Source of the DNA: a virus
Taxonomy: Duplodnaviria; Caudoviricetes
IMG/VR virus record: IMGVR_UViG_3300033486_000001
Span: 1 to 64,000 of that record
Direction: 5' to 3' (one strand)
Length of the DNA stretch: 64,000 nt
Part shown: one piece after another, positions 1 through 64,000 of the stretch
Position numbering within the stretch: the first letter of the stretch is position 1
How the letters are laid out: the number at the start of each line of letters is the position of its first letter
The notes under the pieces: model-generated
Told to the model about the DNA's origin: nothing
Databases searched by the model: none
Seen by the model: the letters and a program-made list of their open reading frames with translations, nothing else
Translations under genes and position numbers: made by a program

Positions 1-600
1 TCTGACCTGGTCGTCCAGATTGGAACTTCAGTAGCCGACGGTTCCGTCAACTCAAGCGCCAAGTTGCTTTCATTGAGAACTGGCATCGGCGGGACTCCGG
101 TAGAGAAGTTGTTCGTTCTGAAGTCCGGCTCTCTCACGAGCGCTTCAAGTTTGGCCATGCTTTCCGACCCGAGTGCGCCTGTAAGTTCTTCGGGCGGGAT
201 TGCCTGGCGCTCGAACGCGGGGGTGGCTGAGTTGAGTTCTAATGGTGGGTCTTACACCTCTTTGAATTCGATGCTGACAATCGATACACCGACCCAAATC
301 ACTTCGACTTCGAACCACATTGCAGTCAGTCTGACATCTGGTAGACACTTCTACCACACAATGACTGAGAATACAACGCTTGATGCTCCTTCCGGTGTAG
401 CGGCAGGGATGAAGGGTTGCATCGATTTCTATCAACATGCTTCGTCTGCAAAGACCCTGGCGTTCAACGCCTTCTGGAAATTTGGCGGCGGAGCTATACC
501 TGCTTTGTCTACCACCGCTGGCACCAAGCATTTGCTCGTGTGGTACGTGGGCCACGATACGTCCTATGCCACATGTAAGTTGATTGGGATGATTGCCTAA
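1..600 (+). CDS. Virion/tail structural protein, 5'-partial
   Basis: Frame is open from base 1 (SDLVVQIGTSVADG...) to TAA 600; Ser/Gly/Thr-rich beta-type composition; first gene of the tail block. Confidence 0.6.
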   Translation, partial: SDLVVQIGTSVADGSVNSSAKLLSLRTGIGGTPVEKLFVLKSGSLTSASSLAMLSDPSAPVSSSGGIAWRSNAGVAELSSNGGSYTSLNSMLTIDTPTQITSTSNHIAVSLTSGRHFYHTMTENTTLDAPSGVAAGMKGCIDFYQHASSAKTLAFNAFWKFGGGAIPALSTTAGTKHLLVWYVGHDTSYATCKLIGMIA

Positions 601-601
601 T

Positions 602-1267
602 ATGGACTCGACCAATGACATGTTGTTGGATGACGGACTTGAGGGATGGACCTCAATGACCCTGTCTGCCGATGCTGGAACTCACAACCGAATCTTCACC
701 TACCAATACGGCGATGTTACCTACAACGCAACGACAGGCGCCTTGGACTTCTCGGTTGTAATCACTGATGGGGTTGGCGCCTTTGCGCAAACAAATCCAA
801 ACCTCAAGACGCCAGCCGGAGACTTCGACATTCGATTTGACTACAACATCACCCACTTCACGGTTCCGACTTTGGCGGGTGCGTACACCCAACTTAGCAC
901 TAGGATTTATGACGCTGCGCTAGGCGGATTCACCCAGTCGATTGCTATGGTCATGCGCGAACGGTACGAGTCGCCGCAACGCTCATTCCGAGCCTACACA
1001 ACCGATTCGTCGGAAGGTGGCGCCACATACGTCGCTCGTCCTTCTGACTGCTTGGTGTCGAGCAAAATCCGCTACATCCGGAAAGGCACCATAATTACGG
1101 TGTATTACCTCACGGGTGGTGTCTGGACTTCGCTCTTGAGCAAGAATCCATGCAACACCACACCTTGGACCATCAACTTGAGTGCCGGTATGTCCACGGC
1201 GGTTGATACGTCGACGTCGAGTTTAAGTAATATGATTGTAGTACAGAAAGCGGCAGACGCGCCATGA
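602..1267 (+). CDS. Tail-associated protein, possible ConA/laminin-G-like beta-sandwich
   Basis: ATG 1 nt after the upstream stop; beta-rich pattern GDFDIRFDY...KIRYIRKGTIITVYY; lies among structural genes. Confidence 0.5.
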   Translation: MDSTNDMLLDDGLEGWTSMTLSADAGTHNRIFTYQYGDVTYNATTGALDFSVVITDGVGAFAQTNPNLKTPAGDFDIRFDYNITHFTVPTLAGAYTQLSTRIYDAALGGFTQSIAMVMRERYESPQRSFRAYTTDSSEGGATYVARPSDCLVSSKIRYIRKGTIITVYYLTGGVWTSLLSKNPCNTTPWTINLSAGMSTAVDTSTSSLSNMIVVQKAADAP

Positions 1268-1419
1268 TTCCAAATAAGACATACATAATCACAACCAATG
1301 TCTCCGTTGTCACAGCCACCCTCATCAAATACACGCCAGGTGGTTGGTACGACATGCAATCCAATGGCGACCCGGTTTGCTTCAGCCCAGACACTATCAT
1401 CTCGTTCAAGGAAGTTTAA
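1264..1419 (+). CDS. 51-aa hypothetical protein (not in the ORF track)
   Basis: Read by hand: MIPNKTYIITTNVSVV...SFKEV*; ATGA overlap with the upstream stop; its TAA abuts ATG 1420. Confidence 0.6.
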   Translation: MIPNKTYIITTNVSVVTATLIKYTPGGWYDMQSNGDPVCFSPDTIISFKEV

Positions 1420-1941
1420 ATGGATACAATCGCATTTCTTCAAGCCCAAATCGCACAAGCCACAAGCAGGGCCGACCTTCGTCAGAAGGTGGCAGACGTT
1501 GTCAACGCGTTAAATGCATTCCTTGCAGCCCTGGACGCCCAACTTGACCAAGCGCCCGAATTGTTCGCGGCTCAAAACCCGAACTATTTTGAGTTCGTTG
1601 AAGCTCTTCCGATTCCGAGTCTTGACACTCTCGTCGACACTTTAACCGCACCACCCGGCAATCTAACATACGCTAGCAATCCGGCCATCTATATTTTAGG
1701 GACGGACATCCTAGTTAATACTCCGACGAGTACCGGCGGGGCGGTAGTGTCATATTCCGTCGCCCCTGAGTTGCCGGCGGGGTTGACCTTCAACACCGCC
1801 ACAGGTGCCACCTCTGGGATCCCGACCGTTGTCTCTGCTGCGACCGATTACACCGTCACTGCCGTCAACTCCGGAGGCAGCGCAAGCGTTAACCTGAACA
1901 TTACCGTTAATGACGCGCCCCCCTCGGGCGGCGGGGCTTAA
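1420..1941 (+). CDS. Virion protein with a C-terminal putative Ig (He_PIG-like) domain
   Basis: SYSVAPELPAGLTFNTATGATSGIPT...YTVTAVNSGGS matches the putative-Ig repeat pattern. Confidence 0.7.
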   Translation: MDTIAFLQAQIAQATSRADLRQKVADVVNALNAFLAALDAQLDQAPELFAAQNPNYFEFVEALPIPSLDTLVDTLTAPPGNLTYASNPAIYILGTDILVNTPTSTGGAVVSYSVAPELPAGLTFNTATGATSGIPTVVSAATDYTVTAVNSGGSASVNLNITVNDAPPSGGGA

Positions 1942-1956
1942 TAGAGCGAGAATACA

Positions 1957-3015
1957 TTGTACTCTTTTTACCTATACGACTCATCAGGGAATCCGGTAGC
2001 GGGCGCTTCGCCCACCTTCACGACTTACCGCTCATTAGCTGGGGTTGAAATTGCCCCACGCCCTATCATCGTCAACCTGGCGAGCAACATCTACAGCTTC
2101 ACGCCCTCTCCGTCCGACGAGACCACTGGCGTGGCGTTCATGACTTTTGCCTCCACAGCCACGCCGCAGTATTACGCCGGGTCGGTCGGAGACTTGGCCG
2201 CCTTTGGCGTTTGGGATGATTCAACTCTCGCCCCGAAAACCGGGGCGTCGCCCGTGATAGACGTCTATGTCGGCGCAGACGGGACGTTGTACGGAGCCCC
2301 GGCGATTACCGAAATCGGACTCGGACTCTACGGGTGGCTGCCAAGTGTCGCGGATCGCGCCAACGACGTCCAATTCCGAGGTCGTACGGTTACGGCAGGG
2401 TCCATCCCAGTCAATTTTGAGGGTTTCGTGACAACCCCCACCGGTGGTGGCGGTGGCGTCGGTCCGACTTTGCTGTCGCTCACCCCGTACGCAGATCGCC
2501 TGGAACTGCTCTTTGATTCGATTGTCGCTCTCACTCCCCCAGCGACACTACCATCGCAGTGGACGGTGTCCTCTACCACACCTGGAGCGACAACCCCAAC
2601 AGTGACCTCTATTTCAGCTATCGGGGCCACAGTGACACTGTATATCGCAGAATGCACCAACGCCATCACCTACTTCCTACACTTACCGGCTACGGGTATC
2701 GAGAACGCACTAGGCGCCCCATTCTCTGGGCCTTGGTTTCAACCGTTCGTTGGTGTCGGGGTGGCCCCTTTCGTAGCACTGGCTTCGGCTAATGACGCGC
2801 TACACGCCAAGGTGATTTTCTCTGAACAGGTCGTGGAGGCGGAGGCTCTGGTGGCATCCAACTACATCGTTACCGGTGGAGCCGGGCTTACGGTCTACGC
2901 GATCGCGAAAGAAACTAGTCGAACATACATACTAACCACCTCCTTGCAAGTGGCTGGTCAGCTGTATACGGTTACGGTATCCAACATACACGATCTGTTC
3001 GGCAACCTGATTTAG
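1957..3015 (+). CDS. Virion structural protein (duplicated N-terminal module plus Ig-like C-terminal domains)
   Basis: Two similar modules (YDSSGNPVAGASPTF / WDDSTLAPKTGASPV), a Gly linker, and an Ig-like ending YTVTVSNIHDLFGN. Confidence 0.6.
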   Translation: MYSFYLYDSSGNPVAGASPTFTTYRSLAGVEIAPRPIIVNLASNIYSFTPSPSDETTGVAFMTFASTATPQYYAGSVGDLAAFGVWDDSTLAPKTGASPVIDVYVGADGTLYGAPAITEIGLGLYGWLPSVADRANDVQFRGRTVTAGSIPVNFEGFVTTPTGGGGGVGPTLLSLTPYADRLELLFDSIVALTPPATLPSQWTVSSTTPGATTPTVTSISAIGATVTLYIAECTNAITYFLHLPATGIENALGAPFSGPWFQPFVGVGVAPFVALASANDALHAKVIFSEQVVEAEALVASNYIVTGGAGLTVYAIAKETSRTYILTTSLQVAGQLYTVTVSNIHDLFGNLI

Positions 3016-3029
3016 CACCAGACCCGCCC

Positions 3030-3035
3030 AATCTT
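3030..3035 (+). promoter_or_regulatory. Candidate phage late promoter AATCTT, 6 nt upstream of ATG 3042
   Basis: Same motif and spacing at 56140, 58327 and 33321-33326 (-, AATCTA); also present at 6990. Confidence 0.6.
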
Positions 3036-3041
3036 TAGCGT

Positions 3042-6000
3042 ATGTCATCCTCTGCGGTCTTTATCGGGACTGGATTCTACGTCACTGGCGCTCAAGTCCG
3101 CGCCGGCAACGTCATTCGCGTTACATTCAGTTCTGCGCCGAAACTCGTCGACCCCACCGCGCTCAATGACGCGCTAAACCGTCTGAATTACACCTTGTCG
3201 GGCCCGGGTCCCGGCTCGTTTGCCGCTGGCCGTATTGTAGTGGGCGATACCTTAAGTGTAGACTTAGAATTGTCCGCATCGTTGGTGGTAGGCCCTTGGG
3301 TCGTTACCGTCAGCGGGGTGGTGTCGTCCACACTTAGCCCGCTCACAGCGCCTACGGCGGCCAATTTTACAGTGCTAGTCGGCGGTAATCGTACCTCACT
3401 GGCCAATGGAGCCCGAAACGACTCAGCCGCACAAATCATTCGCAAGCATCTCAATTCGGCGCTCAGAGGCCCTAATTGGGATTCCGTCATCGCCGCACTG
3501 GCGACTGGCGACGACGCGAACTGGAACAACGCACAGGCGGGCATACAGCAATTATTTCTGGCTTCGGCCACAGGCCAATACCTCGCTAAAAGAGCCTCCG
3601 ACCAAGGCGTGGTGAAGCCACACGACGTCGGAATGGCTGACGAAATCTTCCGCCGACTGGCCATCAAAACCGCCAATGGCGCGTTGCTGCACACAGCCAT
3701 CAAAGACATCCTTGAAGTGTATTACGGTGCTGATAGCTCTAGAGCGTACGCAGAATGCTCGTGCGACGAGCCGTACAATCTCAATTCTCCGGGCGAGTTG
3801 CACTGGACGTTAGACGGCAAGCAGTCTTTCGCCTATGACTTCCCAGAAGTCGACTTCGGATCTCCGCCGGCGGCTCGTGCCGCTGAAGTCGCCTTCGCCT
3901 TGACGCAACACATGCGCCGATTGCGCTCGAGCGGCTTTGCGCTACCCTACCATTCTCCCGACACTGGGCTGAATCGTGTACGCATTTACAGCGGTGCGCT
4001 TGGATTGGGCTCTTCGGTTCAAATCACAGGTGGGCTTGCACAGAACGTATTTCAGTTTCCAACTCTACTTCCGGTCTATTCCGGTAGCGCGGCGGGATAT
4101 AGTTGGGTTTACTCCGCCCCAAACACTAGCACCACTCGCATCTCCTTGACTCTTGACACCTCCATCGTTACGCCGGCGGTAGATGTAGCTGGAGTCCGAG
4201 ACGGTGACTACGTCGCCATAACACCGTCGGCAGGATCCGGCTTGTCCGAGACATACGCCATCAAAAATGTGCGTACGAGTTGGAGCGGGGCACTTTTTAC
4301 CCAAAGCTTTGACATCGACCGCGTCGGCTTCGCGGGCACGGCAGTTCAGCTAGACAACGCCGCCTACACCTTTTACCGAGCGGAAACTAGACGCTTGAGT
4401 GGGCCTCGGTCGGTCTCTGTCGCGCAGACTGCCCCGAATCAGCTCGACGTCATTCTTCCGGCCACAGCACAAGTAGTTGGACGCGACCCGCGGACCGGAG
4501 CTTACCTGCACGCCGCCACCCCACTGGCAATTGCTTCTGTCAAGCGCTTGGCGAGCGGGCGCACGACCATCACAACCACATTGACTCACGGCTTAGGGGC
4601 GGGCGACATCGGACGACACGTCATTCTGGACTCCATCAGTACCTCGAACGCCCTACCGTACGTTTCTCCTGGGAACAGCGCTGTGACACCAGCGGCGTGG
4701 ACGTACAACGCCACACACTTGGGTTTTATCGCTGCCGCCCAGACACCCCCGGCACTTGCCACTCAGTATGGCACCGCCACAACGATCGGAGACAGCGTCA
4801 TTTTTGCTGGTGGCTACAGTTCCGCCGTCACCGGAATCACCAACCACTACACAGCCGTAACTCCGACTATAGTCGCGGAAGGCTCGGAAGCCGACGGTGC
4901 TAGTCGACATTCCCATACGTGGACCGCCGCCAGCCTGACGACAGCGCGTAATTTTCACGCAGCCAGCGAGTACGGAGGAGATCTCCTAGCCACAGGAGGT
5001 CTCGACGGAGGCGGGGCGCCTCTAGCTTCAGCCGAGTTGTATGACACCGCTGCGCACACTTGGAGTTCGGCCGGTTCAATGTCGTTGGCGCGAAGCGGTC
5101 ATCAACAAGTCATGCTTGACGATGGACAAGTGCTATCGATGGGAGGCTCTTCAGCATCACTAACCCCAACGAACACCACAGAAATATACAACGGCACATG
5201 GTCGGCGTCCACCTCTATGATCCACGCGCGCGCAGACTTCCAAGCCGTCAAGCTAAGCGACGGGCGAGTGTTGGCAATCGGCGGCGGCGTGGGCGGAATG
5301 GTATTGGGAGTGTGGACATACCAATCGTCCGATCATACATGTGAAATTTTTGATGGCGTGAGCTGGCAGTCTACCGGATCAATGGCCATGGCTCGAGGTT
5401 GGAGTCAGGCTGTACTTCTGCCGGACGACTACGTCTTGGTCGTGGGCGGCCTCGGCTACCCACCATCACAACCCACAGGTGGGATGGCTAGTCTAGCTAC
5501 GGCGGAAATGTGGAGTCCGGTTACCGGACGCTGGAGCCGCATCGCTAGCCCGTCCATCCGTCGACACTCGCACCTGGCCAAGGCGGTAGGCGACAAGGTC
5601 ATCGTATTAGGAGGGGAATCCTTCGCCGGAGATGACGCTACCGTCGTTGAGTGTTTTGATATAGCCACCAGGACTTGGAGTAGATTGCCGTACAAAATCA
5701 CCAGTTCTGGCTCGCCCTGTTTCGGCGATGTGACCCCATACGGAGAATTGGTATTCTCTGGCGGGAGCGCCACGACCTTTGAGGCGTTCATCGATGGTCA
5801 GGATCGACTAGGCGGTACAGGACTGAGAGATCAGTTCGCTATAACAGCCGTCCCGACGACCACTTCGTTCGAAGTCCAAACAATTACGTCGTCCGGCGCC
5901 ATGCAATACGCCACGTCGTACAGTGTGACTACTCAAACGGGTACCGTCTCTACAGTGAAGGCCGAAGACGGCGCCGTCAACGCCCCAGGCCCCTACACCC

Positions 6001-6551
6001 TAGACCCTTTTCAGGGGATCGCGACGACCGCCACGAGGGCAATAGCCACCACAACTATGTCGGCGGGTCAGCAATACAAGGAACTGACCTTAGATGCCAG
6101 CGGCGCGTCATTTTCTTTGTCTGGGTATATTGCACTCGGCTTCGGGACAAGCCAGCAAAGCAAACCAATCCGATTCCTGGATTGCTACCAGAGCGGACCG
6201 ACCGAATACAAACTCGTGCTCGACTATGCATATCGACTCGAGTTTGACTACGCGGCGGGTGCACAGGTCATTCTTTTGAGTCAGCAAGCACCGTTCGACC
6301 CCGAACACGGAGAGACTCTGGGTCTCTTCTATCTAACCGCCTCTTCTGCCGGTCGAGTCGCCGCGCAACAGGCGGTGTTGGACGCTGTCGCATCAGGAGT
6401 CGACGCCAACATCCAAATCGTTTACCCAGGCGATACTGGGCTAGGCGGGGCTGGGTTGCCCACATATGGCGCTCAAAAACTATCCGACATAGCTAGCGTG
6501 TTTGCCGGAGATGAAGTGGACTCCGAAGTCCAGACAAGGCGGAACAGCTAA
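3042..6551 (+). CDS. Baseplate wedge-like protein with an internal Kelch beta-propeller
   Basis: ASATGQYLAKRA...DEIFRRLAI...AIKDILEVYYG resembles baseplate wedge domains; 6-7 Kelch repeats (ARxxH...LLATGG...AELYD...W) at ~4760-5790. Confidence 0.65.
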   Translation: MSSSAVFIGTGFYVTGAQVRAGNVIRVTFSSAPKLVDPTALNDALNRLNYTLSGPGPGSFAAGRIVVGDTLSVDLELSASLVVGPWVVTVSGVVSSTLSPLTAPTAANFTVLVGGNRTSLANGARNDSAAQIIRKHLNSALRGPNWDSVIAALATGDDANWNNAQAGIQQLFLASATGQYLAKRASDQGVVKPHDVGMADEIFRRLAIKTANGALLHTAIKDILEVYYGADSSRAYAECSCDEPYNLNSPGELHWTLDGKQSFAYDFPEVDFGSPPAARAAEVAFALTQHMRRLRSSGFALPYHSPDTGLNRVRIYSGALGLGSSVQITGGLAQNVFQFPTLLPVYSGSAAGYSWVYSAPNTSTTRISLTLDTSIVTPAVDVAGVRDGDYVAITPSAGSGLSETYAIKNVRTSWSGALFTQSFDIDRVGFAGTAVQLDNAAYTFYRAETRRLSGPRSVSVAQTAPNQLDVILPATAQVVGRDPRTGAYLHAATPLAIASVKRLASGRTTITTTLTHGLGAGDIGRHVILDSISTSNALPYVSPGNSAVTPAAWTYNATHLGFIAAAQTPPALATQYGTATTIGDSVIFAGGYSSAVTGITNHYTAVTPTIVAEGSEADGASRHSHTWTAASLTTARNFHAASEYGGDLLATGGLDGGGAPLASAELYDTAAHTWSSAGSMSLARSGHQQVMLDDGQVLSMGGSSASLTPTNTTEIYNGTWSASTSMIHARADFQAVKLSDGRVLAIGGGVGGMVLGVWTYQSSDHTCEIFDGVSWQSTGSMAMARGWSQAVLLPDDYVLVVGGLGYPPSQPTGGMASLATAEMWSPVTGRWSRIASPSIRRHSHLAKAVGDKVIVLGGESFAGDDATVVECFDIATRTWSRLPYKITSSGSPCFGDVTPYGELVFSGGSATTFEAFIDGQDRLGGTGLRDQFAITAVPTTTSFEVQTITSSGAMQYATSYSVTTQTGTVSTVKAEDGAVNAPGPYTLDPFQGIATTATRAIATTTMSAGQQYKELTLDASGASFSLSGYIALGFGTSQQSKPIRFLDCYQSGPTEYKLVLDYAYRLEFDYAAGAQVILLSQQAPFDPEHGETLGLFYLTASSAGRVAAQQAVLDAVASGVDANIQIVYPGDTGLGGAGLPTYGAQKLSDIASVFAGDEVDSEVQTRRNS

Positions 6552-6986
6552 ATGTCTCAACTGACGCTTGTAGGCGCTCGTGTAATTTGCAAAATCAACT
6601 CCTTGGCGTATGCCCAAGTCACGGGATTCGCTTGGCACGCCATCACCCCTAAACACGAAATTTACGGTATCGACTCGGCAGAGCCGTACGAGCTAGCTTC
6701 TACTACTTCAAAAATCACCGGGATCATGAAGCTGCTACGCATGTCGGCTGATGGCGGAGCTGAGGGTGCTGGCATGGCGGTCGGAATTGACGACATCTCC
6801 CGGGAACGATACTTTAGCGTACAACTGATAGACTTAGCTACCGCGGCTATTTTATTTCAAGCGGACCGATGTAGCGTGACGGAGCAGTCATGGGACGTCC
6901 CCACGCGCGGTAAAGTCACCGGAATTTTACAGTTCAGTGCATTCCGATGGAACAACGAAGTTAGGACGCTCGGGACTGCTTCGTAG
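6552..6986 (+). CDS. Tail tube-like / tube-initiator protein
   Basis: 144 aa, beta-rich, HEIYGIDSAEPYEL pattern; sits between the baseplate and fibre genes. Confidence 0.45.
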   Translation: MSQLTLVGARVICKINSLAYAQVTGFAWHAITPKHEIYGIDSAEPYELASTTSKITGIMKLLRMSADGGAEGAGMAVGIDDISRERYFSVQLIDLATAAILFQADRCSVTEQSWDVPTRGKVTGILQFSAFRWNNEVRTLGTAS

Positions 6987-6989
6987 CCC

Positions 6990-6995
6990 AATCTT
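6990..6995 (+). promoter_or_regulatory. Candidate late promoter AATCTT upstream of the tail fibre gene (leader with SD CAGGAG)
   Basis: Motif lies in the 38-bp gap before ATG 7025. Confidence 0.5.
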
Positions 6996-7024
6996 GTTGG
7001 TAACTACCCCCTCAGGAGCCTCTA

Positions 7025-9661
7025 ATGGCCGTCTTACGACAAGCGAATCTACTCGGTGACCAACGAATTGACGTCCCCCACCTACGCGCCATTGAGTCGG
7101 CGACCGCGGCGGACTTCGACGTAGTGGCCGGACGAGTCCAGGCCGGAGGTAAAGCTCTTGTCATTCGCGGGTTTGCGCTAAGCAACTACGCTGCTGGTAT
7201 CGCAACGTCCAGTATTCAACTCAATACCGCCGATGGGGTGTTGTACAATCAGAATGCCACCGAGGCTGGTACGTTTTTGTGGGTTCCATTAGACCGTCCC
7301 GTAGAGGTTCTTGACTCAGCTCTCAACGCACGAGTGGACGGATCGTTCGTGGCCGGAACCGTCAATTACATTGGCGTCGACCTGACCCGCCAGACTGACG
7401 CGACCACGACAGATCATGTCAAGTTCCTTGACGCCAACACACTGCTCGAGCAAGGGTATGAAGTCCCCCTGGCTCGGACGCTGGATTACCGCATCGTCAT
7501 CACATCTACACCGTTCAGCGCGCTTCCCCACCTAACCCCAATTGCCAAAGTCACTTCTGACGCAAACAACCAAGTTGTCGCCGTCGAAGACGCCAGAAAC
7601 ATCATGTGGCGACTCGGCAGCGGCGGAGACTTCCCGAACTCCACCAACGGCTACGCTTGGCCGCAGGACCGAGTAGAAGTCGCCGGAGCTTTCACTGGTG
7701 GCGACAAGGGGATTTTGTCGCAAAAGGACTGGCAAGATGCGGTCATGTCGCGCGTGTGGGAACTCGGTGGCGGTGAGAATTGGTACTCGCCTACGGCAGA
7801 TCGCAATTTTAAGTTGGTGGGTAGCCCCACCGCGATTTTCATTTCTACTGGAGATAACTTCGAGTGGCTGACGGGGTTGTATGGCGTAAGCCATTTGCAC
7901 TGGCAAGGCCTCAGGTTTTTGTTCGAAAACTCCAATACACCCGGCATCTATTACAACACCATCACCGACCAACTAGTCGATGATCCAGCTGGATCCGCAG
8001 CTACATCCAAAACCGCGCTAGCTCCTGGCGAGTGTCTGTATGTCGACCTTGACCGTACAACCAATGCCACGCTGACTGCACAAAAAGCGACCATGCAAAA
8101 CTTGGGCGAACCAGTCGTTCCTGGCTCGCGCGTCATCATTGTTTGGCGTAACGCTGACGGGTGGTTCCGTCGTGATGGCAACTTTGCGGCACACGTACTG
8201 CCACCGCCGAGCGCCGCCACAATCACCGACATTGGTACTGTTCGTCTAGCTTACGCAGCTGGCACCCCTACCACTCCCACTGTACCACCCCTAAACGCCA
8301 ATAATGCGATCCGAATCGGCGAAGGGAGCTACCCGGTAACGGCGGGGGCTACTGCCCTCTACGGGTACTCCGCTTCAGGGCGCGGTGTTTTGGGCGAGAG
8401 TGTCACTGGGTATGGAGTAGAAGGCCTATCTCCGAGTTTCTGGGGCGCACATTTTCAGGGTGCTTCTGGAGCAACCATCACCGGTACCAACGGCGTAGGT
8501 GTAGAGGCGGTCGGCGGGGCAGGCGAGCCTGGCGCTAGAGGGACTGGGGTCACGGGGCTATTCGGCGTTGGCATAGCATGGACTGGCGGGGGGTTGTTTG
8601 GAGCTGGAGTGAGCGGCGCTAGCGACACACTCGTAGGCGTCCGAGGCGTCAGCAGGGACACCTACGGAGTGCATGGGACCGGAAGCACGGGCGGAGTGTA
8701 CGGCACTAGCGCCGCCTACGGTATTGAGGGGGTTTCAGCCAATACAGCGGTGTATGGACACGGTGGGACGATCGGGTGTTACGGCAGCGGCACCTCTTAC
8801 GGCGTCGAAGGTTCGAGTTCGAATGCGAGCGGCGTTGGGGTGCGTGGCGTTAGTTCGAATGCGAGCGGCTTTGGGGTGCGTGGCGTTAACTCTTCGACGG
8901 CGACTACCGGTTCGATATGGGGTATTTGGGGCGAGGCGATTGCTGGCGCCGGAACATCTCTAGGATATGGCGTAGGGGGAAACGGGAGGACGTGTGGAGT
9001 TTACGGTACCTCACCTGACGGCGACGGAGTTCGAGGGCAGGGTACTGGAGACACAAGCGGCGGTGTTGTTGGGTGGCACTCCAGTGACGCCGGCTTCACC
9101 CCTGAAGCCGCAGGGGTCCAGGGGTACGGTGGAGGCTCATATCTAGGTGGGTTTTTTCAGGGCGCGATAGGTGGAGTTAAGGCCGTCTGCCTCGGCGGCG
9201 GATATGCTGTAGTGACCTCCAGTGGCGGAGCAAACGCCATCAACTGTGACGGGCATATAGCAATGTCTGGCGCCAACACAGGGACTTCGACGGCAATTAC
9301 GAATAAGGTGGTCCCCGACAACCAAGTCAAGGCGTACGGTTTAGTCGGTATAGATGCTCCTGGAGTAGTAACGGTTACAGGAGGATTCAATGTGGGCGCG
9401 ATTTCTCCTCTTCCCACTCCGGCCGGTCGCTGTCAGGTCGATTTGCTCGGGAATATGGCGGATGAACTTTCCGTCATATCTGTCCAGTGGTCGTCCTTGG
9501 ACTCGTGGGTTACACCCCCCACCATCTACGGTCGAGTTACCGCCGGCAGTTCTGGAGCCACTCTCGACATATTCGCCCGCGACCAGGCGACAGGCAACCT
9601 AATCGACTGGCACGATGGAGTTGCCAGGAGTTTCACCTTCACAGTCCACGGTCGACAGTAA
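7025..9661 (+). CDS. Tail fibre / receptor-binding protein with Gly-rich repeats
   Basis: N-terminal anchor-type domain followed by many GVxGxS/GVYG repeats and a small C-terminal domain. Confidence 0.7.
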   Translation: MAVLRQANLLGDQRIDVPHLRAIESATAADFDVVAGRVQAGGKALVIRGFALSNYAAGIATSSIQLNTADGVLYNQNATEAGTFLWVPLDRPVEVLDSALNARVDGSFVAGTVNYIGVDLTRQTDATTTDHVKFLDANTLLEQGYEVPLARTLDYRIVITSTPFSALPHLTPIAKVTSDANNQVVAVEDARNIMWRLGSGGDFPNSTNGYAWPQDRVEVAGAFTGGDKGILSQKDWQDAVMSRVWELGGGENWYSPTADRNFKLVGSPTAIFISTGDNFEWLTGLYGVSHLHWQGLRFLFENSNTPGIYYNTITDQLVDDPAGSAATSKTALAPGECLYVDLDRTTNATLTAQKATMQNLGEPVVPGSRVIIVWRNADGWFRRDGNFAAHVLPPPSAATITDIGTVRLAYAAGTPTTPTVPPLNANNAIRIGEGSYPVTAGATALYGYSASGRGVLGESVTGYGVEGLSPSFWGAHFQGASGATITGTNGVGVEAVGGAGEPGARGTGVTGLFGVGIAWTGGGLFGAGVSGASDTLVGVRGVSRDTYGVHGTGSTGGVYGTSAAYGIEGVSANTAVYGHGGTIGCYGSGTSYGVEGSSSNASGVGVRGVSSNASGFGVRGVNSSTATTGSIWGIWGEAIAGAGTSLGYGVGGNGRTCGVYGTSPDGDGVRGQGTGDTSGGVVGWHSSDAGFTPEAAGVQGYGGGSYLGGFFQGAIGGVKAVCLGGGYAVVTSSGGANAINCDGHIAMSGANTGTSTAITNKVVPDNQVKAYGLVGIDAPGVVTVTGGFNVGAISPLPTPAGRCQVDLLGNMADELSVISVQWSSLDSWVTPPTIYGRVTAGSSGATLDIFARDQATGNLIDWHDGVARSFTFTVHGRQ
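8816..8887 (+). repeat. 36-bp tandem duplication in the tail fibre gene
   Basis: AGTTCGAATGCGAGCGGC(G/T)TTGGGGTGCGTGGCGTT x2 with 1 mismatch, encoding SSNASG(V/F)GVRGV. Confidence 0.95.
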
Positions 9662-9709
9662 CCCAGTCTTAACACTTAATATACACGAAGAATCCAGTAG
9701 GAGTATCAA

Positions 9710-9976
9710 GTGGAAATCATTGCCCCCATCGCCAGTGCACTAAGTCAAGGGTCTGCTGGGGTGGCTGCATTGGCCATTGCCGGAATGGTGTGGCTGTTCA
9801 TAGTCAATCAACGTCTCGCTGCAGCTCAAAAAGTCGAAGTTGCTACACTCAACGAGAGAGTGGCCTCCATCCTCGAGAAGGTGATACCGTTGACTACGCT
9901 GGTTCCTCCGTCAATCGAAAAAGTTCGCGATGCAGCCGAGCGGCTTGAGCGCTGCATCATCGAGGCACGCAAGTAG
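9710..9976 (+). CDS. Holin-like small membrane protein
   Basis: SD TAGGAG plus GTG start; one hydrophobic segment (GVAALAIAGMVWLFIV); basic C-terminus; upstream of the endolysin. Confidence 0.5.
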   Translation: MEIIAPIASALSQGSAGVAALAIAGMVWLFIVNQRLAAAQKVEVATLNERVASILEKVIPLTTLVPPSIEKVRDAAERLERCIIEARK

Positions 9977-10274
9977 GATTACATATGCAAATCCCCTACG
10001 TGAGCGTCACAACCTTGACGGTATGGCCATTAAGGCACTCGGAGTGTGGAAGCGCGGCGTCGACTCGATCGACAACGCTACCGGTTCCGAGTTCAACCAG
10101 GAGCTAGACACCATGGTAACACGCTTTATTCGTTCACTGCAACCAGGCAAAATCGAAGTGGAAATCTTGTACCAGCAATTCTTGCGATGCGCACAAGAAG
10201 CTTCAAATCAGATCCGCGCCAATGAAGAGCGTAGGAATAGTGCCCAGGAGGCATCGCCAAATGTCGGAGTTTAA
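9930..10274 (+). CDS. Hypothetical protein in the lysis cassette (start uncertain; could be ATG 10023)
   Basis: Fills the gap between the holin-like gene and the endolysin; contains the AGGAGG that serves the endolysin. Confidence 0.45.
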   Translation: MQPSGLSAASSRHASRITYANPLRERHNLDGMAIKALGVWKRGVDSIDNATGSEFNQELDTMVTRFIRSLQPGKIEVEILYQQFLRCAQEASNQIRANEERRNSAQEASPNVGV

Positions 10275-10812
10275 TCTAGCGATTCCAGTAATCATGAGTC
10301 ACGAAGGTGGATGGGTGAACGACCCGTCAGACCTCGGAGCTGAGACGAACTTTGGGTGGTCGACGTCCACCATCAAATCTCTAGGACTCACGGCGGCTGA
10401 CCTCGGCATTCCAGGGCCTATGTTTTCTCCTGGATACTTGAAGCCGATGAAGCCGGAAGTTGCCGTTGCTCTATATCGAAAAGAGTTTTGGGATAAGTTC
10501 GGCTTCGGCGCCATTCTCGACCAAACGACGGCTACAAAGTGTATGGACTGTGCCGTGAATTGTGGCCCAAAGCGTTCCGCTAAGATCTCCCAAGGCGCGG
10601 TCAATACTCTGCTCCCCGGAAGGCTTGTCGTCGACGGCGCCTTCGGACCTATGACGTTCGGCGCCATCAACTCGATTGACGGGAAGAAATTCGTCAAGGC
10701 TATGGCGACGGTTATGGCGGATTACTACAACTCAATCGCCATCTCTCGTCCGCAAAATTCCAAGTTTCTACCTTGTTGGCTTAAACGGGCTAAGTGGGGG
10801 GTTGTGGTATAA
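10261..10812 (+). CDS. Endolysin, glycoside hydrolase family 108 with a C-terminal peptidoglycan-binding domain
   Basis: HEGGWVNDPSDLGAETNFG motif; VNCGPK; C-terminal QNSKFLPCWLKR; SD AGGAGG before ATG 10261. Confidence 0.9.
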   Translation: MSEFNLAIPVIMSHEGGWVNDPSDLGAETNFGWSTSTIKSLGLTAADLGIPGPMFSPGYLKPMKPEVAVALYRKEFWDKFGFGAILDQTTATKCMDCAVNCGPKRSAKISQGAVNTLLPGRLVVDGAFGPMTFGAINSIDGKKFVKAMATVMADYYNSIAISRPQNSKFLPCWLKRAKWGVVV

Positions 10813-10813
10813 T
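10804..10813 (+). promoter_or_regulatory. Extended -10 promoter GTGGTATAAT, 6 nt before ATG 10820
   Basis: TGn-TATAAT; family of near-identical motifs elsewhere in the window. Confidence 0.65.
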
Positions 10814-10819
10814 AGTCGG

Positions 10820-11659
10820 ATGACTGTCAAGAAACTCATTTACGCCTTGTGCGATCCGCAAACCGGCGACATTCGCTATATCGGGAAGTCCTCTCGTGGT
10901 ATGGCGAGGCCAAAAGCTCACTTATTTTTATCTCAACTGAAGGGCCAATCCCACAAGAATAACTGGATCAAGTCTGTGCTGTCGTCGGGACTCAAGCCTG
11001 GCGTCAAAGTCTTACATGAATTCTCTGACGGCGCCACTGATATTCAGATGAGCGCGGCCGAGATATGGTGTATTGCCCACTACAGACTGTGTGGCGCTCA
11101 GTTGACAAACGGAACCGATGGAGGGGAAGGCGCGTGTGGACGTATCGTTTCTAATGCCACGCGAGCAAAGCTGTCGCAGTCGAGTAGAGGGCGTCATGCT
11201 TCGAAGGAAACTCGACAAAAGATGTCGATGTCGCATAAGGGGAGGGGCCGAGCGCCAAGGACGCCGGAGTGGTGTCGGAAAATATCGGAATCCCAAAAGG
11301 GGAAGAAGTTGTCGCCAGATCATCGGGCGAAAATATCAGCCGCTCTGACCGGTACAGTTCGATACATCCCGTCAATTAAAACCAAAGAGAAAATATCTCA
11401 ATCTCTGAAGGGGAGAAAGGCGACTATCGAAGCGAGAATTAATCAGTCGCTTGCTCAAACAGGCAAGAGGCGCAGGTCTTATAAAAATAACACCTCTGGC
11501 GCCAAGGGGGTTTACTGGAGCAAGGGGTGTTGTAAGTGGGTAGCTCAAGTCTCAATTAATGGAAAGCGGAAATATCTCGGGATTTTCGCCTCCAAGCAGG
11601 ATGCCGTTGACGCTGTTTCGGGGGTGATATGCGTTGACAAGTCCACTTCGACATCTTAG
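10820..11659 (+). CDS. Free-standing GIY-YIG homing endonuclease with NUMOD3 repeats and a C-terminal AP2 domain
   Basis: LIYALCDP...YIGKS, QLTNGTDGGEG, ETRQKMSMSHKG repeats, NNTSGAKGVYW...WVAQVSINGKRKYLGIF. Confidence 0.85.
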   Translation: MTVKKLIYALCDPQTGDIRYIGKSSRGMARPKAHLFLSQLKGQSHKNNWIKSVLSSGLKPGVKVLHEFSDGATDIQMSAAEIWCIAHYRLCGAQLTNGTDGGEGACGRIVSNATRAKLSQSSRGRHASKETRQKMSMSHKGRGRAPRTPEWCRKISESQKGKKLSPDHRAKISAALTGTVRYIPSIKTKEKISQSLKGRKATIEARINQSLAQTGKRRRSYKNNTSGAKGVYWSKGCCKWVAQVSINGKRKYLGIFASKQDAVDAVSGVICVDKSTSTS

Positions 11660-11720
11660 ACCGCTCGTCCGGCGAACGCTAAATTCAGGAAGAACTGGTT
11701 GCGCCGGGCTCAATGGGGCG

Positions 11721-12167
11721 TCACACCGTAGCGAGCACCTCCGGAGCGTCAGAGGCTTTCGCTCCCGGTCGCCACGAGTAAAACCCGCCGTACACCTCGG
11801 TCCATCGCTTCTCGGTTCGTCCGGAAGTCTTGGTAGAGGTGGTGGTGGGCAGCCATTGGACCTTGAATACGGCACCGGAAATCTGGTATCGCATATCTGC
11901 AACCCAGTCTCGTGCGGCTTCGTTGGCGCGCTCAAGAGCCGTGTCTGCACTCGAGAAGACAGAGTAAACCGCCAACGACTTCTTGTCGCCAGTGCCGGTC
12001 AAGACGCCCAAAACCTTCTTGCCGCTAGCCGACAAGAATGCACACTGATGTAGGATGTGCTTCCACTTGGAGTCCACGTCGAACGACGCCGAAAATGTGC
12101 CGCCAGAAAAAACGATTGATTCGAATGTTCCTTCGATGTACGGGGCGATATTATATGAGTCACACAT
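11721..12167 (-). CDS. Hypothetical protein
   Basis: Tiles with the upstream gene; start reassigned to ATG 12167. Confidence 0.55.
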   Translation of the reverse strand: MCDSYNIAPYIEGTFESIVFSGGTFSASFDVDSKWKHILHQCAFLSASGKKVLGVLTGTGDKKSLAVYSVFSSADTALERANEAARDWVADMRYQISGAVFKVQWLPTTTSTKTSGRTEKRWTEVYGGFYSWRPGAKASDAPEVLATV

Positions 12168-12447
12168 TGTTTGTCTCCAACTGAATTTCCGACGCAAGAT
12201 CTACCACAGTTTCTGTACCGTCGGTCAAAAACGTTTGCCGACACTCTTCGGAACAAATCGGGGCGTCCGGACACTCGTCGATTACAGCCCGCCATCCGGT
12301 CCTCTTGTTGCAAACCAAACATGGATACCGTCTGCCAGTTTGCTGGATTTGTCCCTCATCTACATCTACCACGACCGGAGCCGCCGGCACAAAAAACTGC
12401 GGCCTAAATGCCAGCATAACCTCAGGAAACCGCTCGTCAAATCGCAT
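12160..12447 (-). CDS. Hypothetical protein with a Cys cluster (CLVC...CSEEC)
   Basis: Tiling ORF with a zinc-finger-like motif. Confidence 0.55.
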   Translation of the reverse strand: MRFDERFPEVMLAFRPQFFVPAAPVVVDVDEGQIQQTGRRYPCLVCNKRTGWRAVIDECPDAPICSEECRQTFLTDGTETVVDLASEIQLETNNV

Positions 12448-12928
12448 CTAGGTGGCTCAAGAGCTGGTTCAACATGACTTGTCGGTATTCTTCCATCTCT
12501 TCGTTGAGTGGGTCAATAAAGTCCTTCTTCTCTCGGTCGAGGCGCACTCGCCCGCACTCATTCTCTTGGCTAGGCAGCGACGTTACCGGGTTGTCATTAG
12601 ACGACCAAGTGAAGATGATGGTAACCGGCTCGCCTTCAAAAACATATGGTGTGGCGTACAGCGTTCCATTCTCTTGGTCAAAACCAATCGACGGCTTACG
12701 CCCTTTGGCCCATGCCTCTTGAATCCTAACCGACTCGGACTTCAGAGAGTCGAAGAACTTCAGCGCCTCTTCTTCCGTCGGGACGTTGTTCGACTCTCGG
12801 ATTTGGTTTTCTGTACACTTCGGGCAGTAGTCGCCACCACAGTCGTCATCCGACCATCCAAGAGTGTCGTCCACTTCCATCCTACATCCGTCGCACTGAG
12901 TGCGATTGTTCTCCCAGTTCAAACTCAC
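12437..12928 (-). CDS. Hypothetical protein with an N-terminal zinc finger
   Basis: CDGC...CPKC; tiles with neighbours. Confidence 0.6.
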   Translation of the reverse strand: MSLNWENNRTQCDGCRMEVDDTLGWSDDDCGGDYCPKCTENQIRESNNVPTEEEALKFFDSLKSESVRIQEAWAKGRKPSIGFDQENGTLYATPYVFEGEPVTIIFTWSSNDNPVTSLPSQENECGRVRLDREKKDFIDPLNEEMEEYRQVMLNQLLSHLDAI

Positions 12929-12937
12929 GGTAATCTC

Positions 12938-13198
12938 CTAAAAAGATGAAGTCGCCATCTTGCGTTGTGTAGCTTCTAGCACCAACACCCAACAATCTCC
13001 ATCGTGCCTCATGTCTAGTGTCGCAAAAGGACTTCCGCCGCAATTGTGCAACATCGGGGTGTTGGCGATTTGTTGCAGCAGTTCGACCTGCTCGCGACGT
13101 GACTCCGGAGAGCCATGAGCGCACGGCTCGGAGCGATACTCCAACGACACTTGCTCCAAGCCGCCGCCCAGGTCAGAGCGATGTAACGTCTTCTTCAC
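12938..13198 (-). CDS. Hypothetical protein
   Basis: Start overlaps the stop of the upstream gene. Confidence 0.55.
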   Translation of the reverse strand: MKKTLHRSDLGGGLEQVSLEYRSEPCAHGSPESRREQVELLQQIANTPMLHNCGGSPFATLDMRHDGDCWVLVLEATQRKMATSSF

Positions 13199-13386
13199 TC
13201 CTCATCCTCATCGTCATCGTCGTCGCGAACGTCGTTCTCGTCGTCACTGCCTTCAAACTCCAGGCCGTTCGAAGCAAGCTCTTCGTTGAGGGTGAACAAG
13301 AACTCGTTCATAACGCCCTTCGAGGCCTTGGGGAGAACTGCAACGGCAACATCGCGGACAATAGAATCAAACTCGGAATGGGTCAT
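13195..13386 (-). CDS. Small acidic-tailed hypothetical protein
   Basis: SD AAGGAG; C-terminus DDDDDEDEE. Confidence 0.65.
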   Translation of the reverse strand: MTHSEFDSIVRDVAVAVLPKASKGVMNEFLFTLNEELASNGLEFEGSDDENDVRDDDDDEDEE

Positions 13387-13418
13387 TTTACAACTCCTTG
13401 GTTTTACTGCGTGTTTTG

Positions 13419-13754
13419 CTACTCGAAATAAGGTAGAAAGTGTATGCCATCTCCGAGTGTCTTTCCTTCGGGAGGGGTGGCGGTCGTCTCGTAGTTGCTC
13501 GTGGTCGCTGGAGCTGCATTGCCGATGGGCGTTTCTGGATACCCAAACCGAAGTTCCCGAATGGCTGCCGCATCATCGGTCGACACCAGCGGTAGCGCCA
13601 GGTTAATGAGTTGCTGGAGCTGCTTGAGTTCCGACTCCGAGACGAAAAGCGCATTTTGCATCTTACCTGCAACTTCCTTCTGCAGGGTGTAGGAAGGAGG
13701 GGCCACTGGCGTATTGCCACCGATGTCAGTTTGGTTTGTTCTGATCAGCTTCAT
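13419..13754 (-). CDS. Hypothetical protein
   Basis: SD AAGGAG upstream; tiles with 13756. Confidence 0.5.
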   Translation of the reverse strand: MKLIRTNQTDIGGNTPVAPPSYTLQKEVAGKMQNALFVSESELKQLQQLINLALPLVSTDDAAAIRELRFGYPETPIGNAAPATTSNYETTATPPEGKTLGDGIHFLPYFE

Positions 13755-13755
13755 C

Positions 13756-14061
13756 CTACAACTCCTTCACGTAATTCGGAAAAACGAACAGCGGTCCAAA
13801 GGTGTACTCGATGTTCTTGGCGTCCGACAAGGTCCATTTTACATCCCACGGACACATCAGAAGAGGTGGATTGCCATCTCCAGACGCGGGAGCATAACAC
13901 TTCTTGGTCCGCTTCACTTGGTCGGCCGACCACTTATTCAACATATTCACCTTTTGGCACGCTGCAGACGCGGTGTCTACTACCCCGACCGTCCACTCGA
14001 GACGTTTGCTACGCCAAAACGACTTCCTCTTTCCAGTCACAGCCCACGCTTTGAGCTCCAT
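13756..14061 (-). CDS. Hypothetical protein
   Basis: SD GGAGG; TAATG overlap with the upstream gene. Confidence 0.6.
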   Translation of the reverse strand: MELKAWAVTGKRKSFWRSKRLEWTVGVVDTASAACQKVNMLNKWSADQVKRTKKCYAPASGDGNPPLLMCPWDVKWTLSDAKNIEYTFGPLFVFPNYVKEL

Positions 14062-14846
14062 TATTTCCTCCAGGGGTGCCACGTTACGCCAGCGCCATAC
14101 GAGATACCAATATTACTTCCAGCCGTCAACCACACTTTAGGTCCCAACTCGAATTTCCCGAAGTCGTACGACACACCGGCCCCACCCAAAAATCCAGTCC
14201 CACCAACACCCAAGTCAAGTGTTCCGCCCAACTTCTCATACCACTTCGACTGCAACATTCTAGGATTCACTCCAGCCAAGCGGATGTTGATTCCAACATT
14301 CTCTTCCGATGACGTGACATGCGACTCCCACGCCCCGTCGTCCTTCTGGCCGACCACCAGCGTCACTTGGAGGGGGCGTTTTTGTTGCACTTTCACGTAA
14401 GCCTCCGCCGGATTTGTCTTGGTCCAACCATCCACCCCAATATAACCAAAGTCCTTTGTAAAGTCAACTTGAACGCGACCTGGCTGCGTATCGTCAGTGT
14501 GCTGATTGGCATTAGCCAGACCCTCGTAGGCCTTTTTCCACTGTAGAGTCAAGGAGTTGGCCGTCAAGAGCGTCTCACCGGTCTTCTTGAGTTCGTCACC
14601 CAAGAGCTTGACTTGAACGTCCTTCGAGTCCAGCAAAGACTGCAACTGCTCGTGCTCAACCATGAGCTTGCTATAAACCCCCGCCTGCACCTCGACGGTA
14701 TGGTCTTTGTCGGCCACGGCATTGCGCAGCGTTCGCAACTCGTTCTCGTAAGAGCAGCTCTTGATGCCGCCGAAGGCGAGCAAAACTACGATGGCCGCGA
14801 AGAGGCCGGTGGAGATGTACTTAACTACGGTATCGGGGATTGTCAT
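14061..14846 (-). CDS. Membrane-anchored coiled-coil protein with a beta-strand C-terminus (possible spanin-like)
   Basis: N-terminal TM (GLFAAIVVLLAFGGIKSC), coiled coil, Gly/aromatic beta strands ending GAGVTWHPWRK; start reassigned to 14846. Confidence 0.55.
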   Translation of the reverse strand: MTIPDTVVKYISTGLFAAIVVLLAFGGIKSCSYENELRTLRNAVADKDHTVEVQAGVYSKLMVEHEQLQSLLDSKDVQVKLLGDELKKTGETLLTANSLTLQWKKAYEGLANANQHTDDTQPGRVQVDFTKDFGYIGVDGWTKTNPAEAYVKVQQKRPLQVTLVVGQKDDGAWESHVTSSEENVGINIRLAGVNPRMLQSKWYEKLGGTLDLGVGGTGFLGGAGVSYDFGKFELGPKVWLTAGSNIGISYGAGVTWHPWRK

Positions 14847-15169
14847 AGTGACTTCCAAGCTACAACGCGCTCTCGGTCGTTGTGAATGTCGTGATCTTTG
14901 TGATCGTATGTGTTGCCACACGAGTCGACCCAGCCGCGGAGGAGGCCGTACCCGATTTGTGTTTCGTGGTAACAGTACGGCTTCAGCACTCGAATATACG
15001 CGGACTCCACCTCTGGAGCGCGCATATCGACGATACAGCACAGATAGTAGCCGTCTGACTCGAACACACCCTTCTCGTTCTTCACCTCGAGTACGCACTT
15101 GCTCTGGGGAAATTCCAAGGTTTCCCAAGTATCCGCACCGATAGCCTTCAACATCTCCACTTGATTCAT
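14843..15169 (-). CDS. Hypothetical protein
   Basis: Tiles between ClpP and the 14846 gene. Confidence 0.55.
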   Translation of the reverse strand: MNQVEMLKAIGADTWETLEFPQSKCVLEVKNEKGVFESDGYYLCCIVDMRAPEVESAYIRVLKPYCYHETQIGYGLLRGWVDSCGNTYDHKDHDIHNDRERVVAWKSL

Positions 15170-15170
15170 A

Positions 15171-15725
15171 TCAGTCTCCCAAAATCGCGTCGATAAAGCC
15201 GGCCTTCAGCGCCTCTGCTGCCGTGAAGTATGTTTCTTTCTCGCACCACTTAGCCATTTGCTTCTCTGAAGCGCCGCTACGGCGAGCTAAGAGGCTTTGG
15301 TAGCGCCGATTAGACAGATTACACTCCTCATTGAGTCGATTGAGCCCCTTAGTGTCAATGTCATCGCCCGACATTGTCATGGTGGCATTATGCACCATCA
15401 TCATGGCATTCGCCGTCATAATCCGCTTCTTCCCGGCCTGCAAGAGCACGGCTCCGATAGAATACACGCCACCGACGCCGAAAGTGGTGGTGGGGTTTTT
15501 GCAATTGTGAATCACGTCGTACAAACCCATGCCGGCGTCACTGTCGCCCCCAGGGGTCGAGATATGGACACCAATGGGACCTTTGGTCTCATCCAACATG
15601 AAAATTCCCGGTAGCAAGTCTTGAGCCAACTTATCTGAAATCGCGCCGAAGATGTAAACTCGGCGGGCGGAAAAGTCGATGCCAGAAGACTTGGCTGTAT
15701 CTAGGCGCTGCGTCTTGGTAGTCAT
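15171..15725 (-). CDS. clpP: ClpP-like peptidase (S14 family)
   Basis: HISTPGGD, GVYSIGAVLLQAG, MMMVHN, ETYFTAAEALKAGFIDAI. Confidence 0.85.
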   Translation of the reverse strand: MTTKTQRLDTAKSSGIDFSARRVYIFGAISDKLAQDLLPGIFMLDETKGPIGVHISTPGGDSDAGMGLYDVIHNCKNPTTTFGVGGVYSIGAVLLQAGKKRIMTANAMMMVHNATMTMSGDDIDTKGLNRLNEECNLSNRRYQSLLARRSGASEKQMAKWCEKETYFTAAEALKAGFIDAILGD

Positions 15726-15757
15726 AGACCTTCAATACCTCAAAATGGAATCAAACG

Positions 15758-17257
15758 TCAAGGGGCTAATTTTTCGTAAAATCGAATTTTCTCTGGAGGC
15801 ACTGAACGACCCCGAAACTCTCGGAACGCCTCCACAGCCTTGTGGCTAACGGACGACGATCCACGGTACGTGAATGCCCCCAAAAAGTCGGAGTGCGTCG
15901 TACATCGGTCGTAGTCGGTCTTGCACGTAACAGCCCATCCAGTGGAACTCGAACGAGACTTACAGATGTAATAAGTCAAGAAGCTGTTATTGGCGTCGTC
16001 GTCGGTACGGTTCAAGGTCAATACTGTAGCCGCGGATTGCATAATGCCGAAAGCTTCGTGCACGTCCTCCATGACCAATAGTCTTGTTTCATTCTTCTGG
16101 CTGCCGTGGCGCCGATTCACCTTTGAACCTTCACGGTTTGTCTGTACTGCCACCAACACGGACATCTTGTGCTGAATGCCTATTTGAAGGAATTGGTTGT
16201 ATACAATTGCTTGAATATGTCTGAGTTCCATGTGCCCCTTAGAGCCCACTTCAGACATGAGGTTGGCCGGATAGTCGTCGACCAACAGATCATACCCGCG
16301 TCCCGTGGCCAACCGCCTGTTTTCTTGGAACTTGTTGATGGTTGTGATGACCTCTTCCGCCGTCAGACCTGGGCGGTTGATTGGGATAAATGTAAGGTGC
16401 CTGCGGAGCATTTCTTCGTACGCCGCCATCATGGTCATCTTTTCGGGGTCTTGGTAGGCCCGTACCAGTTCCGGAGTAGTCATGGCTGTGAGACACCGCA
16501 TGATTTTGTCTTGGATTTCGTCTTCTGTACCTTCATGCGTCAGGAACAACACACCCTTGCCCTTGGCGACGTTGGCAACGGCTGTAGTCACAAGGGCTGA
16601 CGTCTTGCCTGAGTTAACAGAAGACATAAGTACAGTCATATGTCCGGGGAACAAGCATCCGCCGGTGGGGTACTTTGATAGCAACCGGTCGATCATCTCC
16701 GCACCAAAGGTCAGAGCCTGCCCGGAGTCTTGCTCTTGCCGGAGGATTTTTTCCCGGTAGTTATTGAAGCTGACTTCGCCCGTCTTCATGAACTGCACGT
16801 CGTGGTAGTCGGCTATGAGCCGATTAAGGGCGCCAGCGGATTCGTCGAATTTTTGCAGATTGAACTGATTGATTGCTTTGGGTAGGCCGATTTGCAGCAA
16901 TCGAGCCTTGATCCAGACTTCCATCTCCGACAACAGCGGCTCGGGAGAATACGTAGTCCGCGACTGTTTGGCAATACCGGCGAGAGCTCGAGCTTGATTA
17001 GCTGTATGTGTGTCCAGTCGACCGATGTATTCGCTGTCGAGTAGTTCCGACATGGTGGGCATTCGCCCCCAACGCTTCCACCAAGACTTCGACGCGTCGA
17101 ATACCTTGGCGGCCACCGGGTCCGAGAACCAAGAAGCCTCAAGGCGGCTGATGACGGTCGAGTAGAACTTCTCGTCGCAGACCACATACCCCAAAACCGC
17201 TCGCTGCTTGTCGGGGCTAAACGGCAAAGACTGCGTGTCGATGGTACCTTCTGACAT
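15758..17257 (-). CDS. Replicative DnaB/gp41-like helicase
   Basis: Walker A-like SSVNSGKT, FLTHEG, LLVDDY, VAVQTNREGS, ICKSR. Confidence 0.85.
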   Translation of the reverse strand: MSEGTIDTQSLPFSPDKQRAVLGYVVCDEKFYSTVISRLEASWFSDPVAAKVFDASKSWWKRWGRMPTMSELLDSEYIGRLDTHTANQARALAGIAKQSRTTYSPEPLLSEMEVWIKARLLQIGLPKAINQFNLQKFDESAGALNRLIADYHDVQFMKTGEVSFNNYREKILRQEQDSGQALTFGAEMIDRLLSKYPTGGCLFPGHMTVLMSSVNSGKTSALVTTAVANVAKGKGVLFLTHEGTEDEIQDKIMRCLTAMTTPELVRAYQDPEKMTMMAAYEEMLRRHLTFIPINRPGLTAEEVITTINKFQENRRLATGRGYDLLVDDYPANLMSEVGSKGHMELRHIQAIVYNQFLQIGIQHKMSVLVAVQTNREGSKVNRRHGSQKNETRLLVMEDVHEAFGIMQSAATVLTLNRTDDDANNSFLTYYICKSRSSSTGWAVTCKTDYDRCTTHSDFLGAFTYRGSSSVSHKAVEAFREFRGRSVPPEKIRFYEKLAP

Positions 17258-18274
17258 TTAATGGGCTCCGAAGTGATTCTTGAGGAAAAACACGATTTGT
17301 GCTGGATTAAGAATGGGGGCTCGGTCGACTAGCCCCTTGACGTCCAGGATGGGCATATCGCCCAGGTCCTTGTAGGGCGCTGGCGGGCGGAGATCGTACA
17401 GTACGATGTCGGCTAGCGCCCTCCTGAGGCGATCTAGCTCCAAGTAAGCGTCCGGATCGAGGGCTAAGTACAGTTTCGTAATCCCGCAATTCCTCAAGAG
17501 TTGCAGCTGGCTATTGGCGACCGCTTTGCCCATTGCAGCGACGTTGCCTCCGCCGCCACAGTGCGCTTTAAGGGCGTCCATCGGACCTTCACATAAAATC
17601 GCCTGATCGCCGGTGATGCGATCGGAGAACATCAAAGTCTGGTCGCGCTTGAGTTCTGGGTTGGTCAGCACCTTCAATGGGGACACCACTTTACGCAAAC
17701 GTTCGTTCCAGTATGACTTGTCGTTATCAATCAATCGAGACTGGTAACCCAATAAGTTGCCGCGAGAAATGACTGGGAACATCACCCGTCGTTCCGACGG
17801 CCAATACCGGATTGAATATTCCATCGCCAAACCCATCGGGACACCTCTGGACTCCAAATATCTCACGCCGGGGGCCGCATCTTGACACTCCAGCGTCACA
17901 GAATCAGCGGGCCATTGCACTGTCTTGAGCGTTGGTTCTAGATCCATGTAGTCATCGTCATCATCGTCAGAGAAATCTTGCGCACCAACGCCTAAAATAA
18001 GGCCGGAACCTTGCGGCTCATCGTTATACAGCGCCTTACGTACTTCGCTGAGTCGGAGTCCGCACAAATCTGCTAGCGCGAACTCCGGCTTCCCTTGGTA
18101 CCCTTCAATCTCGCGACAGTACCAGCAAACAAACCGCCCGGACTGTCGCATCATATACATCTTGTCCGACTTGTTGCACTTCGGACATTCCATAATGAAT
18201 GATTTTGAGTTGGTTTTGAAGTCGACACCGTGTGTTTGTAAAAGCTCTCGAATTTTAGGTTCAAGTGTCTGCAC
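17258..18274 (-). CDS. DNA primase (Zn-binding domain plus TOPRIM)
   Basis: CPKC...CWYC zinc finger; LCEGPMDAL; LALDPD; DLGDM. Confidence 0.85.
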   Translation of the reverse strand: MQTLEPKIRELLQTHGVDFKTNSKSFIMECPKCNKSDKMYMMRQSGRFVCWYCREIEGYQGKPEFALADLCGLRLSEVRKALYNDEPQGSGLILGVGAQDFSDDDDDDYMDLEPTLKTVQWPADSVTLECQDAAPGVRYLESRGVPMGLAMEYSIRYWPSERRVMFPVISRGNLLGYQSRLIDNDKSYWNERLRKVVSPLKVLTNPELKRDQTLMFSDRITGDQAILCEGPMDALKAHCGGGGNVAAMGKAVANSQLQLLRNCGITKLYLALDPDAYLELDRLRRALADIVLYDLRPPAPYKDLGDMPILDVKGLVDRAPILNPAQIVFFLKNHFGAH

Positions 18275-18311
18275 GGTGTCGACCTCTCTTATCTATAGCG
18301 TTGAATTACGA

Positions 18312-18440
18312 TTACCGACGCCAGTACCAATCGCCCCACTTCTCGACGAGCCAGTATGTAAGGCCTACACCAATACTGGTCGCGAATAGCGCGACAAAGC
18401 CTAGTGCAATCAATACTACGGCAATTATGTCTAGCGTCAC
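18312..18440 (-). CDS. 42-aa single-pass membrane protein (not in the ORF track)
   Basis: Read by hand: MTLDIIAVVLIALGFVALFATSIGVGLTYWLVEKWGDWYWRR*; SD AAGGGAG plus GTG. Confidence 0.65.
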   Translation of the reverse strand: MTLDIIAVVLIALGFVALFATSIGVGLTYWLVEKWGDWYWRR

Positions 18441-18474
18441 GGTGTCGACTCCCTTAAGTTACGACTACTCTAAA

Positions 18475-18687
18475 TTAAAAAGCAAACGTCGGTGAACCGG
18501 GCTTAGACTTCCACGACAAGTGGATCCACTTGGGCGGTACGTAGTGCGACACGCCCTTCTCATCTAGGATACGATGACCTCCAGATGCCGACACATTCAG
18601 TTCGAGGGGTTCGTTGATAATGACCGTCGACTTGTCTGGAAACTCGTACGAACGGTAAATCTCGTGACTAATATCCTTAAATTCCAT
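18475..18687 (-). CDS. Hypothetical protein
   Basis: SD AAAGGA; 70-aa beta-rich ORF. Confidence 0.7.
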   Translation of the reverse strand: MEFKDISHEIYRSYEFPDKSTVIINEPLELNVSASGGHRILDEKGVSHYVPPKWIHLSWKSKPGSPTFAF

Positions 18688-18701
18688 GATGTTGTCCTTT
18701 C

Positions 18702-19889
18702 TTACAGAACTACAGGGACTTTGGAAGGCTTGAGTATGCTCGATGCTTCCTCAGATGTGCCGAAATCCTCCGGAGCGGGGACTTCGTGGGCGTAATGTCC
18801 GGCCATGTCTCGCTTCTTGAGTTCGGTTACAATCCGAGTGCAAAGCTGCGGGTCCGACTTGAGAGCGGTGAGACACATTTCCTTACCGCGCCACTCTTGA
18901 TCTTCGAAGTTGTACATCACGTTGCTAGGCTTCGTGATGATACCACGAGCGACGCCAAGAAGGAAGACCTCTTCGTGGGTGTTGATGATCCCTTTGGCGT
19001 AATCCAAAGTGAACTCACCAACACGCCCCTTGGGACCGAGCGAGGAATCCATCATCTTACAGCGGACTTTATGGCCCGTCTTCTCGGCATTACCTTGCAT
19101 GTCCTCCAGGTTTGTGTCCTTGAAGTCGTTGCCCAGCAAGTCCTTCTTGGCGTCTGCCCCACCGGCCGGCGCAACGTACATGAAGTACTCACAGTGATGC
19201 TGCGTACCAAACGAGACCCCAGGTCGAACCGCCGTGCTCTGTGACGTATGGACAATCGACGAACCGCCGGCCTTGGTGTCCATCTGAGCGCGGATGTGAG
19301 TGGTCAGAATCAAGCCAAAACGACACGCACGCTGGACGGGGAGGATACGCTTGAGTCCGCATCCGATGGTTAACGCGTCGTCGCCGATTTGCTGGGTCAT
19401 AATGGAGGTGGCATTGCCAGCCCGTCGACCTTGAACACCATTGATGGAGTCGATAATGACCAACCCCAAGTCCATGCCGTCCTGCACTAGGGCTGCAAGC
19501 TCGGTCTCGATACGGTCAAAGATGTGGTCGGGCTGGTTGACTTCAAACGCCACGTACCGGTCGGCATCAATACCCCAAATCGCCTGGCGATCCGCACCGG
19601 ACTGGGCTGCTTCACGAAATTCCGTGTTGAACTTCACGACCCAGCCGTTAGGATTGGTGCGGTGGAACTGCCCAGCCATAGAGTCGCAAATGACCGACTT
19701 GCCGCCACGGGGTGGTCCGTACAGGAGCAAGCTGAGTCCGCGCGGCAGCCCCTGACCATTTCCGAAAACGAAGTTGAGCGCCGGAGAGGGCGACTGGATG
19801 ACGTCCGAATGAATGTCTCTTGCCCCCATAGAAGCCCCTGGGAGCTTCATGAGTTTTTCCATGAATCGTCGATTGTCTTTTGTAGCCAT
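18702..19889 (-). CDS. RecA/UvsX-like recombinase
   Basis: SPALNFVFG...GLPRG, Walker A YGPPRGGKS, VIIDSING, THIRAQM. Confidence 0.85.
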   Translation of the reverse strand: MATKDNRRFMEKLMKLPGASMGARDIHSDVIQSPSPALNFVFGNGQGLPRGLSLLLYGPPRGGKSVICDSMAGQFHRTNPNGWVVKFNTEFREAAQSGADRQAIWGIDADRYVAFEVNQPDHIFDRIETELAALVQDGMDLGLVIIDSINGVQGRRAGNATSIMTQQIGDDALTIGCGLKRILPVQRACRFGLILTTHIRAQMDTKAGGSSIVHTSQSTAVRPGVSFGTQHHCEYFMYVAPAGGADAKKDLLGNDFKDTNLEDMQGNAEKTGHKVRCKMMDSSLGPKGRVGEFTLDYAKGIINTHEEVFLLGVARGIITKPSNVMYNFEDQEWRGKEMCLTALKSDPQLCTRIVTELKKRDMAGHYAHEVPAPEDFGTSEEASSILKPSKVPVVL

Positions 19890-19892
19890 TGA

Positions 19893-20456
19893 TTACCTCT
19901 GAGTGCCCCAATAGGATTCATTCGGGCCGACTGTTGGTGATGGATTGTATGTAGTTGGTAGGTTTGGATTTTGTCGTTGCATCGATGTATCTTGACCGAG
20001 CATCTTCTTGACTGCATTGTACGCGTTCTCGAAAGCTCGTTTTTGGCCTTCGAGCGCTGCGATGTAGCATTGAGTTTGATTCACAAGTTCGAGTGCCTGT
20101 AAGTACTCTGGGTCGGAGTCCAAAAAGGCTTGTCGGATGTCTTCTGAGCCGAGGGGTGAGCGGGTGGTGGCCAACCCCTTCGCTTGAAGCATTGCCGGCA
20201 ATCTGTCGAGCAGTAGAATGGCTCGAACGCTGTTGGCTTTGGTCTTGGCTTGAATCAGCTCGTACTCCAGCTTTGCAAGACATCTAGTGGTGTCGAGGTA
20301 CGCCATATTGAATAGAGCCATGAGCTCTGGAGCTCGAGCTTGATTGCTATATGCGACCTCTGGAAGACGTTGTTGGGCGTATACGATTGTGGTCGTGTCG
20401 AGAATCAACGGATTCGCCGGGTCCGTCCGTGGGACGCTGATGATTTGAGTTTCCAT
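19893..20456 (-). CDS. Putative recombination mediator (UvsY-like helical protein)
   Basis: Long helical ORF between SSB and RecA; DPEY...LEGQKRAFE pattern. Confidence 0.4.
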   Translation of the reverse strand: METQIISVPRTDPANPLILDTTTIVYAQQRLPEVAYSNQARAPELMALFNMAYLDTTRCLAKLEYELIQAKTKANSVRAILLLDRLPAMLQAKGLATTRSPLGSEDIRQAFLDSDPEYLQALELVNQTQCYIAALEGQKRAFENAYNAVKKMLGQDTSMQRQNPNLPTTYNPSPTVGPNESYWGTQR

Positions 20457-20467
20457 GTGACCTTAAC

Positions 20468-20492
20468 GGCGGGGGTGTTACCCCCCCCCGCC
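20468..20492. terminator. GC-rich hairpin downstream of the SSB gene
   Basis: GGCGGGGG...CCCCCGCC inverted repeat in the intergenic gap; no U-tract, so may be a stabiliser or processing signal. Confidence 0.45.
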
Positions 20493-20505
20493 TATTGGTG
20501 TTGGA

Positions 20506-21750
20506 TTACTTCTTGTTGGCGTCTGGGAACATGGCCGCGAACTCGCTCGGATCAAGCGCCATCATTTCAGCGAAGCTCTTGCCACCGGGGATCGGGTTTG
20601 GGACCGGAACCGGGGAAGTCGCAACGACGGACTGGGTCACCGGCTGAGGGGCTGCAGCGGTGGCCTTATTGCGAGTCTCCATCTCTGCAACCATGCGGCG
20701 CAGACGGGTGAGCTCATCCTCTTGAACGGGAGGAAGAACTGCCGGAGCGACAGGCGTTGGTGTCGGAGCCGCCACTGGGGCCGACACGGGGATCGCCACA
20801 GGAGGAGGCAACGGAGCGGGAGCAGGAGCCTGCATCTGCATCGTCATTGCCGGGGGAGGAGTACGACGCCCCGTCGAGCCAAACACAGATGAAACAATCG
20901 CCGCATTGCCGGTATTGTTGGCCAGCGTCAGAATCTGCTCGTAGGTCAGAGTCTTGTCGTCGTTGTATGTGCCGAGGTCGGGGCACTTCTCGAGGCCGGC
21001 GATATCCGAGCCATTCAGCGGCCCAGCCTTGTAGCGGAACGTTCCGCCGCCCGCACTCTCAGTCTCAATTTCGACCGAGTACTGGGTGGACCACTTCTGT
21101 CCTGTCCGTCGGAACTTGAACCAAACGCCAACGTTCGGGTCGAGTGCGGACACGCCGTTGTTGTCGGAACTGAACTTGTCCATGAGAACCGTCAGCGCCC
21201 CCTCCCGGCCCTTACTCCAGATCAGGCTGGGGGGAAGCTTCAGAATGCCCCACTCGCCGGCGATATTCTTGGCAAGCACGTAGTACTTGCGGTCGGTATA
21301 GAACTTGTCGACCAGCACCGCCTGTGCCGATGTCTTGAGTGCGGTGGCCGCCTGATTCTTCGCTGCCTCCTCGGTGAGGCCTGGAGTCGCCGCCATCAGC
21401 CGCGCAGCACCAGCCGCGACCATGTCTTCCAGCTTCTTCTTCTCTGCGTCGATGCGAGTGCACTCAGGGCAGTCCTGCGTCACCATCTTGTTGCGATCGC
21501 GCTTGAAGATGCAGCGGAAGGGCTTCCACTTCGGCTTGGACGGGTCCTGCTCATTCGGAATGGTGTAACCCTGATGAAGCGAGTCGTAGGTGTACCACTT
21601 ACCCGTCATGCGCTGACTCTTGACGGGAGGGGCAATCCGGAAAACGCTAGGCTCCTTGTCTGAGATGGTGTGAAACTTGAAGCCGTACGATCCTGGGGCG
21701 GAGGGGGTACCGAAAAAGTCGTTGTTTGTCGGAAGTGTTTCGTTGGTCAT
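20506..21750 (-). CDS. Single-stranded DNA-binding protein (gp32-like) with a Pro-rich tail
   Basis: FRIAPP...YYVLAKN...GILKLP...GVWFKFRRTGQKWSTQYSV pattern; located beside RecA. Confidence 0.65.
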   Translation of the reverse strand: MTNETLPTNNDFFGTPSAPGSYGFKFHTISDKEPSVFRIAPPVKSQRMTGKWYTYDSLHQGYTIPNEQDPSKPKWKPFRCIFKRDRNKMVTQDCPECTRIDAEKKKLEDMVAAGAARLMAATPGLTEEAAKNQAATALKTSAQAVLVDKFYTDRKYYVLAKNIAGEWGILKLPPSLIWSKGREGALTVLMDKFSSDNNGVSALDPNVGVWFKFRRTGQKWSTQYSVEIETESAGGGTFRYKAGPLNGSDIAGLEKCPDLGTYNDDKTLTYEQILTLANNTGNAAIVSSVFGSTGRRTPPPAMTMQMQAPAPAPLPPPVAIPVSAPVAAPTPTPVAPAVLPPVQEDELTRLRRMVAEMETRNKATAAAPQPVTQSVVATSPVPVPNPIPGGKSFAEMMALDPSEFAAMFPDANKK

Positions 21751-21781
21751 TTGATTTTGCTCTTTTTGTTTTTGATTGTTT

Positions 21782-22504
21782 TTACTTCTCTTCTGCTACA
21801 GCTCGCTTAACTTCGTCCTTGGTGCAGCCAAGCGCCTCAAGCACGAACTCAAGACCTATTCTACCATTCGTCGCCACGGTCTTTGACGAGGCACCAACCA
21901 AGCGAGCCACATCTGACGCCAGATTCTTTACTACGACAGGCTGGGTGCCGATGTCGTACTCGCCCTGCAAGGCAGACTGAACGATCTCGTGCATGACGTA
22001 CTGAGCGACAAACTGGAGGCCTGGGGCACGATTAACGATGTCCGTGACGTACTTCAGGAGTGCATTGTAGTCTGCGATGACGGCAGGGGTATTCCAGTTC
22101 GGTGACTCAGCCCTGTACATCCCCATCTCAGTCATCATGCTGCCGACTTCGTCCAACAGCATCGAGTAGTTGGTAAGACCGAACTGATTGACCCGGCCTT
22201 TATCCATCCCCTGCCACACGTAGTCGGCGACACGTCGGTACACCACATCGCCGTTCACTACCAAAAACTCCCTCTTGGCTGCGATAGCGCAGAACTTCTC
22301 TGTGCCAGCGCCCTCTGGAATCACGACGGAAACGCCTCGACCGGCCAGTCCCATCACCTTGGCACGCAAGTCGGGGAGTTCGTCGCGTGTTCGCGACTGC
22401 ATGGCCAGACGCCCGGCCATAGACCTCCAATCGCCCTCCACTGGTGTGTCTACGATTTGCTTCGCTTCACGGTACTTCTTCAATGCGTTCTGGAATTCGG
22501 TCAT
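21782..22504 (-). CDS. Hypothetical protein, possibly a degenerate NMP-kinase fold
   Basis: Start reassigned to ATG 22504 (ATGA overlap with the polymerase stop). Confidence 0.6.
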   Translation of the reverse strand: MTEFQNALKKYREAKQIVDTPVEGDWRSMAGRLAMQSRTRDELPDLRAKVMGLAGRGVSVVIPEGAGTEKFCAIAAKREFLVVNGDVVYRRVADYVWQGMDKGRVNQFGLTNYSMLLDEVGSMMTEMGMYRAESPNWNTPAVIADYNALLKYVTDIVNRAPGLQFVAQYVMHEIVQSALQGEYDIGTQPVVVKNLASDVARLVGASSKTVATNGRIGLEFVLEALGCTKDEVKRAVAEEK

Positions 22505-25500
22505 TTCTCGTCCCCTTTGGTTGTTTCTGGTTTTGCAGCTCTTTGAATCAGCACGACATCGTCTAGTGTAACACCCTTGCCCGGCCTTCTTCGACAACAG
22601 CAAGCAGCGATGGAGCCGGACAAGTCTTCGTTGAATGGAGGAGGCGGCGTTCCGGTCTTGCCGGGCCACTTGACGGCCTTCACGATCGTACCTTCGACGT
22701 CGAACGTTAACTCCACCGCCGACTTCTTCTTGGGCTCGCCTTCTTTGGCCTTCTTGTCTTCCCAACTCCAACGCCGCTCGGCCGTCAAAAACCCAATACA
22801 ACTGAATACCACTTCTTCGCCTATGTCGGCTTGAATGACTTCCTCGACCAAATTGCCGTGCAGCAACGGGTATTCTGTCAATCCTTCGCGCATATTGAAC
22901 GGGGTGTGGACGATGAATGGGTCCTTGCCTTTGATGACGAATTTACGGTCTTGCTTGAGTTGATTCTCAACCAACGGAATCAAATCTTCGGACAGCGCCG
23001 GCAGAATCACCTTCTTGAACTGGTATTGCTCGAGTGGGGACAACGAACGAATTGCCGAGTCTTTCTTTTTGGTAGGCTTTTTCCCAGTGACCGCGAGGCA
23101 CGCTGCAACGTCGGCTTGCTGCCACGCCACCAATTTTTGCTCCAGCGTCAGCGAGAACTCTTCACCGTTGATTTCGATGGGAGTGAATAGCGGATCCAAA
23201 GCTCCGGTTACAATCAAAGCAGTCATGGATTGACTGTTCAGGGCGCTTGTAGCAAGCCGACGAGAGGCCACCTCTTTGGTCTCCCCAGTCTTCTTGTCGG
23301 TCTTCACGCGGGTTACATTGGTGCCGTTGTCGACACGCCATTGGTGGCGACGTGTGGCGAGTTCTTCCAGTGTTTTGGCGGAAGCGAGAGCCATGAGTTG
23401 CTCTTGTGCCTTGTCAGCGACACCGCGTAACAAGTTGAACGGCGCTCTGATTTTGTCGCCTTCGATGACGAATCCGTCTCGAGACGCACCAAACTGGGGT
23501 AGCGCGACCATCTTGCTGCAATGGATCCACAACTTTTCGTTGATTTCATTGCGGTCTGCGTTGGTTAGAATAGCTGCCCACCACTCGAGCGGGTAGTGGT
23601 GCTTCAACCAAGCACAAGCGTATCCGATGACGGAGTAACAGTAGGCGTGACTTTTGTTAAAGCCGTAGCGACTCCAGGCATCAAGATTGTCCCACAATTT
23701 CTCACTTACACTTACACCTAGTCGCTCCACTGCACCTCGCATGAAGATCTCTTTGTCTTTTGCGACTTTGGCCATCTGCTTCTTAGAGATGTGGACGCGA
23801 AACTCATCGGCTTCGGCACCGGTAGTGCCGCCAAGAGTTTGAAAGACACGCGTCAAACTCTCTTGGAAACACATAATGCCTTGCGTTTCCGGTACCAATT
23901 CGAGAAGGGCGGCATTGAGCTCGGGATCTCCATTCGGTTTACCTCCGCGAAGTCGGTGGGCGTACTCCACCATCATGTTGTGTCGTCCGCCTTTACCGTC
24001 TTCCACATAAGAGTCGAGACCGCCTGGGCGGTCCAAGGCGGTGAAAGTGGCCAAATCGAGGACAGAAGCCAATCCCTTGCGGCCGTTGCCGCGTTCGAAA
24101 TCGAAGTACTTCAACCACCGTCTAGCAGATGGCGGGTGGAATTGGAAGACGGTTTCAGTCTTGCCTTCTGAGATTTCCCTCAAAACACCCTGATCCTCAG
24201 GGAGATCCCAAATGTCATGGAGTTGACCGTTTAGCGGCACACAGCGAAGGTGCGGCACGAAAATCCCATGGAGTTTAACTCCGGGGACATCCTCATCGGG
24301 CTCCAACTTCCTCCTGGACGGCGACCAATCGATATGCGGGGCGTGCCGGTCCTGTACCAAATGAATGGCGTGGGAAATGTCGTTGAGAATTTTGATGTTG
24401 AGGTAGTCAACCTTCAGCAGCCCCATTGCCTCGACGGCGTCTTTTGTGAATTGTGTACACCTCACGCCACCAATTGTGACGAGTGGGATGATGTCGGAGA
24501 TTGGGGCATTATTCACGACATACGCACACGCGTGACGGCCGCGCGATCTGGTTAGCCCTAAAGCTTTTTGAATGATATTCCACTCGGCCGGGTAAGTCTT
24601 GACAAAAGAAATCAGCGCTGGGTCGATCTCGATTTGTCCTTGCGTCCAGCTACCGTCGGAATTTTTGTAGCCGAAAACAAAGTCGTGGTCTTCAACCCCC
24701 TGTGGCGCTTCGGGGAATTGCGACGTGATTTTGTTGATCTCGGACGGCACGTACCCATACTTGACACGGAAGACGTCCTTGGTAGCTGACCGCAACTTGA
24801 GTTTGTTGTCGGTGCTGATTTGCGCCACACACTCGCCGAACCGTTCCTTGAGCCAGCCTTTATTCGGGTTATTCGGGTCTACTAGTAAGTCTCTATCCCC
24901 TAGATCTTGGTCGACGTCGGGTAGTTTCCCTGACGCAATACGGGTAGGCGTCAAGAAGCGATCTAGACTAAGACCGGCCTTGATCGGATCAACGTGTGTA
25001 ATGCCAAGTAGGTAGCTTGTATACACGCCCGCAGCCGAACCTCTTCCAACCCCAGACAACTTCCCATTGCGCGTGTACAAAGCACATACTTCTTCCAACA
25101 TCTGAAAATATGGCAGTAGGTCTACGACACCGTTTTTGTGAAGCAACTCGATCTCTTGTTGCAAGCGCCCGAGGTGGGCCGCGTCATGGATGAGTCGCCC
25201 GTGCTTGGCGATGAGTTTGGCGGTGTGCTCTAACGTATTAGCCGGATAGAAGTTGGTCGGCAGCGCCTTCTGGGTGGTGAATTTGAAGTCGTGGAACCTC
25301 GCAGCCCAATCGTGGTTATTTTGCACCCAACCTTCGAATTCCGACTGACCAATCCCCATCCTATCTCGGAACCAGGCGCCGGCGGCGGCATTGTCGAGAC
25401 GGTGGTATGAATTCGCCATCTTCCAGCCGCCGGACTGTGCCAAGCGCATGTCTTGGACGATTTTTTCATCAGGTGAGGTAAAGTGGCTGTCGTCACTACA

Positions 25501-26517
25501 TAGGACTACATCACCCATTTTCTGGGCGATCTGGTAGATGAATCGATTGACCCCCAACTGAACGTCTCCGTCAGGCGACCATGGGGAACAACTGTTCTTG
25601 ATGAACCCCTCGCGCAAGTCCGCTGAAACCATCACCTTGGGTTCGGCCACATCGACAAATTTACGGTTTTGCATGACCTCCAAAATACGCTTGTGCTTGC
25701 TCAAATCCGCCTGAGCCAGACTTTCGGCCTTGAGTTCGCCTGCGTCGGTCTTGAGTTTCTTCCACACGGGGAACTTCTCTTCCGTGCCATCTTCGTACTT
25801 CACCCACACGCCAGATTCCCAATTCTGATCGCAAGTGTGGGGGAACATCTCCACCAAAAAGTTGCCCGGCTTCACCAAGCCCCGGACGCGCTGGTAATAC
25901 TTGATGGCGGTCTGCCAGTCGTTATGGACGAGCAAGTGTCGCCCCACCACGCCGATGAGGCAGCTCGAAGTCATCGTGACGTTCTTCGAGCCGAGTTCCT
26001 CGAGGTCTGCCCAGGTAAAAATCGGCTTGCGCTCCGAGCCGTGTTGCTCAGCCCTGAGGTCCGCCTTCGAAAGTAGCTTGACGGCCGTGAAGAACGCTTC
26101 TTGGTCCAAGAAGTGAAGCGTGCAATGAAGATACTTCAAGTGTTCCCAATATCCATACTCAGGCACGCAAAGCTGTTGATCCGCCTTGGGGAGCTTTTCG
26201 TAAGCCTTTTGGGTCACGCGCTGGTTCGTGCGTTCGTTGCGGTAGCGCATCGCCCTTTGTACACCGGCCTGCTCTAAAATACTACATGAGTCATCTCTGA
26301 CATATGCCTCTAACCCCAAGATCGGATTGAGTTTTCCGGCAAACCGCTTGTCCGACCGACATAGGTCGTACGCGCTCCGACACCCCTCGAGTGTCCCGTG
26401 GTCGGTGACCGTCAGGTGGCCGCTCCCAAGTTCTAGCTCCTTCTTGGCAAAAGCTTCCGGAGTGGCGGCCGAGTCGAAACTGTTTGGATGGCTATGAGGT
26501 GTCGGAAAGTTGTTCAT
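22501..26517 (-). CDS. dnaE: DNA polymerase III alpha subunit (C family)
   Basis: PHP motifs HSH, TDHG, GLEAY, SDDSH; GVGRGSAAG; LPDVDQD; RHACAYV; LLKVDYL; YGFNKSHAYCY. Confidence 0.93.
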   Translation of the reverse strand: MNNFPTPHSHPNSFDSAATPEAFAKKELELGSGHLTVTDHGTLEGCRSAYDLCRSDKRFAGKLNPILGLEAYVRDDSCSILEQAGVQRAMRYRNERTNQRVTQKAYEKLPKADQQLCVPEYGYWEHLKYLHCTLHFLDQEAFFTAVKLLSKADLRAEQHGSERKPIFTWADLEELGSKNVTMTSSCLIGVVGRHLLVHNDWQTAIKYYQRVRGLVKPGNFLVEMFPHTCDQNWESGVWVKYEDGTEEKFPVWKKLKTDAGELKAESLAQADLSKHKRILEVMQNRKFVDVAEPKVMVSADLREGFIKNSCSPWSPDGDVQLGVNRFIYQIAQKMGDVVLCSDDSHFTSPDEKIVQDMRLAQSGGWKMANSYHRLDNAAAGAWFRDRMGIGQSEFEGWVQNNHDWAARFHDFKFTTQKALPTNFYPANTLEHTAKLIAKHGRLIHDAAHLGRLQQEIELLHKNGVVDLLPYFQMLEEVCALYTRNGKLSGVGRGSAAGVYTSYLLGITHVDPIKAGLSLDRFLTPTRIASGKLPDVDQDLGDRDLLVDPNNPNKGWLKERFGECVAQISTDNKLKLRSATKDVFRVKYGYVPSEINKITSQFPEAPQGVEDHDFVFGYKNSDGSWTQGQIEIDPALISFVKTYPAEWNIIQKALGLTRSRGRHACAYVVNNAPISDIIPLVTIGGVRCTQFTKDAVEAMGLLKVDYLNIKILNDISHAIHLVQDRHAPHIDWSPSRRKLEPDEDVPGVKLHGIFVPHLRCVPLNGQLHDIWDLPEDQGVLREISEGKTETVFQFHPPSARRWLKYFDFERGNGRKGLASVLDLATFTALDRPGGLDSYVEDGKGGRHNMMVEYAHRLRGGKPNGDPELNAALLELVPETQGIMCFQESLTRVFQTLGGTTGAEADEFRVHISKKQMAKVAKDKEIFMRGAVERLGVSVSEKLWDNLDAWSRYGFNKSHAYCYSVIGYACAWLKHHYPLEWWAAILTNADRNEINEKLWIHCSKMVALPQFGASRDGFVIEGDKIRAPFNLLRGVADKAQEQLMALASAKTLEELATRRHQWRVDNGTNVTRVKTDKKTGETKEVASRRLATSALNSQSMTALIVTGALDPLFTPIEINGEEFSLTLEQKLVAWQQADVAACLAVTGKKPTKKKDSAIRSLSPLEQYQFKKVILPALSEDLIPLVENQLKQDRKFVIKGKDPFIVHTPFNMREGLTEYPLLHGNLVEEVIQADIGEEVVFSCIGFLTAERRWSWEDKKAKEGEPKKKSAVELTFDVEGTIVKAVKWPGKTGTPPPPFNEDLSGSIAACCCRRRPGKGVTLDDVVLIQRAAKPETTKGDEK

Positions 26518-26529
26518 GAGTGTGTCTTT

Positions 26530-26727
26530 CTAGGTCTGTCGCTTACTGGCGTTGTCGTGGATCCACCAGACAAACGAGAACACTGCGACGATTATAGAGA
26601 CGAGCAGGAGCCAATCGTACGCGCTAAAGGTGGGGAATACGACGCGCGAGTGAGTACCACTACACCTATGAGCTGTACCTGCAATAAGCGCCTGCTGCAT
26701 AAGCAGCGTCGATGCGAAGATGGTCAT
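26530..26727 (-). CDS. Small membrane protein
   Basis: SD GGAGG; TM segment LLLVSIIVAVFSFVWWI. Confidence 0.55.
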   Translation of the reverse strand: MTIFASTLLMQQALIAGTAHRCSGTHSRVVFPTFSAYDWLLLVSIIVAVFSFVWWIHDNASKRQT

Positions 26728-26746
26728 TTTGTTCCTCCAATGTGAA

Positions 26747-26776
26747 GACGCCCCGACCATACATCATCGGGGCGTC
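26747..26776. terminator. Intergenic hairpin with a 10-bp stem
   Basis: GACGCCCCGA-N10-TCGGGGCGTC. Confidence 0.45.
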
Positions 26777-26802
26777 GTTGGCAAGAGCTGGATTCACTCT
26801 TC

Positions 26803-27057
26803 TCACTTACGGGTGCTTCTGACCTTCTTCGTGTCACCGCCGTAGTACTTCTTCGTGGCTTCCATAAAGTTGGCGTATGCGACCCTACACATCCGATTGG
26901 CATCCATGGTCAAGGGGTCGTCTGCGACACTTCGGGTGGCATCCGGGACTATCGATATCTCTCGATAATACAGCACCATAGCTCGATGATACTCTGCATA
27001 AGCGTTGAAGTACTCTTGTGCAGCTTGGTGGTATTCGACTTCAGAGCGATGGCTCAT
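26803..27057 (-). CDS. Hypothetical helical protein
   Basis: Start overlaps the stop of the upstream gene. Confidence 0.6.
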   Translation of the reverse strand: MSHRSEVEYHQAAQEYFNAYAEYHRAMVLYYREISIVPDATRSVADDPLTMDANRMCRVAYANFMEATKKYYGGDTKKVRSTRK

Positions 27058-27281
27058 CGACTCACCTTCAGTTGACGGCGCAACTTCTCGATCACTCGAG
27101 CTTCCAACGTGTTGTACTCCTCTTCCGTCATCATCAGCGACCTTGCAGCAACACTCGCAGGGACGCCGTCAGGAAACCGTGCCATGAGCTTGTTCAGCGA
27201 GTAGTCATAGCGTCGGTTGGAGATGAAGTCGGGGTCGTCCTGCAACTTCTTCTTAAAATCTTCAATTTGTGGGTCGGTCAT
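27054..27281 (-). CDS. Stand-alone sigma70 region-4.2-like HTH protein (75 aa)
   Basis: PASVAARSLMMTEEEYNTLEARVIEKLR aligns by eye to the consensus TLEEIGRELGVSRERVRQIEARALRKLR; ATGA-coupled start. Confidence 0.55.
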   Translation of the reverse strand: MTDPQIEDFKKKLQDDPDFISNRRYDYSLNKLMARFPDGVPASVAARSLMMTEEEYNTLEARVIEKLRRQLKVSR

Positions 27282-28342
27282 AGTGGCTTCCAAAGGGGAA
27301 TGATTTTGTCGAACTCTTTTGATTTGTCTGCATCAACACCAACATAAAGCCGTCTGTGATCGCCAAACTGGTGTCCGTCGACGCTCTCCCAGAGTTGCTG
27401 ACTACAGTGCGAGGCGAAGTAACCAAGAGACTGAGAGTACTGGCCTCCAGGAAGCATCGCTCCGTTCGTAATTACTGTGGAATCCCCTACGTCTACGTCA
27501 CAGGAAATGTGGACATGTCCGCCACAAAACTGAGTCACGTCGGCGTTGTCGGGGTGCGCAGTACGAAACCTTCCAATTTGAGCCTCCAAGGCTCCGGTGC
27601 GGAGCAGCTTGCCTGGATTGCCGAAATTGAAGATCGCATCGCCGTGTGTATAGAGCGACTTTTGTCCGAATTGAGAGCAAATGTAGAACGGACGGATGTG
27701 AGTTTCAACCCGGACATTGGGGACGGCGCGGAAGGCGTAATACAGCGACCGATAAATGCGGTATTCATGGGAGTCGTATTTATCTTGTAGGGCGCGGTCT
27801 GGGTGGCGAGCGACGTCGCGTCCATGATTCCCTACAGCCGTATACACCACAACTTGGCGAAATTCCGTGGCGGCAAATTCCAGGGCATGGACTAGATGGT
27901 GCAAGGCTCGGTCGAACTGTACCGTTACGTTGGCTGAAGACTGGGGGTCATGAATGTTGCCTTCAATAACATCGCCCAAGATGTGTACCGCCAAAGATGT
28001 GGCCTTGCGATGCTGTCGCTTGTAGTCCACCACTTGAGCGACAATAGCCGCCAATCGACGAGATTCTTCGATTGGGCCGTACGGATAACGCACTAATCGG
28101 CCATCCAACTCGGCCCCAAAGTGCATGTCCGACAACATCAAGTTCAGCCAGCGCTCCGTCCTAGCAGTCTTCTTGCCCTTATAGGTCGGAATCCAATTGC
28201 GCTGGGCAAACCGCCTGGAAATAACCTCCAGGCGATTAGCCATACACTCGTTCTTCGCCAAGCTCAGTGCCGCACTTTTGTCTTTCTTGAATTCCGCCTT
28301 TTTACGCAACTCATCGATAAACGCATGTACGGCCGACGCCAT
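27278..28342 (-). CDS. Calcineurin-like metallophosphoesterase
   Basis: SDMHFG, LGDVIEG, VGNHG, THGD, GHVH. Confidence 0.85.
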   Translation of the reverse strand: MASAVHAFIDELRKKAEFKKDKSAALSLAKNECMANRLEVISRRFAQRNWIPTYKGKKTARTERWLNLMLSDMHFGAELDGRLVRYPYGPIEESRRLAAIVAQVVDYKRQHRKATSLAVHILGDVIEGNIHDPQSSANVTVQFDRALHHLVHALEFAATEFRQVVVYTAVGNHGRDVARHPDRALQDKYDSHEYRIYRSLYYAFRAVPNVRVETHIRPFYICSQFGQKSLYTHGDAIFNFGNPGKLLRTGALEAQIGRFRTAHPDNADVTQFCGGHVHISCDVDVGDSTVITNGAMLPGGQYSQSLGYFASHCSQQLWESVDGHQFGDHRRLYVGVDADKSKEFDKIIPLWKPL

Positions 28343-28851
28343 TAGCTCTTCACCGCGGCGGGAGCGTTGCAATACACCGCCTCAACGCGAAGCTTGTCCT
28401 TGTTCTGGAGCTCCATCTCGAAGCCCGCCGACTGTCCGAGCAACCCGGCGAGAAGAGTCTGCTCCATCTGCTTGGCCGGCAATGTAACGGGCTGCTGCGT
28501 CTTGAGTTGACCGTCCGCGCTGAACTGGTTGACAACCAACAGACTCTCGACCGTGATGGCGGGGTCGACAACCAGCGAGCCCTCGGCCAGAGCCGCCTCA
28601 ATGGCCGCCTTCTGAGCCTTGGCGCGCTCCTCTTGCTGACGAGCCTGATGCGCGCCAATGGCCTGCTGAATGGCCTCCATACCGACCGTCTCGACGATGG
28701 CCGCAAGGAGCTGGTCGATCTGGTCGACGCGCTGAGTGAGCCCCTGCTCCTCCTTCGTTCCGAACAGGCTCGTCTCGATACGAGTGAGACGGGTCATTGC
28801 ATCTGCAGCGCGCTTCGCATTTACTCGATTATCATTGCTAGGAATTACCAT
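28342..28851 (-). CDS. Putative GreA/GreB-like protein lacking the acidic catalytic tip
   Basis: ARQQE-x9-IEAALAEGSLVVD and LAGLLGQ...LRVEAVY match GreA AREQQ-x9-IEAKLSNAQVID and ARGLIGK...EVIKVEY. Confidence 0.45.
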   Translation of the reverse strand: MVIPSNDNRVNAKRAADAMTRLTRIETSLFGTKEEQGLTQRVDQIDQLLAAIVETVGMEAIQQAIGAHQARQQEERAKAQKAAIEAALAEGSLVVDPAITVESLLVVNQFSADGQLKTQQPVTLPAKQMEQTLLAGLLGQSAGFEMELQNKDKLRVEAVYCNAPAAVKS

Positions 28852-28875
28852 TTTTGTTCTCCTTGGGGACTTCTA

Positions 28876-29727
28876 CTACGCGTTCTTTACCGCTGCATCC
28901 ATCATTCGTGAGCTTGCTTCAGCCATTCTCGACGCCGTCATCTGAGAGGTCATTTCGATTTGACGAATTGATGTCGGGAATGGAATCGGCTGAATTGAAC
29001 CCGTCGGTCGAGCCTGCTGGGTGAGGTCGACTACAACTTCCTTCTCGACTGTCTTGCCAGTGGACTGATCGACCATTGGCGCCATGACGGTTTTGGTAAC
29101 TCGCTTGATTCCACCTACTTGTTCCGTCTTCACGGGCGTCGGTGTTGGAGTTGGGGTCGGTGCCGGGGTTTGTGGGGCTGGCGTTGATGCCGACTGGACA
29201 ACAGACTTGGCGGACACCTTACGTAGCGCCGGCTTGGCTGGAACGTTCGCCTTCTTGAGTGTAGGGGCTACGGGCTCTGGAGTCGGCTCGGCTAGCGAGG
29301 GCTTCTTGGTGACCTTAGCCGCAATCGCCTTCAACGCACCAAACACCGCCGGGGCTGCCAGAGCCTTAAGTGCGGTAATTTCGGCCGGAGTAAACATGCC
29401 GTCAGTGTCAGTGTTTTCGACTCCAACAAGCTTAGACATGCGAGTTCTGACAAAATCTCGGATCTCTTTGTCGACTACAGCCGCCGCGGGGCCAGTGGAG
29501 TCGCTGAAGAAGGAGTCCATAGACAACACCAACCGGTAATACTGAGCGAGTTCAAGGCGAAATTCCACTTCCGCCATGGCTTGCTCATCGGTAGTTTCTG
29601 TTGTGTCAACTGCCGTCGGCTCGCTACGAGAAACTACGCGGACGTTCGGTCGCGGTCGGGGTGGAGCGGCCGATACATCCGGCGCGCTGTCGTTGTCGAG
29701 GTCTTCTAGATCAAAATCGATTGACAA
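28876..29727 (-). CDS. Hypothetical protein with a Pro/Thr-rich linker
   Basis: SD AGGAG plus TTG; 283 aa. Confidence 0.7.
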   Translation of the reverse strand: MSIDFDLEDLDNDSAPDVSAAPPRPRPNVRVVSRSEPTAVDTTETTDEQAMAEVEFRLELAQYYRLVLSMDSFFSDSTGPAAAVVDKEIRDFVRTRMSKLVGVENTDTDGMFTPAEITALKALAAPAVFGALKAIAAKVTKKPSLAEPTPEPVAPTLKKANVPAKPALRKVSAKSVVQSASTPAPQTPAPTPTPTPTPVKTEQVGGIKRVTKTVMAPMVDQSTGKTVEKEVVVDLTQQARPTGSIQPIPFPTSIRQIEMTSQMTASRMAEASSRMMDAAVKNA

Positions 29728-29736
29728 TTGGTTCTC

Positions 29737-29898
29737 CTAGATTTGAAATTCCAGTATACACGGTTTTACGGTGGTGTCAAGCGACTTTTGTGTTGGACGG
29801 CAAATCATCTCCGCCAAAATAACCGCGGCGACGTGCTCGGGCGACGACAATCGAGTTTTCTCGGCCGCCATATACGCCTTCAGCCACGGACTGATCAT
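29737..29898 (-). CDS. 53-aa hypothetical protein
   Basis: SD GGAGG before ATG 29898. Confidence 0.5.
   Translation of the reverse strand: MISPWLKAYMAAEKTRLSSPEHVAAVILAEMICRPTQKSLDTTVKPCILEFQI
29753..29780 (-). promoter_or_regulatory. sigma70-type promoter TTGACA-N16-TATACT
   Basis: Near-consensus hexamers pointing at gene 29727. Confidence 0.65.
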
Positions 29899-29976
29899 CG
29901 TACACCTCCAAAAAGTAAACGCCCCGAGTTGTCTGGTTCGTGGCGACACCGTGCTGCGCTCGTTAGAGCGGACAAA

Positions 29977-30067
29977 ACACCACATCGCGACCGGAGGTTG
30001 GCTGCCTATACAAGAAACAGCCAGGTGTGAACACGTAGAAGGTGTCGACCCGGTCGCGATGTGGTGT
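29977..30067. repeat. Perfect 18-bp inverted repeat enclosing 55 nt; structured RNA candidate
   Basis: ACACCACATCGCGACCGG (29977-29994) / CCGGTCGCGATGTGGTGT (30050-30067). Confidence 0.9.
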
Positions 30068-30072
30068 GAAAT

Positions 30073-30669
30073 TTAAACTCCAGTCGAACCGAGGCCGTTA
30101 GTACCACGGTCAGTTTCAGCTACTTCGGTAACTTCCACGCATTCCATCAACGATACTGGGGCGATTACGAGCTGAGCAATCCGATCGCCCGCCTTGATGT
30201 CCACCGTCCCGGGGCCGTGATTGATGAGAATCACCTTGACGTTGCCTGTGTAGGCTGTGTCGATGGTGCCGGGAGAATTCAGCACGGTCACGCCCTTCTT
30301 GGCCGCCAGGCCGCTACGGGGGCGGACTTGCCCCTCGTATCCAGCCGGGAGTTCCAGCTGGATGCCCGTATCATACGCGTGAAACGCGCCTGGCGCAAGC
30401 GACAAGGTCTCGACCGAGACCAAATCGAGACCGGAATCGGTGGGGTGCGCTCGAGTAGGCTGAACTGCTGCCGGGTGAACCTTCTTGAATTTCAACGTAG
30501 CCCAATAGTGGCTGACGGCCGATACACCGGTCGTGCGCGGAATTTCTCCGCCACACGGAGGGGCGGCGACAAACACTGTACTCGAATCACCAGTCGTGGT
30601 CGTGTTGCATGGTAATTCGACGCAGGGATTGTATGTCACGGCGATCTGCTGGATGGTGGAATCGGACAT
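30073..30669 (-). CDS. dut: dUTPase (trimeric) with an N-terminal extension
   Basis: SGLDL, RPRSGLAAK, GTIDTAYTG, GDRIAQLV, RGTNGLGSTG; SD AAGGAG before ATG 30669. Confidence 0.92.
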   Translation of the reverse strand: MSDSTIQQIAVTYNPCVELPCNTTTTGDSSTVFVAAPPCGGEIPRTTGVSAVSHYWATLKFKKVHPAAVQPTRAHPTDSGLDLVSVETLSLAPGAFHAYDTGIQLELPAGYEGQVRPRSGLAAKKGVTVLNSPGTIDTAYTGNVKVILINHGPGTVDIKAGDRIAQLVIAPVSLMECVEVTEVAETDRGTNGLGSTGV

Positions 30670-30696
30670 TCGTAATTCTCCTTGTTTGGTTCCACC

Positions 30697-30706
30697 ATTG
30701 TACCAC
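30697..30706 (-). promoter_or_regulatory. Extended -10 GTGGTACAAT upstream of dUTPase
   Basis: Member of the repeated motif family. Confidence 0.55.
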
Positions 30707-30709
30707 GGA

Positions 30710-32575
30710 TTATTTGATGGGGCAAGCGCCACCGGCGCATTCGCTGTCACCCAACTCGTCTCCGGCTCCGATCCCGTCGACTTTAATAGGCTTCACCTTC
30801 GGAGCCAGCTTCTCGAACATTTCCTTGGAGATCGCCTCTTTGGGTGCCTGCTTAAATCCGTGGTCTGAATGGCAAAGAAAGCTGATAGTCTTGATGTACT
30901 TAAGATTTTCTCCAAGCCAAGCCTTGAGTTGGTTGAGTTCTTCCTTCTTGTAGTACACAGTAACCGAAATACTCTGGTCGGCCCAGTGTTTTTGTGCCAT
31001 CTTGAGTACGTCCAACTGCTTCCAGGTGTCCCACCCCTCGTCCGCCACCGGGGCGCCATCCGGAGCTTGCTCGTAAAAATCAACAACGACTGTGTTGTGA
31101 TCGAAAGTTCCATCGAAACGTACGACAGGTTCAATGTGGTGGCCGGCAGCGGCGAGAAGGGGGATCATCGGGTCTGTAGCCGAAAAGCGGATGCGTTGAA
31201 TGTAATAACGACTCCAAGCGGCATGGATCCCTTCATATCCCTTCATATCATACATCTTTGACACCGTTCCACTTGGCTTGATAGTGGTTGTCCGGACGCT
31301 CTTGGGGATGCCTAATTCCTTACTGTACGAGACGTTCTCGTCTTGAATAGCTCTGTAAGCTACATCAAGGATCTCTGGAGAGAATAACGGACTTTGGAGA
31401 CATCCTGTGATCCCAGTTCCAACCCGTCGATTCCTCTTGACGACTTCGTCACTCTTCTCGAGATGGTACGGAGCCATTGTCACACGCTTACCCCATCGGT
31501 GCATCAACCTCGACGCCTCAACGAATTCATCGACACCTGTAAGTCGGGGTAGGGCGATGTCTTGGAGATTGCACGGTTCTCCGTCTTCAAGACAAGCTTC
31601 CGCGCAGGGGTTGGTACCAACCGCAGTGTCGGGTTGTAAATCACCCATGCGCGCGAACTTTTGAATGTTGGCGCGGTTGACGATGCCGAATGGCTCCCCG
31701 TTTTCATACGTCTTCCAAAAGAGCGGGTGCACATCCTCGATATCGTCGGCCACGACCGACAAATTCGCCATAGCGCGTTGGGTCGGGATGGGGCCGAGAT
31801 CCCAACGCTTGGCTTTGAGGTACTCCTTATCCCAACAATCCCCAAGAACCAAAATGGCGCTGCGCCGCACGTTGCCGGCCACAACCATCTCACCGATGCA
31901 GCAAATGATGTCCATGGCATCTACTGGACGTACAGTCTTACCTTCACGTCGGCCCAACAAAGCGCACAACTTCTCAACCAAGGCGATCAAGGGCAGTGGG
32001 CCGCTCGCCGTGCCGCCAAATCCGTTGATCTTTTCCCCGTACCCACGAATACATACCGTACTGTAATCGAAACTGCGACCTGTAACAAAAAAGGACTCAA
32101 GTACGCGGCGGAGTAATTCACACCAACCCTCTCGACTATCCGGCACGATGAATGAGGCGTCCTTGGTCGCCTTGTGTCGGATTACCACCCCCTTCTTGAC
32201 GCGCGGTAGTTTAGACACGTATTTGTGCTCGACCGACAGCCCGACACCGCCACCCAACATGAGCAAGTCCTGGGCGTCTACAAAGTTCATCCAATTGTCG
32301 GCGCACTGAAACCAACAATTCGTCAGGGCAGCTCCACCGACCACATCTTGGGCCTTGGCGCCGCTGAACCACCATCCGCGGCCAGCTGGCCCAGCCTTGC
32401 GCTCACTCAAGAAATAACGCAAACGCTGAATCTCTTGGTCGGACACATTGAGTCCTCGTACGTTCCCGGCGATAACCCGCTCTACCGTTTGCGACCAATT
32501 CTCCACCATCCCGTTGTCGTTACGAGCGTATGTACGCTTGTAGACTACACTAGCTAGGTTGCTCATCGAGTTCAT
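30710..32575 (-). CDS. nrdJ: Class II (B12-dependent) ribonucleotide reductase
   Basis: YKRTYAR, TNCWF, LGGGVG, PDSREGW, GFGGTASGP, AGNVRRSA, GTNPCAE, TIKPSGT, C-terminal Cys pair ECAGGACPIK. Confidence 0.9.
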   Translation of the reverse strand: MNSMSNLASVVYKRTYARNDNGMVENWSQTVERVIAGNVRGLNVSDQEIQRLRYFLSERKAGPAGRGWWFSGAKAQDVVGGAALTNCWFQCADNWMNFVDAQDLLMLGGGVGLSVEHKYVSKLPRVKKGVVIRHKATKDASFIVPDSREGWCELLRRVLESFFVTGRSFDYSTVCIRGYGEKINGFGGTASGPLPLIALVEKLCALLGRREGKTVRPVDAMDIICCIGEMVVAGNVRRSAILVLGDCWDKEYLKAKRWDLGPIPTQRAMANLSVVADDIEDVHPLFWKTYENGEPFGIVNRANIQKFARMGDLQPDTAVGTNPCAEACLEDGEPCNLQDIALPRLTGVDEFVEASRLMHRWGKRVTMAPYHLEKSDEVVKRNRRVGTGITGCLQSPLFSPEILDVAYRAIQDENVSYSKELGIPKSVRTTTIKPSGTVSKMYDMKGYEGIHAAWSRYYIQRIRFSATDPMIPLLAAAGHHIEPVVRFDGTFDHNTVVVDFYEQAPDGAPVADEGWDTWKQLDVLKMAQKHWADQSISVTVYYKKEELNQLKAWLGENLKYIKTISFLCHSDHGFKQAPKEAISKEMFEKLAPKVKPIKVDGIGAGDELGDSECAGGACPIK

Positions 32576-32598
32576 GATTTCTCCGTGCGAATGTCCTT

Positions 32599-32608
32599 AG
32601 TATACCAC
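32599..32608 (-). promoter_or_regulatory. Extended -10 GTGGTATACT upstream of RNR
   Basis: Repeated motif in an intergenic gap. Confidence 0.6.
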
Positions 32609-32618
32609 CGGACGTTCG

Positions 32619-33314
32619 CTAGTTTTTGGTCTTTTTGGGTTTGTCAAACACGTCTTTGTTCGTCAGAACGTGGCAGCCCAGCAAAAACGCTTGCACTTGG
32701 CAATGTGCATCGGCGATGTCGTCATCGCCCTTCTTAAAATCGGCGTCCCAAGTGAGATTACAATACGCCACGGCGATGCTCTTTTTGTCGATTTTGCCGT
32801 GGATGCACTTCTTGCGAAGCACTACCATGTGCGCATCCAGCTTAGCTTTGGCTTCTTTCTTGGAAGCGGCATCGCGTGCGGACTTCAATTCAGCCTTGAG
32901 GCGTTTTTGCTCCAAAAGGAGCAACTTGGATTGCTTCCGAGTCGTAGCCACGGACAAATCCAAAGTCTTGCGCCAATCCGACGTGTTGATGTAGTGGATT
33001 TTGACGGGGAATTTCAAGAGATTCTTGACTACGGTGTAGTGAATCATGTCGAGAATCTTCTGCGAGTGCCGACTGCCAAACCTGCTGGAGGTTTTGTTGA
33101 TTTCCTCGATGACTACGTCGGTTACATCGGGGTTTTTGGTGAGCAGCTCGGCTACTTGCTCACCGACATCGTCGGCGACCATAATGAAATTATGTGGATA
33201 TTCCGCGACATCCCACCCGATTCGCTTCGCAATGAGACCAGAAGACGTAGGGCGTCCATCAGTGAAGATGGCCCATCCAGTGGAGGTGCTGAGGTCGAGT
33301 CCAAGGATTGACAT
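32619..33314 (-). CDS. RuvC-like Holliday junction resolvase
   Basis: ILGLDLSTSTGWAIF, VVIEE, INTSDWRK, DDDIADA; start reassigned to 33314. Confidence 0.8.
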   Translation of the reverse strand: MSILGLDLSTSTGWAIFTDGRPTSSGLIAKRIGWDVAEYPHNFIMVADDVGEQVAELLTKNPDVTDVVIEEINKTSSRFGSRHSQKILDMIHYTVVKNLLKFPVKIHYINTSDWRKTLDLSVATTRKQSKLLLLEQKRLKAELKSARDAASKKEAKAKLDAHMVVLRKKCIHGKIDKKSIAVAYCNLTWDADFKKGDDDIADAHCQVQAFLLGCHVLTNKDVFDKPKKTKN

Positions 33315-33319
33315 GAGTG

Positions 33320-33898
33320 TTAGATTCCGGCGGACAGACCGGACAGAATTTTTCGGAGGTGAGCTATAAGAATCTCTTTGAGGCTCGCTACGACTAGTTC
33401 GGCTGTGGAATATTGCTCGAAGTACATGTTGAGTATCTGGATGTTGTTGACTGCGGCGATACGTAAGGCCTGCCCAGTGCCACCAGTCGGCCTGCCACCG
33501 GCCGTCCAACAAACCACCGCCTGAACCGGAGATTGTAGGTCCAGACCGAGAACCTGTGCGCTGTTGCGCGCCATAAGCTTCCGAGCGCCGTCCTTTAGAC
33601 GGTCCCACGTCGGATGGAACTGTCTAGCGTGCGCCATTAGTTCCGTCCAATTGTTGGGGACCACAAGTTGGCCTCCCAGTCTATTGGCCTGCTCTTCAAA
33701 GGAAGACCACGGGAGGTATGCCGTACAACATTGCGCGGCTCCACACTCGAAAGCTTGGTCTGCACCCGGAGCGTGTCCGGAACGGATTTGTATTTTGTTG
33801 GCCGCGCACCACTGGCCGATTTTTACCATCTCGGCCAAGATAGAGCCGGGTGTTTCTCTACTGCCGATGCCGGCGATTGCGAGTTGAGAGTCAAGCAT
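33320..33898 (-). CDS. SLOG-superfamily (DprA/YspA-like) protein
   Basis: IAGIGSRETP, RSGHAPGADQAFE, GGTGQALRIA. Confidence 0.75.
   Translation of the reverse strand: MLDSQLAIAGIGSRETPGSILAEMVKIGQWCAANKIQIRSGHAPGADQAFECGAAQCCTAYLPWSSFEEQANRLGGQLVVPNNWTELMAHARQFHPTWDRLKDGARKLMARNSAQVLGLDLQSPVQAVVCWTAGGRPTGGTGQALRIAAVNNIQILNMYFEQYSTAELVVASLKEILIAHLRKILSGLSAGI
33321..33326 (-). promoter_or_regulatory. Candidate late promoter AATCTA, 6 nt before the RuvC-like ATG
   Basis: Same spacing as AATCTT-N6-ATG at three + strand late genes. Confidence 0.5.
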
Positions 33899-33907
33899 GG
33901 TGACGCC

Positions 33908-33917
33908 ATTATACCAC
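33908..33917 (-). promoter_or_regulatory. Extended -10 GTGGTATAAT, 9 nt before ATG 33898
   Basis: Repeated motif. Confidence 0.6.
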
Positions 33918-33936
33918 GCCCGACTCCCCTCCGAGA

Positions 33937-34308
33937 TTATTTCTCGGAGAGTTGCTCTCGTAGCGACTTGATTCGCTTGTCACAGTTCGGACTTGTAGCC
34001 AGTCCTATTCCATCAATCAACACCCGACGAAGTGTACGAACTGTGTCGGTTCGAACAACTTCCATCGCCACGCCACTGACGCAAGGGGTGAGATCTAACA
34101 AATCTTCCACTTTTGTCCGCGAGTCGAGCTCGAGTTCGGCAAATACTGAATCTCCGATCCGAGATAGTGTGGCAACCCCTACGCGTCTGTCAACCTTAAA
34201 GTCCAGTGTGACCGGAACTCTCCCTTTCTTCAGTTCGAGTCCCGTCGGATCAAATACCTCGCCAGAGGAGTCAGTTGTCCCATCGACTATTAGTACTAGA
34301 GCTTTCAT
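33937..34308 (-). CDS. Hypothetical protein, possibly a degenerate HK97-type prohead protease fold
   Basis: DSSGEVFDP...VPVTLDF...VG.A...VFAELEL...GIGLATSP pattern. Confidence 0.4.
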   Translation of the reverse strand: MKALVLIVDGTTDSSGEVFDPTGLELKKGRVPVTLDFKVDRRVGVATLSRIGDSVFAELELDSRTKVEDLLDLTPCVSGVAMEVVRTDTVRTLRRVLIDGIGLATSPNCDKRIKSLREQLSEK

Positions 34309-34354
34309 TTTTCACCTTATGGGTACTATTTTGTAGTTACTTCTACTACAACGA

Positions 34355-34621
34355 CTACGCCTTGCCGCGAGACTCAAGGACCGAGTACGCGTAACTAATG
34401 CGCAATCGGTTGGCCTTCGTCGCATCGGCGTATTGCTCCCCCGCCTGCTTCGCGATTTCCTTCTTCTCTGCAAGATCCATGTCGGCCTTCATGGCGGCGC
34501 GGTTCTCGTGCTCATTGATGGCGACTTCGGAGATCTTCTTTTTCACATCCTCATCGCTCATACCTTCGACGAGTTCCTTAAACTCGGGATCCAGATCTTC
34601 AAACGGGTTCTTCTTGGCCAT
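34355..34621 (-). CDS. Small coiled-coil hypothetical protein
   Basis: SD AAGGAG; helical and charged. Confidence 0.7.
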   Translation of the reverse strand: MAKKNPFEDLDPEFKELVEGMSDEDVKKKISEVAINEHENRAAMKADMDLAEKKEIAKQAGEQYADATKANRLRISYAYSVLESRGKA

Positions 34622-34802
34622 TATTGTTCTCCTTGGTGGTTGCTACTAGTGTTGCATACAACTTGTCAATTTTTGTGTGCGCCTCTTCTATCGTATCTGC
34701 GGTCACCGTCAGTGACAATCCATCCGTAGGTGGCACAATACCCCGACGAACAAGACTGAACGTTTGGACGGTGACGGAGACTTTCTTAGAGTTCTCGGAC
34801 AT
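34599..34802 (-). CDS. Hypothetical protein
   Basis: Tiling ORF; start reassigned to 34802. Confidence 0.5.
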   Translation of the reverse strand: MSENSKKVSVTVQTFSLVRRGIVPPTDGLSLTVTADTIEEAHTKIDKLYATLVATTKENNNGQEEPV

Positions 34803-35001
34803 TGATCTTGAGGGCCTCGGGGAAACGGCTATGCGCGAACCGCCGAGCATCGGCAAGCGACGGGGTCGACAACGTCATGGACACGATAGTGGGGGTAACT
34901 CCATCGCCACAACAAGGAATGTCCAGAACGAGCATCTTATCGGTGCAACGACAATAGTCCGGCAAGTAAATCCCAACAGCAAAACGCTTCTTATCGGTCA
35001 T
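34786..35001 (-). CDS. Hypothetical protein
   Basis: ATGA-coupled to the SbcC stop. Confidence 0.5.
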   Translation of the reverse strand: MTDKKRFAVGIYLPDYCRCTDKMLVLDIPCCGDGVTPTIVSMTLSTPSLADARRFAHSRFPEALKINVREL

Positions 35002-36920
35002 TTGATTCTCGACTTTCCGTCTACGTATTCAACTTCGATGATTTGGTTAAACGCCTCTACAACCTCTGAAGTGTGGTCTACCACAAGTACTAGTCGATTA
35101 CAAGCGTACTCTTTAAGCACTTCGAGTGCAGCCTCTTTCGTGGCTATTCCCTGACCATTCCAACACTCATCCAGACACAACCACCCGGGCACCACCCCAC
35201 TCCTACGCTGGATTACTGCACCTACCGCCAAGTCTACCACACCATCCAAAGAAGTGAACTGCCCGCCCGACAGCGTCTTGAGTTTGGCTTCCTTGCCGTC
35301 GACAAATACGGTAGTCAGAATGGCTTTGTTGACAACACCCTTTTGCGTTATAGTCTCGGTGGAAAAATGTACGGTCAAGTGAGATACGTTCGCCAGCCGG
35401 CCCAGTCGTTCATTGGCCTCGGCTTCGATCTCGGAGAGGACTTCTTCGAAAATAGCCCCCAGAAACCCTCGTGGACCCATGGCCGCGACGAAGTCTAGTT
35501 CGGCCGCCAGTTCCACCCGAATTCGATTCAACTCGGTCTGGCGGGCTTGTAGGCGGTTCTGGTTTTGAGTCAAGGTGTCAGTAAATTGCTTACGCGACAC
35601 TTCAATCCTAGCGTTGGACTGCTGGACGGACTTGATTTGGAATTCGATGCCGTTGATTTGCGACAACACTTCGGACTTTTGCTGCTTCAACGTCAAGACC
35701 TTTTCTTGTGCTTCCGTAACAGCCCCAGCGGCGGACTCCAAAGCTTTTTCGTGAATACGTCGATCCATCATCGAGATATTGTCCGAGAACTGGCGGATGA
35801 GAGGGTTTTCTGTGAAAATTTTGCGGAGTTCCTCTTCAAGAAGCGACTTCGACTTACAGATCTCTCCTGCAGCCGCAACACGCTTCTCAAGCTCTGCAAT
35901 AGCTTGCTCGAGTTGCGTTGCGTATGCTTGCGACTGATCCCACGGACGCTGACAGGTAACACATGTACCTTGACGAGCATGTTCTAGTTGTGCGCGATTC
36001 TGGGCGATTTGAGCTAGGTCGTGGTTCTTCTGTGCTTCTGCCCTGACTACTACTTGCAGTTCTTGTCGAAGTTTCTCTTGCTTTTTTGAGAATTCACGAC
36101 GAAGCTGCGCGTCCTCTTGACTCAACCGTTCACGATGAGACTGCGCGGCACGCAACAAATCGCGCATTTTGGTGAGTTCCGGATTCTGACTCGCTAGATC
36201 CTTAAGGCGTTCCGCAGTAGCCCAGGCATCCTGAACCCTTGAATCTAGGTCGTCTGCCACCAACCGAAGGGCCTCAGGCGAGGCTGGGATTTCTTGCGGT
36301 TGCGGCAGCCCCTTGAGCTGCTCCGCTAGCATCGCCACGGCGCCGGTCAGCTCCTTGCATCCAGCCTCTTCTGCGGCTATGGTCTGAGTCAATCGCTTTG
36401 CGGTTACTTCAGCCGACTCCACGGCTCGTTCAATGTCCGTCAGACCTAGAATACTCGACAAGAATTCCTTCTTGCCTGCGTCGGCCAGTGACAAGAACAC
36501 GCCGCGTGAATCTTGCGGGCGGTATGTGAGAGTCTGAAGGGTCTCTGTATCCAGACCGACGACTCGTCGAAGGTTCTCTGAAATCACTTTCGCGCCGGTG
36601 TAGTTTTTACCGGCAATGACGATCGAGTTCTTCTTGCCGCGATGAATGACGACTTCACCTTCATCCGTGTCTAGGGCGAGTGTAACCTGAAGTGGCTCTT
36701 CCGTGTTCCAAGACTGCAAGTCCGTAGCCGACAGCGGGCACATGTCCAGAGCGTAACTGATAGCCAACAACAAAGTCGACTTTCCAGCGCCGCTAGAGTC
36801 GTGGGTAACAGGATTACTTCCGCGAAGGAGGACAAGTCCAGACTCCGGAAAGTCCACTCGAGTCTCGTCGACGAACGATCGGAAGCTTTTGAGCTGGAGC
36901 CATTTTAGCTTGAGTGCCAT
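34998..36920 (-). CDS. SbcC/Rad50/gp46-like SMC ATPase
   Basis: LKSFRSF, SSGAGKST, Zn-hook CVTC, LSGGQ, LCLDE, VVDH. Confidence 0.9.
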   Translation of the reverse strand: MALKLKWLQLKSFRSFVDETRVDFPESGLVLLRGSNPVTHDSSGAGKSTLLLAISYALDMCPLSATDLQSWNTEEPLQVTLALDTDEGEVVIHRGKKNSIVIAGKNYTGAKVISENLRRVVGLDTETLQTLTYRPQDSRGVFLSLADAGKKEFLSSILGLTDIERAVESAEVTAKRLTQTIAAEEAGCKELTGAVAMLAEQLKGLPQPQEIPASPEALRLVADDLDSRVQDAWATAERLKDLASQNPELTKMRDLLRAAQSHRERLSQEDAQLRREFSKKQEKLRQELQVVVRAEAQKNHDLAQIAQNRAQLEHARQGTCVTCQRPWDQSQAYATQLEQAIAELEKRVAAAGEICKSKSLLEEELRKIFTENPLIRQFSDNISMMDRRIHEKALESAAGAVTEAQEKVLTLKQQKSEVLSQINGIEFQIKSVQQSNARIEVSRKQFTDTLTQNQNRLQARQTELNRIRVELAAELDFVAAMGPRGFLGAIFEEVLSEIEAEANERLGRLANVSHLTVHFSTETITQKGVVNKAILTTVFVDGKEAKLKTLSGGQFTSLDGVVDLAVGAVIQRRSGVVPGWLCLDECWNGQGIATKEAALEVLKEYACNRLVLVVDHTSEVVEAFNQIIEVEYVDGKSRIK

Positions 36921-37127
36921 TTAGATCTTTCCAGCGTGGTGTGCAAAAGCACATCGGCGAACCCACCACCTATCCAACGATATCGAACCCTCTACGCATT
37001 TGGTGGGATGGTCCATTTCCCACAAGTAGTATCCAGAGTCAAGCTGAATCACCCGATACCCATCGGGAAGTGGCTTGCACCGCGGCGGGAATTCGACAAT
37101 CAGGTTGCCGTGTAGGTTTGTCGCCAT
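36921..37127 (-). CDS. Hypothetical protein
   Basis: Tiles exactly between neighbours. Confidence 0.55.
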   Translation of the reverse strand: MATNLHGNLIVEFPPRCKPLPDGYRVIQLDSGYYLWEMDHPTKCVEGSISLDRWWVRRCAFAHHAGKI

Positions 37128-37128
37128 T

Positions 37129-37353
37129 TTACTTGACCACCTTGCGTTCCGCCAGCATTTCTTGAATGCCGCTAAGTTGTTCTACCTTCCGGATCAACAA
37201 TCCATTGTCTCGGACTTCTATCACACGTGCGGTCGTTTGGCTAGTGAATTTCTGACTGCCACCGCACTCACACTTCGCCAACTTAGGGCGTTGCGACAGC
37301 AGCGCCCGTTGGATCTTGTGACACTTCTTGCATTCCCAGTTATAGACGGGCAT
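37129..37353 (-). CDS. FmdB-like zinc-ribbon protein
   Basis: MPVYNWECKKC...CECGG. Confidence 0.7.
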   Translation of the reverse strand: MPVYNWECKKCHKIQRALLSQRPKLAKCECGGSQKFTSQTTARVIEVRDNGLLIRKVEQLSGIQEMLAERKVVK

Positions 37354-37420
37354 TTATTTGCTCCACAAGCGTTAAGTGGGAGGAGATCAATAAGGAAACC
37401 CTCCTTCCACTTCGTTCTGC

Positions 37421-39166
37421 TTAAACGTGATCGTCCGCGGGATTGTCGTTGACCGTCCGCATGTAATTCGCGCTGTCGCGAGCTTCGGCGTGATCCACTT
37501 CAGTATCACGGACGAATACGCAAACGCCACCGCAAGTTCCGAGAAGTGACGCAATGGAGATAGAATTACGAATCGCCTCCAACACTGCCGGAACAGAGTC
37601 AAGAAGACCTTCCTTAAACGCGTCGACGTACTCTCCTTCCAGGATGTCGTAGACGGTCGACTTACTCCCGCGCATTGCAGAAATCAAACCTTCGACCTCG
37701 TCGATGTGGTATCCGGCGTTCATGTAAAGGCGGTTGATCGGCTCCTGCAACGATGGGACCAAAACTTCACGCAACATCGCATCGTGGGTCAAAAGCGACT
37801 GCAATTGCAGCAACATCCACCCGCCAGCCGGAAGTGCCCCGTGCTCGATGGCGCCACGGACCGCGCAAATCGCATCGTCGACGCGGTCGCGCTTCTCGCG
37901 GAGCTCTCCACCACTCGCGCCAACGACAGTGAGGCGAGCAACGCCGCCGCTCACCTTCCCCAGGCGCTCGGAAACGATGTGCTGGTCCAACTTACTCAGT
38001 CCGCCGATTTCGAGCTGCTTCGAGAGCTGATCGACACGCTCCAACACGCGAAGCTCGTCGGCGAACCCAATGATCGTAGAACGGAACCGAGCCGCTTCGA
38101 ACGCTGGCGTGTGCCCGAGGTCCTCGACTTGACCCTCCGACAATGGCTTGTTGATTGGGTCAAAGATGACACCACCGGTCACCGCCGCGAGGTCGGCTAA
38201 GAAATCGTACTGCCCCGACTGCATCTGGCTGAGAGGCGCGGTAAGCGGGTAGACGTTTAGCGAACCGGGTTCACGGAAGTTGACGGACAGATGCCCAAGT
38301 ACGCTCTCTGAAACCCCGCACGACACGAACACGACATTCTGAGAAATTTGTCCGGCCTGTGCAGCTTGGATGATTTGATCGAACAACTTGAGCGCGTCGT
38401 AGATGTCGTTGAGCTTCCCGTGGTATAAGATGTACGACGGCTTCTCGAAGGAACAGAGTTGTCGAGAGACGTCGTTGATGAAGTTTTGGTAGAACTTACC
38501 GCACGCGTCTTCGTACCCGGTGGAAATTTGATAGCCATCGATCTTGTCGACGCGATATCCCGCCGGACCACTCTCTTCGACCACTGTGATGTTACCTTTG
38601 TCGCCTGTTAGGTCGAAACATTCAAGTACGGCGTCCGCTAGCGCCTTGTCGCCGTTAGCCGATACCTTGGCGACGGCATGAAGAAGCTTACGCCCTTGCT
38701 TCGACGACAGAGACACCTTTTTGGCGGACTTGTGGATGGCCGGCTCAATCGTATTCTTGAATGCCGCTTCAAGAGTGCGAACGACTCGCTGAGGAGAAAC
38801 CTTCGGGTTTCGCTCGCAATACTCCTGCGTGTAACGAACAATAGCCTCCGCAAGAATTGCGCTCGAAGTCGTTCCGTCGCCGGCAGAAGCTGCAGTTCGG
38901 ACGCTGCAGTCTCGAGCGGATTCCATAATGACTTGCTTGACGGAATCCTGGAATCCCATGTTGTTGAAGGCGGTTACCCCGTCCTTGCTCAAAAATGGAG
39001 GTAAAAGCTCCTCCTGCCGCTCAATTATAACAGACAGCCCACCAGGGCCAAGGGTGCTACCAACGAGGTCGGAGCACGTCTTCATGGTCTCACGGATGAC
39101 TCGCTGCAGTTCCGGACCACGAGTCAGCATTTTTTTGGGGGCAGATTTGGCTTTTTGGTGTTGCAT
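37421..39166 (-). CDS. groEL: GroEL-like chaperonin
   Basis: STLGPGG, SKDGVT, AGDGTTS, SANGD, ERLGKVSGGVA, KRDRVDDA, PAGG, LLDSVPA. Confidence 0.92.
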   Translation of the reverse strand: MQHQKAKSAPKKMLTRGPELQRVIRETMKTCSDLVGSTLGPGGLSVIIERQEELLPPFLSKDGVTAFNNMGFQDSVKQVIMESARDCSVRTAASAGDGTTSSAILAEAIVRYTQEYCERNPKVSPQRVVRTLEAAFKNTIEPAIHKSAKKVSLSSKQGRKLLHAVAKVSANGDKALADAVLECFDLTGDKGNITVVEESGPAGYRVDKIDGYQISTGYEDACGKFYQNFINDVSRQLCSFEKPSYILYHGKLNDIYDALKLFDQIIQAAQAGQISQNVVFVSCGVSESVLGHLSVNFREPGSLNVYPLTAPLSQMQSGQYDFLADLAAVTGGVIFDPINKPLSEGQVEDLGHTPAFEAARFRSTIIGFADELRVLERVDQLSKQLEIGGLSKLDQHIVSERLGKVSGGVARLTVVGASGGELREKRDRVDDAICAVRGAIEHGALPAGGWMLLQLQSLLTHDAMLREVLVPSLQEPINRLYMNAGYHIDEVEGLISAMRGSKSTVYDILEGEYVDAFKEGLLDSVPAVLEAIRNSISIASLLGTCGGVCVFVRDTEVDHAEARDSANYMRTVNDNPADDHV

Positions 39167-39191
39167 TAGGGCTCCTGTGAGAGTTTCTCTT

Positions 39192-39201
39192 AGTATACCA
39201 C
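39192..39201 (-). promoter_or_regulatory. Extended -10 GTGGTATACT upstream of GroEL
   Basis: Repeated motif; leader carries SD CAGGAG. Confidence 0.6.
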
Positions 39202-39211
39202 AACGCCGAGA

Positions 39212-39484
39212 CTAGTACCGATCTTGAATGACCTTTACGGCAGCGGAGATATCTAGGTCAGATATGTATTGCAACAAGAGATCAACAATAGTCTCGTAGT
39301 CGGGGGCAAGGAAACCTCTATCGTCTACAAGTATGCCCCCTTCAAGTCCACCTTGCAGGGCCATCAAGAGCGAGCTCTTCTTGTTTGCCACACACACATT
39401 CTCCTCGCCATACGGCCCGACCATGCCTTCTCGAAAGGAGCGGAGATATCGGTCTGGCAATACGGTTTTCTTTTTGGTGGTCAT
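39212..39484 (-). CDS. Hypothetical protein
   Basis: TAATG-coupled start. Confidence 0.55.
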   Translation of the reverse strand: MTTKKKTVLPDRYLRSFREGMVGPYGEENVCVANKKSSLLMALQGGLEGGILVDDRGFLAPDYETIVDLLLQYISDLDISAAVKVIQDRY

Positions 39485-40056
39485 TACGCATACCACTTCT
39501 CGATGGCATTAAAAGCCTCAGAGATTTTGGGGTCTCCAATAAGCTTCAGTAGCAACTCGTCGGCTGTGACGTGGTCACCTTCTGGTTCTCCGTTGGGGTT
39601 GCTCTTCCATCCGGTCTTTGCATCGTAGACTGGAGCCATGCCCTGGAGTCGCTTCAGAATTTCAGCCTTATTCTTCTGTCGCAGACCGGCCATCTCACTC
39701 AAGCCTTCGACAGTCTCGCACATCTCGTTGAGCTCTAGATGTTGAGTGGCAAAATCTTCAGACAGCTCATCGTACTCCGCTCGCAACACCTTGTACTTTT
39801 TCTCTGCCTCTACCTGCTTGGTCCACAATTCCATCTCTTTTGGGGTCATTTTCTCAAGCCCTCTTTCAATCGACTCAAACGCTTCAGTTATTTCCGGGTC
39901 GTCAATCAAGCCCAACAATATTCGAACGGCAAACGAGTAATCCCTCTTGGGGTTGCGCCCACACGTAGCTCCAGTACCGGTGTTACGGCCGTACGTGTAA
40001 GCCATATCTTGCAGCGGCTGCAAGATCGCATTACGTTTCTTCTTTTTGGGGCTCAT
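39484..40056 (-). CDS. Hypothetical protein with a duplicated helical motif
   Basis: LLGLIDDPEITEAFESIE and LLKLIGDPKISEAFNAIEKWYA. Confidence 0.6.
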   Translation of the reverse strand: MSPKKKKRNAILQPLQDMAYTYGRNTGTGATCGRNPKRDYSFAVRILLGLIDDPEITEAFESIERGLEKMTPKEMELWTKQVEAEKKYKVLRAEYDELSEDFATQHLELNEMCETVEGLSEMAGLRQKNKAEILKRLQGMAPVYDAKTGWKSNPNGEPEGDHVTADELLLKLIGDPKISEAFNAIEKWYA

Positions 40057-40730
40057 TTTTTACCTGCCGTAGTCTTCTCGAGGATTTTGAGTAACGCTGC
40101 ATCTACATCAACCGGCGACATCGACTTGATTTCTTTGGACTGCCCTTCAATTACCTCGCCCTTGTCCTCCGTACGATGCGTATGAAGAATCTCCCCCGAC
40201 ACGTTCTTATCCTTATCCTGTCCGGTGAGACGAAGCAAGAGCTCCAGCGTTTGCTGGTACGCCTTCAGTGTCATTTGCCCCTTCAAGTCACCAAGGTCTT
40301 CTTCCTTACCGGTCTGCAAGAATCGGCGCAGCTTCTCTCCGTTCAACTTATTGAATGCGGCAGCCCACAAACTCACGAACTGAACCGACTCGAGCTGGCT
40401 CGCCTGCACGGTTTCGTGGATCCGCTCCACTAGACCTTCGGTGTAGTCCTTACGCTTGAGATCCCAATCATTATCCATCTTGGCGCGGACAATCATTCCC
40501 ATCGTAAAAGATGGGTTCATCGCTTGGATGTCCTTAGTGGAACACCCGCGCAAATAGAGGTTGTAGAACTGCTGTGCGGTCGCAGGAGACACCGGCGGCT
40601 TGCCAGACGACATGTACTCGAGGTACACTTCCTTTTCTTCCGGCTCCAAAGCCTCAAAACGCCCCTCGGCGGTATCGAGGTTTGCCATTTGCTTACGCGC
40701 CCTACGCTCCAAACGTGACTCACGCGCCAT
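40053..40730 (-). CDS. Putative terminase small subunit
   Basis: N-terminal HTH-like segment, helical core, and C-terminal LTGQDKDKNVSGEILHTH resembling TerS tails. Confidence 0.45.
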   Translation of the reverse strand: MARESRLERRARKQMANLDTAEGRFEALEPEEKEVYLEYMSSGKPPVSPATAQQFYNLYLRGCSTKDIQAMNPSFTMGMIVRAKMDNDWDLKRKDYTEGLVERIHETVQASQLESVQFVSLWAAAFNKLNGEKLRRFLQTGKEEDLGDLKGQMTLKAYQQTLELLLRLTGQDKDKNVSGEILHTHRTEDKGEVIEGQSKEIKSMSPVDVDAALLKILEKTTAGKK

Positions 40731-40947
40731 TTTTGACCTCCTGGACTTCTACTTGGTTGTATGGGGCGTGACACTCGTTACCGCTAGCAATCGACTCGTA
40801 GGTTTCCCACTCAACGTCTTCCGCGTCGTGCTCACCCCACACATTATATTTATCCCACGCCGCCGCCTTCGCCGAAGCTTTATTTTTCGCCTCTACCTTA
40901 AAAAGGAGTCGACCTGCGATAGGGATGGTCACGTAGTAAGTCTTCAT
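40720..40947 (-). CDS. Hypothetical protein
   Basis: SD GAGGA; tiles. Confidence 0.6.
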   Translation of the reverse strand: MKTYYVTIPIAGRLLFKVEAKNKASAKAAAWDKYNVWGEHDAEDVEWETYESIASGNECHAPYNQVEVQEVKNGA

Positions 40948-41330
40948 GGAGTCCTCTTGATTGTTACTTTGGTATTTGGATTGAAACCAGCTAATGGATT
41001 CATATCAGACTTTGAAACATCTTGCAAGCGTGTGCCACGATAAATCACTGTGCGAGCACGCTTGACCACCACCAACCACGCCTCGCCGAACAAATCCTGC
41101 ACCGATCGCTCCAACCTGAATAGGAGCTGCGGTTTTTCGATATTCTTTTTTGGGGGCAAAGTCAATACGAACGTAATGGTCTGCTCGTCTTGGTCGACCA
41201 CGATTTTGTGCTTGACTGATTCCGGAAAAAACAACTTCGGCCACACGTTGATGGTCTTGAGTTGCCAATCCGCGATATGCAGGCCGGTGTTTGACAACAA
41301 TCGCTGATGCTCGACAAGTTCTTGACTCAA
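40944..41330 (-). CDS. Hypothetical protein
   Basis: Coupled to the SbcD stop. Confidence 0.6.
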   Translation of the reverse strand: MSQELVEHQRLLSNTGLHIADWQLKTINVWPKLFFPESVKHKIVVDQDEQTITFVLTLPPKKNIEKPQLLFRLERSVQDLFGEAWLVVVKRARTVIYRGTRLQDVSKSDMNPLAGFNPNTKVTIKRTP

Positions 41331-42325
41331 AGCAAACCTCCTAGTCGGTCCTGCACCATTTTCTCGAGAACTTCAGTTGAAGTCCCATGCTTTGCCTGGT
41401 ACCCACCAACAAATGTCTTGATGGCAGCACCGATCCCCATGGACTCTCGTACTGCCGACTTCGCCGTGTTTACTGGAAAAGTTCTCACGCGACACCCACT
41501 CCACTTCGCACGTCGCTCTTGGATGAATTTGGCATCACCATGAATGTCGACGATGTAGCGCCACTTGGGATTGATTTCAAGTTGCAATGGATTCTCAATT
41601 CGGTCTTCGAATCGGAGGATCTTGTTACAAAACTGTTTGGTTTCTACGGATTTGATTACTTTGGCTCCCTTAGGTCCGAATTCAATTACGTTCACCGAGC
41701 GCTCGATGTTGGCGTCAGAGGCCGTGCGCCATCGTGGCGCTCCGGGGTAAAAAACGTCACAGCCGAACACTGCTAGGCCGTCAGAAACTTGGTCGAACCG
41801 GTATGGCGTATGCATGTGGCCGACGACAAAGCTTTTGTCCTGTACATCTTCCAACGAAGCAGCATCCGGAGCGTAAAAACCGTTGTCGTAGCGGGAACCT
41901 TGCACGGCTTGGTGTGCAACCACACACTTTGCGCTAGAACTTCGAACGGCACGCAAAAACGATTCGTTGTCGTGCGTATATGGCATGAACAACACGCCGT
42001 CTAGGTCCGTCGGCTTGTCTACCACTGTAATAGCATCGACGTGAGCCAACATCGAATGATTCGGACTAGAGCCCGCCGCCGCCAGATCGTGATTACCGAC
42101 CAAAGCGATTACTGGGGTTGTATGGAGTGCAGCAAAAGCTTGTCGCCACCACGCCATCACTTCACAATTCACTAGCTTGTGGTTGTGATACTGATCGCCC
42201 AAGAAAATTACGGTGTCGACTTTTTCGTCGACAACGATCGGCAAAATACCGTCGATTAGAGCTTGGCAGTCGTCAAGTTCCCCTTCGACGGCATGCACGT
42301 CACCTATAACGAGAGAGCGCATCAT
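41327..42325 (-). CDS. SbcD/Mre11/gp47-like nuclease
   Basis: IGDVH, FLGDQY, VGNHD, VAHQ, VGHMH, YPGAP. Confidence 0.85.
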   Translation of the reverse strand: MMRSLVIGDVHAVEGELDDCQALIDGILPIVVDEKVDTVIFLGDQYHNHKLVNCEVMAWWRQAFAALHTTPVIALVGNHDLAAAGSSPNHSMLAHVDAITVVDKPTDLDGVLFMPYTHDNESFLRAVRSSSAKCVVAHQAVQGSRYDNGFYAPDAASLEDVQDKSFVVGHMHTPYRFDQVSDGLAVFGCDVFYPGAPRWRTASDANIERSVNVIEFGPKGAKVIKSVETKQFCNKILRFEDRIENPLQLEINPKWRYIVDIHGDAKFIQERRAKWSGCRVRTFPVNTAKSAVRESMGIGAAIKTFVGGYQAKHGTSTEVLEKMVQDRLGGLL

Positions 42326-42588
42326 TCCGCCTTCTTATACAAAGACATTTCGGCATAACGAATTTTCAATGAGCCTAACTCTACTAGAACTAGGTCTAGA
42401 CTTTGTTCGGCCTTAAGGGCTCTGGACGTCCAGTCTAGCAAGACGCGCTCCATCTTTTGCTTAAACTCAGATGAACGCCTTTGCTCTTCATAGAGCTCCA
42501 CCTCAAGTTCCTGGAACTTCTGCTCCAGCCACGCAGAGTCTGTTCTCGCTTCACCTTCGCATGTTTCTCCTGCAGCGAGCGTGGTCAT
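42322..42588 (-). CDS. Coiled-coil hypothetical protein
   Basis: Overlapping start and stop on both sides. Confidence 0.55.
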   Translation of the reverse strand: MTTLAAGETCEGEARTDSAWLEQKFQELEVELYEEQRRSSEFKQKMERVLLDWTSRALKAEQSLDLVLVELGSLKIRYAEMSLYKKAE

Positions 42589-42848
42589 TGTTTAGACCCA
42601 GCCTGCCCAAAGTAGTCCGAAACGTTTTGCGCCGCAACGCGGTTCGCCTCATCGGCGTTTGCCCTCATCAAGGTGTGCAACTGCGTAGCCTTTTGACACC
42701 AGTCGACAGGGCCGGCGTTTGCAGGAAGAGCCGATCGAACCAAATCGTCAAATTGTTTCGGAGAAGTACCGGTACTAAACAAGAGTGCTGTACGACGTAT
42801 AGCGCAATACGTCTTTCGGTCAATGTCAATGGCGTTGTGGCCGGTCAT
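42585..42848 (-). CDS. Hypothetical protein
   Basis: SD AAGGGG before ATG 42848. Confidence 0.55.
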   Translation of the reverse strand: MTGHNAIDIDRKTYCAIRRTALLFSTGTSPKQFDDLVRSALPANAGPVDWCQKATQLHTLMRANADEANRVAAQNVSDYFGQAGSKQ

Positions 42849-42849
42849 T

Positions 42850-43086
42850 TTAACCCCTTGTCCGATCAATCAACTCGAGCAACTCTTCCTTGAGCATATC
42901 TACAGATACTCTGTCGTCACGACGATCAATTTCGAGCGAGTCAATTCGTTCAGTCAGAAGTCGGACGTGCGCCTTCGCTTCGTCAAGTTCAAGACGCAAC
43001 ATCTCGACTTCCGCCTCCATGCCGGAGACTTCCTTAAACGGAGGTGGCGGGTATGGCATCAACCTCGGAGGTGAAAATCGCATCAC
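42850..43086 (-). CDS. Coiled-coil hypothetical protein
   Basis: Tiles with neighbours. Confidence 0.55.
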   Translation of the reverse strand: MMRFSPPRLMPYPPPPFKEVSGMEAEVEMLRLELDEAKAHVRLLTERIDSLEIDRRDDRVSVDMLKEELLELIDRTRG

Positions 43087-43538
43087 TTCGCCCCGATCGC
43101 GTCAGTGTAATTCCCGGATATGCTAGTCATACCATTGCCATCGACAAGAATCGCGGTAGGAACCAAGGTCATTCCACTGCCAGAAGTCTTGAGGGTCTGA
43201 CGACTAGGAACGTTCACATACAACTCCTCCACAAGCTGAATAAAATTCTTGGGGACCAGAATGAACGTCTTGTCGCCAATACTGTAGACGTCCTTGGCCC
43301 ACTGCTGGGTGTACAAATCTCCGCGCAACCACACCTTGACACCTGGAGCGTACTGCTCACAACCCTCTCCGGATGCAGGAAAGACCACTTCGAGTTGTTG
43401 CAGATCGATCTTGTTGGCGATTAGCACCATCCCTCCGACTACCTTCTTTTCGATGTGGCGGGCTGGGAATGGCGTACAAGCCACGAGGCCGTTGGTGGTA
43501 GAAATCGCAGACGTTTCATTTGTGGAACTGGTGGTCAT
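43083..43538 (-). CDS. GroES-like co-chaperonin
   Basis: Mobile-loop-like EKKVVGGMVLI; PGVKVWL...IGDKTFILVPKNFIQLVE resembles GroES VGDIVIF...IDNEEVLIMSESDILAIVE. Confidence 0.6.
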   Translation of the reverse strand: MTTSSTNETSAISTTNGLVACTPFPARHIEKKVVGGMVLIANKIDLQQLEVVFPASGEGCEQYAPGVKVWLRGDLYTQQWAKDVYSIGDKTFILVPKNFIQLVEELYVNVPSRQTLKTSGSGMTLVPTAILVDGNGMTSISGNYTDAIGAK

Positions 43539-44596
43539 GATAGCGTTATCCCTTTCAAGCGCAGCATCTTTTGCTCTACCACGGACAAACTCTTGAGTCC
43601 AGCATGAATTGTGGCCAGAGCCTGCGTCCGCTCGACAATCACGTCTGGACGGTGCTCTTCGTCATCCATGTAACACTCGAGAGTGGTATCGCCAGTCTCT
43701 TGGTCAACCGCGCAATCACCTGAAACGTGGCTGGCTGCAGCAAGGAGGCCTTGGATTTCGGGGCCGGTCACATGGTATTTTTCCGGGATGTTTTCGTTGA
43801 CGGCAGCTACAACCAGGTCGATATCGGCGTTCTTGTCGAGAAACCTGGAGGCCTTATGGGCACGATACACGCGTCGTGCGTCTACAGGCCATAGGTGCAA
43901 AAGTGTGGAATTGTAGGCCTCTATCCTATCTCCGCACATACGCCCGAGGGCGACGCTTCTGAATACTTTGTACGCGGCCAGTTCTTCCTCATTAGTCATG
44001 TTGTCGTGGGTATTGGGGTTAAATTTGTCAATCGCAACCTGTAACCCTATTGTATGGGTCTGTATTAGATCCAGGAACGACATGTGAGATCGAGGGGTTT
44101 GGTTCCAGAATGTGCGACAATAGCTGATCGCCAAAGGCAGATTCATGGTCATGATTTCGACGCGCATTTTTTCGATTTCTCGGATGGTGGCGCGAATTTC
44201 AGGAGTCAATGTAGGTCCGGCGGAGTTCAACACCCACTTGGCAAATTGGTAATTCAGCTTGTATGGGTGCAGCCCAGCGCCATTCCGGTCCTTGAAGAGC
44301 TGCGAAATCTCAGCAGAAAAACGCTCTTGGCGCTCGCGGAAGAAGGGCCGACTCGAAAGAATATTCCGCTTCTCGGTGCAGATATATGTGATGAATGAGT
44401 CGTACACACTTGCACCGTAAACCTCCCACAATTGATCTTGAAGTTTCCGTTCAGAGGCGATAAGGGACTTCAACTGCCGACGCTGAGTGTGTAGGCGGTC
44501 GACTTCATCGGTTTTTGGGATTCGACCGATCGCTGCCGTCAAACTCTTGGCAAAGCTCTTAAAATAGACGTCGCTTGTGTCATAGCCACCAATCAT
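43535..44596 (-). CDS. Phage sigma70-family factor ending in region 4.1 (no 4.2 HTH)
   Basis: Region 2: MNLPLAISYC...DLIQTHTIGLQVAIDKFNP; region 3.2-like HVSGD; ends LKSLSVVEQKMLRLKGITLS*. Confidence 0.8.
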   Translation of the reverse strand: MIGGYDTSDVYFKSFAKSLTAAIGRIPKTDEVDRLHTQRRQLKSLIASERKLQDQLWEVYGASVYDSFITYICTEKRNILSSRPFFRERQERFSAEISQLFKDRNGAGLHPYKLNYQFAKWVLNSAGPTLTPEIRATIREIEKMRVEIMTMNLPLAISYCRTFWNQTPRSHMSFLDLIQTHTIGLQVAIDKFNPNTHDNMTNEEELAAYKVFRSVALGRMCGDRIEAYNSTLLHLWPVDARRVYRAHKASRFLDKNADIDLVVAAVNENIPEKYHVTGPEIQGLLAAASHVSGDCAVDQETGDTTLECYMDDEEHRPDVIVERTQALATIHAGLKSLSVVEQKMLRLKGITLS

Positions 44597-44630
44597 CTGT
44601 ATTCTCGATTCTCTATGCTACGTTATGACT

Positions 44631-45572
44631 CTAGTATACCACAAGCCATTCGAGAATCTTCTTGATGGTTCCAGCGCGATCTGCTTCGTACTCCGCCTCT
44701 GGGATTCTCAAGAGTTGAATGCCAGCTTCGGCGCATTGCTCGTTTTTACGTCGGTCTTTATCTTCGCTGCCCGGCAGTGAGTGCCAATATACCCCGTCGT
44801 ACTCAATGGCTTTTTTGAGAGATGGGATGTAGATGTCGAGTTCAAGACGTTTGTAGCGTAAAACGCTTCTGACTCCACTGACCGCATCCGTATATTTTTC
44901 TTTGATGTCACTGAAGATGGCTAACTCGGCCTTGGAGTGACGATGGGTGCAACGGGAACAACCTTGCGGCTTACCCGGCTTAGTCCTGTTATTCGGAGAC
45001 GAAAACCATACGTGCCCTTTCGAACAAATCCACTTTCGCTTTTCTTTGGCTCCATAGGGGGTGTCGCAGAACCTCTCTTCGTTGTCTGGATGCCACTCTT
45101 TCTCTAGATGGGGAGCTTTTGTCGCCAACGAATTCGCGGCGGAGACTCGATGTCCGCTACATTCCGGACAACCACTACGGCTCTTTCCAGCTCTAGTACA
45201 GGGGACTGCCCACCATACGTGCCCTTTAGAGCACACCCACTCTCGCTTGGGCCACGAAGCTCTGGCAAACACGCCATCAAACGGCTCTGTATTGTTCGGT
45301 CCCCATTCCGACCTAAGCCAAGGGGCTTTTGTCGCCAAAGAGCGTTCGATTGGTACGATCTTAAAACACTCGCTACATCCAGTGCCTCTGTCACGTCTAA
45401 TCCGTTTACGTACAGTTGCCTCCCATTTATGACCTAGAGGGCATATCCACAAACACTTCTCTTTGTAGACGAGTGTCACATCATCAAAACTGACAGTATT
45501 CTCCGGGCTCCACTCGGATCTCAAGTGGGGTGCCTTGATAGCCAACGAATTTGGTTTGCGGCCCGCCATCAC
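44631..45572 (-). CDS. Zinc-ribbon-repeat endonuclease (Vsr/EDxHD-like), putative homing endonuclease, paralog 1
   Basis: Three W.C..GH.W...C..C repeats plus ELDIYIPSLKKAIEYDGVYWH. Confidence 0.8.
   Translation of the reverse strand: MMAGRKPNSLAIKAPHLRSEWSPENTVSFDDVTLVYKEKCLWICPLGHKWEATVRKRIRRDRGTGCSECFKIVPIERSLATKAPWLRSEWGPNNTEPFDGVFARASWPKREWVCSKGHVWWAVPCTRAGKSRSGCPECSGHRVSAANSLATKAPHLEKEWHPDNEERFCDTPYGAKEKRKWICSKGHVWFSSPNNRTKPGKPQGCSRCTHRHSKAELAIFSDIKEKYTDAVSGVRSVLRYKRLELDIYIPSLKKAIEYDGVYWHSLPGSEDKDRRKNEQCAEAGIQLLRIPEAEYEADRAGTIKKILEWLVVY
44633..44642 (-). promoter_or_regulatory. Extended -10 GTGGTATACT upstream of the sigma gene
   Basis: Encoded by the last codons of the upstream endonuclease gene. 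Confidence 0.6.
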
Positions 45573-45757
45573 ACCGGCTCGAGTTCATCCCAACAAAACA
45601 TACTGGTATTATCCCCGTCCGGCAGAGTGCACTTAACGATGCACGGGTATTCGTACCCGTAAGCGAAGTCGATAATGACCCCGACGACCCCGTAAAAAAT
45701 CCCACCTTCACCGGTATAGTTGATTCGGACTTTCGTGCCTATGTTAAGATTTTCCAT
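45569..45757 (-). CDS. Small SH3/KOW-like hypothetical protein
   Basis: IGTKVRI...GVVGVII pattern. Confidence 0.55.
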   Translation of the reverse strand: MENLNIGTKVRINYTGEGGIFYGVVGVIIDFAYGYEYPCIVKCTLPDGDNTSMFCWDELEPV

Positions 45758-45764
45758 GGTGGGC

Positions 45765-46127
45765 TCAATGTCCGAAGTTGCATCCGACCGCGTAGGTCTT
45801 ATCGTCTGGGGCTACCACCACCCGGTCCCAGCTTCCGCAACATCCATTCCTACGAGCCTTAACGTAAACTTCCGCCTGCTTGGGATTACCCAACTCGGCC
45901 CAGCGGTAATTATCTACGCAATCCTCGTCCTCCATCTCGAGTTCGATGTAATTCTTCAGCCAATTGGCGATGTGCTGTTCCGGGGTAGCCGAGTACTGTT
46001 TAGTTTTCATGATGTCCATGTATCTCATTTTTGATTCACTGTCAAGTGCCGAAACACCTTCACTTGCTACGCGTTTGAAGGCATTCTGTCTCCCACGACC
46101 TCTTGAACTCATCTGCCGTTGCATCAA
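45765..46127 (-). CDS. Hypothetical protein (start uncertain)
   Basis: C-terminal GCCGSWD...YAVGCNFGH. Confidence 0.5.
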   Translation of the reverse strand: MMQRQMSSRGRGRQNAFKRVASEGVSALDSESKMRYMDIMKTKQYSATPEQHIANWLKNYIELEMEDEDCVDNYRWAELGNPKQAEVYVKARRNGCCGSWDRVVVAPDDKTYAVGCNFGH

Positions 46128-46154
46128 CGGCTAGGGGGTTTTCTGGAGTCTCTC

Positions 46155-46550
46155 TCACTTGACCGACTCCTTGAATTCCTTCACGGTCATCTTGCCATAC
46201 CCACCCAAACGAATATACAATTTCGTGGCCAGCGCTGTGTTCGGATTGTCTAGCACGAGCTCACGGATGTACTTGAGCGGATCAGGAGCGAGAATGTCCA
46301 ATGCTTCTTCTGGTGAATGAACGTTGGCCGCTACGGCTTCTCGGATCCGAAATTGGGGATGCCGAGCCCACCTTAACAACTTTTCTGGATCTGTCGATGA
46401 ATCCACCGCCTCCACCGCCGCGACTTCATCTTCGTACAGATCCATCCATAAATTGACTGGAACTAATTGATAACGATACAAATAATCATTCTGAATGGTT
46501 TTGGGGAGCTTATCGAATCTGTAGGGTCTTGTGACTCTTGTGCCGCTCAT
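46155..46550 (-). CDS. LRV/HEAT-like repeat protein carrying the shared C-terminal motif
   Basis: STDPEKLL, IREAVAANVHSP, VLDNPNT; ends GYGKMTVKEFKESVK. Confidence 0.7.
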   Translation of the reverse strand: MSGTRVTRPYRFDKLPKTIQNDYLYRYQLVPVNLWMDLYEDEVAAVEAVDSSTDPEKLLRWARHPQFRIREAVAANVHSPEEALDILAPDPLKYIRELVLDNPNTALATKLYIRLGGYGKMTVKEFKESVK

Positions 46551-46780
46551 AGCTTCACCGTTTTCTCTGATGGGACTCTCCACTCCACCAAGCCGCCCCC
46601 GCTAGGAGCCCACCGAGATTCAATCAAGCCAGCCTTCATAGCCGCCACCAAGAATCTCCACATGCGCGCCTTAGTGGCAGGACGCCAAGGTTCGGTTTCG
46701 GCGAGAACCCATAGTTGCTCGTACGTCAACCAAGGGAGACCGGCCATCCATTTGATACGTATGTCGTTGGAGTTGATCAT
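46547..46780 (-). CDS. Hypothetical protein
   Basis: SD GGGAG; coupled to the next gene. Confidence 0.55.
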   Translation of the reverse strand: MINSNDIRIKWMAGLPWLTYEQLWVLAETEPWRPATKARMWRFLVAAMKAGLIESRWAPSGGGLVEWRVPSEKTVKL

Positions 46781-46814
46781 AGTTTACTCCCCTTGCCCGA
46801 GATCCGAGAAAACG

Positions 46815-47951
46815 TCAAGGGGTTTGTAGCCACTCCAAGATTTTCTTGATGGTGCCATCCCGGTCGGCTTCGTATTCGGCTTCTGGGATTCTGAGGAGCT
46901 GGATTCCGACTTCGATACACTGTTCATTTTTATGGAGATCTGCACCCACTTTGTCGGGTAGCGAGTGCCAATACGTCCCGTCATACTCTATGGCTTTACG
47001 AAGTGATGGCACGTAAATATCGAGCTCTAACCTTGTAGAGCGGAGTAGTCTACGTGCCCCATTGATTGTGTCGGGATACCTCTCTAAAACCAATTCGTAT
47101 ATGTCGAGTTCGGCCTTGGAGTGCTGTTTAGTACAACTTGGGCAGTTGCAACCCCTAGCTCTAGTTTTGGGAGACGTCTCCCATTCGTGTCCATAACGAC
47201 AAATCCACCAAACTTCAATGTCCATTCCAATCGACAAAGACTCGAAGCTTCGTGTATTTTTGGTGGGGTGAAATTCAGATCTTAAGTTTGGGAACAGTAC
47301 GGACAATGAGTTATTGTCTGTGACCCTCTTGCCGGTGCAAAAAGGACAACCGAGGCCCATTAAAGAGCGATGGTCGATGCTGTCGCTCCACGAATGGCCT
47401 TGGTCGCAAATCCACCAAACTTTCTTATTGGATGCAAAAGCTACTTGACTTGGAGAGAGTTTGTTTTTGGCCGAGTCCCATTGTATTGCGAGTCGAGGGT
47501 TTTTGGAACTGAGGGAGTTAAGATCCGATACGCGATTATGAGAACAGTAAGGGCACCCCTGCCCCAATGTTCTAGACGCCACTCTAGACTGCCACTCGTG
47601 TCCTAGTCGGCACATCCACCACACTTTTCTTCCAGAAGAAACCGTTAAAGACTCAAGTGGTGTCGAATTTTTAGGGGAGTATTCTCCCCGGAACTGAGGA
47701 AAAAGAACAGACAGAGAGTTCTTGTCGGTTACAAGTCGACCAGAACAATAGGGGCATCCGGTCGGATTTTTTGCTTTTGCTCTATTCTTTACAACAGACT
47801 CCCATTCATGTCCTTTACTACAGATCCACCAAGCCAGCCTCTCCGAGCCGGCGCTATAGAAAGAGAAAGGGAGCACATTCTTAGTAGGATGAAATTCTGC
47901 ACTCAACCAAGGAGCGACAGAGGATAATGAGTTTGTAGGTAATTTGTCCAT
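46815..47951 (-). CDS. Zinc-ribbon-repeat endonuclease, paralog 2
   Basis: Four WW.C..GH.W...CPYC repeats plus ELDIYVPSLRKAIEYDGTYWH. Confidence 0.8.
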   Translation of the reverse strand: MDKLPTNSLSSVAPWLSAEFHPTKNVLPFSFYSAGSERLAWWICSKGHEWESVVKNRAKAKNPTGCPYCSGRLVTDKNSLSVLFPQFRGEYSPKNSTPLESLTVSSGRKVWWMCRLGHEWQSRVASRTLGQGCPYCSHNRVSDLNSLSSKNPRLAIQWDSAKNKLSPSQVAFASNKKVWWICDQGHSWSDSIDHRSLMGLGCPFCTGKRVTDNNSLSVLFPNLRSEFHPTKNTRSFESLSIGMDIEVWWICRYGHEWETSPKTRARGCNCPSCTKQHSKAELDIYELVLERYPDTINGARRLLRSTRLELDIYVPSLRKAIEYDGTYWHSLPDKVGADLHKNEQCIEVGIQLLRIPEAEYEADRDGTIKKILEWLQTP

Positions 47952-47987
47952 ATCAAAACGCCTATCACTTACTCAATCTAAAGTCAA

Positions 47988-49472
47988 CTACATTTTGACG
48001 ATTTTCACCGGTCCATAAATGTCCTCAAAAATCCGCTTGCGAGCCAACGCGTGTGCGTGCACCGTACGGATGTTGGTCACGTCAAAGTCGATTATGTTGC
48101 AGGAAGTCTTGTTGAGAGGTTTGAAGGGGCGTGTGCAACGACCTACACCTTGGCGAACCTCCACTTCGGATTTGCCGCCTCGAAGGTAAAACATTGTCTT
48201 AACTGACTTGAAATCGGTGCCCGTCGCCACACACGATGTAGCCACAAGTATGGGGAATTCCGACGCATTAAATTGCTTGACAAGCAAATCGTTGTCACAC
48301 TCATGGTACTTTTCCGGGACTTTCGACTTGTTATCGGCCAGAGGCCCGTGAGCGAAACGGCATTCGTGCTGAAAATGCGGAAGCAACTCGGCAAACTGAG
48401 AGACCTCGTCAACCAGTATCAAAACCTGATGTCCTGACACAGCAACACTCTGGTTGGCAATGACTGCGGCGCGCTTGAAAACTTCTGGGTTGTAAAAGAA
48501 ATGCTTGCGGGTCATCTCGTTCGGATCGGCACTCTCAAACTCGACGTGTGACTGTACAGGAACCATGAAGAATACAGGTTTGGCGAGGTAGCCGCCGTCG
48601 ACACCTTGACGTACAGTCAGTTCCAGAACGGTATGTCCGGTGAGAGAATCTAGGAGTTTTCCAGATCCGTCCCCACGAATTTGCGTGGCACTGAAATTGA
48701 ATCGATAAGGCGCGTTCGCCATGACCCCAAGAGCTACATGACAGAAAGTCTGTGCAGCAATTGTATGCGACTCGTCTGTAATAAAAACCTCACACTTGGA
48801 AAGATCTTCCCATTCCTTCGAACCGACCTCAGCCCGAGTTAGAGACTGCCCAGTTCCGATTACGAACAACTTGTTGGACTCTTTTTTGCCTCCGTAGAAT
48901 TTCCCAACGTACTTCTTGCCAAAGTGCTTGACGAAGTCCTCGTAGAGTTGCCCGGAAATGCTGGCAGAAGGTGCCATGATGACTGTCTTAAGCCCTAATG
49001 CTTTTGCAAGAAGTAGTACAATGTACGACTTGCCCGTACCCGTAGCTAATTCAACCCTCGCGTGCTTCGCTTCCAACAGCCGATCTCGCGCTTCGATTTG
49101 GTACGGATATGGCGTCCGGTCTGGCACCACAGCCCACGGGATGTTTTTGGGTTCCGGGTAAACCACCTTGTTGGTTACCGTGCAGCCGTATTTCGATTTT
49201 AAGGCCTCTAGCAGCCCGCTGTTGACGTAATGACGTCCGGACCCATCTCGGCTTAGGAGGCACACCTTCTGACTCGCCTGAAGCTCAGCCAGGCGGCTTG
49301 CGTACGCTTCCGGTCCGAACTTGTTGGCGTACCACGTCGCGTGCTGGAACTTCTTGAGTTCAAAAGCCACTGAAGTGTCGGTGTATGTAAGTTCCTCTTG
49401 AAGGGACTTCAGCTCCGACGGAGTCGCGTCGTCGACGTACAGCTTCGTGGGGGTTTCTAGGGTCAGTTTCAT
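47988..49472 (-). CDS. SF2 DNA helicase (UvsW-like)
   Basis: PYPYQ, LATGTGKS, TDESH, FSAT, VATGTDF, RQGVGRCTR; start reassigned to 49472 (SD GGAGG, ATGA overlap). Confidence 0.88.
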   Translation of the reverse strand: MKLTLETPTKLYVDDATPSELKSLQEELTYTDTSVAFELKKFQHATWYANKFGPEAYASRLAELQASQKVCLLSRDGSGRHYVNSGLLEALKSKYGCTVTNKVVYPEPKNIPWAVVPDRTPYPYQIEARDRLLEAKHARVELATGTGKSYIVLLLAKALGLKTVIMAPSASISGQLYEDFVKHFGKKYVGKFYGGKKESNKLFVIGTGQSLTRAEVGSKEWEDLSKCEVFITDESHTIAAQTFCHVALGVMANAPYRFNFSATQIRGDGSGKLLDSLTGHTVLELTVRQGVDGGYLAKPVFFMVPVQSHVEFESADPNEMTRKHFFYNPEVFKRAAVIANQSVAVSGHQVLILVDEVSQFAELLPHFQHECRFAHGPLADNKSKVPEKYHECDNDLLVKQFNASEFPILVATSCVATGTDFKSVKTMFYLRGGKSEVEVRQGVGRCTRPFKPLNKTSCNIIDFDVTNIRTVHAHALARKRIFEDIYGPVKIVKM

Positions 49473-49741
49473 TGCATAGCCTCCACAAAGTCGCCGAACG
49501 TCATACCGCTGTGTTCCGAATAGGTAGCGATCCATACCTTGAGGACACTCTTGATGTCAAATCCTTGCCAATCCGGAGAGTTGAGGAGCTCAATAAACTC
49601 GGATTCTCTGTGGAGATCAAGGTTTTTAGCGTCTTCCGGTGTCATATCAAACAACCTCATAAAACAATGGCCGCTACAACACTTCGGAAGACTCTCGGCG
49701 TAAATAGCCAACGTGTTCGCCATATCGTAAAACGGGATCAT
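49469..49741 (-). CDS. Hypothetical protein carrying the shared C-terminal motif
   Basis: Ends LKVWIATYSEHSGMTFGDFVEAMQ. Confidence 0.6.
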   Translation of the reverse strand: MIPFYDMANTLAIYAESLPKCCSGHCFMRLFDMTPEDAKNLDLHRESEFIELLNSPDWQGFDIKSVLKVWIATYSEHSGMTFGDFVEAMQ

Positions 49742-50310
49742 AGCAATCCAAACGCGTAGTTCTGAACAGCCAAAAGGCGTTCAGCAGGGGAACCACACAA
49801 ATCGATGACCTTGAACGGCGGGAGGCTCGACAGGAGAGCTGGGATTTGCTGCTGCACCAGGTCGGACTGAGCTTGAGAGTGAATCCGGTTCGGATCGGCG
49901 ACGCCATTCCGTCGCACAATCGGAGCCGCCAAAAAAGTCGCCGAAGTGATTTTAAGGGACCTGCGGATGTACTCTTGCACCTCCGACGCCGTACGAGTCT
50001 TGGTACCCATGTACAACAGCGAATTGATGGGGCTGGAGTCCGAGATTACCAGAACATCGCAGCCGCAACTAGTCACGAGAGCCTCATCGACCTCGAGCTG
50101 CTGAACCATGATTTTGACCTGATCCTTGTCCGTGAGGGTTGGGAACTGATTTGGGGAAAGCTTAAGTTGCACTTTCTTGCGTGCGATGTAAAGCCTGGCT
50201 TGCTCAGAACTGAGCTCGCAGCCGATGCCAGTTTCCTTGAGGCTCGAAAAGAGCATCGCCGCAGTGGTGGTTTTGCCGGAGGCAGGACATCCGATGAAAT
50301 TGATGAGCAT
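49738..50310 (-). CDS. P-loop kinase/ATPase (NadR/AAA_28-like)
   Basis: INFIGCPASGKTT, ISDSSPINSLLY; start reassigned to ATG 50310. Confidence 0.75.
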   Translation of the reverse strand: MLINFIGCPASGKTTTAAMLFSSLKETGIGCELSSEQARLYIARKKVQLKLSPNQFPTLTDKDQVKIMVQQLEVDEALVTSCGCDVLVISDSSPINSLLYMGTKTRTASEVQEYIRRSLKITSATFLAAPIVRRNGVADPNRIHSQAQSDLVQQQIPALLSSLPPFKVIDLCGSPAERLLAVQNYAFGLL

Positions 50311-50316
50311 CCGACA

Positions 50317-50326
50317 ATGATACCAC
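50317..50326 (-). promoter_or_regulatory. Extended -10 GTGGTATCAT, 6 nt before ATG 50310
   Basis: GTGGTATCATTGTCGGATG versus GTGGTATAATAGTCGGATG at 10804 (17/19 identical). Confidence 0.6.
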
Positions 50327-50632
50327 GTCTTGAGGTAAAATCCAACCTGCTCGTTTAGAGGAACTTCGCTTGCTCTGAGGCTCTGAATCGTGTATTGAGG
50401 TTTCACGCGAATTCTTGTTGTATTTGAGACTCGTCTTCGTTGTCTTAAGGAACTGTTCAATGTCTTACATCATCCCACAATACGTCGGTCGGCTGTCGTC
50501 GGCTTTTCTGCGACGACGAAGTCGGTCGGCTTTTGTCGTGCCGTTGCTTTTCGACGAAGTCGGCTCAATCGCCGTCTTGACCGTCTTGTTCTCTTGTAGA
50601 AGTCTCTTGCTCTTCTAGGTAGTAGTGGTTAC

Positions 50633-50868
50633 CTGGTGACGTAATGGTGTTGCGCTGGTGACTACACTTCGTGTGTTGGTGTTGCGCTGGTGACGTAATG
50701 GTGTTGCGCTGGTGACGTAATGGTGTTGCGCTGGTGACTACATGTGTTGGTGTTGCGCTGGTGACTACACCCCATAACCATGCGATATTGCTATACTTTT
50801 GATGTCTTGTTTCCCCGGTGACGTAATGGTGTTGCGCTGGTGACTACACCCCATAACCATGCGATATT
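50633..50868. repeat. Iteron-like direct repeat array (candidate replication origin)
   Basis: GGTGTTGCGCTGGTGAC at 50646, 50678, 50700, 50722, 50749, 50828; the last two copies share the extension TACACCCCATAACCATGCGATATT. Confidence 0.9.
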
Positions 50869-50899
50869 ACTGGGTGGTTGTTGTGGGCTGATTTTGAAG

Positions 50900-50928
50900 T
50901 TGAAGTTCACAGTTAGATGATGTACAAT
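50900..50928 (+). promoter_or_regulatory. sigma70-type promoter TTGAAG-N17-TACAAT
   Basis: Points toward gene 51077. Confidence 0.55.
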
Positions 50929-50945
50929 GGAATAGTTGTTTGGTG

Positions 50946-51023
50946 GAAGTTTGCCGCCCTACTGCTGGTGTCCTTGTTCTCTTGTCCGGGGACTCTGGGT
51001 TGAACTTTAGGGCGGCAAACTTC
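50946..51023. repeat. Perfect 16-bp inverted repeat in the leader of gene 51077
   Basis: GAAGTTTGCCGCCCTA (50946-50961) / TAGGGCGGCAAACTTC (51008-51023). Confidence 0.9.
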
Positions 51024-51076
51024 TGCTTAACAATCGCCCGCTTCAACCGGGTGTCATTTAAGACAAGGGATTTAAA

Positions 51077-51967
51077 ATGTGTGAATCATCCTACAAAAAA
51101 TTCGACGACACCCTAAAGGAACTTGCTCCCGACGAAGAAGGTAAGCGCACGTTTCTTCCGTTGTTGCCAGAGCATATGCGGCTACAAGCCAGCCTTTATC
51201 CGGCGATTGCCGACTTTCTATTTTCTGTTTATGGGCAAATCGATGTAGGACAAGAATGTTCTAAGCCGGCGCGCTGGCTTGACGGTTATAATGCTGGTCG
51301 CTATACCAAGAAGCTCACTGATATGGGGTTGCTGGTCAAGCGCAACAGGAGATTGGTACTCCCACCGACCGACACGATGAAGTGGGTCCGGGTTCCCATC
51401 CGGTGGTTCAGGGATCCTTTGTGTGGAGTATCAACAACAGACATGCAACTTTTGCTGCATGTCATGCATTACACCATACCTGAAGTTGAACTAAGTCAAG
51501 CCCAATACGCCAAATGCATTAACGTCTCGAGATCCGCTATTACTCGGCGTCCTTCTGAGTTTTGGAAGCGCTACCGCGGAAACACTTATGTCGATAGTAA
51601 CGGTTTCAAAAGCACTGCGACGCGATTTAATGTCATCGAGATGATGGTTGGGATGAACACAGACAAGTACGTGACTCCAACTCCGGAGAACCCTAAGGTA
51701 ACGACCTACTTCGAACCTGAGAGGATTCGAACATTACAGCCGAGACCCAAGGCTCCTCAGCCTCCAGCCGAGCCAGTGTGCGACTGGGCGAGGTTAGCTA
51801 AAGAGTCGGACGATCCTGGGATTCTGCGCGAGTGTCTTAGAACTGAAAAGTTCGAGGTTATATCTGATCTTTATATGATCAGGGGTAAGAAACCCAAAGA
51901 GATTTGTTGTGAAATTGAAGCGGCATTCGCAAAATTGAACCAGAGGGGTTATCGATATGGCACATAA
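51077..51967 (+). CDS. Putative replication initiator / wHTH DNA-binding protein
   Basis: YTKKLTDMGLL wHTH-like segment; WVRVP...STTDMQLLL...LSQAQYAKCINVSRSAITR HTH; adjacent to the repeat array. Confidence 0.55.
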   Translation: MCESSYKKFDDTLKELAPDEEGKRTFLPLLPEHMRLQASLYPAIADFLFSVYGQIDVGQECSKPARWLDGYNAGRYTKKLTDMGLLVKRNRRLVLPPTDTMKWVRVPIRWFRDPLCGVSTTDMQLLLHVMHYTIPEVELSQAQYAKCINVSRSAITRRPSEFWKRYRGNTYVDSNGFKSTATRFNVIEMMVGMNTDKYVTPTPENPKVTTYFEPERIRTLQPRPKAPQPPAEPVCDWARLAKESDDPGILRECLRTEKFEVISDLYMIRGKKPKEICCEIEAAFAKLNQRGYRYGT

Positions 51968-53420
51968 TAAAGACACAGTCACGCGAGTCGACCGAAGAGG
52001 GTGGACAAACAAAGAAAGACCCCCTAAACCCGACCTGGCGGCCATCAGCCGTATGAAGGCTGAACAAGATCGCGCAAGGATCGAACAAATCAAACCCGCA
52101 GAGATCTCCCGTTCCGAGACTAAAATGGATAGTGGTTTTAGTCCCGTAGTTATTGATTCAAGTCACGACACCAAGAAGTGGACCTTCGAGCAATGGTCGC
52201 GCCAACTAGCCGAAGCGTCTCTCAAAGAGATTCCTACGAAGCGCGACATTCCGGTCGACACCGAGACCGTGTCTGCGATTTACGCGGCGATTGGCCGGCG
52301 TATGCAAAAGTATCTCAAGGACGGCTTGACGGGCATCTGGGCGAACCGACAAGAAACGTACGACAAGGTTGTCAGTATTTCAAACAAAGCGGCACAATGC
52401 GAGCGTTTGAGTCGGCGCCAGCTCTTTACATGGCTACCTGACGTTGTTGAATGCTTTTACGACGACGAAAGCGTCCATGATTTATTTGAAGAGATGGAAG
52501 AGGCCGGCGACAAAGGGCTTTCGGATGAAGCAATGGACGATTGGATTAACGATTCAACAATCAGGGCTGCCACCAAAGTTATGAGTGTCGTCCAAGAGGA
52601 CCTGTACGAAACCATCGACAACTTTTGGAGTTACATCTCGGGTTACACAGTCAAGCTGCCTGAAATTGAGCGTGCGGTTATGGCGTTTAAGTTTGGTGCT
52701 TCGAAGTGTGACGAATCCAACTTCCGAGAACTCGAGCTGAAAGGACTTGCAAAGTGTCTTGGTTCCATCAAGCCGGTAGATTACCGATGGGTCGAATCCA
52801 TCGAGGATTTTCGGTCGCGAGCTTGGGCGATCATCGAAGAGCGACGTCGCCAGCAAGAAGTCGAAATCGTTGCATCAAAGGCAGAAGCCGAGGCCCATAA
52901 AGTCATTCTGGTTCCATTGACGCCGCCCAAGGCTAGGCCTCTAGCGGAGATCCTGGCTGAGTTCCAGTCGTCCGTTGACTCTCATACGATTCCACCACCC
53001 GGTATTACGCCGGACGAGGTCTCAAAGTTGACCGATCCGACCAAACTCGAAGCGTGCTCGTACTCGACCGACCCAGACATCCTCATGGCCACATTCAATA
53101 ACAAGAAGACTCCATGGTCTGCTTGCGACCGGTGTATGGAGAACAAGACTGTCTTCGAATTCTTTTGCAAGCAAGCCGATGGGCGCGTACCAACATCTCC
53201 GGTTCAAGTCGAGCCCGAGAAGCCAAAAGTCTCGGACCTCGAAATCGCGGTGACATCGACTGATCCTTGTGAATTAGAGCGCGTCGCTGTTACAACAAAC
53301 GATCCGATTGTGAGGGTGGCCATCGTCGCCAACTGCAACGCGAGAAAAGACTTGAAAATGTGGTTGAAGGCGTGTAATAGTGGATTGCAGATGACCTTCA
53401 ACGAATTCACTGGAGAGTAA
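51957..53420 (+). CDS. Hypothetical protein with C-terminal LRV-like repeats and the shared C-terminal motif
   Basis: STDPDIL, STDPCELERVAVTTNDPIVRVAIVAN; ends LKMWLKACNSGLQMTFNEFTGE. Confidence 0.7.
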   Translation: MAHNKDTVTRVDRRGWTNKERPPKPDLAAISRMKAEQDRARIEQIKPAEISRSETKMDSGFSPVVIDSSHDTKKWTFEQWSRQLAEASLKEIPTKRDIPVDTETVSAIYAAIGRRMQKYLKDGLTGIWANRQETYDKVVSISNKAAQCERLSRRQLFTWLPDVVECFYDDESVHDLFEEMEEAGDKGLSDEAMDDWINDSTIRAATKVMSVVQEDLYETIDNFWSYISGYTVKLPEIERAVMAFKFGASKCDESNFRELELKGLAKCLGSIKPVDYRWVESIEDFRSRAWAIIEERRRQQEVEIVASKAEAEAHKVILVPLTPPKARPLAEILAEFQSSVDSHTIPPPGITPDEVSKLTDPTKLEACSYSTDPDILMATFNNKKTPWSACDRCMENKTVFEFFCKQADGRVPTSPVQVEPEKPKVSDLEIAVTSTDPCELERVAVTTNDPIVRVAIVANCNARKDLKMWLKACNSGLQMTFNEFTGE

Positions 53421-53423
53421 AAC

Positions 53424-53627
53424 ATGACACCAGAAGAGTTGGCGAAAGAGTTGGCGGAAGTCCGCGCGAAGTTTGCCGGCGGAGTTGGACTGAGTAAGGC
53501 GACTGACCGCGAGTTGTCATTGATTTTGAGTTGTCCGATTGAAGGCGACTTGATCTCCATGAAGTCCGCTGTCCATTGGCGCGACCTGTCAAAGAATGGC
53601 CCTTTCGACGTCGAGAAAAACAAGTGA
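53424..53627 (+). CDS. Hypothetical protein
   Basis: SD GGAG; GTGA overlap with the next gene. Confidence 0.6.
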   Translation: MTPEELAKELAEVRAKFAGGVGLSKATDRELSLILSCPIEGDLISMKSAVHWRDLSKNGPFDVEKNK

Positions 53628-54328
53628 CTAAATTAGAGCAAGCTAGCGATCCAAACACTCCTGCCGATGTGTTGATCGACATCATTAGTGACGCGCGAAG
53701 AGGCCCCCAATTTGGAGACTCTTGGGGTGCTAGTTCAATCGCGGCTCGCCACAGGAATCTACCAGCGAGTGTAGTGGAAGAAATAGCCAAGAATGGATGT
53801 AGCTCTATCAAATATGATGCTGCAATGAACCCGAATATGTCGCAGTCGGCGTTCGAACTCTTTGCACAAAACAAGTCTTTGTGGGGTAATTTGGTTTTGA
53901 ACCCGAGTACGCCATTACATTTTTTGATTAGAGTGGTTAGAGAGGGTTACTTAAGGGACTGGCAGCACTGCAATAATGCAGATATATGTAATGTCGCTCG
54001 CAGCCTTCGAGCACCTATTTCTATTTTGATGGAACTAGCTAAAGATCCTCATCCAATGGTGAGGGCGGACTTGACACAAAATCCCAACACCCCGGAATGG
54101 TTATTGTGGCAGTTGGCGGCAGATCAAGATGCCCAAGTAAGGTGCTACGTGTGTTACCGCCCAAATTTGCCGCTCAACCTCTATATTCAACTTGCCCAAA
54201 GAGAAGAAAATACGACGGTGCTGGAGTGGATGTCGGATAGCCCGCACACACCAATCAAGATGAAGGTGTGGCTACAGTCTTATCGCGACTCCATGTCTTT
54301 GGAGGAATTTTTGGAGGCAACCAAGTGA
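53624..54328 (+). CDS. LRV (leucine-rich repeat variant)/HEAT-like repeat protein
   Basis: DPNTP, LAKDPHPMVRADLTQNPNTP, LAADQDAQVR; start reassigned to GTG 53624. Confidence 0.8.
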   Translation: MTKLEQASDPNTPADVLIDIISDARRGPQFGDSWGASSIAARHRNLPASVVEEIAKNGCSSIKYDAAMNPNMSQSAFELFAQNKSLWGNLVLNPSTPLHFLIRVVREGYLRDWQHCNNADICNVARSLRAPISILMELAKDPHPMVRADLTQNPNTPEWLLWQLAADQDAQVRCYVCYRPNLPLNLYIQLAQREENTTVLEWMSDSPHTPIKMKVWLQSYRDSMSLEEFLEATK

Positions 54329-54597
54329 CTCAACTAGAGCAAGATCTTAAAGAATTGGAGCTCAATCCTTCACGGTTGAAGTGGGTTATACAGTGTGCTG
54401 GTCGGGCGGATCGAGATTGCATCGCTCGATACACTACCGATCTTCAGGTTCTAGAAATACTCGCTCGAGATAAGGATGGTCAAGTGCGTGGTTCTGTAGC
54501 AGCGAACATCAATACCCCACCTCCCATTAAAGCGTGGCTGACGTCTGGGTATCGTGAAACCATGTCGTTGGAAGAATTTTTGGAGGTTACAAAGTGA
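54325..54597 (+). CDS. LRV repeat protein
   Basis: LARDKDGQVRGSVAANINTP; GTG 54325 with SD GGAGG. Confidence 0.75.
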   Translation: MTQLEQDLKELELNPSRLKWVIQCAGRADRDCIARYTTDLQVLEILARDKDGQVRGSVAANINTPPPIKAWLTSGYRETMSLEEFLEVTK

Positions 54598-54905
54598 CCT
54601 CCTTGGGGCAAGCCAGACACCAGGACACTTCAGTGGAGGAGCTGGAGTCACTCTCATGGCACATAAATTGTAATGTTCGTATTGCTGTAGCTGGGAATTG
54701 CCGGACCCCCACCAAAGCTCTTGTGCAACTAGCTAGAAGTTCTTTCTCTCCAATGCCACATCGCGCGTTGAGAGAGGCTCTTCGGGATCTTCGTTCGGCG
54801 TTGATTTGTAACCCCAACACCCCTCTGGGCGTCAAGATGTGGTTGTTGGATGGTTATAGTGGCATGTCTTTGGAGGATTTTTTGGAGGCGACCAATGCCG
54901 ACTAA
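54594..54905 (+). CDS. LRV repeat protein
   Basis: VRIAVAGNCRTP, LICNPNTP. Confidence 0.75.
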   Translation: MTSLGQARHQDTSVEELESLSWHINCNVRIAVAGNCRTPTKALVQLARSSFSPMPHRALREALRDLRSALICNPNTPLGVKMWLLDGYSGMSLEDFLEATNAD

Positions 54906-54981
54906 TATGTTGATTATTGTAGGGGTTGTGGTGATGTTGGCGGTAGTCACGGAGTTTTGGCGCAGGAGGAGCTTGACGTAG
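54895..54981 (+). CDS. 28-aa membrane peptide (not in the ORF track)
   Basis: MPTNMLIIVGVVVMLAVVTEFWRRRSLT*; SD GGAGG. Confidence 0.5.
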   Translation: MPTNMLIIVGVVVMLAVVTEFWRRRSLT

Positions 54982-55020
54982 AGGTGGGGTTATGGTAGGA
55001 GTTGGGAGAAAGGAGTACTT

Positions 55021-56148
55021 ATGGATCTCAAACCGAATTCATTGACTATTAAGGCGCCGCACTTGAGATCCGAGTGGAGTTCGGAGAATACCGTCAATTT
55101 TGACGATGTGTCGTATGGTTCACAAACCAAATACAAGTGGGTGTGCGTAAACGGACACAAATGGGAGGCGTCTCCTAACAGGAGAACTGACAAGGGGCGG
55201 CGAGGGTGTTCGCGGTGCCCTAGGAACTCTTTGGCTGAGAAAGCTTCGCAGATGGCTTGCGAGTGGCATTCAGACAATCCTAAGAGGTTCCATGAGGTGT
55301 CATTCGGGTCTGTCGTGAAGTACAAGTGGATATGCGTCAAATGCCAGCACATATGGGTCGCGTCCCCCAACAGCAGGACTCACCTCAAGAGACCAACCGG
55401 ATGTCCCGAGTGCTTTAAGAGAGTTACTGATGCTAACTCACTAGCGACGAAAGCACCCCACTTGAAGCTTGAGTGGCATTCGAGTAACTCCAAACAATTC
55501 CACGAAGTCCATTGTGGATCCAATGATTTGTACATGTGGATATGCCGACTTGGGCATACCTGGACCACGACACCGAACCATCGAACAAAGGTCGGCAGGA
55601 AAAGTGGATGTCCGGACTGCGCTCACAGACGTGTTTCAGAACTCAACTCCTTAGCGACAAAAGCTCCGTGGTTGGAAAAAGAGTGGCACTTTAGCAACAA
55701 AAAGAAGTTCCATGAGGTGGCGTACGCTTCACCCACTAAATACACGTGGATTTGCGCCAAAGGACATACCTGGGACGCACAGTGTGGTAGCCGGACACGC
55801 AAGAACTCTACTGGATGCCCAGAGTGTCATTGTTCGACTTCAAGGGCTGAGCAAGCCATTTTTTGTGTCGTTAAGGAAAAATATCAAGATGCCGTCAACA
55901 AAACACGTGGTTTGCTTCGCTCCAAAACACTCGAACTCGATATTTACATTCCATCGCTCAAGAAGGCGATTGAATACGATGGGACCTATTGGCACTCGTT
56001 CCCTGGAGCTATAGAGCGGGATGTCAGAAAAAATCAGCAGTGTATCGAGGTCGGAATTCAGCTCCTCAGAGTTTCCGATCAAGAGTATGAAGCGGATCGC
56101 GAAGGTACTGTCGCCAAGGTTCTTGCTTGGCTTGAGGGCAATCTTTGA
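55021..56148 (+). CDS. Zinc-ribbon-repeat endonuclease, paralog 3
   Basis: Four W.C..GH.W...C..C repeats plus ELDIYIPSLKKAIEYDGTYWH; SD AAGGAG. Confidence 0.8.
   Translation: MDLKPNSLTIKAPHLRSEWSSENTVNFDDVSYGSQTKYKWVCVNGHKWEASPNRRTDKGRRGCSRCPRNSLAEKASQMACEWHSDNPKRFHEVSFGSVVKYKWICVKCQHIWVASPNSRTHLKRPTGCPECFKRVTDANSLATKAPHLKLEWHSSNSKQFHEVHCGSNDLYMWICRLGHTWTTTPNHRTKVGRKSGCPDCAHRRVSELNSLATKAPWLEKEWHFSNKKKFHEVAYASPTKYTWICAKGHTWDAQCGSRTRKNSTGCPECHCSTSRAEQAIFCVVKEKYQDAVNKTRGLLRSKTLELDIYIPSLKKAIEYDGTYWHSFPGAIERDVRKNQQCIEVGIQLLRVSDQEYEADREGTVAKVLAWLEGNL
56140..56145 (+). promoter_or_regulatory. Candidate late promoter AATCTT, 6 nt before the TerL ATG
   Basis: Conserved motif and spacing. Confidence 0.6.
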
Positions 56149-56151
56149 TGC

Positions 56152-58038
56152 ATGCCCTATTCCGAACACGAAATGCGCCGCATGCTCTTTACGGTCTGTT
56201 CAACCAAAGAGCACTTGTCCAGGTGGGTGCAAACTTTTTTGGGGTTGGACTTCCCCAGTTCAATCGTATTGGAAGAGTCGAACAGCTCCCCTATGGACGC
56301 ACTGTGGTTGTTGTATAGCAAAGCTATCTCAAACGACGATGAGAATTTCGCTCGTTGTATGAGCTATGCAGCCCGCGGGTCATTTAAGACCCTCTCTGCG
56401 TCAGTTCTCGAAGTGGCCTTGGCTCTACATACACCCCGCAACATAGCCCATCTAGCTGCGACCACTGATCAATCGGGAAAGGCTCAGCAGTACGTGAGGG
56501 GGTTCTTCAGCAAGCCCTACCTTTGCGATTTCCGCCAAGGACAGAACATCAAGCGCATCGACATATGTCGATTTAGCAATGACCGAGGAATTCACCTCTC
56601 CGAAAAAGAGTGGCAAATCCTAGATGACTCGGAAAAGCGATTTTTCGAGCGACACGACAACTACATACAAATCATTACACTCACCCTACAAGGTGCGAAT
56701 AGTGCACACACAGAACTACTTGTAGTAGACGAAGTCGATACCGTGCCAGTGCAAAACCGTGGAGCCTACGAAGAGGCTAAGTCGATTCCTGACCCGCGCA
56801 ACGGCCTAAACCCTATCACTCTACTGACTTCGACCCGTAAGTTCTCATATGGACTTGTCCAGAAAGAGCTCGATGAGGCGGCCAAGACAGGGCTAAGGGC
56901 GTACCACTGGACCGCCGTGGATGTCGTACAAGCGTGTGAGCCTGAGCGACACCACCCGGAACTACCAAAGGTGCAGCTTTACGTCAATGACGCTGAGTTG
57001 ACCACCGTAAACGAAGAGGCTTACTCCAAATTCGATGCGGCGATGCAAGAGAAGTTCACTAAGCATGAAGGGTTCGGCGGTTGCGCGGCATGCTCGCTGT
57101 TTTCGGTATGTAAGTCTCGGCTAGCCACACATCAAGCCTCGAAATCCCCGTTGCTGAAGCCGATCCCGTGGCTGCGCAACCGCATGAAGGAGTTTTCCAC
57201 CTCGATGGCCCTGACGCAGCTTATGTGTCGTCAGCCAGATTCCACTGGTTTGATTTACCCAAAGCTTGACCGAGCCATCCACGTCAAGACTGCCTCGGAA
57301 ATCGCCCAGATGGTTACCGGGAGGACTTGTCCACCTGGGATGGACAAAGGCACGCTTTTGAGGATCTTGGTGGACCGCGGGTGTAAGTTTTACACGGGCA
57401 TGGACTTCGGCTTCACACACCCTTTTTCTTGTGTCACCATGGCCGTGTGGGGGCAAAACGCATTTGTTGTGGACTGTGTCTCCCGATCTGGACTGGAGTT
57501 GGATGACAAAGTAGCAGTATGCGAACACCTACGTGTACTGAATCCTACGATTCACGCCGACACCGAGGCCCCGGCGGATATTGAAACGTTCAAGCGACGC
57601 GGTTTTCAAATGCGCGGCGCCATCAAAGGTCGTGGTAGCGTCAAGTCCGGCATAGAAATCGTACGGATGAAGATGCAGCCAGCCCTCGGCTCCCCGACGT
57701 TGTTCTTTTTGAGCGGAGATCCGGACGTGGAGTTCGCATTCCAGCAGCTCAAAATGTACCACTTTATCACCGACGAAGCCGGCAACATCGCAGACGAGCC
57801 AGAAAAAGTCGACGATGACTCATGTGACGCGTTGCGTTACGGTATCGTAGGTACTTTCGCACCCAATCACAAAATCGGCCTACCGCAAAACCCGAACAAT
57901 CCAGCACCTTCGGAATACCAAGCCGCTCCGGGTCGCCCCCAGTGGATGAATGACCACATCGCCAAACTATTAGACGGTGGAGACCTTTCTTCATCGAACA
58001 AACCGGTCAAGAAGGGGAATTTTCACTTTCAGCAATAA
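56152..58038 (+). CDS. Terminase large subunit
   Basis: AARGSFKT, LVVDEVD, nuclease motifs GMDFGFTHP and DDDSCDALRY. Confidence 0.9.
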   Translation: MPYSEHEMRRMLFTVCSTKEHLSRWVQTFLGLDFPSSIVLEESNSSPMDALWLLYSKAISNDDENFARCMSYAARGSFKTLSASVLEVALALHTPRNIAHLAATTDQSGKAQQYVRGFFSKPYLCDFRQGQNIKRIDICRFSNDRGIHLSEKEWQILDDSEKRFFERHDNYIQIITLTLQGANSAHTELLVVDEVDTVPVQNRGAYEEAKSIPDPRNGLNPITLLTSTRKFSYGLVQKELDEAAKTGLRAYHWTAVDVVQACEPERHHPELPKVQLYVNDAELTTVNEEAYSKFDAAMQEKFTKHEGFGGCAACSLFSVCKSRLATHQASKSPLLKPIPWLRNRMKEFSTSMALTQLMCRQPDSTGLIYPKLDRAIHVKTASEIAQMVTGRTCPPGMDKGTLLRILVDRGCKFYTGMDFGFTHPFSCVTMAVWGQNAFVVDCVSRSGLELDDKVAVCEHLRVLNPTIHADTEAPADIETFKRRGFQMRGAIKGRGSVKSGIEIVRMKMQPALGSPTLFFLSGDPDVEFAFQQLKMYHFITDEAGNIADEPEKVDDDSCDALRYGIVGTFAPNHKIGLPQNPNNPAPSEYQAAPGRPQWMNDHIAKLLDGGDLSSSNKPVKKGNFHFQQ

Positions 58039-58068
58039 GCGCTTGACAATCCCAACACTCCGGATGAG

Positions 58069-58296
58069 GTGTTTGTCGCGGCGTGCAACGATGAGGACTG
58101 GAGGGTCCGTTGTCGTGCCGCCAAGAAGGCTAGATCGGTCGACATTTTACTCAAATTAGCCGAAGATGAGGACGAGAGTGTTCTTGAGGAAGTATACGGG
58201 CACAAGAACTGTCCTCCTGCTGTCAGAATGTGGTTGACCACCGAATACGGATATAGTATGTCTCTAAAGGAATTCCTGGATGCGATGAAGTCGTAA
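58069..58296 (+). CDS. LRV repeat protein (reading frame is open back to the TerL stop)
   Basis: DEDWRVRCRAA, LAEDEDESV; ends RMWLTTEYGYSMSLKEFLDAMKS. Confidence 0.65.
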   Translation: MFVAACNDEDWRVRCRAAKKARSVDILLKLAEDEDESVLEEVYGHKNCPPAVRMWLTTEYGYSMSLKEFLDAMKS

Positions 58297-58326
58297 CTCC
58301 ATATGGTACAATGGTCGCTAGAACGG

Positions 58327-58332
58327 AATCTT
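58327..58332 (+). promoter_or_regulatory. Candidate late promoter AATCTT, 6 nt before ATG 58339 (TGGTACAAT also present at 58304-58312)
   Basis: Conserved motif and spacing. Confidence 0.55.
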
Positions 58333-58338
58333 GACCAT

Positions 58339-59319
58339 ATGGATGCATTCTTAAACACGACCTTTCAAATTCAGGCTTACGCCGACCGTCCGGCCAACTC
58401 CAATCCGCGTCTGCGTGCGGTTGATTGGCGCCGGGATCTCTCCGGCCAAGCCGTATCTAACCCCAAGTCTGAATCCGTACAGCTTGTAGCCGGGGAAACT
58501 CGTACGCTCTTCAATGGACTTCGTACGACGACCTTGGACGGCACCACGGCGTTTACGATGTCGCTGTCGACTCTCGAGTCCGGCCGCTACCGCTTCACCA
58601 AAGTCGCTGGAACTGACCCGAGTCTTCGCCCCAGCCGAGGGCTTACGCTCAATACAGTTGCTGTCACTGCCGTGGCGTTGGCCAACGGTTCGCTGACAAT
58701 GACTGTACCCGGACCAGCCGCTTTCACCGGTGTCGTGGCTGGTGACATCGTGTTTGTCCCCAACACCAATACCGGTGACGCCGCCAACGTTTTCTCGATC
58801 TCTAATAGCGGATATTGGGTTGTGATGGCGGTGCTGTCTCCGCAGTCCCTGAGTCTCACCCGCCTCCCCGGCGCTTCCTTCGAGGGTGTGAGCGAAGTCG
58901 TAACGTTGACGTCTAATGCGCAACTCCGAGCTTATTCTGCAGCCGGAGTGCAAGTCGATGACTCGGTGTCGATTTCGGCTGGATTCGCCACGGCCACGCA
59001 AAAGACATACGATGTAGTGGCCGTCACAGACACCTTCTTTGAAGTGCGCAGTTCACTCCCGCTCCCCCTTGAGTCGTCCGTCATCCCGACCGCGGTCGGC
59101 CTGGTGTTCTACTCCAGCGCGAAGAATTTCTTGTACGTTGAAGGCGACCAAGAGTTTGTAATCCGCCTCAACGGCTCTACGGACTCGACACAGCGAGTCT
59201 CACCGGTGTCGGCCGGAGAAATCCCCGGAGCATATTTCAAGAACGGTCCGACTTGGTCGCTGGCTGTAGTTAATATGTCTTCCACGTTGCTCAATTTGAT
59301 GGTAATCGGAGCCGAATGA
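58339..59319 (+). CDS. Virion structural protein
   Basis: Beta-rich Thr/Val/Ser composition; between TerL and portal; start reassigned to 58339. Confidence 0.6.
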   Translation: MDAFLNTTFQIQAYADRPANSNPRLRAVDWRRDLSGQAVSNPKSESVQLVAGETRTLFNGLRTTTLDGTTAFTMSLSTLESGRYRFTKVAGTDPSLRPSRGLTLNTVAVTAVALANGSLTMTVPGPAAFTGVVAGDIVFVPNTNTGDAANVFSISNSGYWVVMAVLSPQSLSLTRLPGASFEGVSEVVTLTSNAQLRAYSAAGVQVDDSVSISAGFATATQKTYDVVAVTDTFFEVRSSLPLPLESSVIPTAVGLVFYSSAKNFLYVEGDQEFVIRLNGSTDSTQRVSPVSAGEIPGAYFKNGPTWSLAVVNMSSTLLNLMVIGAE

Positions 59320-62300
59320 TGAAAACTACCATATCCGACTTGCTCGCTCCAGCCATCACGGTCCCCGTCAAGGCTAAGCGGACTTACGCCATCGAGGCCG
59401 TTGACAAAACCCCGAACGACAACGCCTATGAAGCCCTGAACAAGTCTTTGATGTCGCTGGATGGAGAAAAGGATCAGCCAGTCCAACGTCTAGCGTTCGA
59501 AATTGATCCGGTCACCGGACAGAGTGTTTATGCATCACTGTACCGACCTAAGCAAAAAGGGCTGTCTGACATCATCCTGAAGCGGCTGTCGGTCCAGGCC
59601 TCTATCGTAGCGTCTATTACTAACGCCCGCGGCAATCACGTGTCCGCCTTCGGTCGCCCACAGCCAGATCGTTTTTCCACCGGCTTTAAGATCAAGCCAA
59701 ACCCGAAACATGTAGAGAAGCTCAGTCAAGAAGAAAAAGAAGAGCTCCAGCATCGCATCGGTAAGGCCGAGAAGTTGATGTTGACGTGTGGAAAGAAGTC
59801 TGACGGCGACAGCACCAAAGATCTTTCTTTCTCTCAGTTTTTGTTCATGACTACGCGCAACGCACTAATTTTCGGGCGTGTTGCCGTGGAAGCGATTCCG
59901 GACGGGGAGGACAAGTTCCACTCGTTCCGACCGATCGATGCTGGGACGATTTATTTCTCGACAGCACAAAAAGAGGCCGCCGACAACGTACGGCGTCAAG
60001 CACAAAACTTGCTGGCGCGCCTCAAGAATGAAGCTCCTCAAAATTTCATAGATTCCAAGGGGCGCAACGTAGACGAGCTCTTCGGAAGTGATGAATATGC
60101 TTGGGTCCAGGTCATCAACGACATCCCACGGCAGTTCTTCACAGCAAAAGAGTGTCTGGTTCATAACTTTTATCCGGTCACCGACATCGAACAAGTCGGA
60201 TATCCGCTGACACCTCTGGACACTGTAGTTTCGGATGTCACGACTTTCATCAACATCACCACACACAACCGGTTGTTCTTCCAGAGTGGTCGCGCAAGCC
60301 GTGGCGCAGTGGTGTTGCAATCTGACGACATCGACGATATCGATTTGCAGCATATTCGCCAGCAATTTCAAGCGAACATCAATGGCGTTGGGAACTCGTG
60401 GCGCACTCCGATGTTCAAAGTCGGTAAGGACGACAAGGTTGACTGGTTTAGTATTGACTCCAATGCCCGGGATCAAGAATTTCAGTACCTCAGCGATTCA
60501 AATGCACGCACTATTTTGAGTGGATTTCAGGTATCTCCTGAGGAAATCAGCGGGTACGGGCACCTCTCGAGGGGCACCAATAGTCAGGCGTTAAGTGAGT
60601 GTTTTGACCCGTCGAGCTACCTCTGGACAAACACGGGACTTCGCACCGCAGAAAGTATTTTGGGGGACGAACAGGAAACTCCACTTCAGATCTGGACGGG
60701 TTCGGATTGGCAGAACGCCCGGTTGTTTCGCACTGGAGAAAAAGAACTAGTCGAAACCCATGTCAATGGGTACAGTATCAAAACATCTCCAGATCACCGA
60801 TTCCGCGTTTTGTCGGAATCCGGAGAATTGATTTGGAAGAAGCAGCAGGAGCTCTGTACCGGCGATTTGTTGGTTATGAACGCAAAGCCGGTTCCTGGAG
60901 CGCCGGAACTAATCCCCTCTTTCCGTGGTCAAAAACTGACTGTCGAGATGGTGGAGCTTTTGGGGTGGATGACCGGTGACGGCTCTTTGGTCGGACCTCG
61001 GAAGCGCATTGGTGGGTATTTGAAGCTGTTTTACCATCCGGTTCGTGAGCGCGAAATCTGGGATCGACACGCCCAGCTCCTATCGGACTTCGGGTTCAAC
61101 GTCAAACATCATGAACGTCAAATCAGCGAAGAGGAAGTCGAGAAGATCAAAGCCCAGAGAGGTTTCGCTTCGGTAGCGTCTAGTCGGATAACTAATACCG
61201 TTTATGACACCGAATTCGTGGGGTGGCTGCATGGATTGGGGTGTGGGTATAGTCATGAAGGCAAGACAATCCCGCCAATATTCCATGTTCTCCCTGTTGA
61301 GTATCGTCAGGCGTTCCTTCGAGGGCTTTTCTCGGCTGACGGTCATACGCCCCAAGGCGGAGCTGTGGTGTTGACCATACAAGATGACCGAACGAGAGAG
61401 CAAGCCCGTCAAATGCTATTGGGGTTGGGTATCAGGACGCTTGGGTGTGATGGTATTTTGAGAGAGAGTCTTGGTCAAGGTAAGGTGTTTAGCCACAAGC
61501 TGTTTATCAAAGATCGCAATTTATTCTGGGAGCAGATCGGCTTCATCCAGCCACACAAGATCGCCCGTCGAACACCTCAGAAGTTCGCGCGTGGTTTTGT
61601 TCCAGTGTCATTGGCTTCTAAGTTGCTTGCTCCGGTCATCGAGTCCGCTATTTTTGCCGGATGGGACAAAAAGACTAAAGATAATATCAGGGGTTGCGCT
61701 GGAGCATACTCCGCTCCTCGACATATCACCTGGAGACAATTACGTTTGGTGTTGGAGCAAGCCCTGGGAGCAGCGCCGTCTTGGTTGACGGACTATCACC
61801 TGGAGCCAGTGACTGATTTGATTGCACATCAGTCCAAGATGTTGATGGTTGACGTTGAGGTCTTTGATTCACGGCATGCACAGATTCTCCAGGGTTTTCA
61901 AGTACACAACTCGAACAACGAATATGTGCTCGAAGCACACCGAGACACCGGCATTCGCCCCCTGCTTTGGCAAATGCAAACATTCATCAACGACCGCATC
62001 TTCCCGTTGATCGACGCGGAACTCGCTAAGATCTGCACATTCGAATTCGTCGGACTCGACGCCGAGACGGCCGAAAAAGAGACGACGCGCCTACAAACGG
62101 ACGCCACCGTCCACATGACGTACGACCAAATCCTCCAGAAGGTCGAAAAGAAGCCGCTCGGGGCCAAGTGGGGCGGTACTTTCCCTCTCAACCCAGCCTT
62201 CCAACAAATCTTGGACAGGTACATGACGGTCGGTCAGATTCTCGAGGGGTTTTTCGGCGTCGCGGGCGCCGGCAAGGACCCCCGCCTTGACTACTGCCGT

Positions 62301-62738
62301 GATGAGTATTGGTTCCGACAGGTTGACGTCCTTAATCAGAAGCAGCAACTCGAACAGCAGACCCAGATGCAAGCCCAACAAGCGGCTCAAGGTGCTCAAC
62401 AATCCGGAAATTCCGGACAGTTGCCACAAGGCTCTACAGTCCCCCAAGGCGACCAACAGCCTGCACCCCAGCAAGATGCCAACCAATCCCAGAACGCGCC
62501 ACAGCAAGCTCCACAGCCCCAGCAAGACCCGAACCAACCCGACCTCTCTACCGGAATTGACCAGCTCGCAGGGATTTTGAACAAGTCTGAGAGCCAACTC
62601 CCCGTCTCGAAGCGGCACCTGTTGGCGCAGCAACGATTGTTTATCTCGCACGCCATGTCGGCGCTAGAAGAAGAGTCGAAACTAGCCATCAAAGAAATTT
62701 CGGGAATCGCCAAACAGCACATTGCGCCGACCAAGTAG
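59316..62738 (+). CDS. Portal protein interrupted by an intein
   Basis: Portal-like RPIDAGTI, HNFYP, YPLTPLD, FQYL; Gln-rich C-terminal tail; follows TerL. Confidence 0.85.
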   Translation: MMKTTISDLLAPAITVPVKAKRTYAIEAVDKTPNDNAYEALNKSLMSLDGEKDQPVQRLAFEIDPVTGQSVYASLYRPKQKGLSDIILKRLSVQASIVASITNARGNHVSAFGRPQPDRFSTGFKIKPNPKHVEKLSQEEKEELQHRIGKAEKLMLTCGKKSDGDSTKDLSFSQFLFMTTRNALIFGRVAVEAIPDGEDKFHSFRPIDAGTIYFSTAQKEAADNVRRQAQNLLARLKNEAPQNFIDSKGRNVDELFGSDEYAWVQVINDIPRQFFTAKECLVHNFYPVTDIEQVGYPLTPLDTVVSDVTTFINITTHNRLFFQSGRASRGAVVLQSDDIDDIDLQHIRQQFQANINGVGNSWRTPMFKVGKDDKVDWFSIDSNARDQEFQYLSDSNARTILSGFQVSPEEISGYGHLSRGTNSQALSECFDPSSYLWTNTGLRTAESILGDEQETPLQIWTGSDWQNARLFRTGEKELVETHVNGYSIKTSPDHRFRVLSESGELIWKKQQELCTGDLLVMNAKPVPGAPELIPSFRGQKLTVEMVELLGWMTGDGSLVGPRKRIGGYLKLFYHPVREREIWDRHAQLLSDFGFNVKHHERQISEEEVEKIKAQRGFASVASSRITNTVYDTEFVGWLHGLGCGYSHEGKTIPPIFHVLPVEYRQAFLRGLFSADGHTPQGGAVVLTIQDDRTREQARQMLLGLGIRTLGCDGILRESLGQGKVFSHKLFIKDRNLFWEQIGFIQPHKIARRTPQKFARGFVPVSLASKLLAPVIESAIFAGWDKKTKDNIRGCAGAYSAPRHITWRQLRLVLEQALGAAPSWLTDYHLEPVTDLIAHQSKMLMVDVEVFDSRHAQILQGFQVHNSNNEYVLEAHRDTGIRPLLWQMQTFINDRIFPLIDAELAKICTFEFVGLDAETAEKETTRLQTDATVHMTYDQILQKVEKKPLGAKWGGTFPLNPAFQQILDRYMTVGQILEGFFGVAGAGKDPRLDYCRDEYWFRQVDVLNQKQQLEQQTQMQAQQAAQGAQQSGNSGQLPQGSTVPQGDQQPAPQQDANQSQNAPQQAPQPQQDPNQPDLSTGIDQLAGILNKSESQLPVSKRHLLAQQRLFISHAMSALEEESKLAIKEISGIAKQHIAPTK
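60600..61910 (+). mobile_element. Intein with a LAGLIDADG homing endonuclease (437 aa)
   Basis: Starts CFDPSS; block B TSPDHRF; LLGWMTGDGS and FLRGLFSADG; ends VHN followed by Ser+1. Confidence 0.92.
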
Positions 62739-62756
62739 GTGCGGTAAACGGGTGGG

Positions 62757-63368
62757 ATGAAAATCATACCTCCTTCAGCAGAACTCGTTTGGATCACCCC
62801 TAATGCCGCGCAAGTCATTGAGATGGCTGCGCGCAAATGCTATGCTTCCGAAGGTCAGTATGACCCCGCCCGTACGGCCGATTTTTTAGACCGAGTAATC
62901 AACCAAAAGCACCATGAAAGCGTCATGGAGCACGCTAGTGCTTGCTTCGACATCACCACCGACCGTGGGGTGATGGCCGAACTCACGCGTCATCGCCTTG
63001 CTAGTTTTTCGGTGCAGTCAACGAGGTACTGTTCATATAACAAAAGTAAATTCGGTAGTCAAATCGAGGTGTTGGAACCGCCAGATCTTTCGTCTGAGAT
63101 GAGGGTTATTTGGACCCAAGCCATGGAAGCTTCCGAAAGAGCTTACATGCAGATGTTGGAATTTGGAGCACAACCGCAAATTGCGCGCTCGGTACTCCCC
63201 AACGGCCTTGCAACCCACATGCGAGTCACCGCCAACTTCCGTGAATGGCGCCACATCTTCTCTCTCCGGACGGACAAGGCGGCGCATCCGCAAATCCGTG
63301 AGGCTATGGAGATGGTGCAGGATTCCATGGCGATGCACGTCCCAGAGTTGTTCGGTTTCGAGTTTTAG
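62757..63368 (+). CDS. thyX: Flavin-dependent thymidylate synthase
   Basis: HESVMEH, ELTRHRLASFSVQSTRY, ARSVLP, NFREWRH, AHPQIR. Confidence 0.95.
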   Translation: MKIIPPSAELVWITPNAAQVIEMAARKCYASEGQYDPARTADFLDRVINQKHHESVMEHASACFDITTDRGVMAELTRHRLASFSVQSTRYCSYNKSKFGSQIEVLEPPDLSSEMRVIWTQAMEASERAYMQMLEFGAQPQIARSVLPNGLATHMRVTANFREWRHIFSLRTDKAAHPQIREAMEMVQDSMAMHVPELFGFEF

Positions 63369-63372
63369 TTCC

Positions 63373-63404
63373 TTGACATCGGAACCCAACCCGCGGTAAT
63401 ACTC
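63373..63404 (+). promoter_or_regulatory. Early-type promoter copy 1: TTGACA-N18-TAATACT
   Basis: Shares TTGACATC...CCAACCCGCGGTAATACTC with copy 2. Confidence 0.7.
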
Positions 63405-63436
63405 GCCGTCAAACACGCAATATAGAGGTCGTCCAA

Positions 63437-63685
63437 ATGACTAAGACAACTAAAACCGTTGCTGAGCACTACCCCTTGGGTACTCGCCTGATGCACCCCT
63501 CCTACCCTTGGAGTGTGTGGACCGTGAGCGAGGTGCGCGTGACCATTGACGGAGCCGGACACCACGTGGACTACGCGTTGGAGGGTACGGAGGTGCGTGG
63601 CGCGGCTCGCTGGTCGGCGGCGGAGATGTTCGTGCCAGCACCCGATGAATCGGCCTTTGAATCTCCCCACTACTTCGCCGACTAA
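63437..63685 (+). CDS. Hypothetical protein
   Basis: SD GAGG; downstream of the promoter. Confidence 0.65.
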   Translation: MTKTTKTVAEHYPLGTRLMHPSYPWSVWTVSEVRVTIDGAGHHVDYALEGTEVRGAARWSAAEMFVPAPDESAFESPHYFAD

Positions 63686-63693
63686 ATCGGCCA

Positions 63694-63725
63694 TTGACAT
63701 CACCATCCAACCCGCGGTAATACTC
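63694..63725 (+). promoter_or_regulatory. Early-type promoter copy 2
   Basis: TTGACATCACCATCCAACCCGCGGTAATACTC. Confidence 0.7.
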
Positions 63726-63762
63726 ATCCCATCAACGCAGTCCAAATCACGGAGAAAACACT

Positions 63763-64000
63763 TTGGCTACCATTGAAGTCGACAAGAACGATAAGTCTCT
63801 CGGCTATGACACGCTGAATCTCACTCAGGCGGCAAAGGCTCTGAAGTACTCGCTTGTGTCCAATCAGCCCATCAATCTCATCGGGCCTCCTGGCATCGGT
63901 AAGACGGCAATCGTGGCGGCTGCTATTGAAGGGCTCGACATGTCGCTTCTTACGTTCATCTTGTCATTGTGCGATCCTACAGACATCGGCGGGATGCCGG
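63763..64000 (+). CDS. MoxR-like AAA+ ATPase, 3'-partial (not in the ORF track)
   Basis: Read by hand from TTG: MATIEVDK...LIGPPGIGKT...LSLCDPTDIGGMP; SD GGAG. Confidence 0.8.
   Translation, partial: MATIEVDKNDKSLGYDTLNLTQAAKALKYSLVSNQPINLIGPPGIGKTAIVAAAIEGLDMSLLTFILSLCDPTDIGGMP

Follow-up and report, generated by a model that had tools for sequence, protein, structure and literature searches.

AATCTT boxes as candidate late promoters, some placed directly before start codons, in phages related to Myxococcus phage Mx1

Single-element promoters and leaderless messages in phages

Late transcription in phage T4 uses the sigma protein gp55, which is essentially region 2 only, a TATAAATA box at -10, the co-activator gp33 and the clamp gp45, and the late messages have leaders bearing a Shine-Dalgarno sequence (SD). 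The candidate promoters described here resemble those of T4 in that a single -10-type box without a -35 element is found together with a phage sigma-family protein unable to read a -35, and in that many of them lie directly before individual virion genes; they differ in the sequence of the box and in that the sigma here retains regions 3 and 4.1. For phage phiEco32, the middle and late promoters of gp36 are single-element and have been mapped experimentally (PMC8948821). The shared traits are the use of host core polymerase with a phage sigma (a candidate in our case), late genes preceded by a promoter of one element, and early genes on host sigma70 promoters, whereas the consensus and the phage group are unrelated and the promoters here are predicted from sequence; no leaderless arrangement is known to have been reported for phiEco32.

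Leaderless middle and late transcripts are described for the Thermus phage phiYS40 (review PMC3594737), in whose host phylum a -10 box adjoining the open reading frame (ORF) is common (PMC12340547). Expression of later phage genes from leader-free mRNAs, largely the case in phiYS40 and predicted here, is a point of likeness, but phiYS40 relies on the host polymerase, while here only some late genes would be leaderless and a phage sigma is implicated. The sites also recall the extended -10 promoters of the sigma70 family, in which the -35 is dispensable, with conserved bases at -17 to -13, A-11 and T-7, and a start 7 nt downstream (predicted here) at a pyrimidine/purine step; the extension, however, is R-n-C-G-C and not TGn, and the hexamer is AATCTT and not TATAAT. 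A literature search on Mx1, myxophages and their late promoters found no description of AATCTT promoters.

The reading that we favor, with a probability of roughly 0.65, is that AATCTT is a single-element late promoter box with transcription starting 7 nt further on, giving leaderless messages where the box stands exactly 6 nt ahead of the start codon (an arrangement denoted N6), and with a phage sigma as its likely reader.

Placement and composition of the boxes

The window (the whole 64-kb stretch analyzed) covers the initial 64 kb of a 75-kb fragment from an uncultured relative of Myxococcus phage Mx1, the GenBank phage relative recovered by tblastn; a megablast search with 5 kb around TerL gave no match among GenBank phages, and no tRNA genes were found within the 64 kb. 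We compared the genome of the window (G000) with G001 (103 kb), G002, G004, L031 and Mx1. The five copies named in the original prediction, at 3030, 56140, 58327, 33326 (minus strand) and 6990, were all located, and are given here with their neighboring features and one variant.

3030-3035, plus strand: candidate late promoter box AATCTT, after CGCCC (feature 3025..3035); predicted +1 is the A of ATG 3042
3042..6551, plus strand: tail-module gene, 1169 aa, Kelch repeats; predicted leaderless message
6990-6995, plus strand: candidate late promoter box AATCTT with leader; predicted +1 at about 7002, SD AGGAG at 7014-7018, tail-fibre ATG at 7025
10011..10016, plus strand: variant box AACCTT, 6 nt ahead of ATG 10023 (83-aa ORF); absent from the original prediction
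33326-33321, minus strand: AATCTA, 6 nt ahead of the RuvC-like ATG 33314; overlaps the stop TAA of the upstream DprA-like gene
56140-56145, plus strand: AATCTT, 6 nt ahead of the TerL ATG 56152, in the last codons of an HNH endonuclease gene
58327-58332, plus strand: AATCTT, 6 nt ahead of ATG 58339 of a conserved 326-aa gene after TerL

The four N6 starts had been said to have no obvious SD, and GGAG, GAGG and AGGA are indeed absent within 4–13 nt of them; the copy at 6990 has the SD-bearing leader ascribed to it.

The window contains four AATCTW-N6-ATG arrangements against 0.71 expected, with at least four in 1 of 100 shuffles (200 further shuffles of the window gave a mean of 0.8), and the numbers observed and in shuffles are 11 and 1.1 for G001 and 8 and 1.5 for Mx1. 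Shuffle controls demanding a long ORF were set aside as unfair, because shuffling destroys ORFs. The bare hexamer AATCTW is depleted in the window (32 observed, 47.5 expected) while the N6-ATG arrangement is enriched, so the signal is one of placement and not of number. A search for the motif in relatives had been proposed as a check, and the histograms of hexamer-to-ATG spacing have a lone spike at 6, accounting for 8/23 plus-strand hexamers in G001 and 7/80 in Mx1. Enrichment at -12 to -7 of late-gene starts had been set beforehand as a test, and AATCTT is the commonest hexamer at these positions of candidate starts in G000 and G001, outranking every SD hexamer.

A PWM derived from Mx1 and G004, when run over G000, yielded 16 matches of at least 9 bits against 15.6 in shuffles, and genome-wide counting therefore lends the motif no support, which comes from placement alone; since the motif is short, the PWM matches show no excess and AATCTW is under-represented, no single site can be called from its sequence alone. 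Few boxes with a single mismatch stand at N6, and among them AACCTT at 10011 is the sole real-looking case. That neither the total word count nor the PWM matches exceed random expectation is what one would see if a short word fell beside start codons by chance, but the arrangement recurs independently in G001, Mx1 and G004 and at 12 loci, with equal spacing, strand and orthologous positions, and these comparative data already effectively refute chance as the explanation.

Across four genomes we counted 58 gene-upstream sites, 24 of them at N6 before ATG or GTG, and 34 with leaders of 10–49 nt from box to start codon and an SD-like core (GGAG, GAGG, AGGA and the like) before the start; none lies 7–9 nt from the start codon, and the spacing counts contain nothing at 5 nt. 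With the exception of the RuvC pair of G000 and G001, the sites are on the virion-gene strand (56/58), and the genes behind them include fibre, protease, sheath, portal-neighbor and similar genes, which would constitute a late class as judged from gene function and not from timing. The leaderless share is 3/23 (about 13%) in G004, 7/16 in Mx1 and 14/19 (about 74%) in the G000/G001 lineage, the last tally including orthologous sites common to both genomes.

When the box is numbered -12 to -7, which presupposes a start 7 nt downstream, position -11 is an A in all 58 sites and position -7 is a T in 49 and an A in nine, as is characteristic of a sigma70-family -10 element. There is no -35 element, the information content over the 58 sites being below 0.13 bit at each position from -57 to -23, and the proposal of a -10-only promoter agrees well with this composition. 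Additional information upstream of the box is confined to -17 (R) and to -15 to -13 (C at -13), giving the fuller consensus R(-17) n C G C(-13) AATCTT; a G at -13 is rare (5/58 sites), the boxes at 58327 and 33326 being among these.

Promoters of the -35/-10 type and of the sigma54 type (-24/-12) were both considered and rejected, because the sites carry no information beyond -18 on the upstream side; the G-14 and C-13 of the latter do occur, but there is no GG at -26/-25 (0.12 and 0.04 bit).

All 24 N6 sites have a pyrimidine at -1, as compared with 183/360 SD-led starts (p = 3e-7), and a pyrimidine/purine step at the predicted start. At leader sites the base 7 nt past the box is a purine in 30/34 and the preceding base a pyrimidine in 27/34, although this +1 signal is not sharp because purines are also frequent at +2 (26/34) and +3 (24/34). 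The N6 start codons comprise 23 ATG, one GTG and no TTG, which matches the RTG rule of leaderless translation (PMC4633059).

Genome compaction might account for the 6-nt spacing if the box were a late promoter but the N6 genes were translated mainly from read-through mRNA, by coupling or reinitiation. Upstream stops do lie 3–26 nt before the N6 starts, in the spacer at TerL and over the box at RuvC, and the G004 orthologue of the 3042 gene lacks the box and is fused to its neighbor as TAAATG. Compaction is not expected, however, to produce a spike at exactly 6 with 5 and 7–9 empty, nor the invariant pyrimidine at -1, nor starts that are virtually ATG-only, and the 58339 gene, which lacks an SD, is preceded by a gap of 300 nt. 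We consider this quite unlikely, and favor messages that begin at the start codon.

Individual sites and orthologues that change layout

The sites at 3030 and 6990 are solid. G002 (before ATG) and G001 (before GTG) retain the 3030 box at 6 nt with changed flanks, and ATG 3042, with a stop in its frame 3 nt earlier, opens an N-terminus, MSSSA.FIG, that is conserved in the 47%-identical G004 orthologue; Pfam finds only Kelch repeats in the product. The 6990 box, 29 nt of intervening sequence away from ATG 7025, recurs before the fibre orthologues of G001, G002, Mx1 and G004, and is rank 2 in G000 by the PWM that used Mx1 and G004 alone for training. The 10023 ORF with its variant box has a G001 orthologue preceded by AATCTT-gacggt-ATG, and beyond the window the box occurs again before 67205, with a short SD-carrying leader.

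The 58327 site is good. The Mx1 counterpart of the 58339 gene starts at 7617, as annotated, with an N6 box, and eight relatives have the box and a 31–33-nt SD-bearing leader. An upstream ATG at 58303 is available, but in G001 the reading frame from the corresponding ATG is closed by a TGA, and 10 relatives share the N-terminus MDAFLN, so 58339 is the true start. There is a further element at this locus:

58304..58312, plus strand: TGGTACAAT, extended -10 box of host type, conserved also in G001 and L031; the 58327 box follows 15 nt downstream

This box may be a second promoter for the 58339 gene, and its presence counts against the AATCTT reading there.

Four leaderless examples had originally been put forward, and while those at 3030 and 58327 stand, the boxes at TerL (56140) and RuvC (33326) are individually weak and uncertain: each overlaps the end of an upstream coding sequence, so that coding could explain why close relatives conserve them, and both are missing from Mx1 and G004. 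The 56140 box is the top PWM match in G000, and TerL of G001 has AATCTA at equal spacing; the TGA of the HNH endonuclease gene lies at 56146-56148, between box and start, and in Mx1 and G004 both the box and the HNH gene are absent and TerL is SD-led. The nearest SD-like core to the TerL start in the window, a GAGG 14 nt upstream, is too far away, and a start at Met8 (56173) is also possible because residues 2–7 are poorly conserved. The 33326 box is the sole candidate on the early-gene strand of the window; it is conserved in G001 and G002.

Several orthologues retain the box but change its distance from the start. For a 1874-aa gene and a 132-aa gene the layout is N6 in G001 and an SD-bearing leader in Mx1; for the prohead protease it is N6 in Mx1 and a leader in both G000 and G001; and the gene following TerL shows N6 in four relatives (G000, G001, L031 and Mx1) and a leader in eight. 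Both this toggling and the pyrimidine at -1 are as anticipated at the sequence level if transcription begins at the A of the ATG, as the original prediction had it.

It could be argued that AAUCUU acts in the RNA, as a processing site or as the site for a phage translational factor replacing the SD, for the N6 boxes sit where an SD would be and the genes behind them have none. The 34 boxes at 10–49 nt, each with a separate SD-like core before the start codon, argue otherwise, as do the change of layout among orthologues and the lack of complementarity between AAUCUU and the anti-SD; the A-11/T-7 pattern and the conserved -17 and -13 are features of a DNA promoter. An RNA-level role is thus very improbable, and layout switching, together with the missing -35, the pyrimidine/purine step and the leader sites, fits a promoter and not a ribosome-binding signal.

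The sigma homologue and the proposed mechanism

A candidate for the protein that reads the box is encoded in the window, behind a box of a different kind.

43535..44596, minus strand: phage sigma-factor homologue, regions 2 to 4.1, no 4.2 helix-turn-helix; candidate box reader
44633..44641, minus strand: TGGTATACT, extended -10 box before the sigma gene

Because a single-sequence search with this protein is weak (Pfam E = 1.5e-3, PDB E = 0.01), a profile of 24 sequences was needed; it aligns with primary sigmas from region 2 as far as 4.1 (E = 2.8e-9) and stops short of the -35-reading helix of region 4.2. There are about 160 homologues, nearly all of 337–372 aa; the Mx1 sigma is WNM70309.1. 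No phage RNA polymerase was found among 20 proteins searched.

The link between sigma and box rests on their co-occurrence and the missing region 4.2, and AATCTT shares A-11, T-10 and T-7 with TATAAT, so the host primary sigma holoenzyme might read the late promoter, helped or remodeled by a phage activator, with the sigma homologue not the reader. We think this unlikely. The putative -10-reading segment of the phage sigma is near-invariant among homologues of 35–79% identity, paralleling the invariant box, and differs from sigma70 region 2.3-2.4; moreover, the replication-strand genes are preceded not by AATCTT but by separate TGGTATACT-type boxes of the class TGnTAyAmT, nearer to the host type.

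We therefore prefer the phage sigma as reader, and the mechanism would be as follows. AATCTT, less often AATCTA, would be the -12 to -7 box of a late promoter class common to Mx1-like phages and lacking a -35 box, probably read by host core RNA polymerase with the phage sigma (43535-44596), which has no -35-reading region 4.2 and whose own gene would be driven by the host-type extended -10 box, presumably a host-sigma promoter. Transcription would start 7 nt past the box, on a purine following a pyrimidine, such that behind N6 boxes the mRNA begins at the start codon and is translated without an SD. Leaderless starts would be those at 3042 and 58339, probably 10023, and possibly 56152 and 33314, while at 7025 and 67205 the same box would be followed by a short SD-carrying leader. 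In Mx1, leaderless starts are predicted at 7617, 13023, 36563, 75289 and 121405, and leader-bearing transcripts are predicted to begin at about 39296 (sheath gene) and about 23125.

More tentatively, at somewhat short of even odds, we envisage that the widespread Mx1-like phages of about 170 kb have their virion genes on RnCGC-AATCTT promoters read by a sigma that naturally ends before region 4.2, that the fraction fused to start codons varies by lineage, and that leaderless translation in the host is tuned or exploited in the late program. If true, a sigma that by nature has no region 4.2 would be matched with a new -10 specificity, and these phages would join Thermus phage phiYS40 as a second phage system with late genes on leaderless messages. 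For a large and almost unstudied group of phages with a cultivable member, Mx1 on Myxococcus xanthus, the sites provide a testable late-promoter consensus and predicted start sites, and relatives in which a given promoter-gene pair occurs with or without a leader amount to a natural experiment on leaderless translation. The promoter analysis also corrects gene starts, such as 58339 for 58303 in the window, and one Mx1 gene probably starts at 13023 and not at 13002.

Placement of the AATCTW box

The window comprises bases 1–64000 of a 75,316 bp IMG/VR viral record (CheckV completeness 46%), and its genes lie in three blocks:

1–13 kb, + strand: tail-module genes
14–50 kb, - strand: replication/recombination block with DnaE, a DnaB-like helicase, a UvsX-like recombinase, RNR, SbcC, GroEL, DprA-like and RuvC-like genes and a sigma homologue
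from 51 kb, + strand: packaging and head genes, including an HNH endonuclease, TerL and an intein-carrying portal gene

Among cultured phages, Myxococcus phage Mx1 (OR576727.2, 169,621 bp) is the nearest, with 39.6% TerL identity over 98% of the length. For comparison we also used three uncultured relatives: G001 (103 kb, protein identity about 75–92%), G002 (57 kb, about 97%) and G004 (complete, 168,622 bp, about 47–62%).

All five copies of the box AATCTW (AATCTT or AATCTA) in the original prediction are present, at 3030, 6990, 56140, 58327 and 33326 (- strand). The hexamer by itself is not enriched in the window (32 copies, 47.5 expected); the arrangement AATCTW-N6-ATG occurs four times, with 0.7–0.8 expected. 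The four genes so arranged had been said to have no obvious Shine-Dalgarno (SD) sequence, and this is borne out, an AGGAG-type SD being plain at most other genes of the genome; because most genes are SD-led the host uses SD sequences, and the absence at these four is therefore meaningful. The same spacing excess recurs in the relatives, where a motif search had been proposed: on the G001 + strand 8 of 23 AATCTT copies have an ATG at a spacing of exactly 6 nt, with no more than two at every other spacing from 0 to 30, and in Mx1 the sole clear peak is also at 6 (7 copies). In total G001 has 11 copies of AATCTW-N6-ATG and Mx1 has 8, against 1.1 and 1.5 in dinucleotide shuffles. At positions -12 to -7 of candidate start codons, where enrichment had been predicted, AATCTT is the top hexamer in the window phage and G001, above all SD hexamers, and the top non-SD hexamer in Mx1. 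The motif carries about 12–13 bits, and weight-matrix (PWM) matches of at least 9 bits in the window phage are not in excess of shuffled sequence (16 versus 15.6), so that the evidence for the box lies wholly in its placement and conservation.

Promoter or translation signal

A box so close to start codons might act as a substitute for a ribosome-binding site, and orthologue comparisons decide this question. In the 326-aa gene that follows TerL, the box lies immediately 3′ of the TerL stop in 12 of 12 loci recovered; it is 6 nt from the start in the window phage, G001, L031 and Mx1 (annotated start 7617), and is followed by a 31–33-nt SD leader in L033–L042, with the N-terminus MDAFLN identical across loci of both layouts. 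The 1874-aa tail gene and the 132-aa gene have the 6-nt layout in G001, and a box with an SD leader in Mx1 (39 and 18 nt to the start codon, respectively). For the prohead protease, the window phage (box 67184, past the window) and G001 show a leader, and Mx1 shows the 6-nt layout at ATG 13023, which is 21 nt downstream of the annotated start at 13002 (region 13002–13025); the tail-fibre gene is leader-bearing in each of the four genomes. This toggling argues against a ribosome-binding substitute: because the box stays fixed while the start distance jumps between 6 nt and an SD leader, these sequence comparisons indicate that it behaves as a promoter.

We have examined every AATCTW outside gene interiors with a same-strand gene start downstream, either at 6 nt or with an SD-like core, using genes called with a simple heuristic caller; 58 sites from the window phage, G001, Mx1 and G004 were kept after dropping three obvious false positives. 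All but two, the RuvC pair of the window phage and G001, are on the virion-gene strand. The start lies at exactly 6 nt in 24 and at 10–49 nt in 34, with none at 7–9 nt; the 6-nt, predicted leaderless, sites make up 3/23 in G004, 7/16 in Mx1 and 14/19 in the window phage and G001 jointly, which share orthologous sites. The proposal that this is a -10-only promoter agrees with the lack of a -35 element, information content being below 0.13 bit at each position from -57 to -23 across the 58 sites. Information increases at -17, where 53 sites have a purine and none has T; it is also raised at -15/-14 and at -13, which is C in 39 sites and A in none. With the start set 7 nt past the box, A of the hexamer falls at -11 and T/A at -7, the two positions flipped out by sigma70-family factors.

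A pyrimidine directly precedes the start codon at 24/24 of the 6-nt sites, compared with 183/360 SD-led starts in the same genomes (Fisher p = 3e-7). At the 34 leader sites the equivalent position is free of codon constraint; a purine lies 7 nt after the box in 30 of them, and the preceding base is a pyrimidine in 27 and G in only one. Bacterial start sites favour this same pyrimidine(-1)/purine(+1) step, so the composition supports the promoter reading, though not sharply, because +2 and +3 are often purines too. Start codons at 6 nt (ATG 23, GTG 1, TTG 0) are in line with the requirement of leaderless translation for a 5′-terminal ATG or GTG (PMC4633059).

Individual sites in the window

Among the four proposed leaderless examples, the case is strong for 3030, good for 58327, and uncertain for TerL (56140) and RuvC (33326), where the box overlaps the upstream gene end. 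At 3030, G002 (ATG) and G001 (GTG) retain the box and its spacing, with both flanks diverged; the gene at 3042 has an in-frame stop 3 nt before its start and a conserved N-terminus. This predicted promoter is lineage-specific, the two genes abutting as TAAATG in G004. The leaderless-position GTG of G001 (L014, 15295–15309) opens an ORF of only 375 aa, so the orthologue is split or frameshifted there. The leader site at 6990 is likewise strong, being kept in all relatives and ranked second when a PWM is trained on Mx1 and G004 alone. Site 58327 carries the caveat of a G at -13, and a nearby element could be a second promoter:

15 nt upstream of 58327, + strand: host-type TGGTACAAT box, conserved

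The TerL box has the best PWM score in the window phage, and G001 retains it as AATCTA. It falls within the final codons of a homing-endonuclease gene, which is missing at this place from Mx1 and G004, whose TerL genes are SD-led:

55021–56148, + strand: HNH/treble-clef homing-endonuclease gene (phrog_559), directly upstream of TerL, its stop codon separated from the TerL ATG by 3 nt

TerL residues 2–7 are poorly conserved, and Met8 could thus be the true start. The RuvC box (AATCTA, G at -13, overlapping the upstream TAA) is the sole early-strand candidate, with no such box before Mx1 RuvC; a TGGTATAAT box stands before the DprA-like gene, its upstream neighbour, so RuvC may simply be co-transcribed. 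One further site was found:

box 10011, ATG 10023: AACCTT-N6-ATG, matching AATCTT-N6-ATG in G001

Mx1 (L024) has two more 6-nt sites before 142–159-aa ORFs in its tRNA region (47038–47052 and 48186–48200), one ORF unannotated and the other beginning 18 nt upstream of an annotated HNH start.

The phage sigma homologue and other elements

The protein at 43535–44596 (- strand), the proposed reader of the box, gives weak matches only in single-sequence searches. Its homologues number about 160, nearly all of 337–372 aa and many on 140–176-kb contigs. A profile of 24 sequences aligns to primary sigma factors (E = 2.8e-9), beginning in region 1.2/2 and extending as far as the region 4.1 motif LTxRE..VL. 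The phage proteins end there, and thus the 4.2 helix-turn-helix, the reader of -35 boxes, is absent. The segment aligned to region 2.3–2.4 is nearly invariant within the family but differs from that of sigma70, in parallel with the invariant, non-canonical box. The sigma gene is preceded by TGGTATACT, of an extended -10 type that recurs on the replication strand, before RNR, GroEL, the DprA-like gene and other genes:

44641, 39200, 33916, 32607, 30705, - strand: promoter-like TGnTA(T/C)A(A/C)T, extended -10 class
10805, 58304, + strand: the same class

With 9 nt between the 33916 box and ATG 33898, the predicted message there would carry a leader of just about 3 nt. This layout suggests a regulatory cascade from host sigma to phage sigma and, we infer, from phage sigma to the AATCTT promoters.

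The logic of these predicted promoters resembles that of T4 late promoters. It also resembles the single-element gp36 promoters of phiEco32 (PMC8948821), and Thermus phage phiYS40 offers a precedent for leaderless late messages (PMC3594737). The present system differs in its consensus, in a sigma with regions 3 and 4.1 but not 4.2, and in its mixture of predicted leaderless and leader-bearing promoters. The Mx1 genome announcement is silent on promoters (PMC10720576), and a literature search for the AATCTT motif found no paper describing it.

Several other features were noted in the window:

46815–47951, - strand: HNH/treble-clef homing-endonuclease gene (phrog_559), related to that at 55021–56148
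59316–62738, + strand: portal gene, 1140 aa, with an intein and LAGLIDADG endonuclease domain (Pfam Intein_splicing, LAGLIDADG_3)
63373–63404 and 63694–63725, + strand: two near-identical promoter-like TTGACA-N18-TAATACT sequences in the head module, before ORFs 63437 and 63763
50952 (- strand) and 51017 (+ strand): GGGCGGCAAACTT repeats within the long non-coding stretch where the strand switches

The promoter-like pair has a common spacer, CCAACCCGCGG. The GGGCGGCAAACTT repeats are weak PWM matches, but are part of a repeat-rich region.

Follow-up and report, generated by a model that had tools for sequence, protein, structure and literature searches.

A sigma factor gene in the 64,000-nt stretch of a Caudoviricetes genome analysed here (positions 1 to 64,000 of IMG/VR record IMGVR_UViG_3300033486_000001; hereafter, the window) raises the question of how a sigma factor that ends before its −35-reading helix-turn-helix (HTH) could choose promoters, and which promoters these might be. 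The ORF is real and its 353-aa product is a sigma-70-family protein (see the table for coordinates). Recognition of regions 2.1–2.2 in the initial annotation was borne out by a Pfam Sigma70_r2 match at residues 150–197 (E 0.0015; 18.7 bits, below the 24-bit gathering cut-off), by a match to PHROG 351 'RNA polymerase sigma factor' (E 1e-4) and by a profile of 118 orthologs, which retrieved RpoD/SigA chains from the PDB (E 1e-9). Pfam found neither region 3 (Sigma70_r3) nor region 4 in the protein; the ortholog profile aligned to RpoD/SigA from region 1.2/2.1 to the 'L..rE.kvLrmr' helix of region 4, so that HMM mapping assigned regions 1.2 to early 4, without 4.2. An AF2 model (pLDDT 91) matched primary sigma chains in Foldseek and VIA, and its residues 8–353 were collinear with residues 94–567 of E. 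coli sigma70 (Z about 12; domain 2 superposed alone, Z 11.8, rmsd 3.3 Å over 178 aa). The parts kept are region 1.2, sigma2, sigma3, the acidic 3.2 linker and the first two sigma4 helices. Sigma3 and the 3.2 linker were collinear with sigma70 in both sequence and structure, and the model places a low-confidence acidic loop (residues 290–304) at the linker position. The region 2.2 core-binding motif DL.Q...GL..A.DKF was invariant or nearly so among orthologs, and in the subclade of the window regions 2.2 and 2.3 are set apart by a 13-aa insertion.

Features of the window discussed in the text, in order of position
Feature	Position	Strand	Remark
AATCTT box, 6 nt ahead of the ATG of a 1169-aa virion-block gene	3030–3035	+	candidate leaderless promoter
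CCC-AATCTT box, 29 nt ahead of the ATG of an 878-aa gene	6990–6995	+	SD between box and ATG
79-aa stand-alone HTH protein	27054–27293	−	acidic 'recognition' helix; candidate sigma partner
AATCTA box, 6 nt ahead of ATG 33314 of a RuvC-like resolvase gene	33321–33326	−	conserved in G001
GroEL-like gene	37421–39166		
Overlapping gene downstream of the sigma gene, 151 aa	43083–43538	−	probably Cpn10/GroES-like
ATGA overlap of the sigma TGA stop and the next gene's ATG	43535–43538	−	read from sequence
Sigma-70-family gene, 353 aa	43535–44596	−	ATG-started ORF
TGGTATACT, extended −10-type (TGnTATAAT-like) putative promoter	44633–44641	−	36 nt upstream of the sigma ATG
AATCTT box, 6 nt ahead of the large terminase (TerL) ATG (gene at 56152–58038)	56140–56145	+	
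AATCTT box, 6 nt ahead of ATG 58339 of a 326-aa ORF in the head/packaging block	58327–58332	+	

The last residue of the protein corresponds to M567 of sigma70, and the HTH of region 4.2 is absent. The initial annotation had the ORF stopping at the start of region 4, before the −35 HTH, with a TAA overlapping the next gene; the loss of the HTH stands, but two sigma4 helices remain (residues 317–335 and 339–347, the ORF stopping where the HTH would start) and the stop is a TGA within an ATGA overlap, an arrangement that recurs in many orthologs. The same end point was found in 118 of 118 aligned orthologs (337–372 aa), as well as in 69 IMG/VR loci; across both sets the tail past a conserved Gly measured 1–26 aa, with a mode of 3. 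Nearly all of the 160 homologs were 337–372 aa long, and the homolog search returned no longer or fused form above 618 aa. Two long homologs (496 and 616 aa) proved to be intein-bearing, with an unchanged C-terminal end and the inteins placed in the 2.4 helix. Each genome carries one sigma copy, and the family, more than 100 members of which share 35–48% overall identity, has members in more than 150 environmental phages as well as in a cultured one, Myxococcus phage Mx1 (sigma protein WNM70309.1). Because all orthologs end alike, through TGA, TAA or TAG (30 TGA, 23 TAA and 16 TAG over the 69 loci), the truncation is, as judged by alignment, a fixed family trait rather than a frameshift or sequencing error, in agreement with the initial annotation. 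These comparisons support the view that the protein is unable to read a −35 box. We found no description of such an architecture, or of the AATCTT box treated below, in the literature on Mx1 and truncated phage sigmas.

Promoter reading by the −10 region also appears to be altered. The helix spanning regions 2.3–2.4 reads YKVFRSVALGRMCGDRI at residues 209–225, and the tryptophan dyad of primary sigmas is lost, as had been noted from the sequence: W433/W434 of sigma70 have no aromatic counterpart in either of two HMMER registers, aligning with V215/A216 in one and falling in a 3-residue deletion in the other. Residue equivalences in this helix hinge on which register holds; with that proviso, Q437, T440 and R441 of sigma70 correspond to R219, G222 and D223, and F212 may be the aromatic that stands for Y430. 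The set of residues that melts and reads TATAAT (Y430, W433, W434, Q437 and T440) is therefore not retained as such, and the equivalents of H455 and E458 are replaced too. The helix is nevertheless near-invariant across the family (F212, R213, V215, G218, R219, G222 and I225).

The initial annotation had linked the protein to AATCTT promoters lacking a −35 box. As a plain hexamer AATCTT is not enriched (20 occurrences in the window versus 30.6 expected), but its placement is: AATCTT-N6-start accounted for 14 of 366 occurrences, compared with 15 of 6269 for 59 permuted hexamers (OR 16.6, p 7e-11). AATCT(T/A)-N6-ATG opens ORFs of 82–1874 aa at four sites in the window and ten in the relative G001, in which AATCTT-N6-ATG was observed 8 times against 0.12 expected. 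A second placement, AATCT(T/A) lying 14–45 nt ahead of the start codon with an SD between, was also enriched. The box is conserved in seven related genomes, and AATCT was the top non-SD upstream motif in relatives of 34–60% GC. In an unbiased 6-mer scan AATCTT/CAATCT ranked first in G001–G003; SD words aside, CCTAATCTTA and CTTAATCT came first in G008 and G009 (37% and 34% GC, respectively). The 3 nt that extend the box (GCC, CCT or CTT) differ by lineage. The constancy of the box while GC content, and presumably the host, changes points to a phage-encoded reader.

A matrix of 85 sites from five genomes, drawn from lists that include some false positives within coding sequence, held information only within the box, at a C directly preceding it and at a pyrimidine/purine step 6–7 nt after it; no signal was detected around −35. 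The nucleotide at −1 was a pyrimidine in 17 of 17 N6 sites. At leadered sites a purine lay 7 nt past the box in 52 of 68 cases, a preference that may reflect SD-rich leaders, because it is partly common to the next three positions (39–48 of 68). The proposed AATCTT promoters thus lack a −35 partner and are conserved and position-specific, even though the hexamer overall is not over-represented.

The genes behind these boxes are largely those of the virion and of packaging. In G001, the site at 3030 has an orthologous AATCTT-N6-GTG, the site at 6990 recurs with the same box and spacing at 19370, the TerL box at 56140 is kept as AATCTA-N6-ATG, and box and spacing at 58327 are identical. In Mx1 (OR576727), AATCT(T/A) boxes precede the portal gene at 8615, the tail sheath gene at 39319 and a gene at 36563, and among ten AATCTT target proteins of G003 two had PHROG matches, both to baseplate or virion proteins. 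The start of the RuvC-like gene at 33314, which the AATCTA box would impose, fits the observation that the PHROG match begins only at residue 95 of the longer ORF.

We consider it probable, on these sequence-based grounds, that the protein is the gp55-like late sigma factor of Mx1-like phages, that it has lost the −35-reading HTH and that it drives the AATCTT boxes. Expression of the sigma factor would be driven, together with that of replication genes, by TGGTATACT, an extended −10 promoter of the host type. Region 2.2, which is well conserved, would attach the protein to host core RNA polymerase, and the 3.2 linker would thread toward the flap, the seat of what is left of sigma4, its first two helices. 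The promoter read by this sigma factor would be a −10-like box alone, (G/C)(G/C)C-AATCTT, and transcription would begin about 7 nt past it; since many such promoters lie 6 nt before an ATG in the window phage and its nearest relative, they would yield leaderless late mRNAs. AATCTT would keep A(−11) and T(−7) of TATAAT and depart from it at −12, −9 and −8, differences that fit the changed residues in helix 2.3–2.4 and region 3.0. That the target genes encode virion and packaging functions suggests a late switch, analogous to that of T4 gp55 but with a longer and different architecture. The link between sigma factor and box draws on co-occurrence and conservation, and another phage factor may read AATCTT.

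T4 gp55 is short (185 aa) and built around region 2 only, and its gene lies near gp47/gp46; similarly, the window sigma gene adjoins SbcD/SbcC-like (gp47/gp46-like) genes. Like gp55, the protein studied here is a phage-encoded member of the sigma family without a −35 reader; unlike gp55, Mx1-like sigmas keep region 1.2, sigma3, the 3.2 linker and half of sigma4, and no gp55 chain appeared among the matches listed by the PDB profile search, Foldseek or VIA, in which primary and group 2 chains fill the lists. T4 late promoters consist of a −10-like box only (TATAAATA) and precede virion genes, and T4 gp33 occupies the flap-tip helix otherwise held by sigma region 4 (PMC7892883, PMC2988020). Here too a late-type box without a −35 element appears to precede the TerL, portal, sheath and baseplate genes, although the box is AATCTT rather than TATAAATA and many of the target promoters would yield leaderless mRNAs, unlike those of T4. 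Pfam and PHROG scans of about 40 window proteins recognised no homolog of the T4 co-activator gp33 or of the gp45 clamp.

To our knowledge, T4 gp55 is essentially the sole example so far of a phage sigma that works without contacting a −35 box, so that the Mx1-like sigma would represent a second, independent solution. The best sequence and fold matches of the protein are primary and group 2 sigmas (RpoD, SigA and RpoS). Its collinearity with RpoD/SigA starts at region 1.2 and extends through the second sigma4 helix, and it has the region 2.1–2.2 motif in common with them, but lacks region 1.1 as well as the 4.2 HTH and differs in the equivalents of W433/W434, Q437, T440, H455 and E458. A primary-sigma-like protein cut inside domain 4 would be a new architecture and, being kept family-wide, provides a natural case in which to examine the role of the 3.2 linker and the N-terminal half of sigma4 once the DNA-reading HTH is lost. 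The closest precedent is a laboratory one: E. coli sigma70 without region 4.2 reportedly still works at extended −10 promoters (Kumar and colleagues, 1993). That construct, which like the phage protein stops short of the −35 HTH, forms holoenzyme and initiates; the phage truncation differs in being natural and conserved and in its association with a box other than TGnTATAAT.

Whether a second polypeptide completes the truncated protein was considered for the 79-aa HTH protein encoded at 27054, which the initial annotation had included in a three-protein take-over kit. The gene was present as a single copy in all ten sigma-bearing genomes, including the most divergent ones and Mx1 (ORF at 157476–157664), and an exhaustive HMMER search returned 406 cluster representatives (a word-based search returned 2). 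In a two-part sigma, the 79-aa protein would pack on the orphan sigma4 helices and rebuild the flap-binding module, an arrangement that is compatible with the late-sigma reading, to which it adds a subunit, but that we regard as tentative. The protein gave a confident AF2 model (pLDDT 90.7), its profile best matched the LuxR-type HTH of NarL in the PDB (E 0.03), and its C-terminal 40 residues resembled the sigma4 HTHs of SigL, sigma28, SigW, SigK, SigH and SigD (rmsd 2.2–2.9 Å, with Z of only 2.4–2.8 over ~40 aa). Its would-be DNA-reading helix begins with acidic TEEEY.. where sigma70 has the basic TRERIRQ, and since such a helix would not read DNA, a gp33-like role is suggested.

Prediction of the complex with the sigma factor gave a median score of 0.56 against 0.00 for the best control, rated 'weak support', with at least 59% of contacts agreeing between runs and a partner pLDDT of at least 74. 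Of 80 solved complexes, 58 passed the mark applied, as did 2 of 110 mismatched pairs, counts that hold only roughly here because own alignments were used; scores at 0.60 or under included only 7 of the 80 solved complexes and both passing mismatches. A pass at this level could also stem from the model's memory of intact sigma4 domains. Moreover, all structural matches of the 79-aa protein are weak (Z 3.8 or less; the best Foldseek rows, to SigD region 4, at E 1.2 or more), it has no Pfam or PHROG match, and it already forms a complete three-helix HTH, so that it does not just correspond to the lost part of the sigma factor. In the window a distance of 16 kb, with many genes, separates its gene from the sigma gene, and in Mx1 the distance is about 14 kb; co-transcription is not obvious, and the 79-aa gene is a core gene adjoining that of Pol III alpha, which makes its co-occurrence with the sigma gene unspecific. 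In Bacillus subtilis, sigma functions are split between SigO and RsoA, the small subunit corresponding to region 2 and the genes being adjacent and co-regulated. This two-polypeptide sigma is a precedent for the idea, but the candidate partner here resembles region 4 and its gene is distant. Co-occurrence, local HTH likeness and, weakly, the predicted complex speak for the proposed partnership. The fuller proposal, in which the 79-aa protein docks on the half sigma4 as a DNA-blind flap-tip clamp and the C-AATCTT box defines a largely leaderless late regulon throughout this clade (genomes of roughly 140–180 kb), seems to us more doubtful still.

A different division of labour is suggested by the extended −10 box upstream of the sigma gene. 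TGGTATACT, which overlaps the stop codon of the HNH gene upstream, occurs three times in the window versus 0.07 expected, in each case upstream of a minus-strand gene (those for RNR, the GroEL-like protein and the sigma factor). Its longer form, GTGGTATACTA, is identical over 11 nt in the three copies, all of them intergenic and most without a −35 box, which would suit a sigma factor that has sigma3 and lacks region 4.2. The phage sigma might thus read GTGGTATACTA, leaving AATCTT to another factor or to a modified host holoenzyme. We judge this improbable: the box matches the ordinary bacterial TGnTATAAT consensus, and the residues with which sigma70 recognises TATAAT and TG have been exchanged in the phage protein (W433/W434, Q437, T440, H455 and E458). 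TGnTATA(A/C/T)T-like boxes precede the sigma gene in some relatives, varying as host-type promoters do, and are absent from about half of the 13-kb sigma loci of relatives; it is AATCTT, not TATACT, that stays constant across 34–60% GC. The sigma gene would, in addition, need another promoter to start.

The strong conservation of core-binding region 2.2, together with the missing −35 reader and aromatic melting residues of region 2.3, would also suit a protein that mimics sigma, shutting off host transcription by sitting on core RNA polymerase, and that does not itself direct initiation. This we consider very improbable, because a pure decoy would need neither the near-invariant helix 2.3–2.4 nor the region 1.2 conserved to the same degree in more than 100 orthologs, because inteins such as those in the 2.4 helix of two orthologs typically mark essential functional sites, and because a conserved −10-like box in the right geometry before late genes needs a reader. 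The idea that the ORF is a pseudogene, or that its early stop reflects a sequencing error or a recoded TGA, with region 4.2 present in the real product, is refuted by the ortholog comparison and carries practically no weight: the TGA does overlap the next gene's start codon, but ortholog ends coincide with differing stop codons and no longer homolog, the in-frame continuation past the TGA comprises 31 non-HTH codons before a stop, and the overlapping frame is a conserved Cpn10-like gene that directly follows the sigma gene in 58 of 77 loci.

Should the late-sigma reading hold, the rule (G/C)(G/C)C-AATCTT with a start 7 nt downstream could be used to annotate late genes and to correct start codons in this poorly annotated group; about three quarters of Mx1 CDSs resemble no characterised protein (PMC10720576). 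On this reading the late mRNAs of a Gram-negative phage system would be leaderless, and box and sigma factor could serve as an orthogonal expression pair.

Two neighbouring candidates fared less well. The gene at 28342, proposed as the third, Gre-like member of the take-over kit, dropped out: even at E up to 1 Pfam gave no GreA/GreB match for its product, which fell only into unnamed viral clusters of the Atlas (scored 0.77), and by tblastn it was present in G001, weak in G003 and not found in G002. The overlapping 151-aa gene was considered as the missing sigma region 4 and rejected, as its product is beta-rich and Cpn10-like; the protein gave a profile match to Cpn20 (E 0.0046), and its nearest Atlas clusters carry PF00166 in 14–19% of their members.

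Comparison of the 353-aa product of the sigma gene with known sigma factors placed it in the sigma-70 family, with an end inside domain 4. Its sole Pfam match was Sigma70_r2 at residues 150–197 (E 0.0015, 18.7 bits, below the 24-bit cut-off), PHROG family 351 (sigma factor) was matched at E 1e-4, and a profile of 118 orthologs matched RpoD/SigA PDB chains at E 1e-9, aligning from region 1.2/2.1 to the region 4 'L..rE.kvLrmr' helix; region 2.1–2.2 had already been recognized in the initial annotation. An AlphaFold model (pLDDT 91) had only sigma chains as Foldseek matches, and in a second-look alignment its residues 8–353 superposed on E. coli sigma70 94–567 (Z ~12; 3.3 Å over 178 residues for sigma domain 2 alone). 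By a count back from the C-terminal end of sigma70, residue 567 falls within GIDM, five residues ahead of the −35-reading helix-turn-helix. On the basis of the profile alignment and the superposition, the protein comprises region 1.2, sigma2, sigma3, an acidic 3.2-like linker (a low-confidence loop, 290–304) and the first two sigma4 helices (317–335 and 339–347), and lacks regions 1.1 and 4.2.

The truncation is a trait of the family. A word-based search returned 160 homologs, nearly all of 337–372 aa, on contigs of up to ~176 kb; the sole deposited-phage match (30.5% identity) was in the cultured Myxococcus phage Mx1 (OR576727), where the gene carries the annotation 'putative RNA polymerase sigma factor' and the order helicase, sigma, small ORF, SbcD-like is that of the window. 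Orthologs share an end point: in 69 IMG/VR loci the ORF ended 2–14 residues past a conserved 'LRLKG' (stops TGA 30, TAA 23, TAG 16), the tail past the conserved Gly spanned 1–26 residues (mode 3) in the 118-sequence alignment, and none of the homologs recovered exceeded 618 aa. The early stop overlapping the next gene's start was correctly noted initially, although it is not TAA: the final codons read GGG ATA ACG CTA TCA TGA, and the stop is the TGA within an ATGA overlap. Two long orthologs, P0101 (496 aa) and P0116 (616 aa), carry intein insertions in helix 2.4 and have C-ends like the others. In these orthologs, which are on other contigs, both inteins lie at the identical point between ..IE.Y and SET..HFYP, marking a functionally critical position.

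The region 2.2 motif DL.Q...GL..A.DKF was invariant or nearly so across the family, from which binding to core RNA polymerase is expected. Two HMMER registers agreed from I435 on, setting G218, R219, G222 and D223 opposite R436, Q437, T440 and R441; ahead of I435 they differed, with V215/A216 opposite W433/W434 or the TWW triplet deleted, and in either register the tryptophan pair is lost, as had been claimed. Many alternative sigmas also lack this pair. In region 3.0, D239 and R241 stood opposite H455 and E458, and F212, R213, V215, G218, R219, G222 and I225 were each at least 90% conserved family-wide. The 2.3–2.4 string quoted initially is present in the protein, and 'rewired' is a fair word for the −10 helix.

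Box TGGTATACT, one of two stereotyped upstream boxes in the window, occurred three times against 0.07 expected, each upstream of a minus-strand gene. It is the ordinary extended −10 consensus, and was variable or absent in relatives, as expected of host-type promoters. The copy serving the sigma gene overlaps the stop codon of a DUF4379/HNH-type gene, and a TTGACA-N16-TATACT promoter lies upstream of 28876–29727.

Promoters of AATCTT type without a −35 had been proposed; the raw count of AATCTT in the window was unremarkable (20 versus 30.6 expected), but its position, conservation and form bore the proposal out. AATCT(T/A)-N6-ATG occurred at four sites in the window, before a 1169-aa virion-block gene, TerL, a 326-aa ORF and a RuvC-like resolvase, and at 10 in the 79%-identical relative G001 (AATCTT 8 versus 0.12 expected), with orthologous sites conserved between the two. 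This placement was found for 14 of 366 AATCTT copies versus 15 of 6,269 copies of 59 same-letter permutations (odds ratio 16.6, p 7e-11). A pyrimidine directly preceded ATG at 17/17 N6 sites, which is the −1/+1 signature commonly seen where transcription begins; if ATG starts at +1, AATCTT would occupy −12 to −7 and retain two TATAAT positions, A(−11) and T(−7). Further copies lay 14–45 nt ahead of start codons with an SD between, and the purine preference after the box at these leadered sites is weaker evidence, being partly common to adjoining positions. Across 85 sites from five genomes, a position matrix was informative only at the C preceding the box, in the box itself and at positions 6–7 after it, and held nothing from −40 to −7. 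The N6 rule also suggests shorter ORFs than the longest-ORF calls for two genes (Table); start 33314 coincides with the beginning of the RuvC-like PHROG match.

Table. Coordinates of the features discussed.
Feature	Position	Strand	Remarks
Sigma gene	43535–44596	−	
Gene overlapping sigma stop	43083–43538	−	
GroEL-like chaperonin	37421–39166	−	PHROG 5725, E 2e-74; 4 kb from overlapping gene
79-aa protein gene	27054–27293	−	
Proposed third kit member	28342–28851		
Box GTGGTATACTA (11 nt, identical copies)	32599–32607	−	before RNR gene
Box GTGGTATACTA	39192–39200	−	before GroEL-like gene
Box GTGGTATACTA	44633–44641	−	before sigma gene
ORF with suggested later start	32619–33608	−	start 33314, 231 aa
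ORF with suggested later start	58303–59319	+	start 58339, 326 aa
DUF4379 zinc-ribbon/HNH-type endonuclease	44631–45572	−	paralog; stop overlapped by sigma box
DUF4379 zinc-ribbon/HNH-type endonuclease	46815–47951	−	paralog
DUF4379 zinc-ribbon/HNH-type endonuclease	55021–56148	+	paralog
ClpP-family protease	15171–15725	−	Pfam CLP_protease, E 8e-30
Non-coding gap (600 bp)	50460–51077		

When 6-mers in the 50 nt upstream of gene starts were ranked de novo, AATCTT/CAATCT came first in three related genomes (G001, G002 and G003); in the AT-rich G008 and G009 (37% and 34% GC; sigma ~33% identical), CCTAATCTTA and CTTAATCT, which are extended forms, came top after SD words. The first 50 kb of Mx1 had the box before portal, tail sheath and eight other plus-strand genes. 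Annotated targets were virion and packaging genes (TerL, portal, sheath, baseplate proteins), the resolvase being the sole exception. That AATCTT is constant across 34–60% GC, where host-type boxes change, points to a reader encoded by the phage, and each genome has one sigma-like gene, this sigma; the constant box and this only candidate together form the main, indirect argument that the sigma would read AATCTT. The three nucleotides ahead of AATCTT were lineage-specific, (G/C)(G/C)C in the window clade and Mx1, CCT in G008 and CTT in G009, and may co-vary with sigma region 3.0.

T4 gp55, with gp33 and gp45, is a sigma without a −35 reader that serves −10-only late promoters with a separate flap protein (PMC7892883, PMC2988020). 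This system is functionally closest; unlike gp55, the phage sigma resembles a primary sigma truncated within domain 4, and its listed structure and sequence matches included no gp55 chain. The sigma factor label is already in public records for this family, and no description of the conserved truncation, AATCTT box or leaderless geometry was found in the literature searched. Comparison across genomes supports the proposed sigma/box system well, and Mx1 and Myxococcus xanthus offer a direct test of it.

A two-part sigma, in which a 79-aa protein complements the truncated sigma, is both a rival and an add-on to this system, and we consider it rather unlikely. The 79-aa gene, part of the three-protein take-over kit proposed initially, is present in one copy in 10/10 sigma-bearing genomes (406 cluster representatives). 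In Mx1 and the other relatives inspected it directly adjoins the Pol III alpha gene; in the window an 84-aa ORF separates the two. Its product had no Pfam or PHROG match; the model (pLDDT 90.7) ends in a C-terminal helix-turn-helix, locally like many sigma4 domains (rmsd 2.2–2.9 Å over ~40 aa, with Z only 2.4–2.8); its would-be recognition helix is acidic. Top Foldseek rows were SigD region 4 (E 1.2), and the profile's best PDB match was the NarL HTH (E 0.03). Its predicted complex with the full sigma had a co-folding score of 0.56 (runs 0.56, 0.56 and 0.57; contact agreement at least 59%, partner pLDDT at least 74) versus 0.00 for the best control, which the tool rates as weak support. Of 80 solved complexes, 58 passed the mark, as did 2 of 110 mismatches; at ≤0.60 it was passed by just 7 of the 80 and by both mismatches. 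These counts are approximate owing to custom alignments. The third proposed member had no GreA/GreB match and only unnamed viral Atlas neighbours; in tblastn it matched G001 (89%), gave a weak match in G003 (32% identity, E 1e-5) and had none in G002, and we do not count it in the system. The gene overlapping the sigma stop was rejected as a displaced region 4 for its likeness to a Cpn10/GroES-type co-chaperonin.

That gene, conserved in 58/77 loci, probably encodes such a co-chaperonin (Cpn20 match, E 0.0046; PF00166 in 14–19% of members of the nearest Atlas clusters), and with the GroEL-like gene would make a phage chaperonin pair. The three DUF4379/HNH-type paralogs sit beside the sigma, helicase and terminase genes in the manner of homing endonucleases. 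The ClpP-family protease gene lies in the replication block, apart from the head genes, and the non-coding gap marks the divergence of the minus-strand replication and plus-strand virion blocks.

What the first reader, a model, noticed from the sequence alone, without database searches (positions are those of the whole stretch)
46155..58296. Seven proteins share a ~20-aa C-terminal module, mostly behind LRV/HEAT-like repeats
Seen C-termini: TKLYIRLGGYGKMTVKEFKESVK (46155), LKVWIATYSEHSGMTFGDFVEAMQ (49469), LKMWLKACNSGLQMTFNEFTGE (51957), MKVWLQSYRDSMSLEEFLEATK (53624), IKAWLTSGYRETMSLEEFLEVTK (54325), VKMWLLDGYSGMSLEDFLEATNAD (54594), VRMWLTTEYGYSMSLKEFLDAMKS (58069). Consensus is K.W(L/I)...Y..M(S/T)(L/F).(E/D)F.E. 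The N-termini vary from 1-6 LRV repeats to unrelated domains. Inference: a portable docking or oligomerisation tag that delivers variable binders to a common partner, for example an anti-defence or adaptor repertoire. I do not recognise this as a described system.
Basis: partly seen in the sequence, partly recalled or inferred. Interest (0 to 1): 0.72.

Follow-up and report, generated by a model that had tools for sequence, protein, structure and literature searches.

The report
Shared C-terminal tag on phage proteins
A large uncultivated phage, distantly related to Myxococcus phage Mx1, carries many small and fast-changing genes whose proteins all end in the same ~26-residue two-helix module; the module is real, portable and undescribed, but what it binds is still unknown.

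Summary
All seven ORFs end in the motif. An eighth lies just outside the window, and nine more lie on a 45-kb contig that overlaps this contig's left end at 100% DNA identity. The 75-kb record is a fragment of a ~164-kb phage; its large terminase is 39.6% identical to that of Myxococcus phage Mx1.

The tail is a discrete peptide module with the pattern PPxVKxWLxSGYxxxM(S/T)LxEF(L/I)xA. A tail-only HMM separates about 47 carriers (21-64 bits, always at the C-terminal end) from all other LRV proteins (1.4 bits or less). Codons vary synonymously, so selection acts on the peptide.

A confident AlphaFold2 model shows a last LRV-type helix, a turn and an extra terminal helix. The tail also follows N-termini with no LRV match (HTH-like, Trp-rich), occurs doubled in tandem, and is the best-conserved part of the paralogues.

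The genes sit in tandem cassettes whose content differs between phages that are 90-100% identical in core genes.

The tail was not found in Mx1, about 50,700 deposited phages, 185,579 prokaryote species genomes, Pfam, PHROGs, NCBIfam or PDB sequences.

Best reading (about 50%): a shared protein-interaction handle, for pairing or docking, on a diversifying accessory repertoire. No partner was identified. A plain structural cap remains a serious rival. This scan has not reported the motif on other DNA.

The parts
46155..46583 (-). Tail-bearing gene: 142 aa as listed, probably 131 aa from the ATG at 46550, which overlaps the upstream gene's stop by 4 nt. It has one LRV repeat plus a divergent tail (..KLYIRLGGYGKMTVKEFKESVK) at 46158-46235.
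   Evidence: ORF. Pfam LRV 21.9 bits against a cutoff of 21.6. Broad tail HMM 33.3 bits. The orthologue is 91% identical in L004. Orthologues with the same divergent tail form occur in the 103-kb and 164-kb relatives.
49469..49741 (-). Tail-bearing gene of 90 aa with no Pfam match in its N-terminal part. The divergent tail (..KVWIATYSEHSGMTFGDFVEAMQ) is at 49472-49552. Its last codons carry a GGAGG and an ATGA overlap that starts the helicase gene.
   Evidence: 32.9 bits; coupled start. The orthologue is 98% identical in L004, and orthologues P0127, P0268 and P0273 occur on other contigs.
51957..53420 (+). Tail-bearing gene of 487 aa: a large N-terminal region with no family match, then the most divergent tail (..KMWLKACNSGLQMTFNEFTGE) at 53343-53417.
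   Evidence: no family. Broad tail HMM 25.3 bits. The orthologue is 90% identical in L004 and 68% identical in the 103-kb relative, tail and rest alike.
53424..53627 (+). Conserved 67-aa gene without a tail, lying inside the array. It marks the upstream border of the hypervariable cassette slot.
   Evidence: 95.5% identical in L004. No tail-HMM hit. No Pfam or PHROGs match.
53624..54328 (+). Tail-bearing gene of 234 aa (GTG start overlapping the stop of the 67-aa gene): several LRV/HEAT-like repeats plus a canonical tail at 54248-54325.
   Evidence: Pfam LRV_2 29.2 bits (cutoff 27) and LRV 23.9 bits. It is only 41-48% identical to three paralogues occupying the same slot in L004, while flanking genes are 90-95% identical. 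Tail identity is 58-78% against 40-47% for the rest of the protein.
54325..54597 (+). Tail-bearing gene of 90 aa (GTG start inside AAGTGA): a short LRV-type solenoid plus a canonical tail at 54517-54594. This is the modelled member.
   Evidence: AF2 with 23-sequence alignment A2: mean pLDDT 85.8, tail blocks 92 or higher, helices at 66-73, 76-79 and 82-89. 1LRV is the top structural match, Z 5.0, over model residues 7-79 only. The orthologue is 94% identical in L004.
54594..54905 (+). Tail-bearing gene of 103 aa with LRV repeats plus a canonical tail at 54822-54902. There is no orthologue at this position in the close relatives.
   Evidence: Pfam LRV 24.2 bits. L002 and L004 have a 233/253-aa paralogue in this position instead.
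58069..58296 (+). Tail-bearing gene of 75 aa (HEAT/LRV-like plus a canonical tail at 58213-58293), inserted between the large terminase gene and the next conserved virion-module gene.
   Evidence: The slot is empty in Mx1, in L002 and in L004 (41-nt gap). In the 164-kb relative it holds a 243-nt tRNA-like spacer. This tail has no SD and no coupled start, yet it is fully canonical.

Best explanation
The seven ORFs belong to a phage-specific multigene family. An eighth member lies at genome 75016-75282, and at least nine more lie on the contig that dovetails with this one.

The family is defined by a 26-30-residue C-terminal module: a helix (PPxVKxWL), a tight turn (xSGYxxx), then a terminal capped helix (M-S/T-L-x-E/D-F-L/I-x-A). 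A few variable residues follow.

Shown:
- The module is a discrete unit under peptide-level selection.
- It is the best-conserved part of the paralogues.
- It is attached to LRV arrays of different length and to N-termini with no LRV match.
- The genes lie in tandem, translationally coupled cassettes that are gained, lost and replaced between otherwise near-identical phages of a ~160-kb lineage distantly related to Mx1.

Inferred: the module is a common protein-protein interaction handle. It works either by pairing with another copy (homo- or hetero-oligomerisation) or by docking on one shared phage or host partner. The diversifying N-terminal parts are then the specificity elements of an accessory repertoire for host takeover or counter-defence.

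In roughly 45% of genes, the few residues after the EF(L/I) helix are additionally shaped by an embedded Shine-Dalgarno sequence and an overlapping start codon for the next gene.
For: - **Discreteness:** a tail-only HMM gives 21-64 bits for about 47 proteins, always 0-12 residues from the end. All other fetched LRV proteins score 1.4 bits or less. In the scan of 1.84 billion proteins, long LRV proteins matched only the repeat part (profile positions 1-23), while small proteins matched positions 1-45 at their C-terminus.
- **Peptide-level selection:** codons vary synonymously.
- **Portability:** the tail follows an HTH-like N-terminus (several HTH families, all below Pfam cutoffs), four Trp-rich paralogues with no Pfam hit, and a protein with a weak sub-threshold Zn-ribbon hit. 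There is one clear tandem double tail and one internal copy in L009.
- **Conservation gradient:** 53% mean pairwise identity in the tail, 35% in the preceding repeat and 23% in the N-terminal region. In the 234-aa paralogue group it is 58-78% against 40-47%.
- **Turnover:**
- **Many copies per genome:** 8 in this record, 9 on the dovetailing contig, and 11 in a 103-kb relative rated 64% complete.
- **Structure:** the tail is confidently folded, and its last helix lies outside the part that superposes on 1LRV.
Against: - No partner was identified, and no oligomer prediction could be run.
- The conserved positions are mostly hydrophobic or helix-capping residues, as expected for a purely structural element.
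- In LRV members the model places the tail as the closing repeat of the solenoid.
- In stable orthologues (the 142-aa and 487-aa types) the tail is no more conserved than the rest of the protein.
- The genes are scattered over replication-module and virion-module operons, which is not typical of a single early counter-defence class.
- The non-LRV nature of some N-termini rests on negative Pfam results and visual inspection only.
Confidence: 0.5

Rival explanations
1. The tail is only a structural cap. It is the specialised last repeat and closing helix of a phage LRV subfamily, shielding the solenoid's hydrophobic core and having no partner. The members with no LRV match would then be decayed or recombined descendants that kept the stable hairpin.
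For: The AF2 model has pLDDT of 92 or more for the tail as a monomer. The first tail helix and the turn superpose on 1LRV repeats. The conserved residues are P, W, L, Y, M, L, F and L plus an S/T-x-x-E capping box. Most carriers have Pfam LRV, LRV_2 or HEAT hits.
Against: Long bacterial LRV proteins do not end this way. The tail is kept on proteins whose N-terminal part has no LRV match, is duplicated in tandem, and is more conserved than the repeats it would cap.
Confidence: 0.3
2. It is a virion-targeting tag. The tail would direct a variable set of small proteins into the capsid or onto a virion component for delivery with the DNA, as the capsid-targeting sequence does for T4 internal proteins.
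For: A short shared terminal tag on otherwise diverse small proteins in a hyperplastic locus resembles the T4 internal-protein locus (own knowledge). One array lies directly upstream of the large terminase gene, one member lies between the terminase and portal-module genes, and another array abuts large structural genes.
Against: The tag is C-terminal and no protease site is evident. Other members sit in the replication module next to the helicase and sigma factor genes. The Dam-linked array looks like an early operon of small genes. There are no proteomic data.
Confidence: 0.08
3. The conservation is at nucleic-acid level. The tail-coding DNA would serve as a translational-coupling cassette (SD plus overlapping start) and/or as a homology patch for cassette shuffling, with the peptide a by-product.
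For: 17 of 39 tail genes have GGAG or GAGG 4-10 nt before a start codon at or near their stop. The SD sits in the L-E-A codons of one flavour and the Q-E codons of another. Cassettes differ between close relatives exactly at tail boundaries.
Against: Synonymous variation runs throughout the tail. 22 of 39 tails lack the SD-and-start arrangement, including the canonical 58069 gene. The SD covers only the last 3-4 codons and not the W..GY..M-L-EF core. The peptide motif is kept across flavours encoded by different DNA.
Confidence: 0.07

Closest known systems
Leucine-rich repeat variant (LRV) proteins: Pfam PF01816 and PF25591; Azotobacter vinelandii LRV structure 1LRV
   Same: Most carriers contain the NPNTP-type 24-residue repeats. 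Pfam LRV or LRV_2 is above cutoff in three of the seven window proteins. 1LRV is the top structural match of the model. Small LRV proteins are common in uncultured Caudovirales.
   Different: The terminal W..GY..M(S/T)LxEF module is not covered by either Pfam model and is absent from all other LRV proteins fetched. These are small phage proteins in multi-copy hypervariable arrays, and some carriers have no LRV repeats at all.
Poxvirus ankyrin-repeat proteins with a C-terminal PRANC / F-box-like domain (own knowledge)
   Same: The architecture and genomics are alike: many paralogues per viral genome, variable alpha-solenoid binder repeats, and one short conserved helical module at the extreme C-terminus. 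In poxviruses that module docks every paralogue onto one host machine.
   Different: There is no sequence or Pfam similarity. Bacteria have no SCF ubiquitin ligase, and no docking partner is known here. This is an analogy for how the system might work, not membership.
Phage T4 internal proteins sharing the capsid-targeting sequence (own knowledge)
   Same: A short shared terminal tag on otherwise unrelated small proteins, encoded in a locus that differs between closely related phages.
   Different: The T4 tag is N-terminal, about 10 residues long, and is removed by the prohead protease. Here the tag is C-terminal, about 26 residues, predicted to be folded, and shows no evidence of cleavage or packaging.

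Membership tests
LRV repeat family (PF01816 / PF25591) | One or more ~24-residue NPNTP-type repeats scoring above the Pfam gathering cutoff | tested here: inconclusive
   Above cutoff in the 46155 gene (21.9 against 21.6), the 53624 gene (LRV_2 29.2 against 27; LRV 23.9) and the 54594 gene (24.2). Below cutoff in the 54325 gene (12.3). The 58069 gene has only HEAT at 23.1 against 23.5. The 49469 and 51957 genes have no hit.
LRV repeat family (PF01816 / PF25591) | Right-handed solenoid of alternating helices, as in 1LRV | tested here: met
   For the modelled 90-aa member, 1LRV_A ranks first of 48,161 chains: Z 5.0, rmsd 3.4 A, 62 residues, model residues 7-79. The Z score is low in absolute terms. 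The terminal helix (82-89) is not covered.
Poxvirus-type PRANC / F-box C-terminal docking domain | Sequence match to F-box or PRANC profiles | tested here: not met
   No F-box or PRANC hit at E of 1 or less in any of the seven proteins. No PDB sequence match to the tail profile.
Poxvirus-type PRANC / F-box C-terminal docking domain | Binding of the tail to one common cellular adaptor | not testable with these tools
   No multimer prediction or interaction data are available.
T4-type capsid-targeting sequence proteins | N-terminal tag removed by the prohead protease, and presence in virions | tested here: not met
   The tag is C-terminal in 39 of the tail ORFs held. Cleavage and packaging cannot be tested here.

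The most novel reading that the evidence does not exclude
The tail is a docking tag that plugs a rapidly diversifying set of binder proteins (LRV arrays, an HTH, small Trp-rich domains) into one shared machine, for example a host protease or a phage enzyme. That would be a bacteriophage counterpart of the poxvirus ANK-PRANC adaptor repertoire. The per-genome tail 'flavours' would reflect co-evolution with that partner.
Probability: 0.2. Interest if true: 0.8.

Novelty: new variant of a known kind. Interest (0 to 1): 0.55.

Why it matters
If the tail is an interaction handle, it marks a whole class of phage accessory proteins, roughly 10-20 per genome in this ~160-kb lineage. The handle could then be used to fish out the machine they converge on, and a simple HMM would recognise such repertoires in metagenomes. 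It would also be a rare bacterial-virus example of the architecture 'variable repeat binder plus constant docking tail' known from large eukaryotic viruses. If it is only a cap, the finding still defines an undescribed, phage-restricted LRV subfamily and two hypervariable cassette loci in relatives of Myxococcus phage Mx1.

Tried and rejected
- **Family libraries:** PHROGs, NCBIfam and Pfam give no family for the tail or for the N-termini with no LRV match.
- **Structure libraries:** the PDB sequence profile search gave only chance-level hits, best E 0.099. Foldseek against PDB and BFVD found nothing at E of 0.001 or less; the viral top hits are generic phage LRV proteins.
- **Folding:** the single-sequence AF2 model of the 234-aa member was poor (pLDDT 52) and was not used.
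- **ESM Atlas:** only generic LRV clusters for the 90-aa member, and nothing for the 487-aa member.
- **Deposited phages:** megablast of the region gave no match. tblastn of two tail proteins found only LRV-part or chance hits. Mx1 scanned whole gave 0 matches.
- **Prokaryote species genomes:** 123 pattern matches, none confirmed.
- **Fusions to large annotated proteins:** none found. This is weak evidence, because the word index limits the search.
- **A shared phage-encoded partner:** comparison of gene content between this genome and L007/L009 instead showed that L007 is the same phage or lineage and L009 a distant relative. No independent co-occurring gene could be nominated.
- **Promoters and terminators:** the sigma-70 promoter and terminator scan of the array showed no enrichment over shuffles.
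- **Literature:** no paper linking LRV proteins of phages to a C-terminal motif was found.
Full report
**Setting.** The window is the first 64 kb of a 75,316-bp virus record. It encodes a large terminase (56152-58038) that is 39.6% identical over 98% of its length to that of Myxococcus phage Mx1. It also shares the Mx1 core order of helicase, sigma factor, phosphoesterase, TerL, a ~335-aa protein and portal.

The record is incomplete. Bases 1-955 are 100% identical, in dovetail orientation, to the end of a 45-kb ENA contig (L007). A syntenic relative is 164 kb long (L017), and a 103-kb IMG/VR relative is rated 64% complete. The lineage therefore has a genome of about 160 kb, like Mx1 (169.6 kb). 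One caveat: some genes are also 100% identical between this record and a ~92% relative. L007 is therefore the same phage or a very near one, and strain identity is not proven.

**Observation.** A pattern written from them hits only these seven in six frames of the window, each 3-7 residues from a stop. In the whole record it hits eight, against 0.01 expected in residue shuffles. The pattern was written after seeing the tails, so that figure is only indicative. The eighth copy (genome 75016-75282) has an HTH-like N-terminus; several HTH families hit it, all below cutoff.

Codons differ synonymously along the tail, so the peptide is what is conserved. Several genes are chained by AAGTGA or AAATGA overlaps, which moves three start codons to 46550, 53624 and 54325.

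**The tail is a discrete module.** A profile of the last 45 residues was run against 1.84 billion representative proteins and gave two kinds of hit. Long LRV-repeat proteins matched only the repeat part (profile positions 1-23). About 30 of the top 150 were small proteins (47-227 aa) matching positions 1-45 at their very end.

A tail-only HMM applied to all 260 fetched proteins is bimodal. About 47 proteins score 21-64 bits, always 0-12 residues from the C-terminus, and every other LRV protein scores 1.4 bits or less. Two main flavours exist..WLxSGYxxSM(S/T)LEEFLEATK and ..WLKxGG(Y/F)AGMTLAEF(I/L)xATQETP, along with minor ones.

The three divergent window tails (46155, 49469, 51957) score poorly on the canonical HMM but reach 25-33 bits on a broader one. 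Each keeps its own form in orthologues of relatives.

**Structure.** With a 23-sequence alignment, AlphaFold2 models the 90-aa member at mean pLDDT 85.8, with the tail blocks at 92 or higher. The tail forms helix 66-73 (PPIKAWLT), a short helix at 76-79 and a terminal helix at 82-89.

The structural search that does not depend on Foldseek ranks the A. vinelandii LRV protein 1LRV first (Z 5.0, rmsd 3.4 A, 62 residues). The alignment covers model residues 7-79 only. So the first tail helix and the turn follow LRV geometry, and the last helix is an addition. The Z score is weak in absolute terms, and Foldseek found nothing significant.

**Portability.** On L007, nine ORFs within 4 kb end in the tail. 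Four of them (96-104 aa, ending ..EFLTSLGVIE) have Trp-rich N-termini with no Pfam match that look beta-rich by eye. A fifth (95 aa) also has no LRV match.

On L009, a distant relative sharing two genes at 48% and 68% identity, at least six ORFs carry the tail. One has two tails in tandem, one has a partial second tail, and one tail is followed by 48 further residues.

No fusion to a large annotated domain was found. That is weak evidence, because the search depends on shared words.

**Evolution.** Between this phage and its 73.6-kb relative L004, core genes are 90-100% identical, and four tail genes have orthologues at 90-98%. The slot between the conserved 67-aa gene and TerL behaves differently:
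- The window holds members of 234, 90 and 103 aa there, while L004 holds 238, 227, 90 and 233 aa.
- The ~235-aa paralogues are only 41-48% identical to one another.
- The 75-aa gene after TerL is unique to the window. That slot is empty in Mx1, L002 and L004, and holds a tRNA-like spacer in L017.

A second variable array lies next to a Dam gene, divergent from large structural genes. It differs between L007 and L016.

Among paralogues the tail is the best-conserved part: 53% mean pairwise identity against 35% and 23% further upstream, and 58-78% against 40-47% in the 234-aa group. In the stable orthologues the tail is no more conserved than the rest of the protein.

**Distribution.** Tails occur on IMG/VR, ENA, JGI and Logan contigs that look like phage. 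These contigs have dense small genes, Dam, dCMP deaminase, DNA ligase, AAA_33 and metallophosphatase, and many are relatives of this phage. One 103-kb relative has 11 copies.

None was found in Mx1, in 50,697 deposited phage records or in 185,579 prokaryote species genomes. No Pfam, PHROGs, NCBIfam or PDB sequence entry covers the tail, and the paper searches found no description.

**A nucleic-acid contribution.** Tested here, 17 of 39 tail genes have GGAG or GAGG 4-10 nt before a start codon at or next to their stop. The SD lies in the L-E-A codons of one flavour and in the Q-E codons of another.

This explains why the few residues after the EF(L/I) helix are conserved within a flavour. It does not explain the W..GY..M-L-EF core. 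It also does not account for the 22 tails without such coupling, which include the canonical 58069 gene.

**Mechanism.** What is shown: this is a discrete, folded, peptide-selected, portable C-terminal module on a multi-copy accessory family that turns over quickly.

What is inferred: the module is a shared interaction handle. I commit to that reading at about 50%, for three reasons.
- A pure cap should not persist on N-termini that have no LRV match.
- A pure cap should not be duplicated in tandem. A double hairpin is what an intramolecular version of a tail-tail pair would look like.
- A pure cap should not out-conserve the repeats it caps.

Pairing would also suit the HTH-bearing member, since small HTH proteins usually need a dimerisation element (own knowledge). 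Whether the handle pairs with itself or docks on a common partner cannot be decided here.

The structural-cap reading (about 30%) remains serious. The conserved positions are mostly core or capping residues, and the monomer model is confident. Virion targeting and a purely nucleic-acid role are each below 10%. An anti-defence role is plausible from the genomic behaviour, but nothing tested here supports it.

**Verdict.** The module is undescribed. Its portability is supported, but its docking function is not demonstrated.

Noticed in passing
window 1-955 and L007:1-955: The 75.3-kb record is not a complete genome. Its left end dovetails at 100% DNA identity with a 45-kb ENA contig, a syntenic relative is 164 kb long, and a 103-kb relative is rated 64% complete.
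   Followed up: partly
window 44631-45572 (-), 46815-47951 (-), 55021-56148 (+): Three paralogous genes combine a DUF4379 treble-clef zinc-finger array with an MTES_1575-type nuclease. Two of them are absent at the same positions in the close relative L004. There, TerL carries a LAGLIDADG intein, whereas the window has a free-standing nuclease just upstream of an intein-less TerL. This behaviour resembles homing endonucleases.
   Followed up: partly
window 59316-62738 (+): The portal gene is 1140 aa. Its orthologues in L004 and L017 carry Pfam Intein_splicing and LAGLIDADG_3 hits, so it appears to contain an intein.
   Followed up: no
L017:1743-1985: In the 164-kb relative, the slot after TerL that holds the 75-aa tail gene in the window contains instead a 243-nt non-coding stretch with a tRNA-like T-arm sequence.
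   Followed up: no
L007:14182-14715: A 177-aa ORF made almost entirely of tandem NLTGDVSGLTG-type repeats lies downstream of the Dam-linked tail array.
   Followed up: no
window 37421-39166 (-): A 581-aa ORF lies at the position where L017 has a 581-aa gene with a Pfam Cpn60_TCP1 hit, suggesting a phage-encoded GroEL-like chaperonin. The window ORF itself was not scanned.
   Followed up: no
genome 70885-72009 (-), outside the window; L010:712-1440: The 374-aa ORF that another note of this scan calls TnpB is 82% identical to an ORF on an otherwise dissimilar tail-carrying contig (L010). This suggests that mobile genes are shared among co-occurring phages.
   Followed up: no
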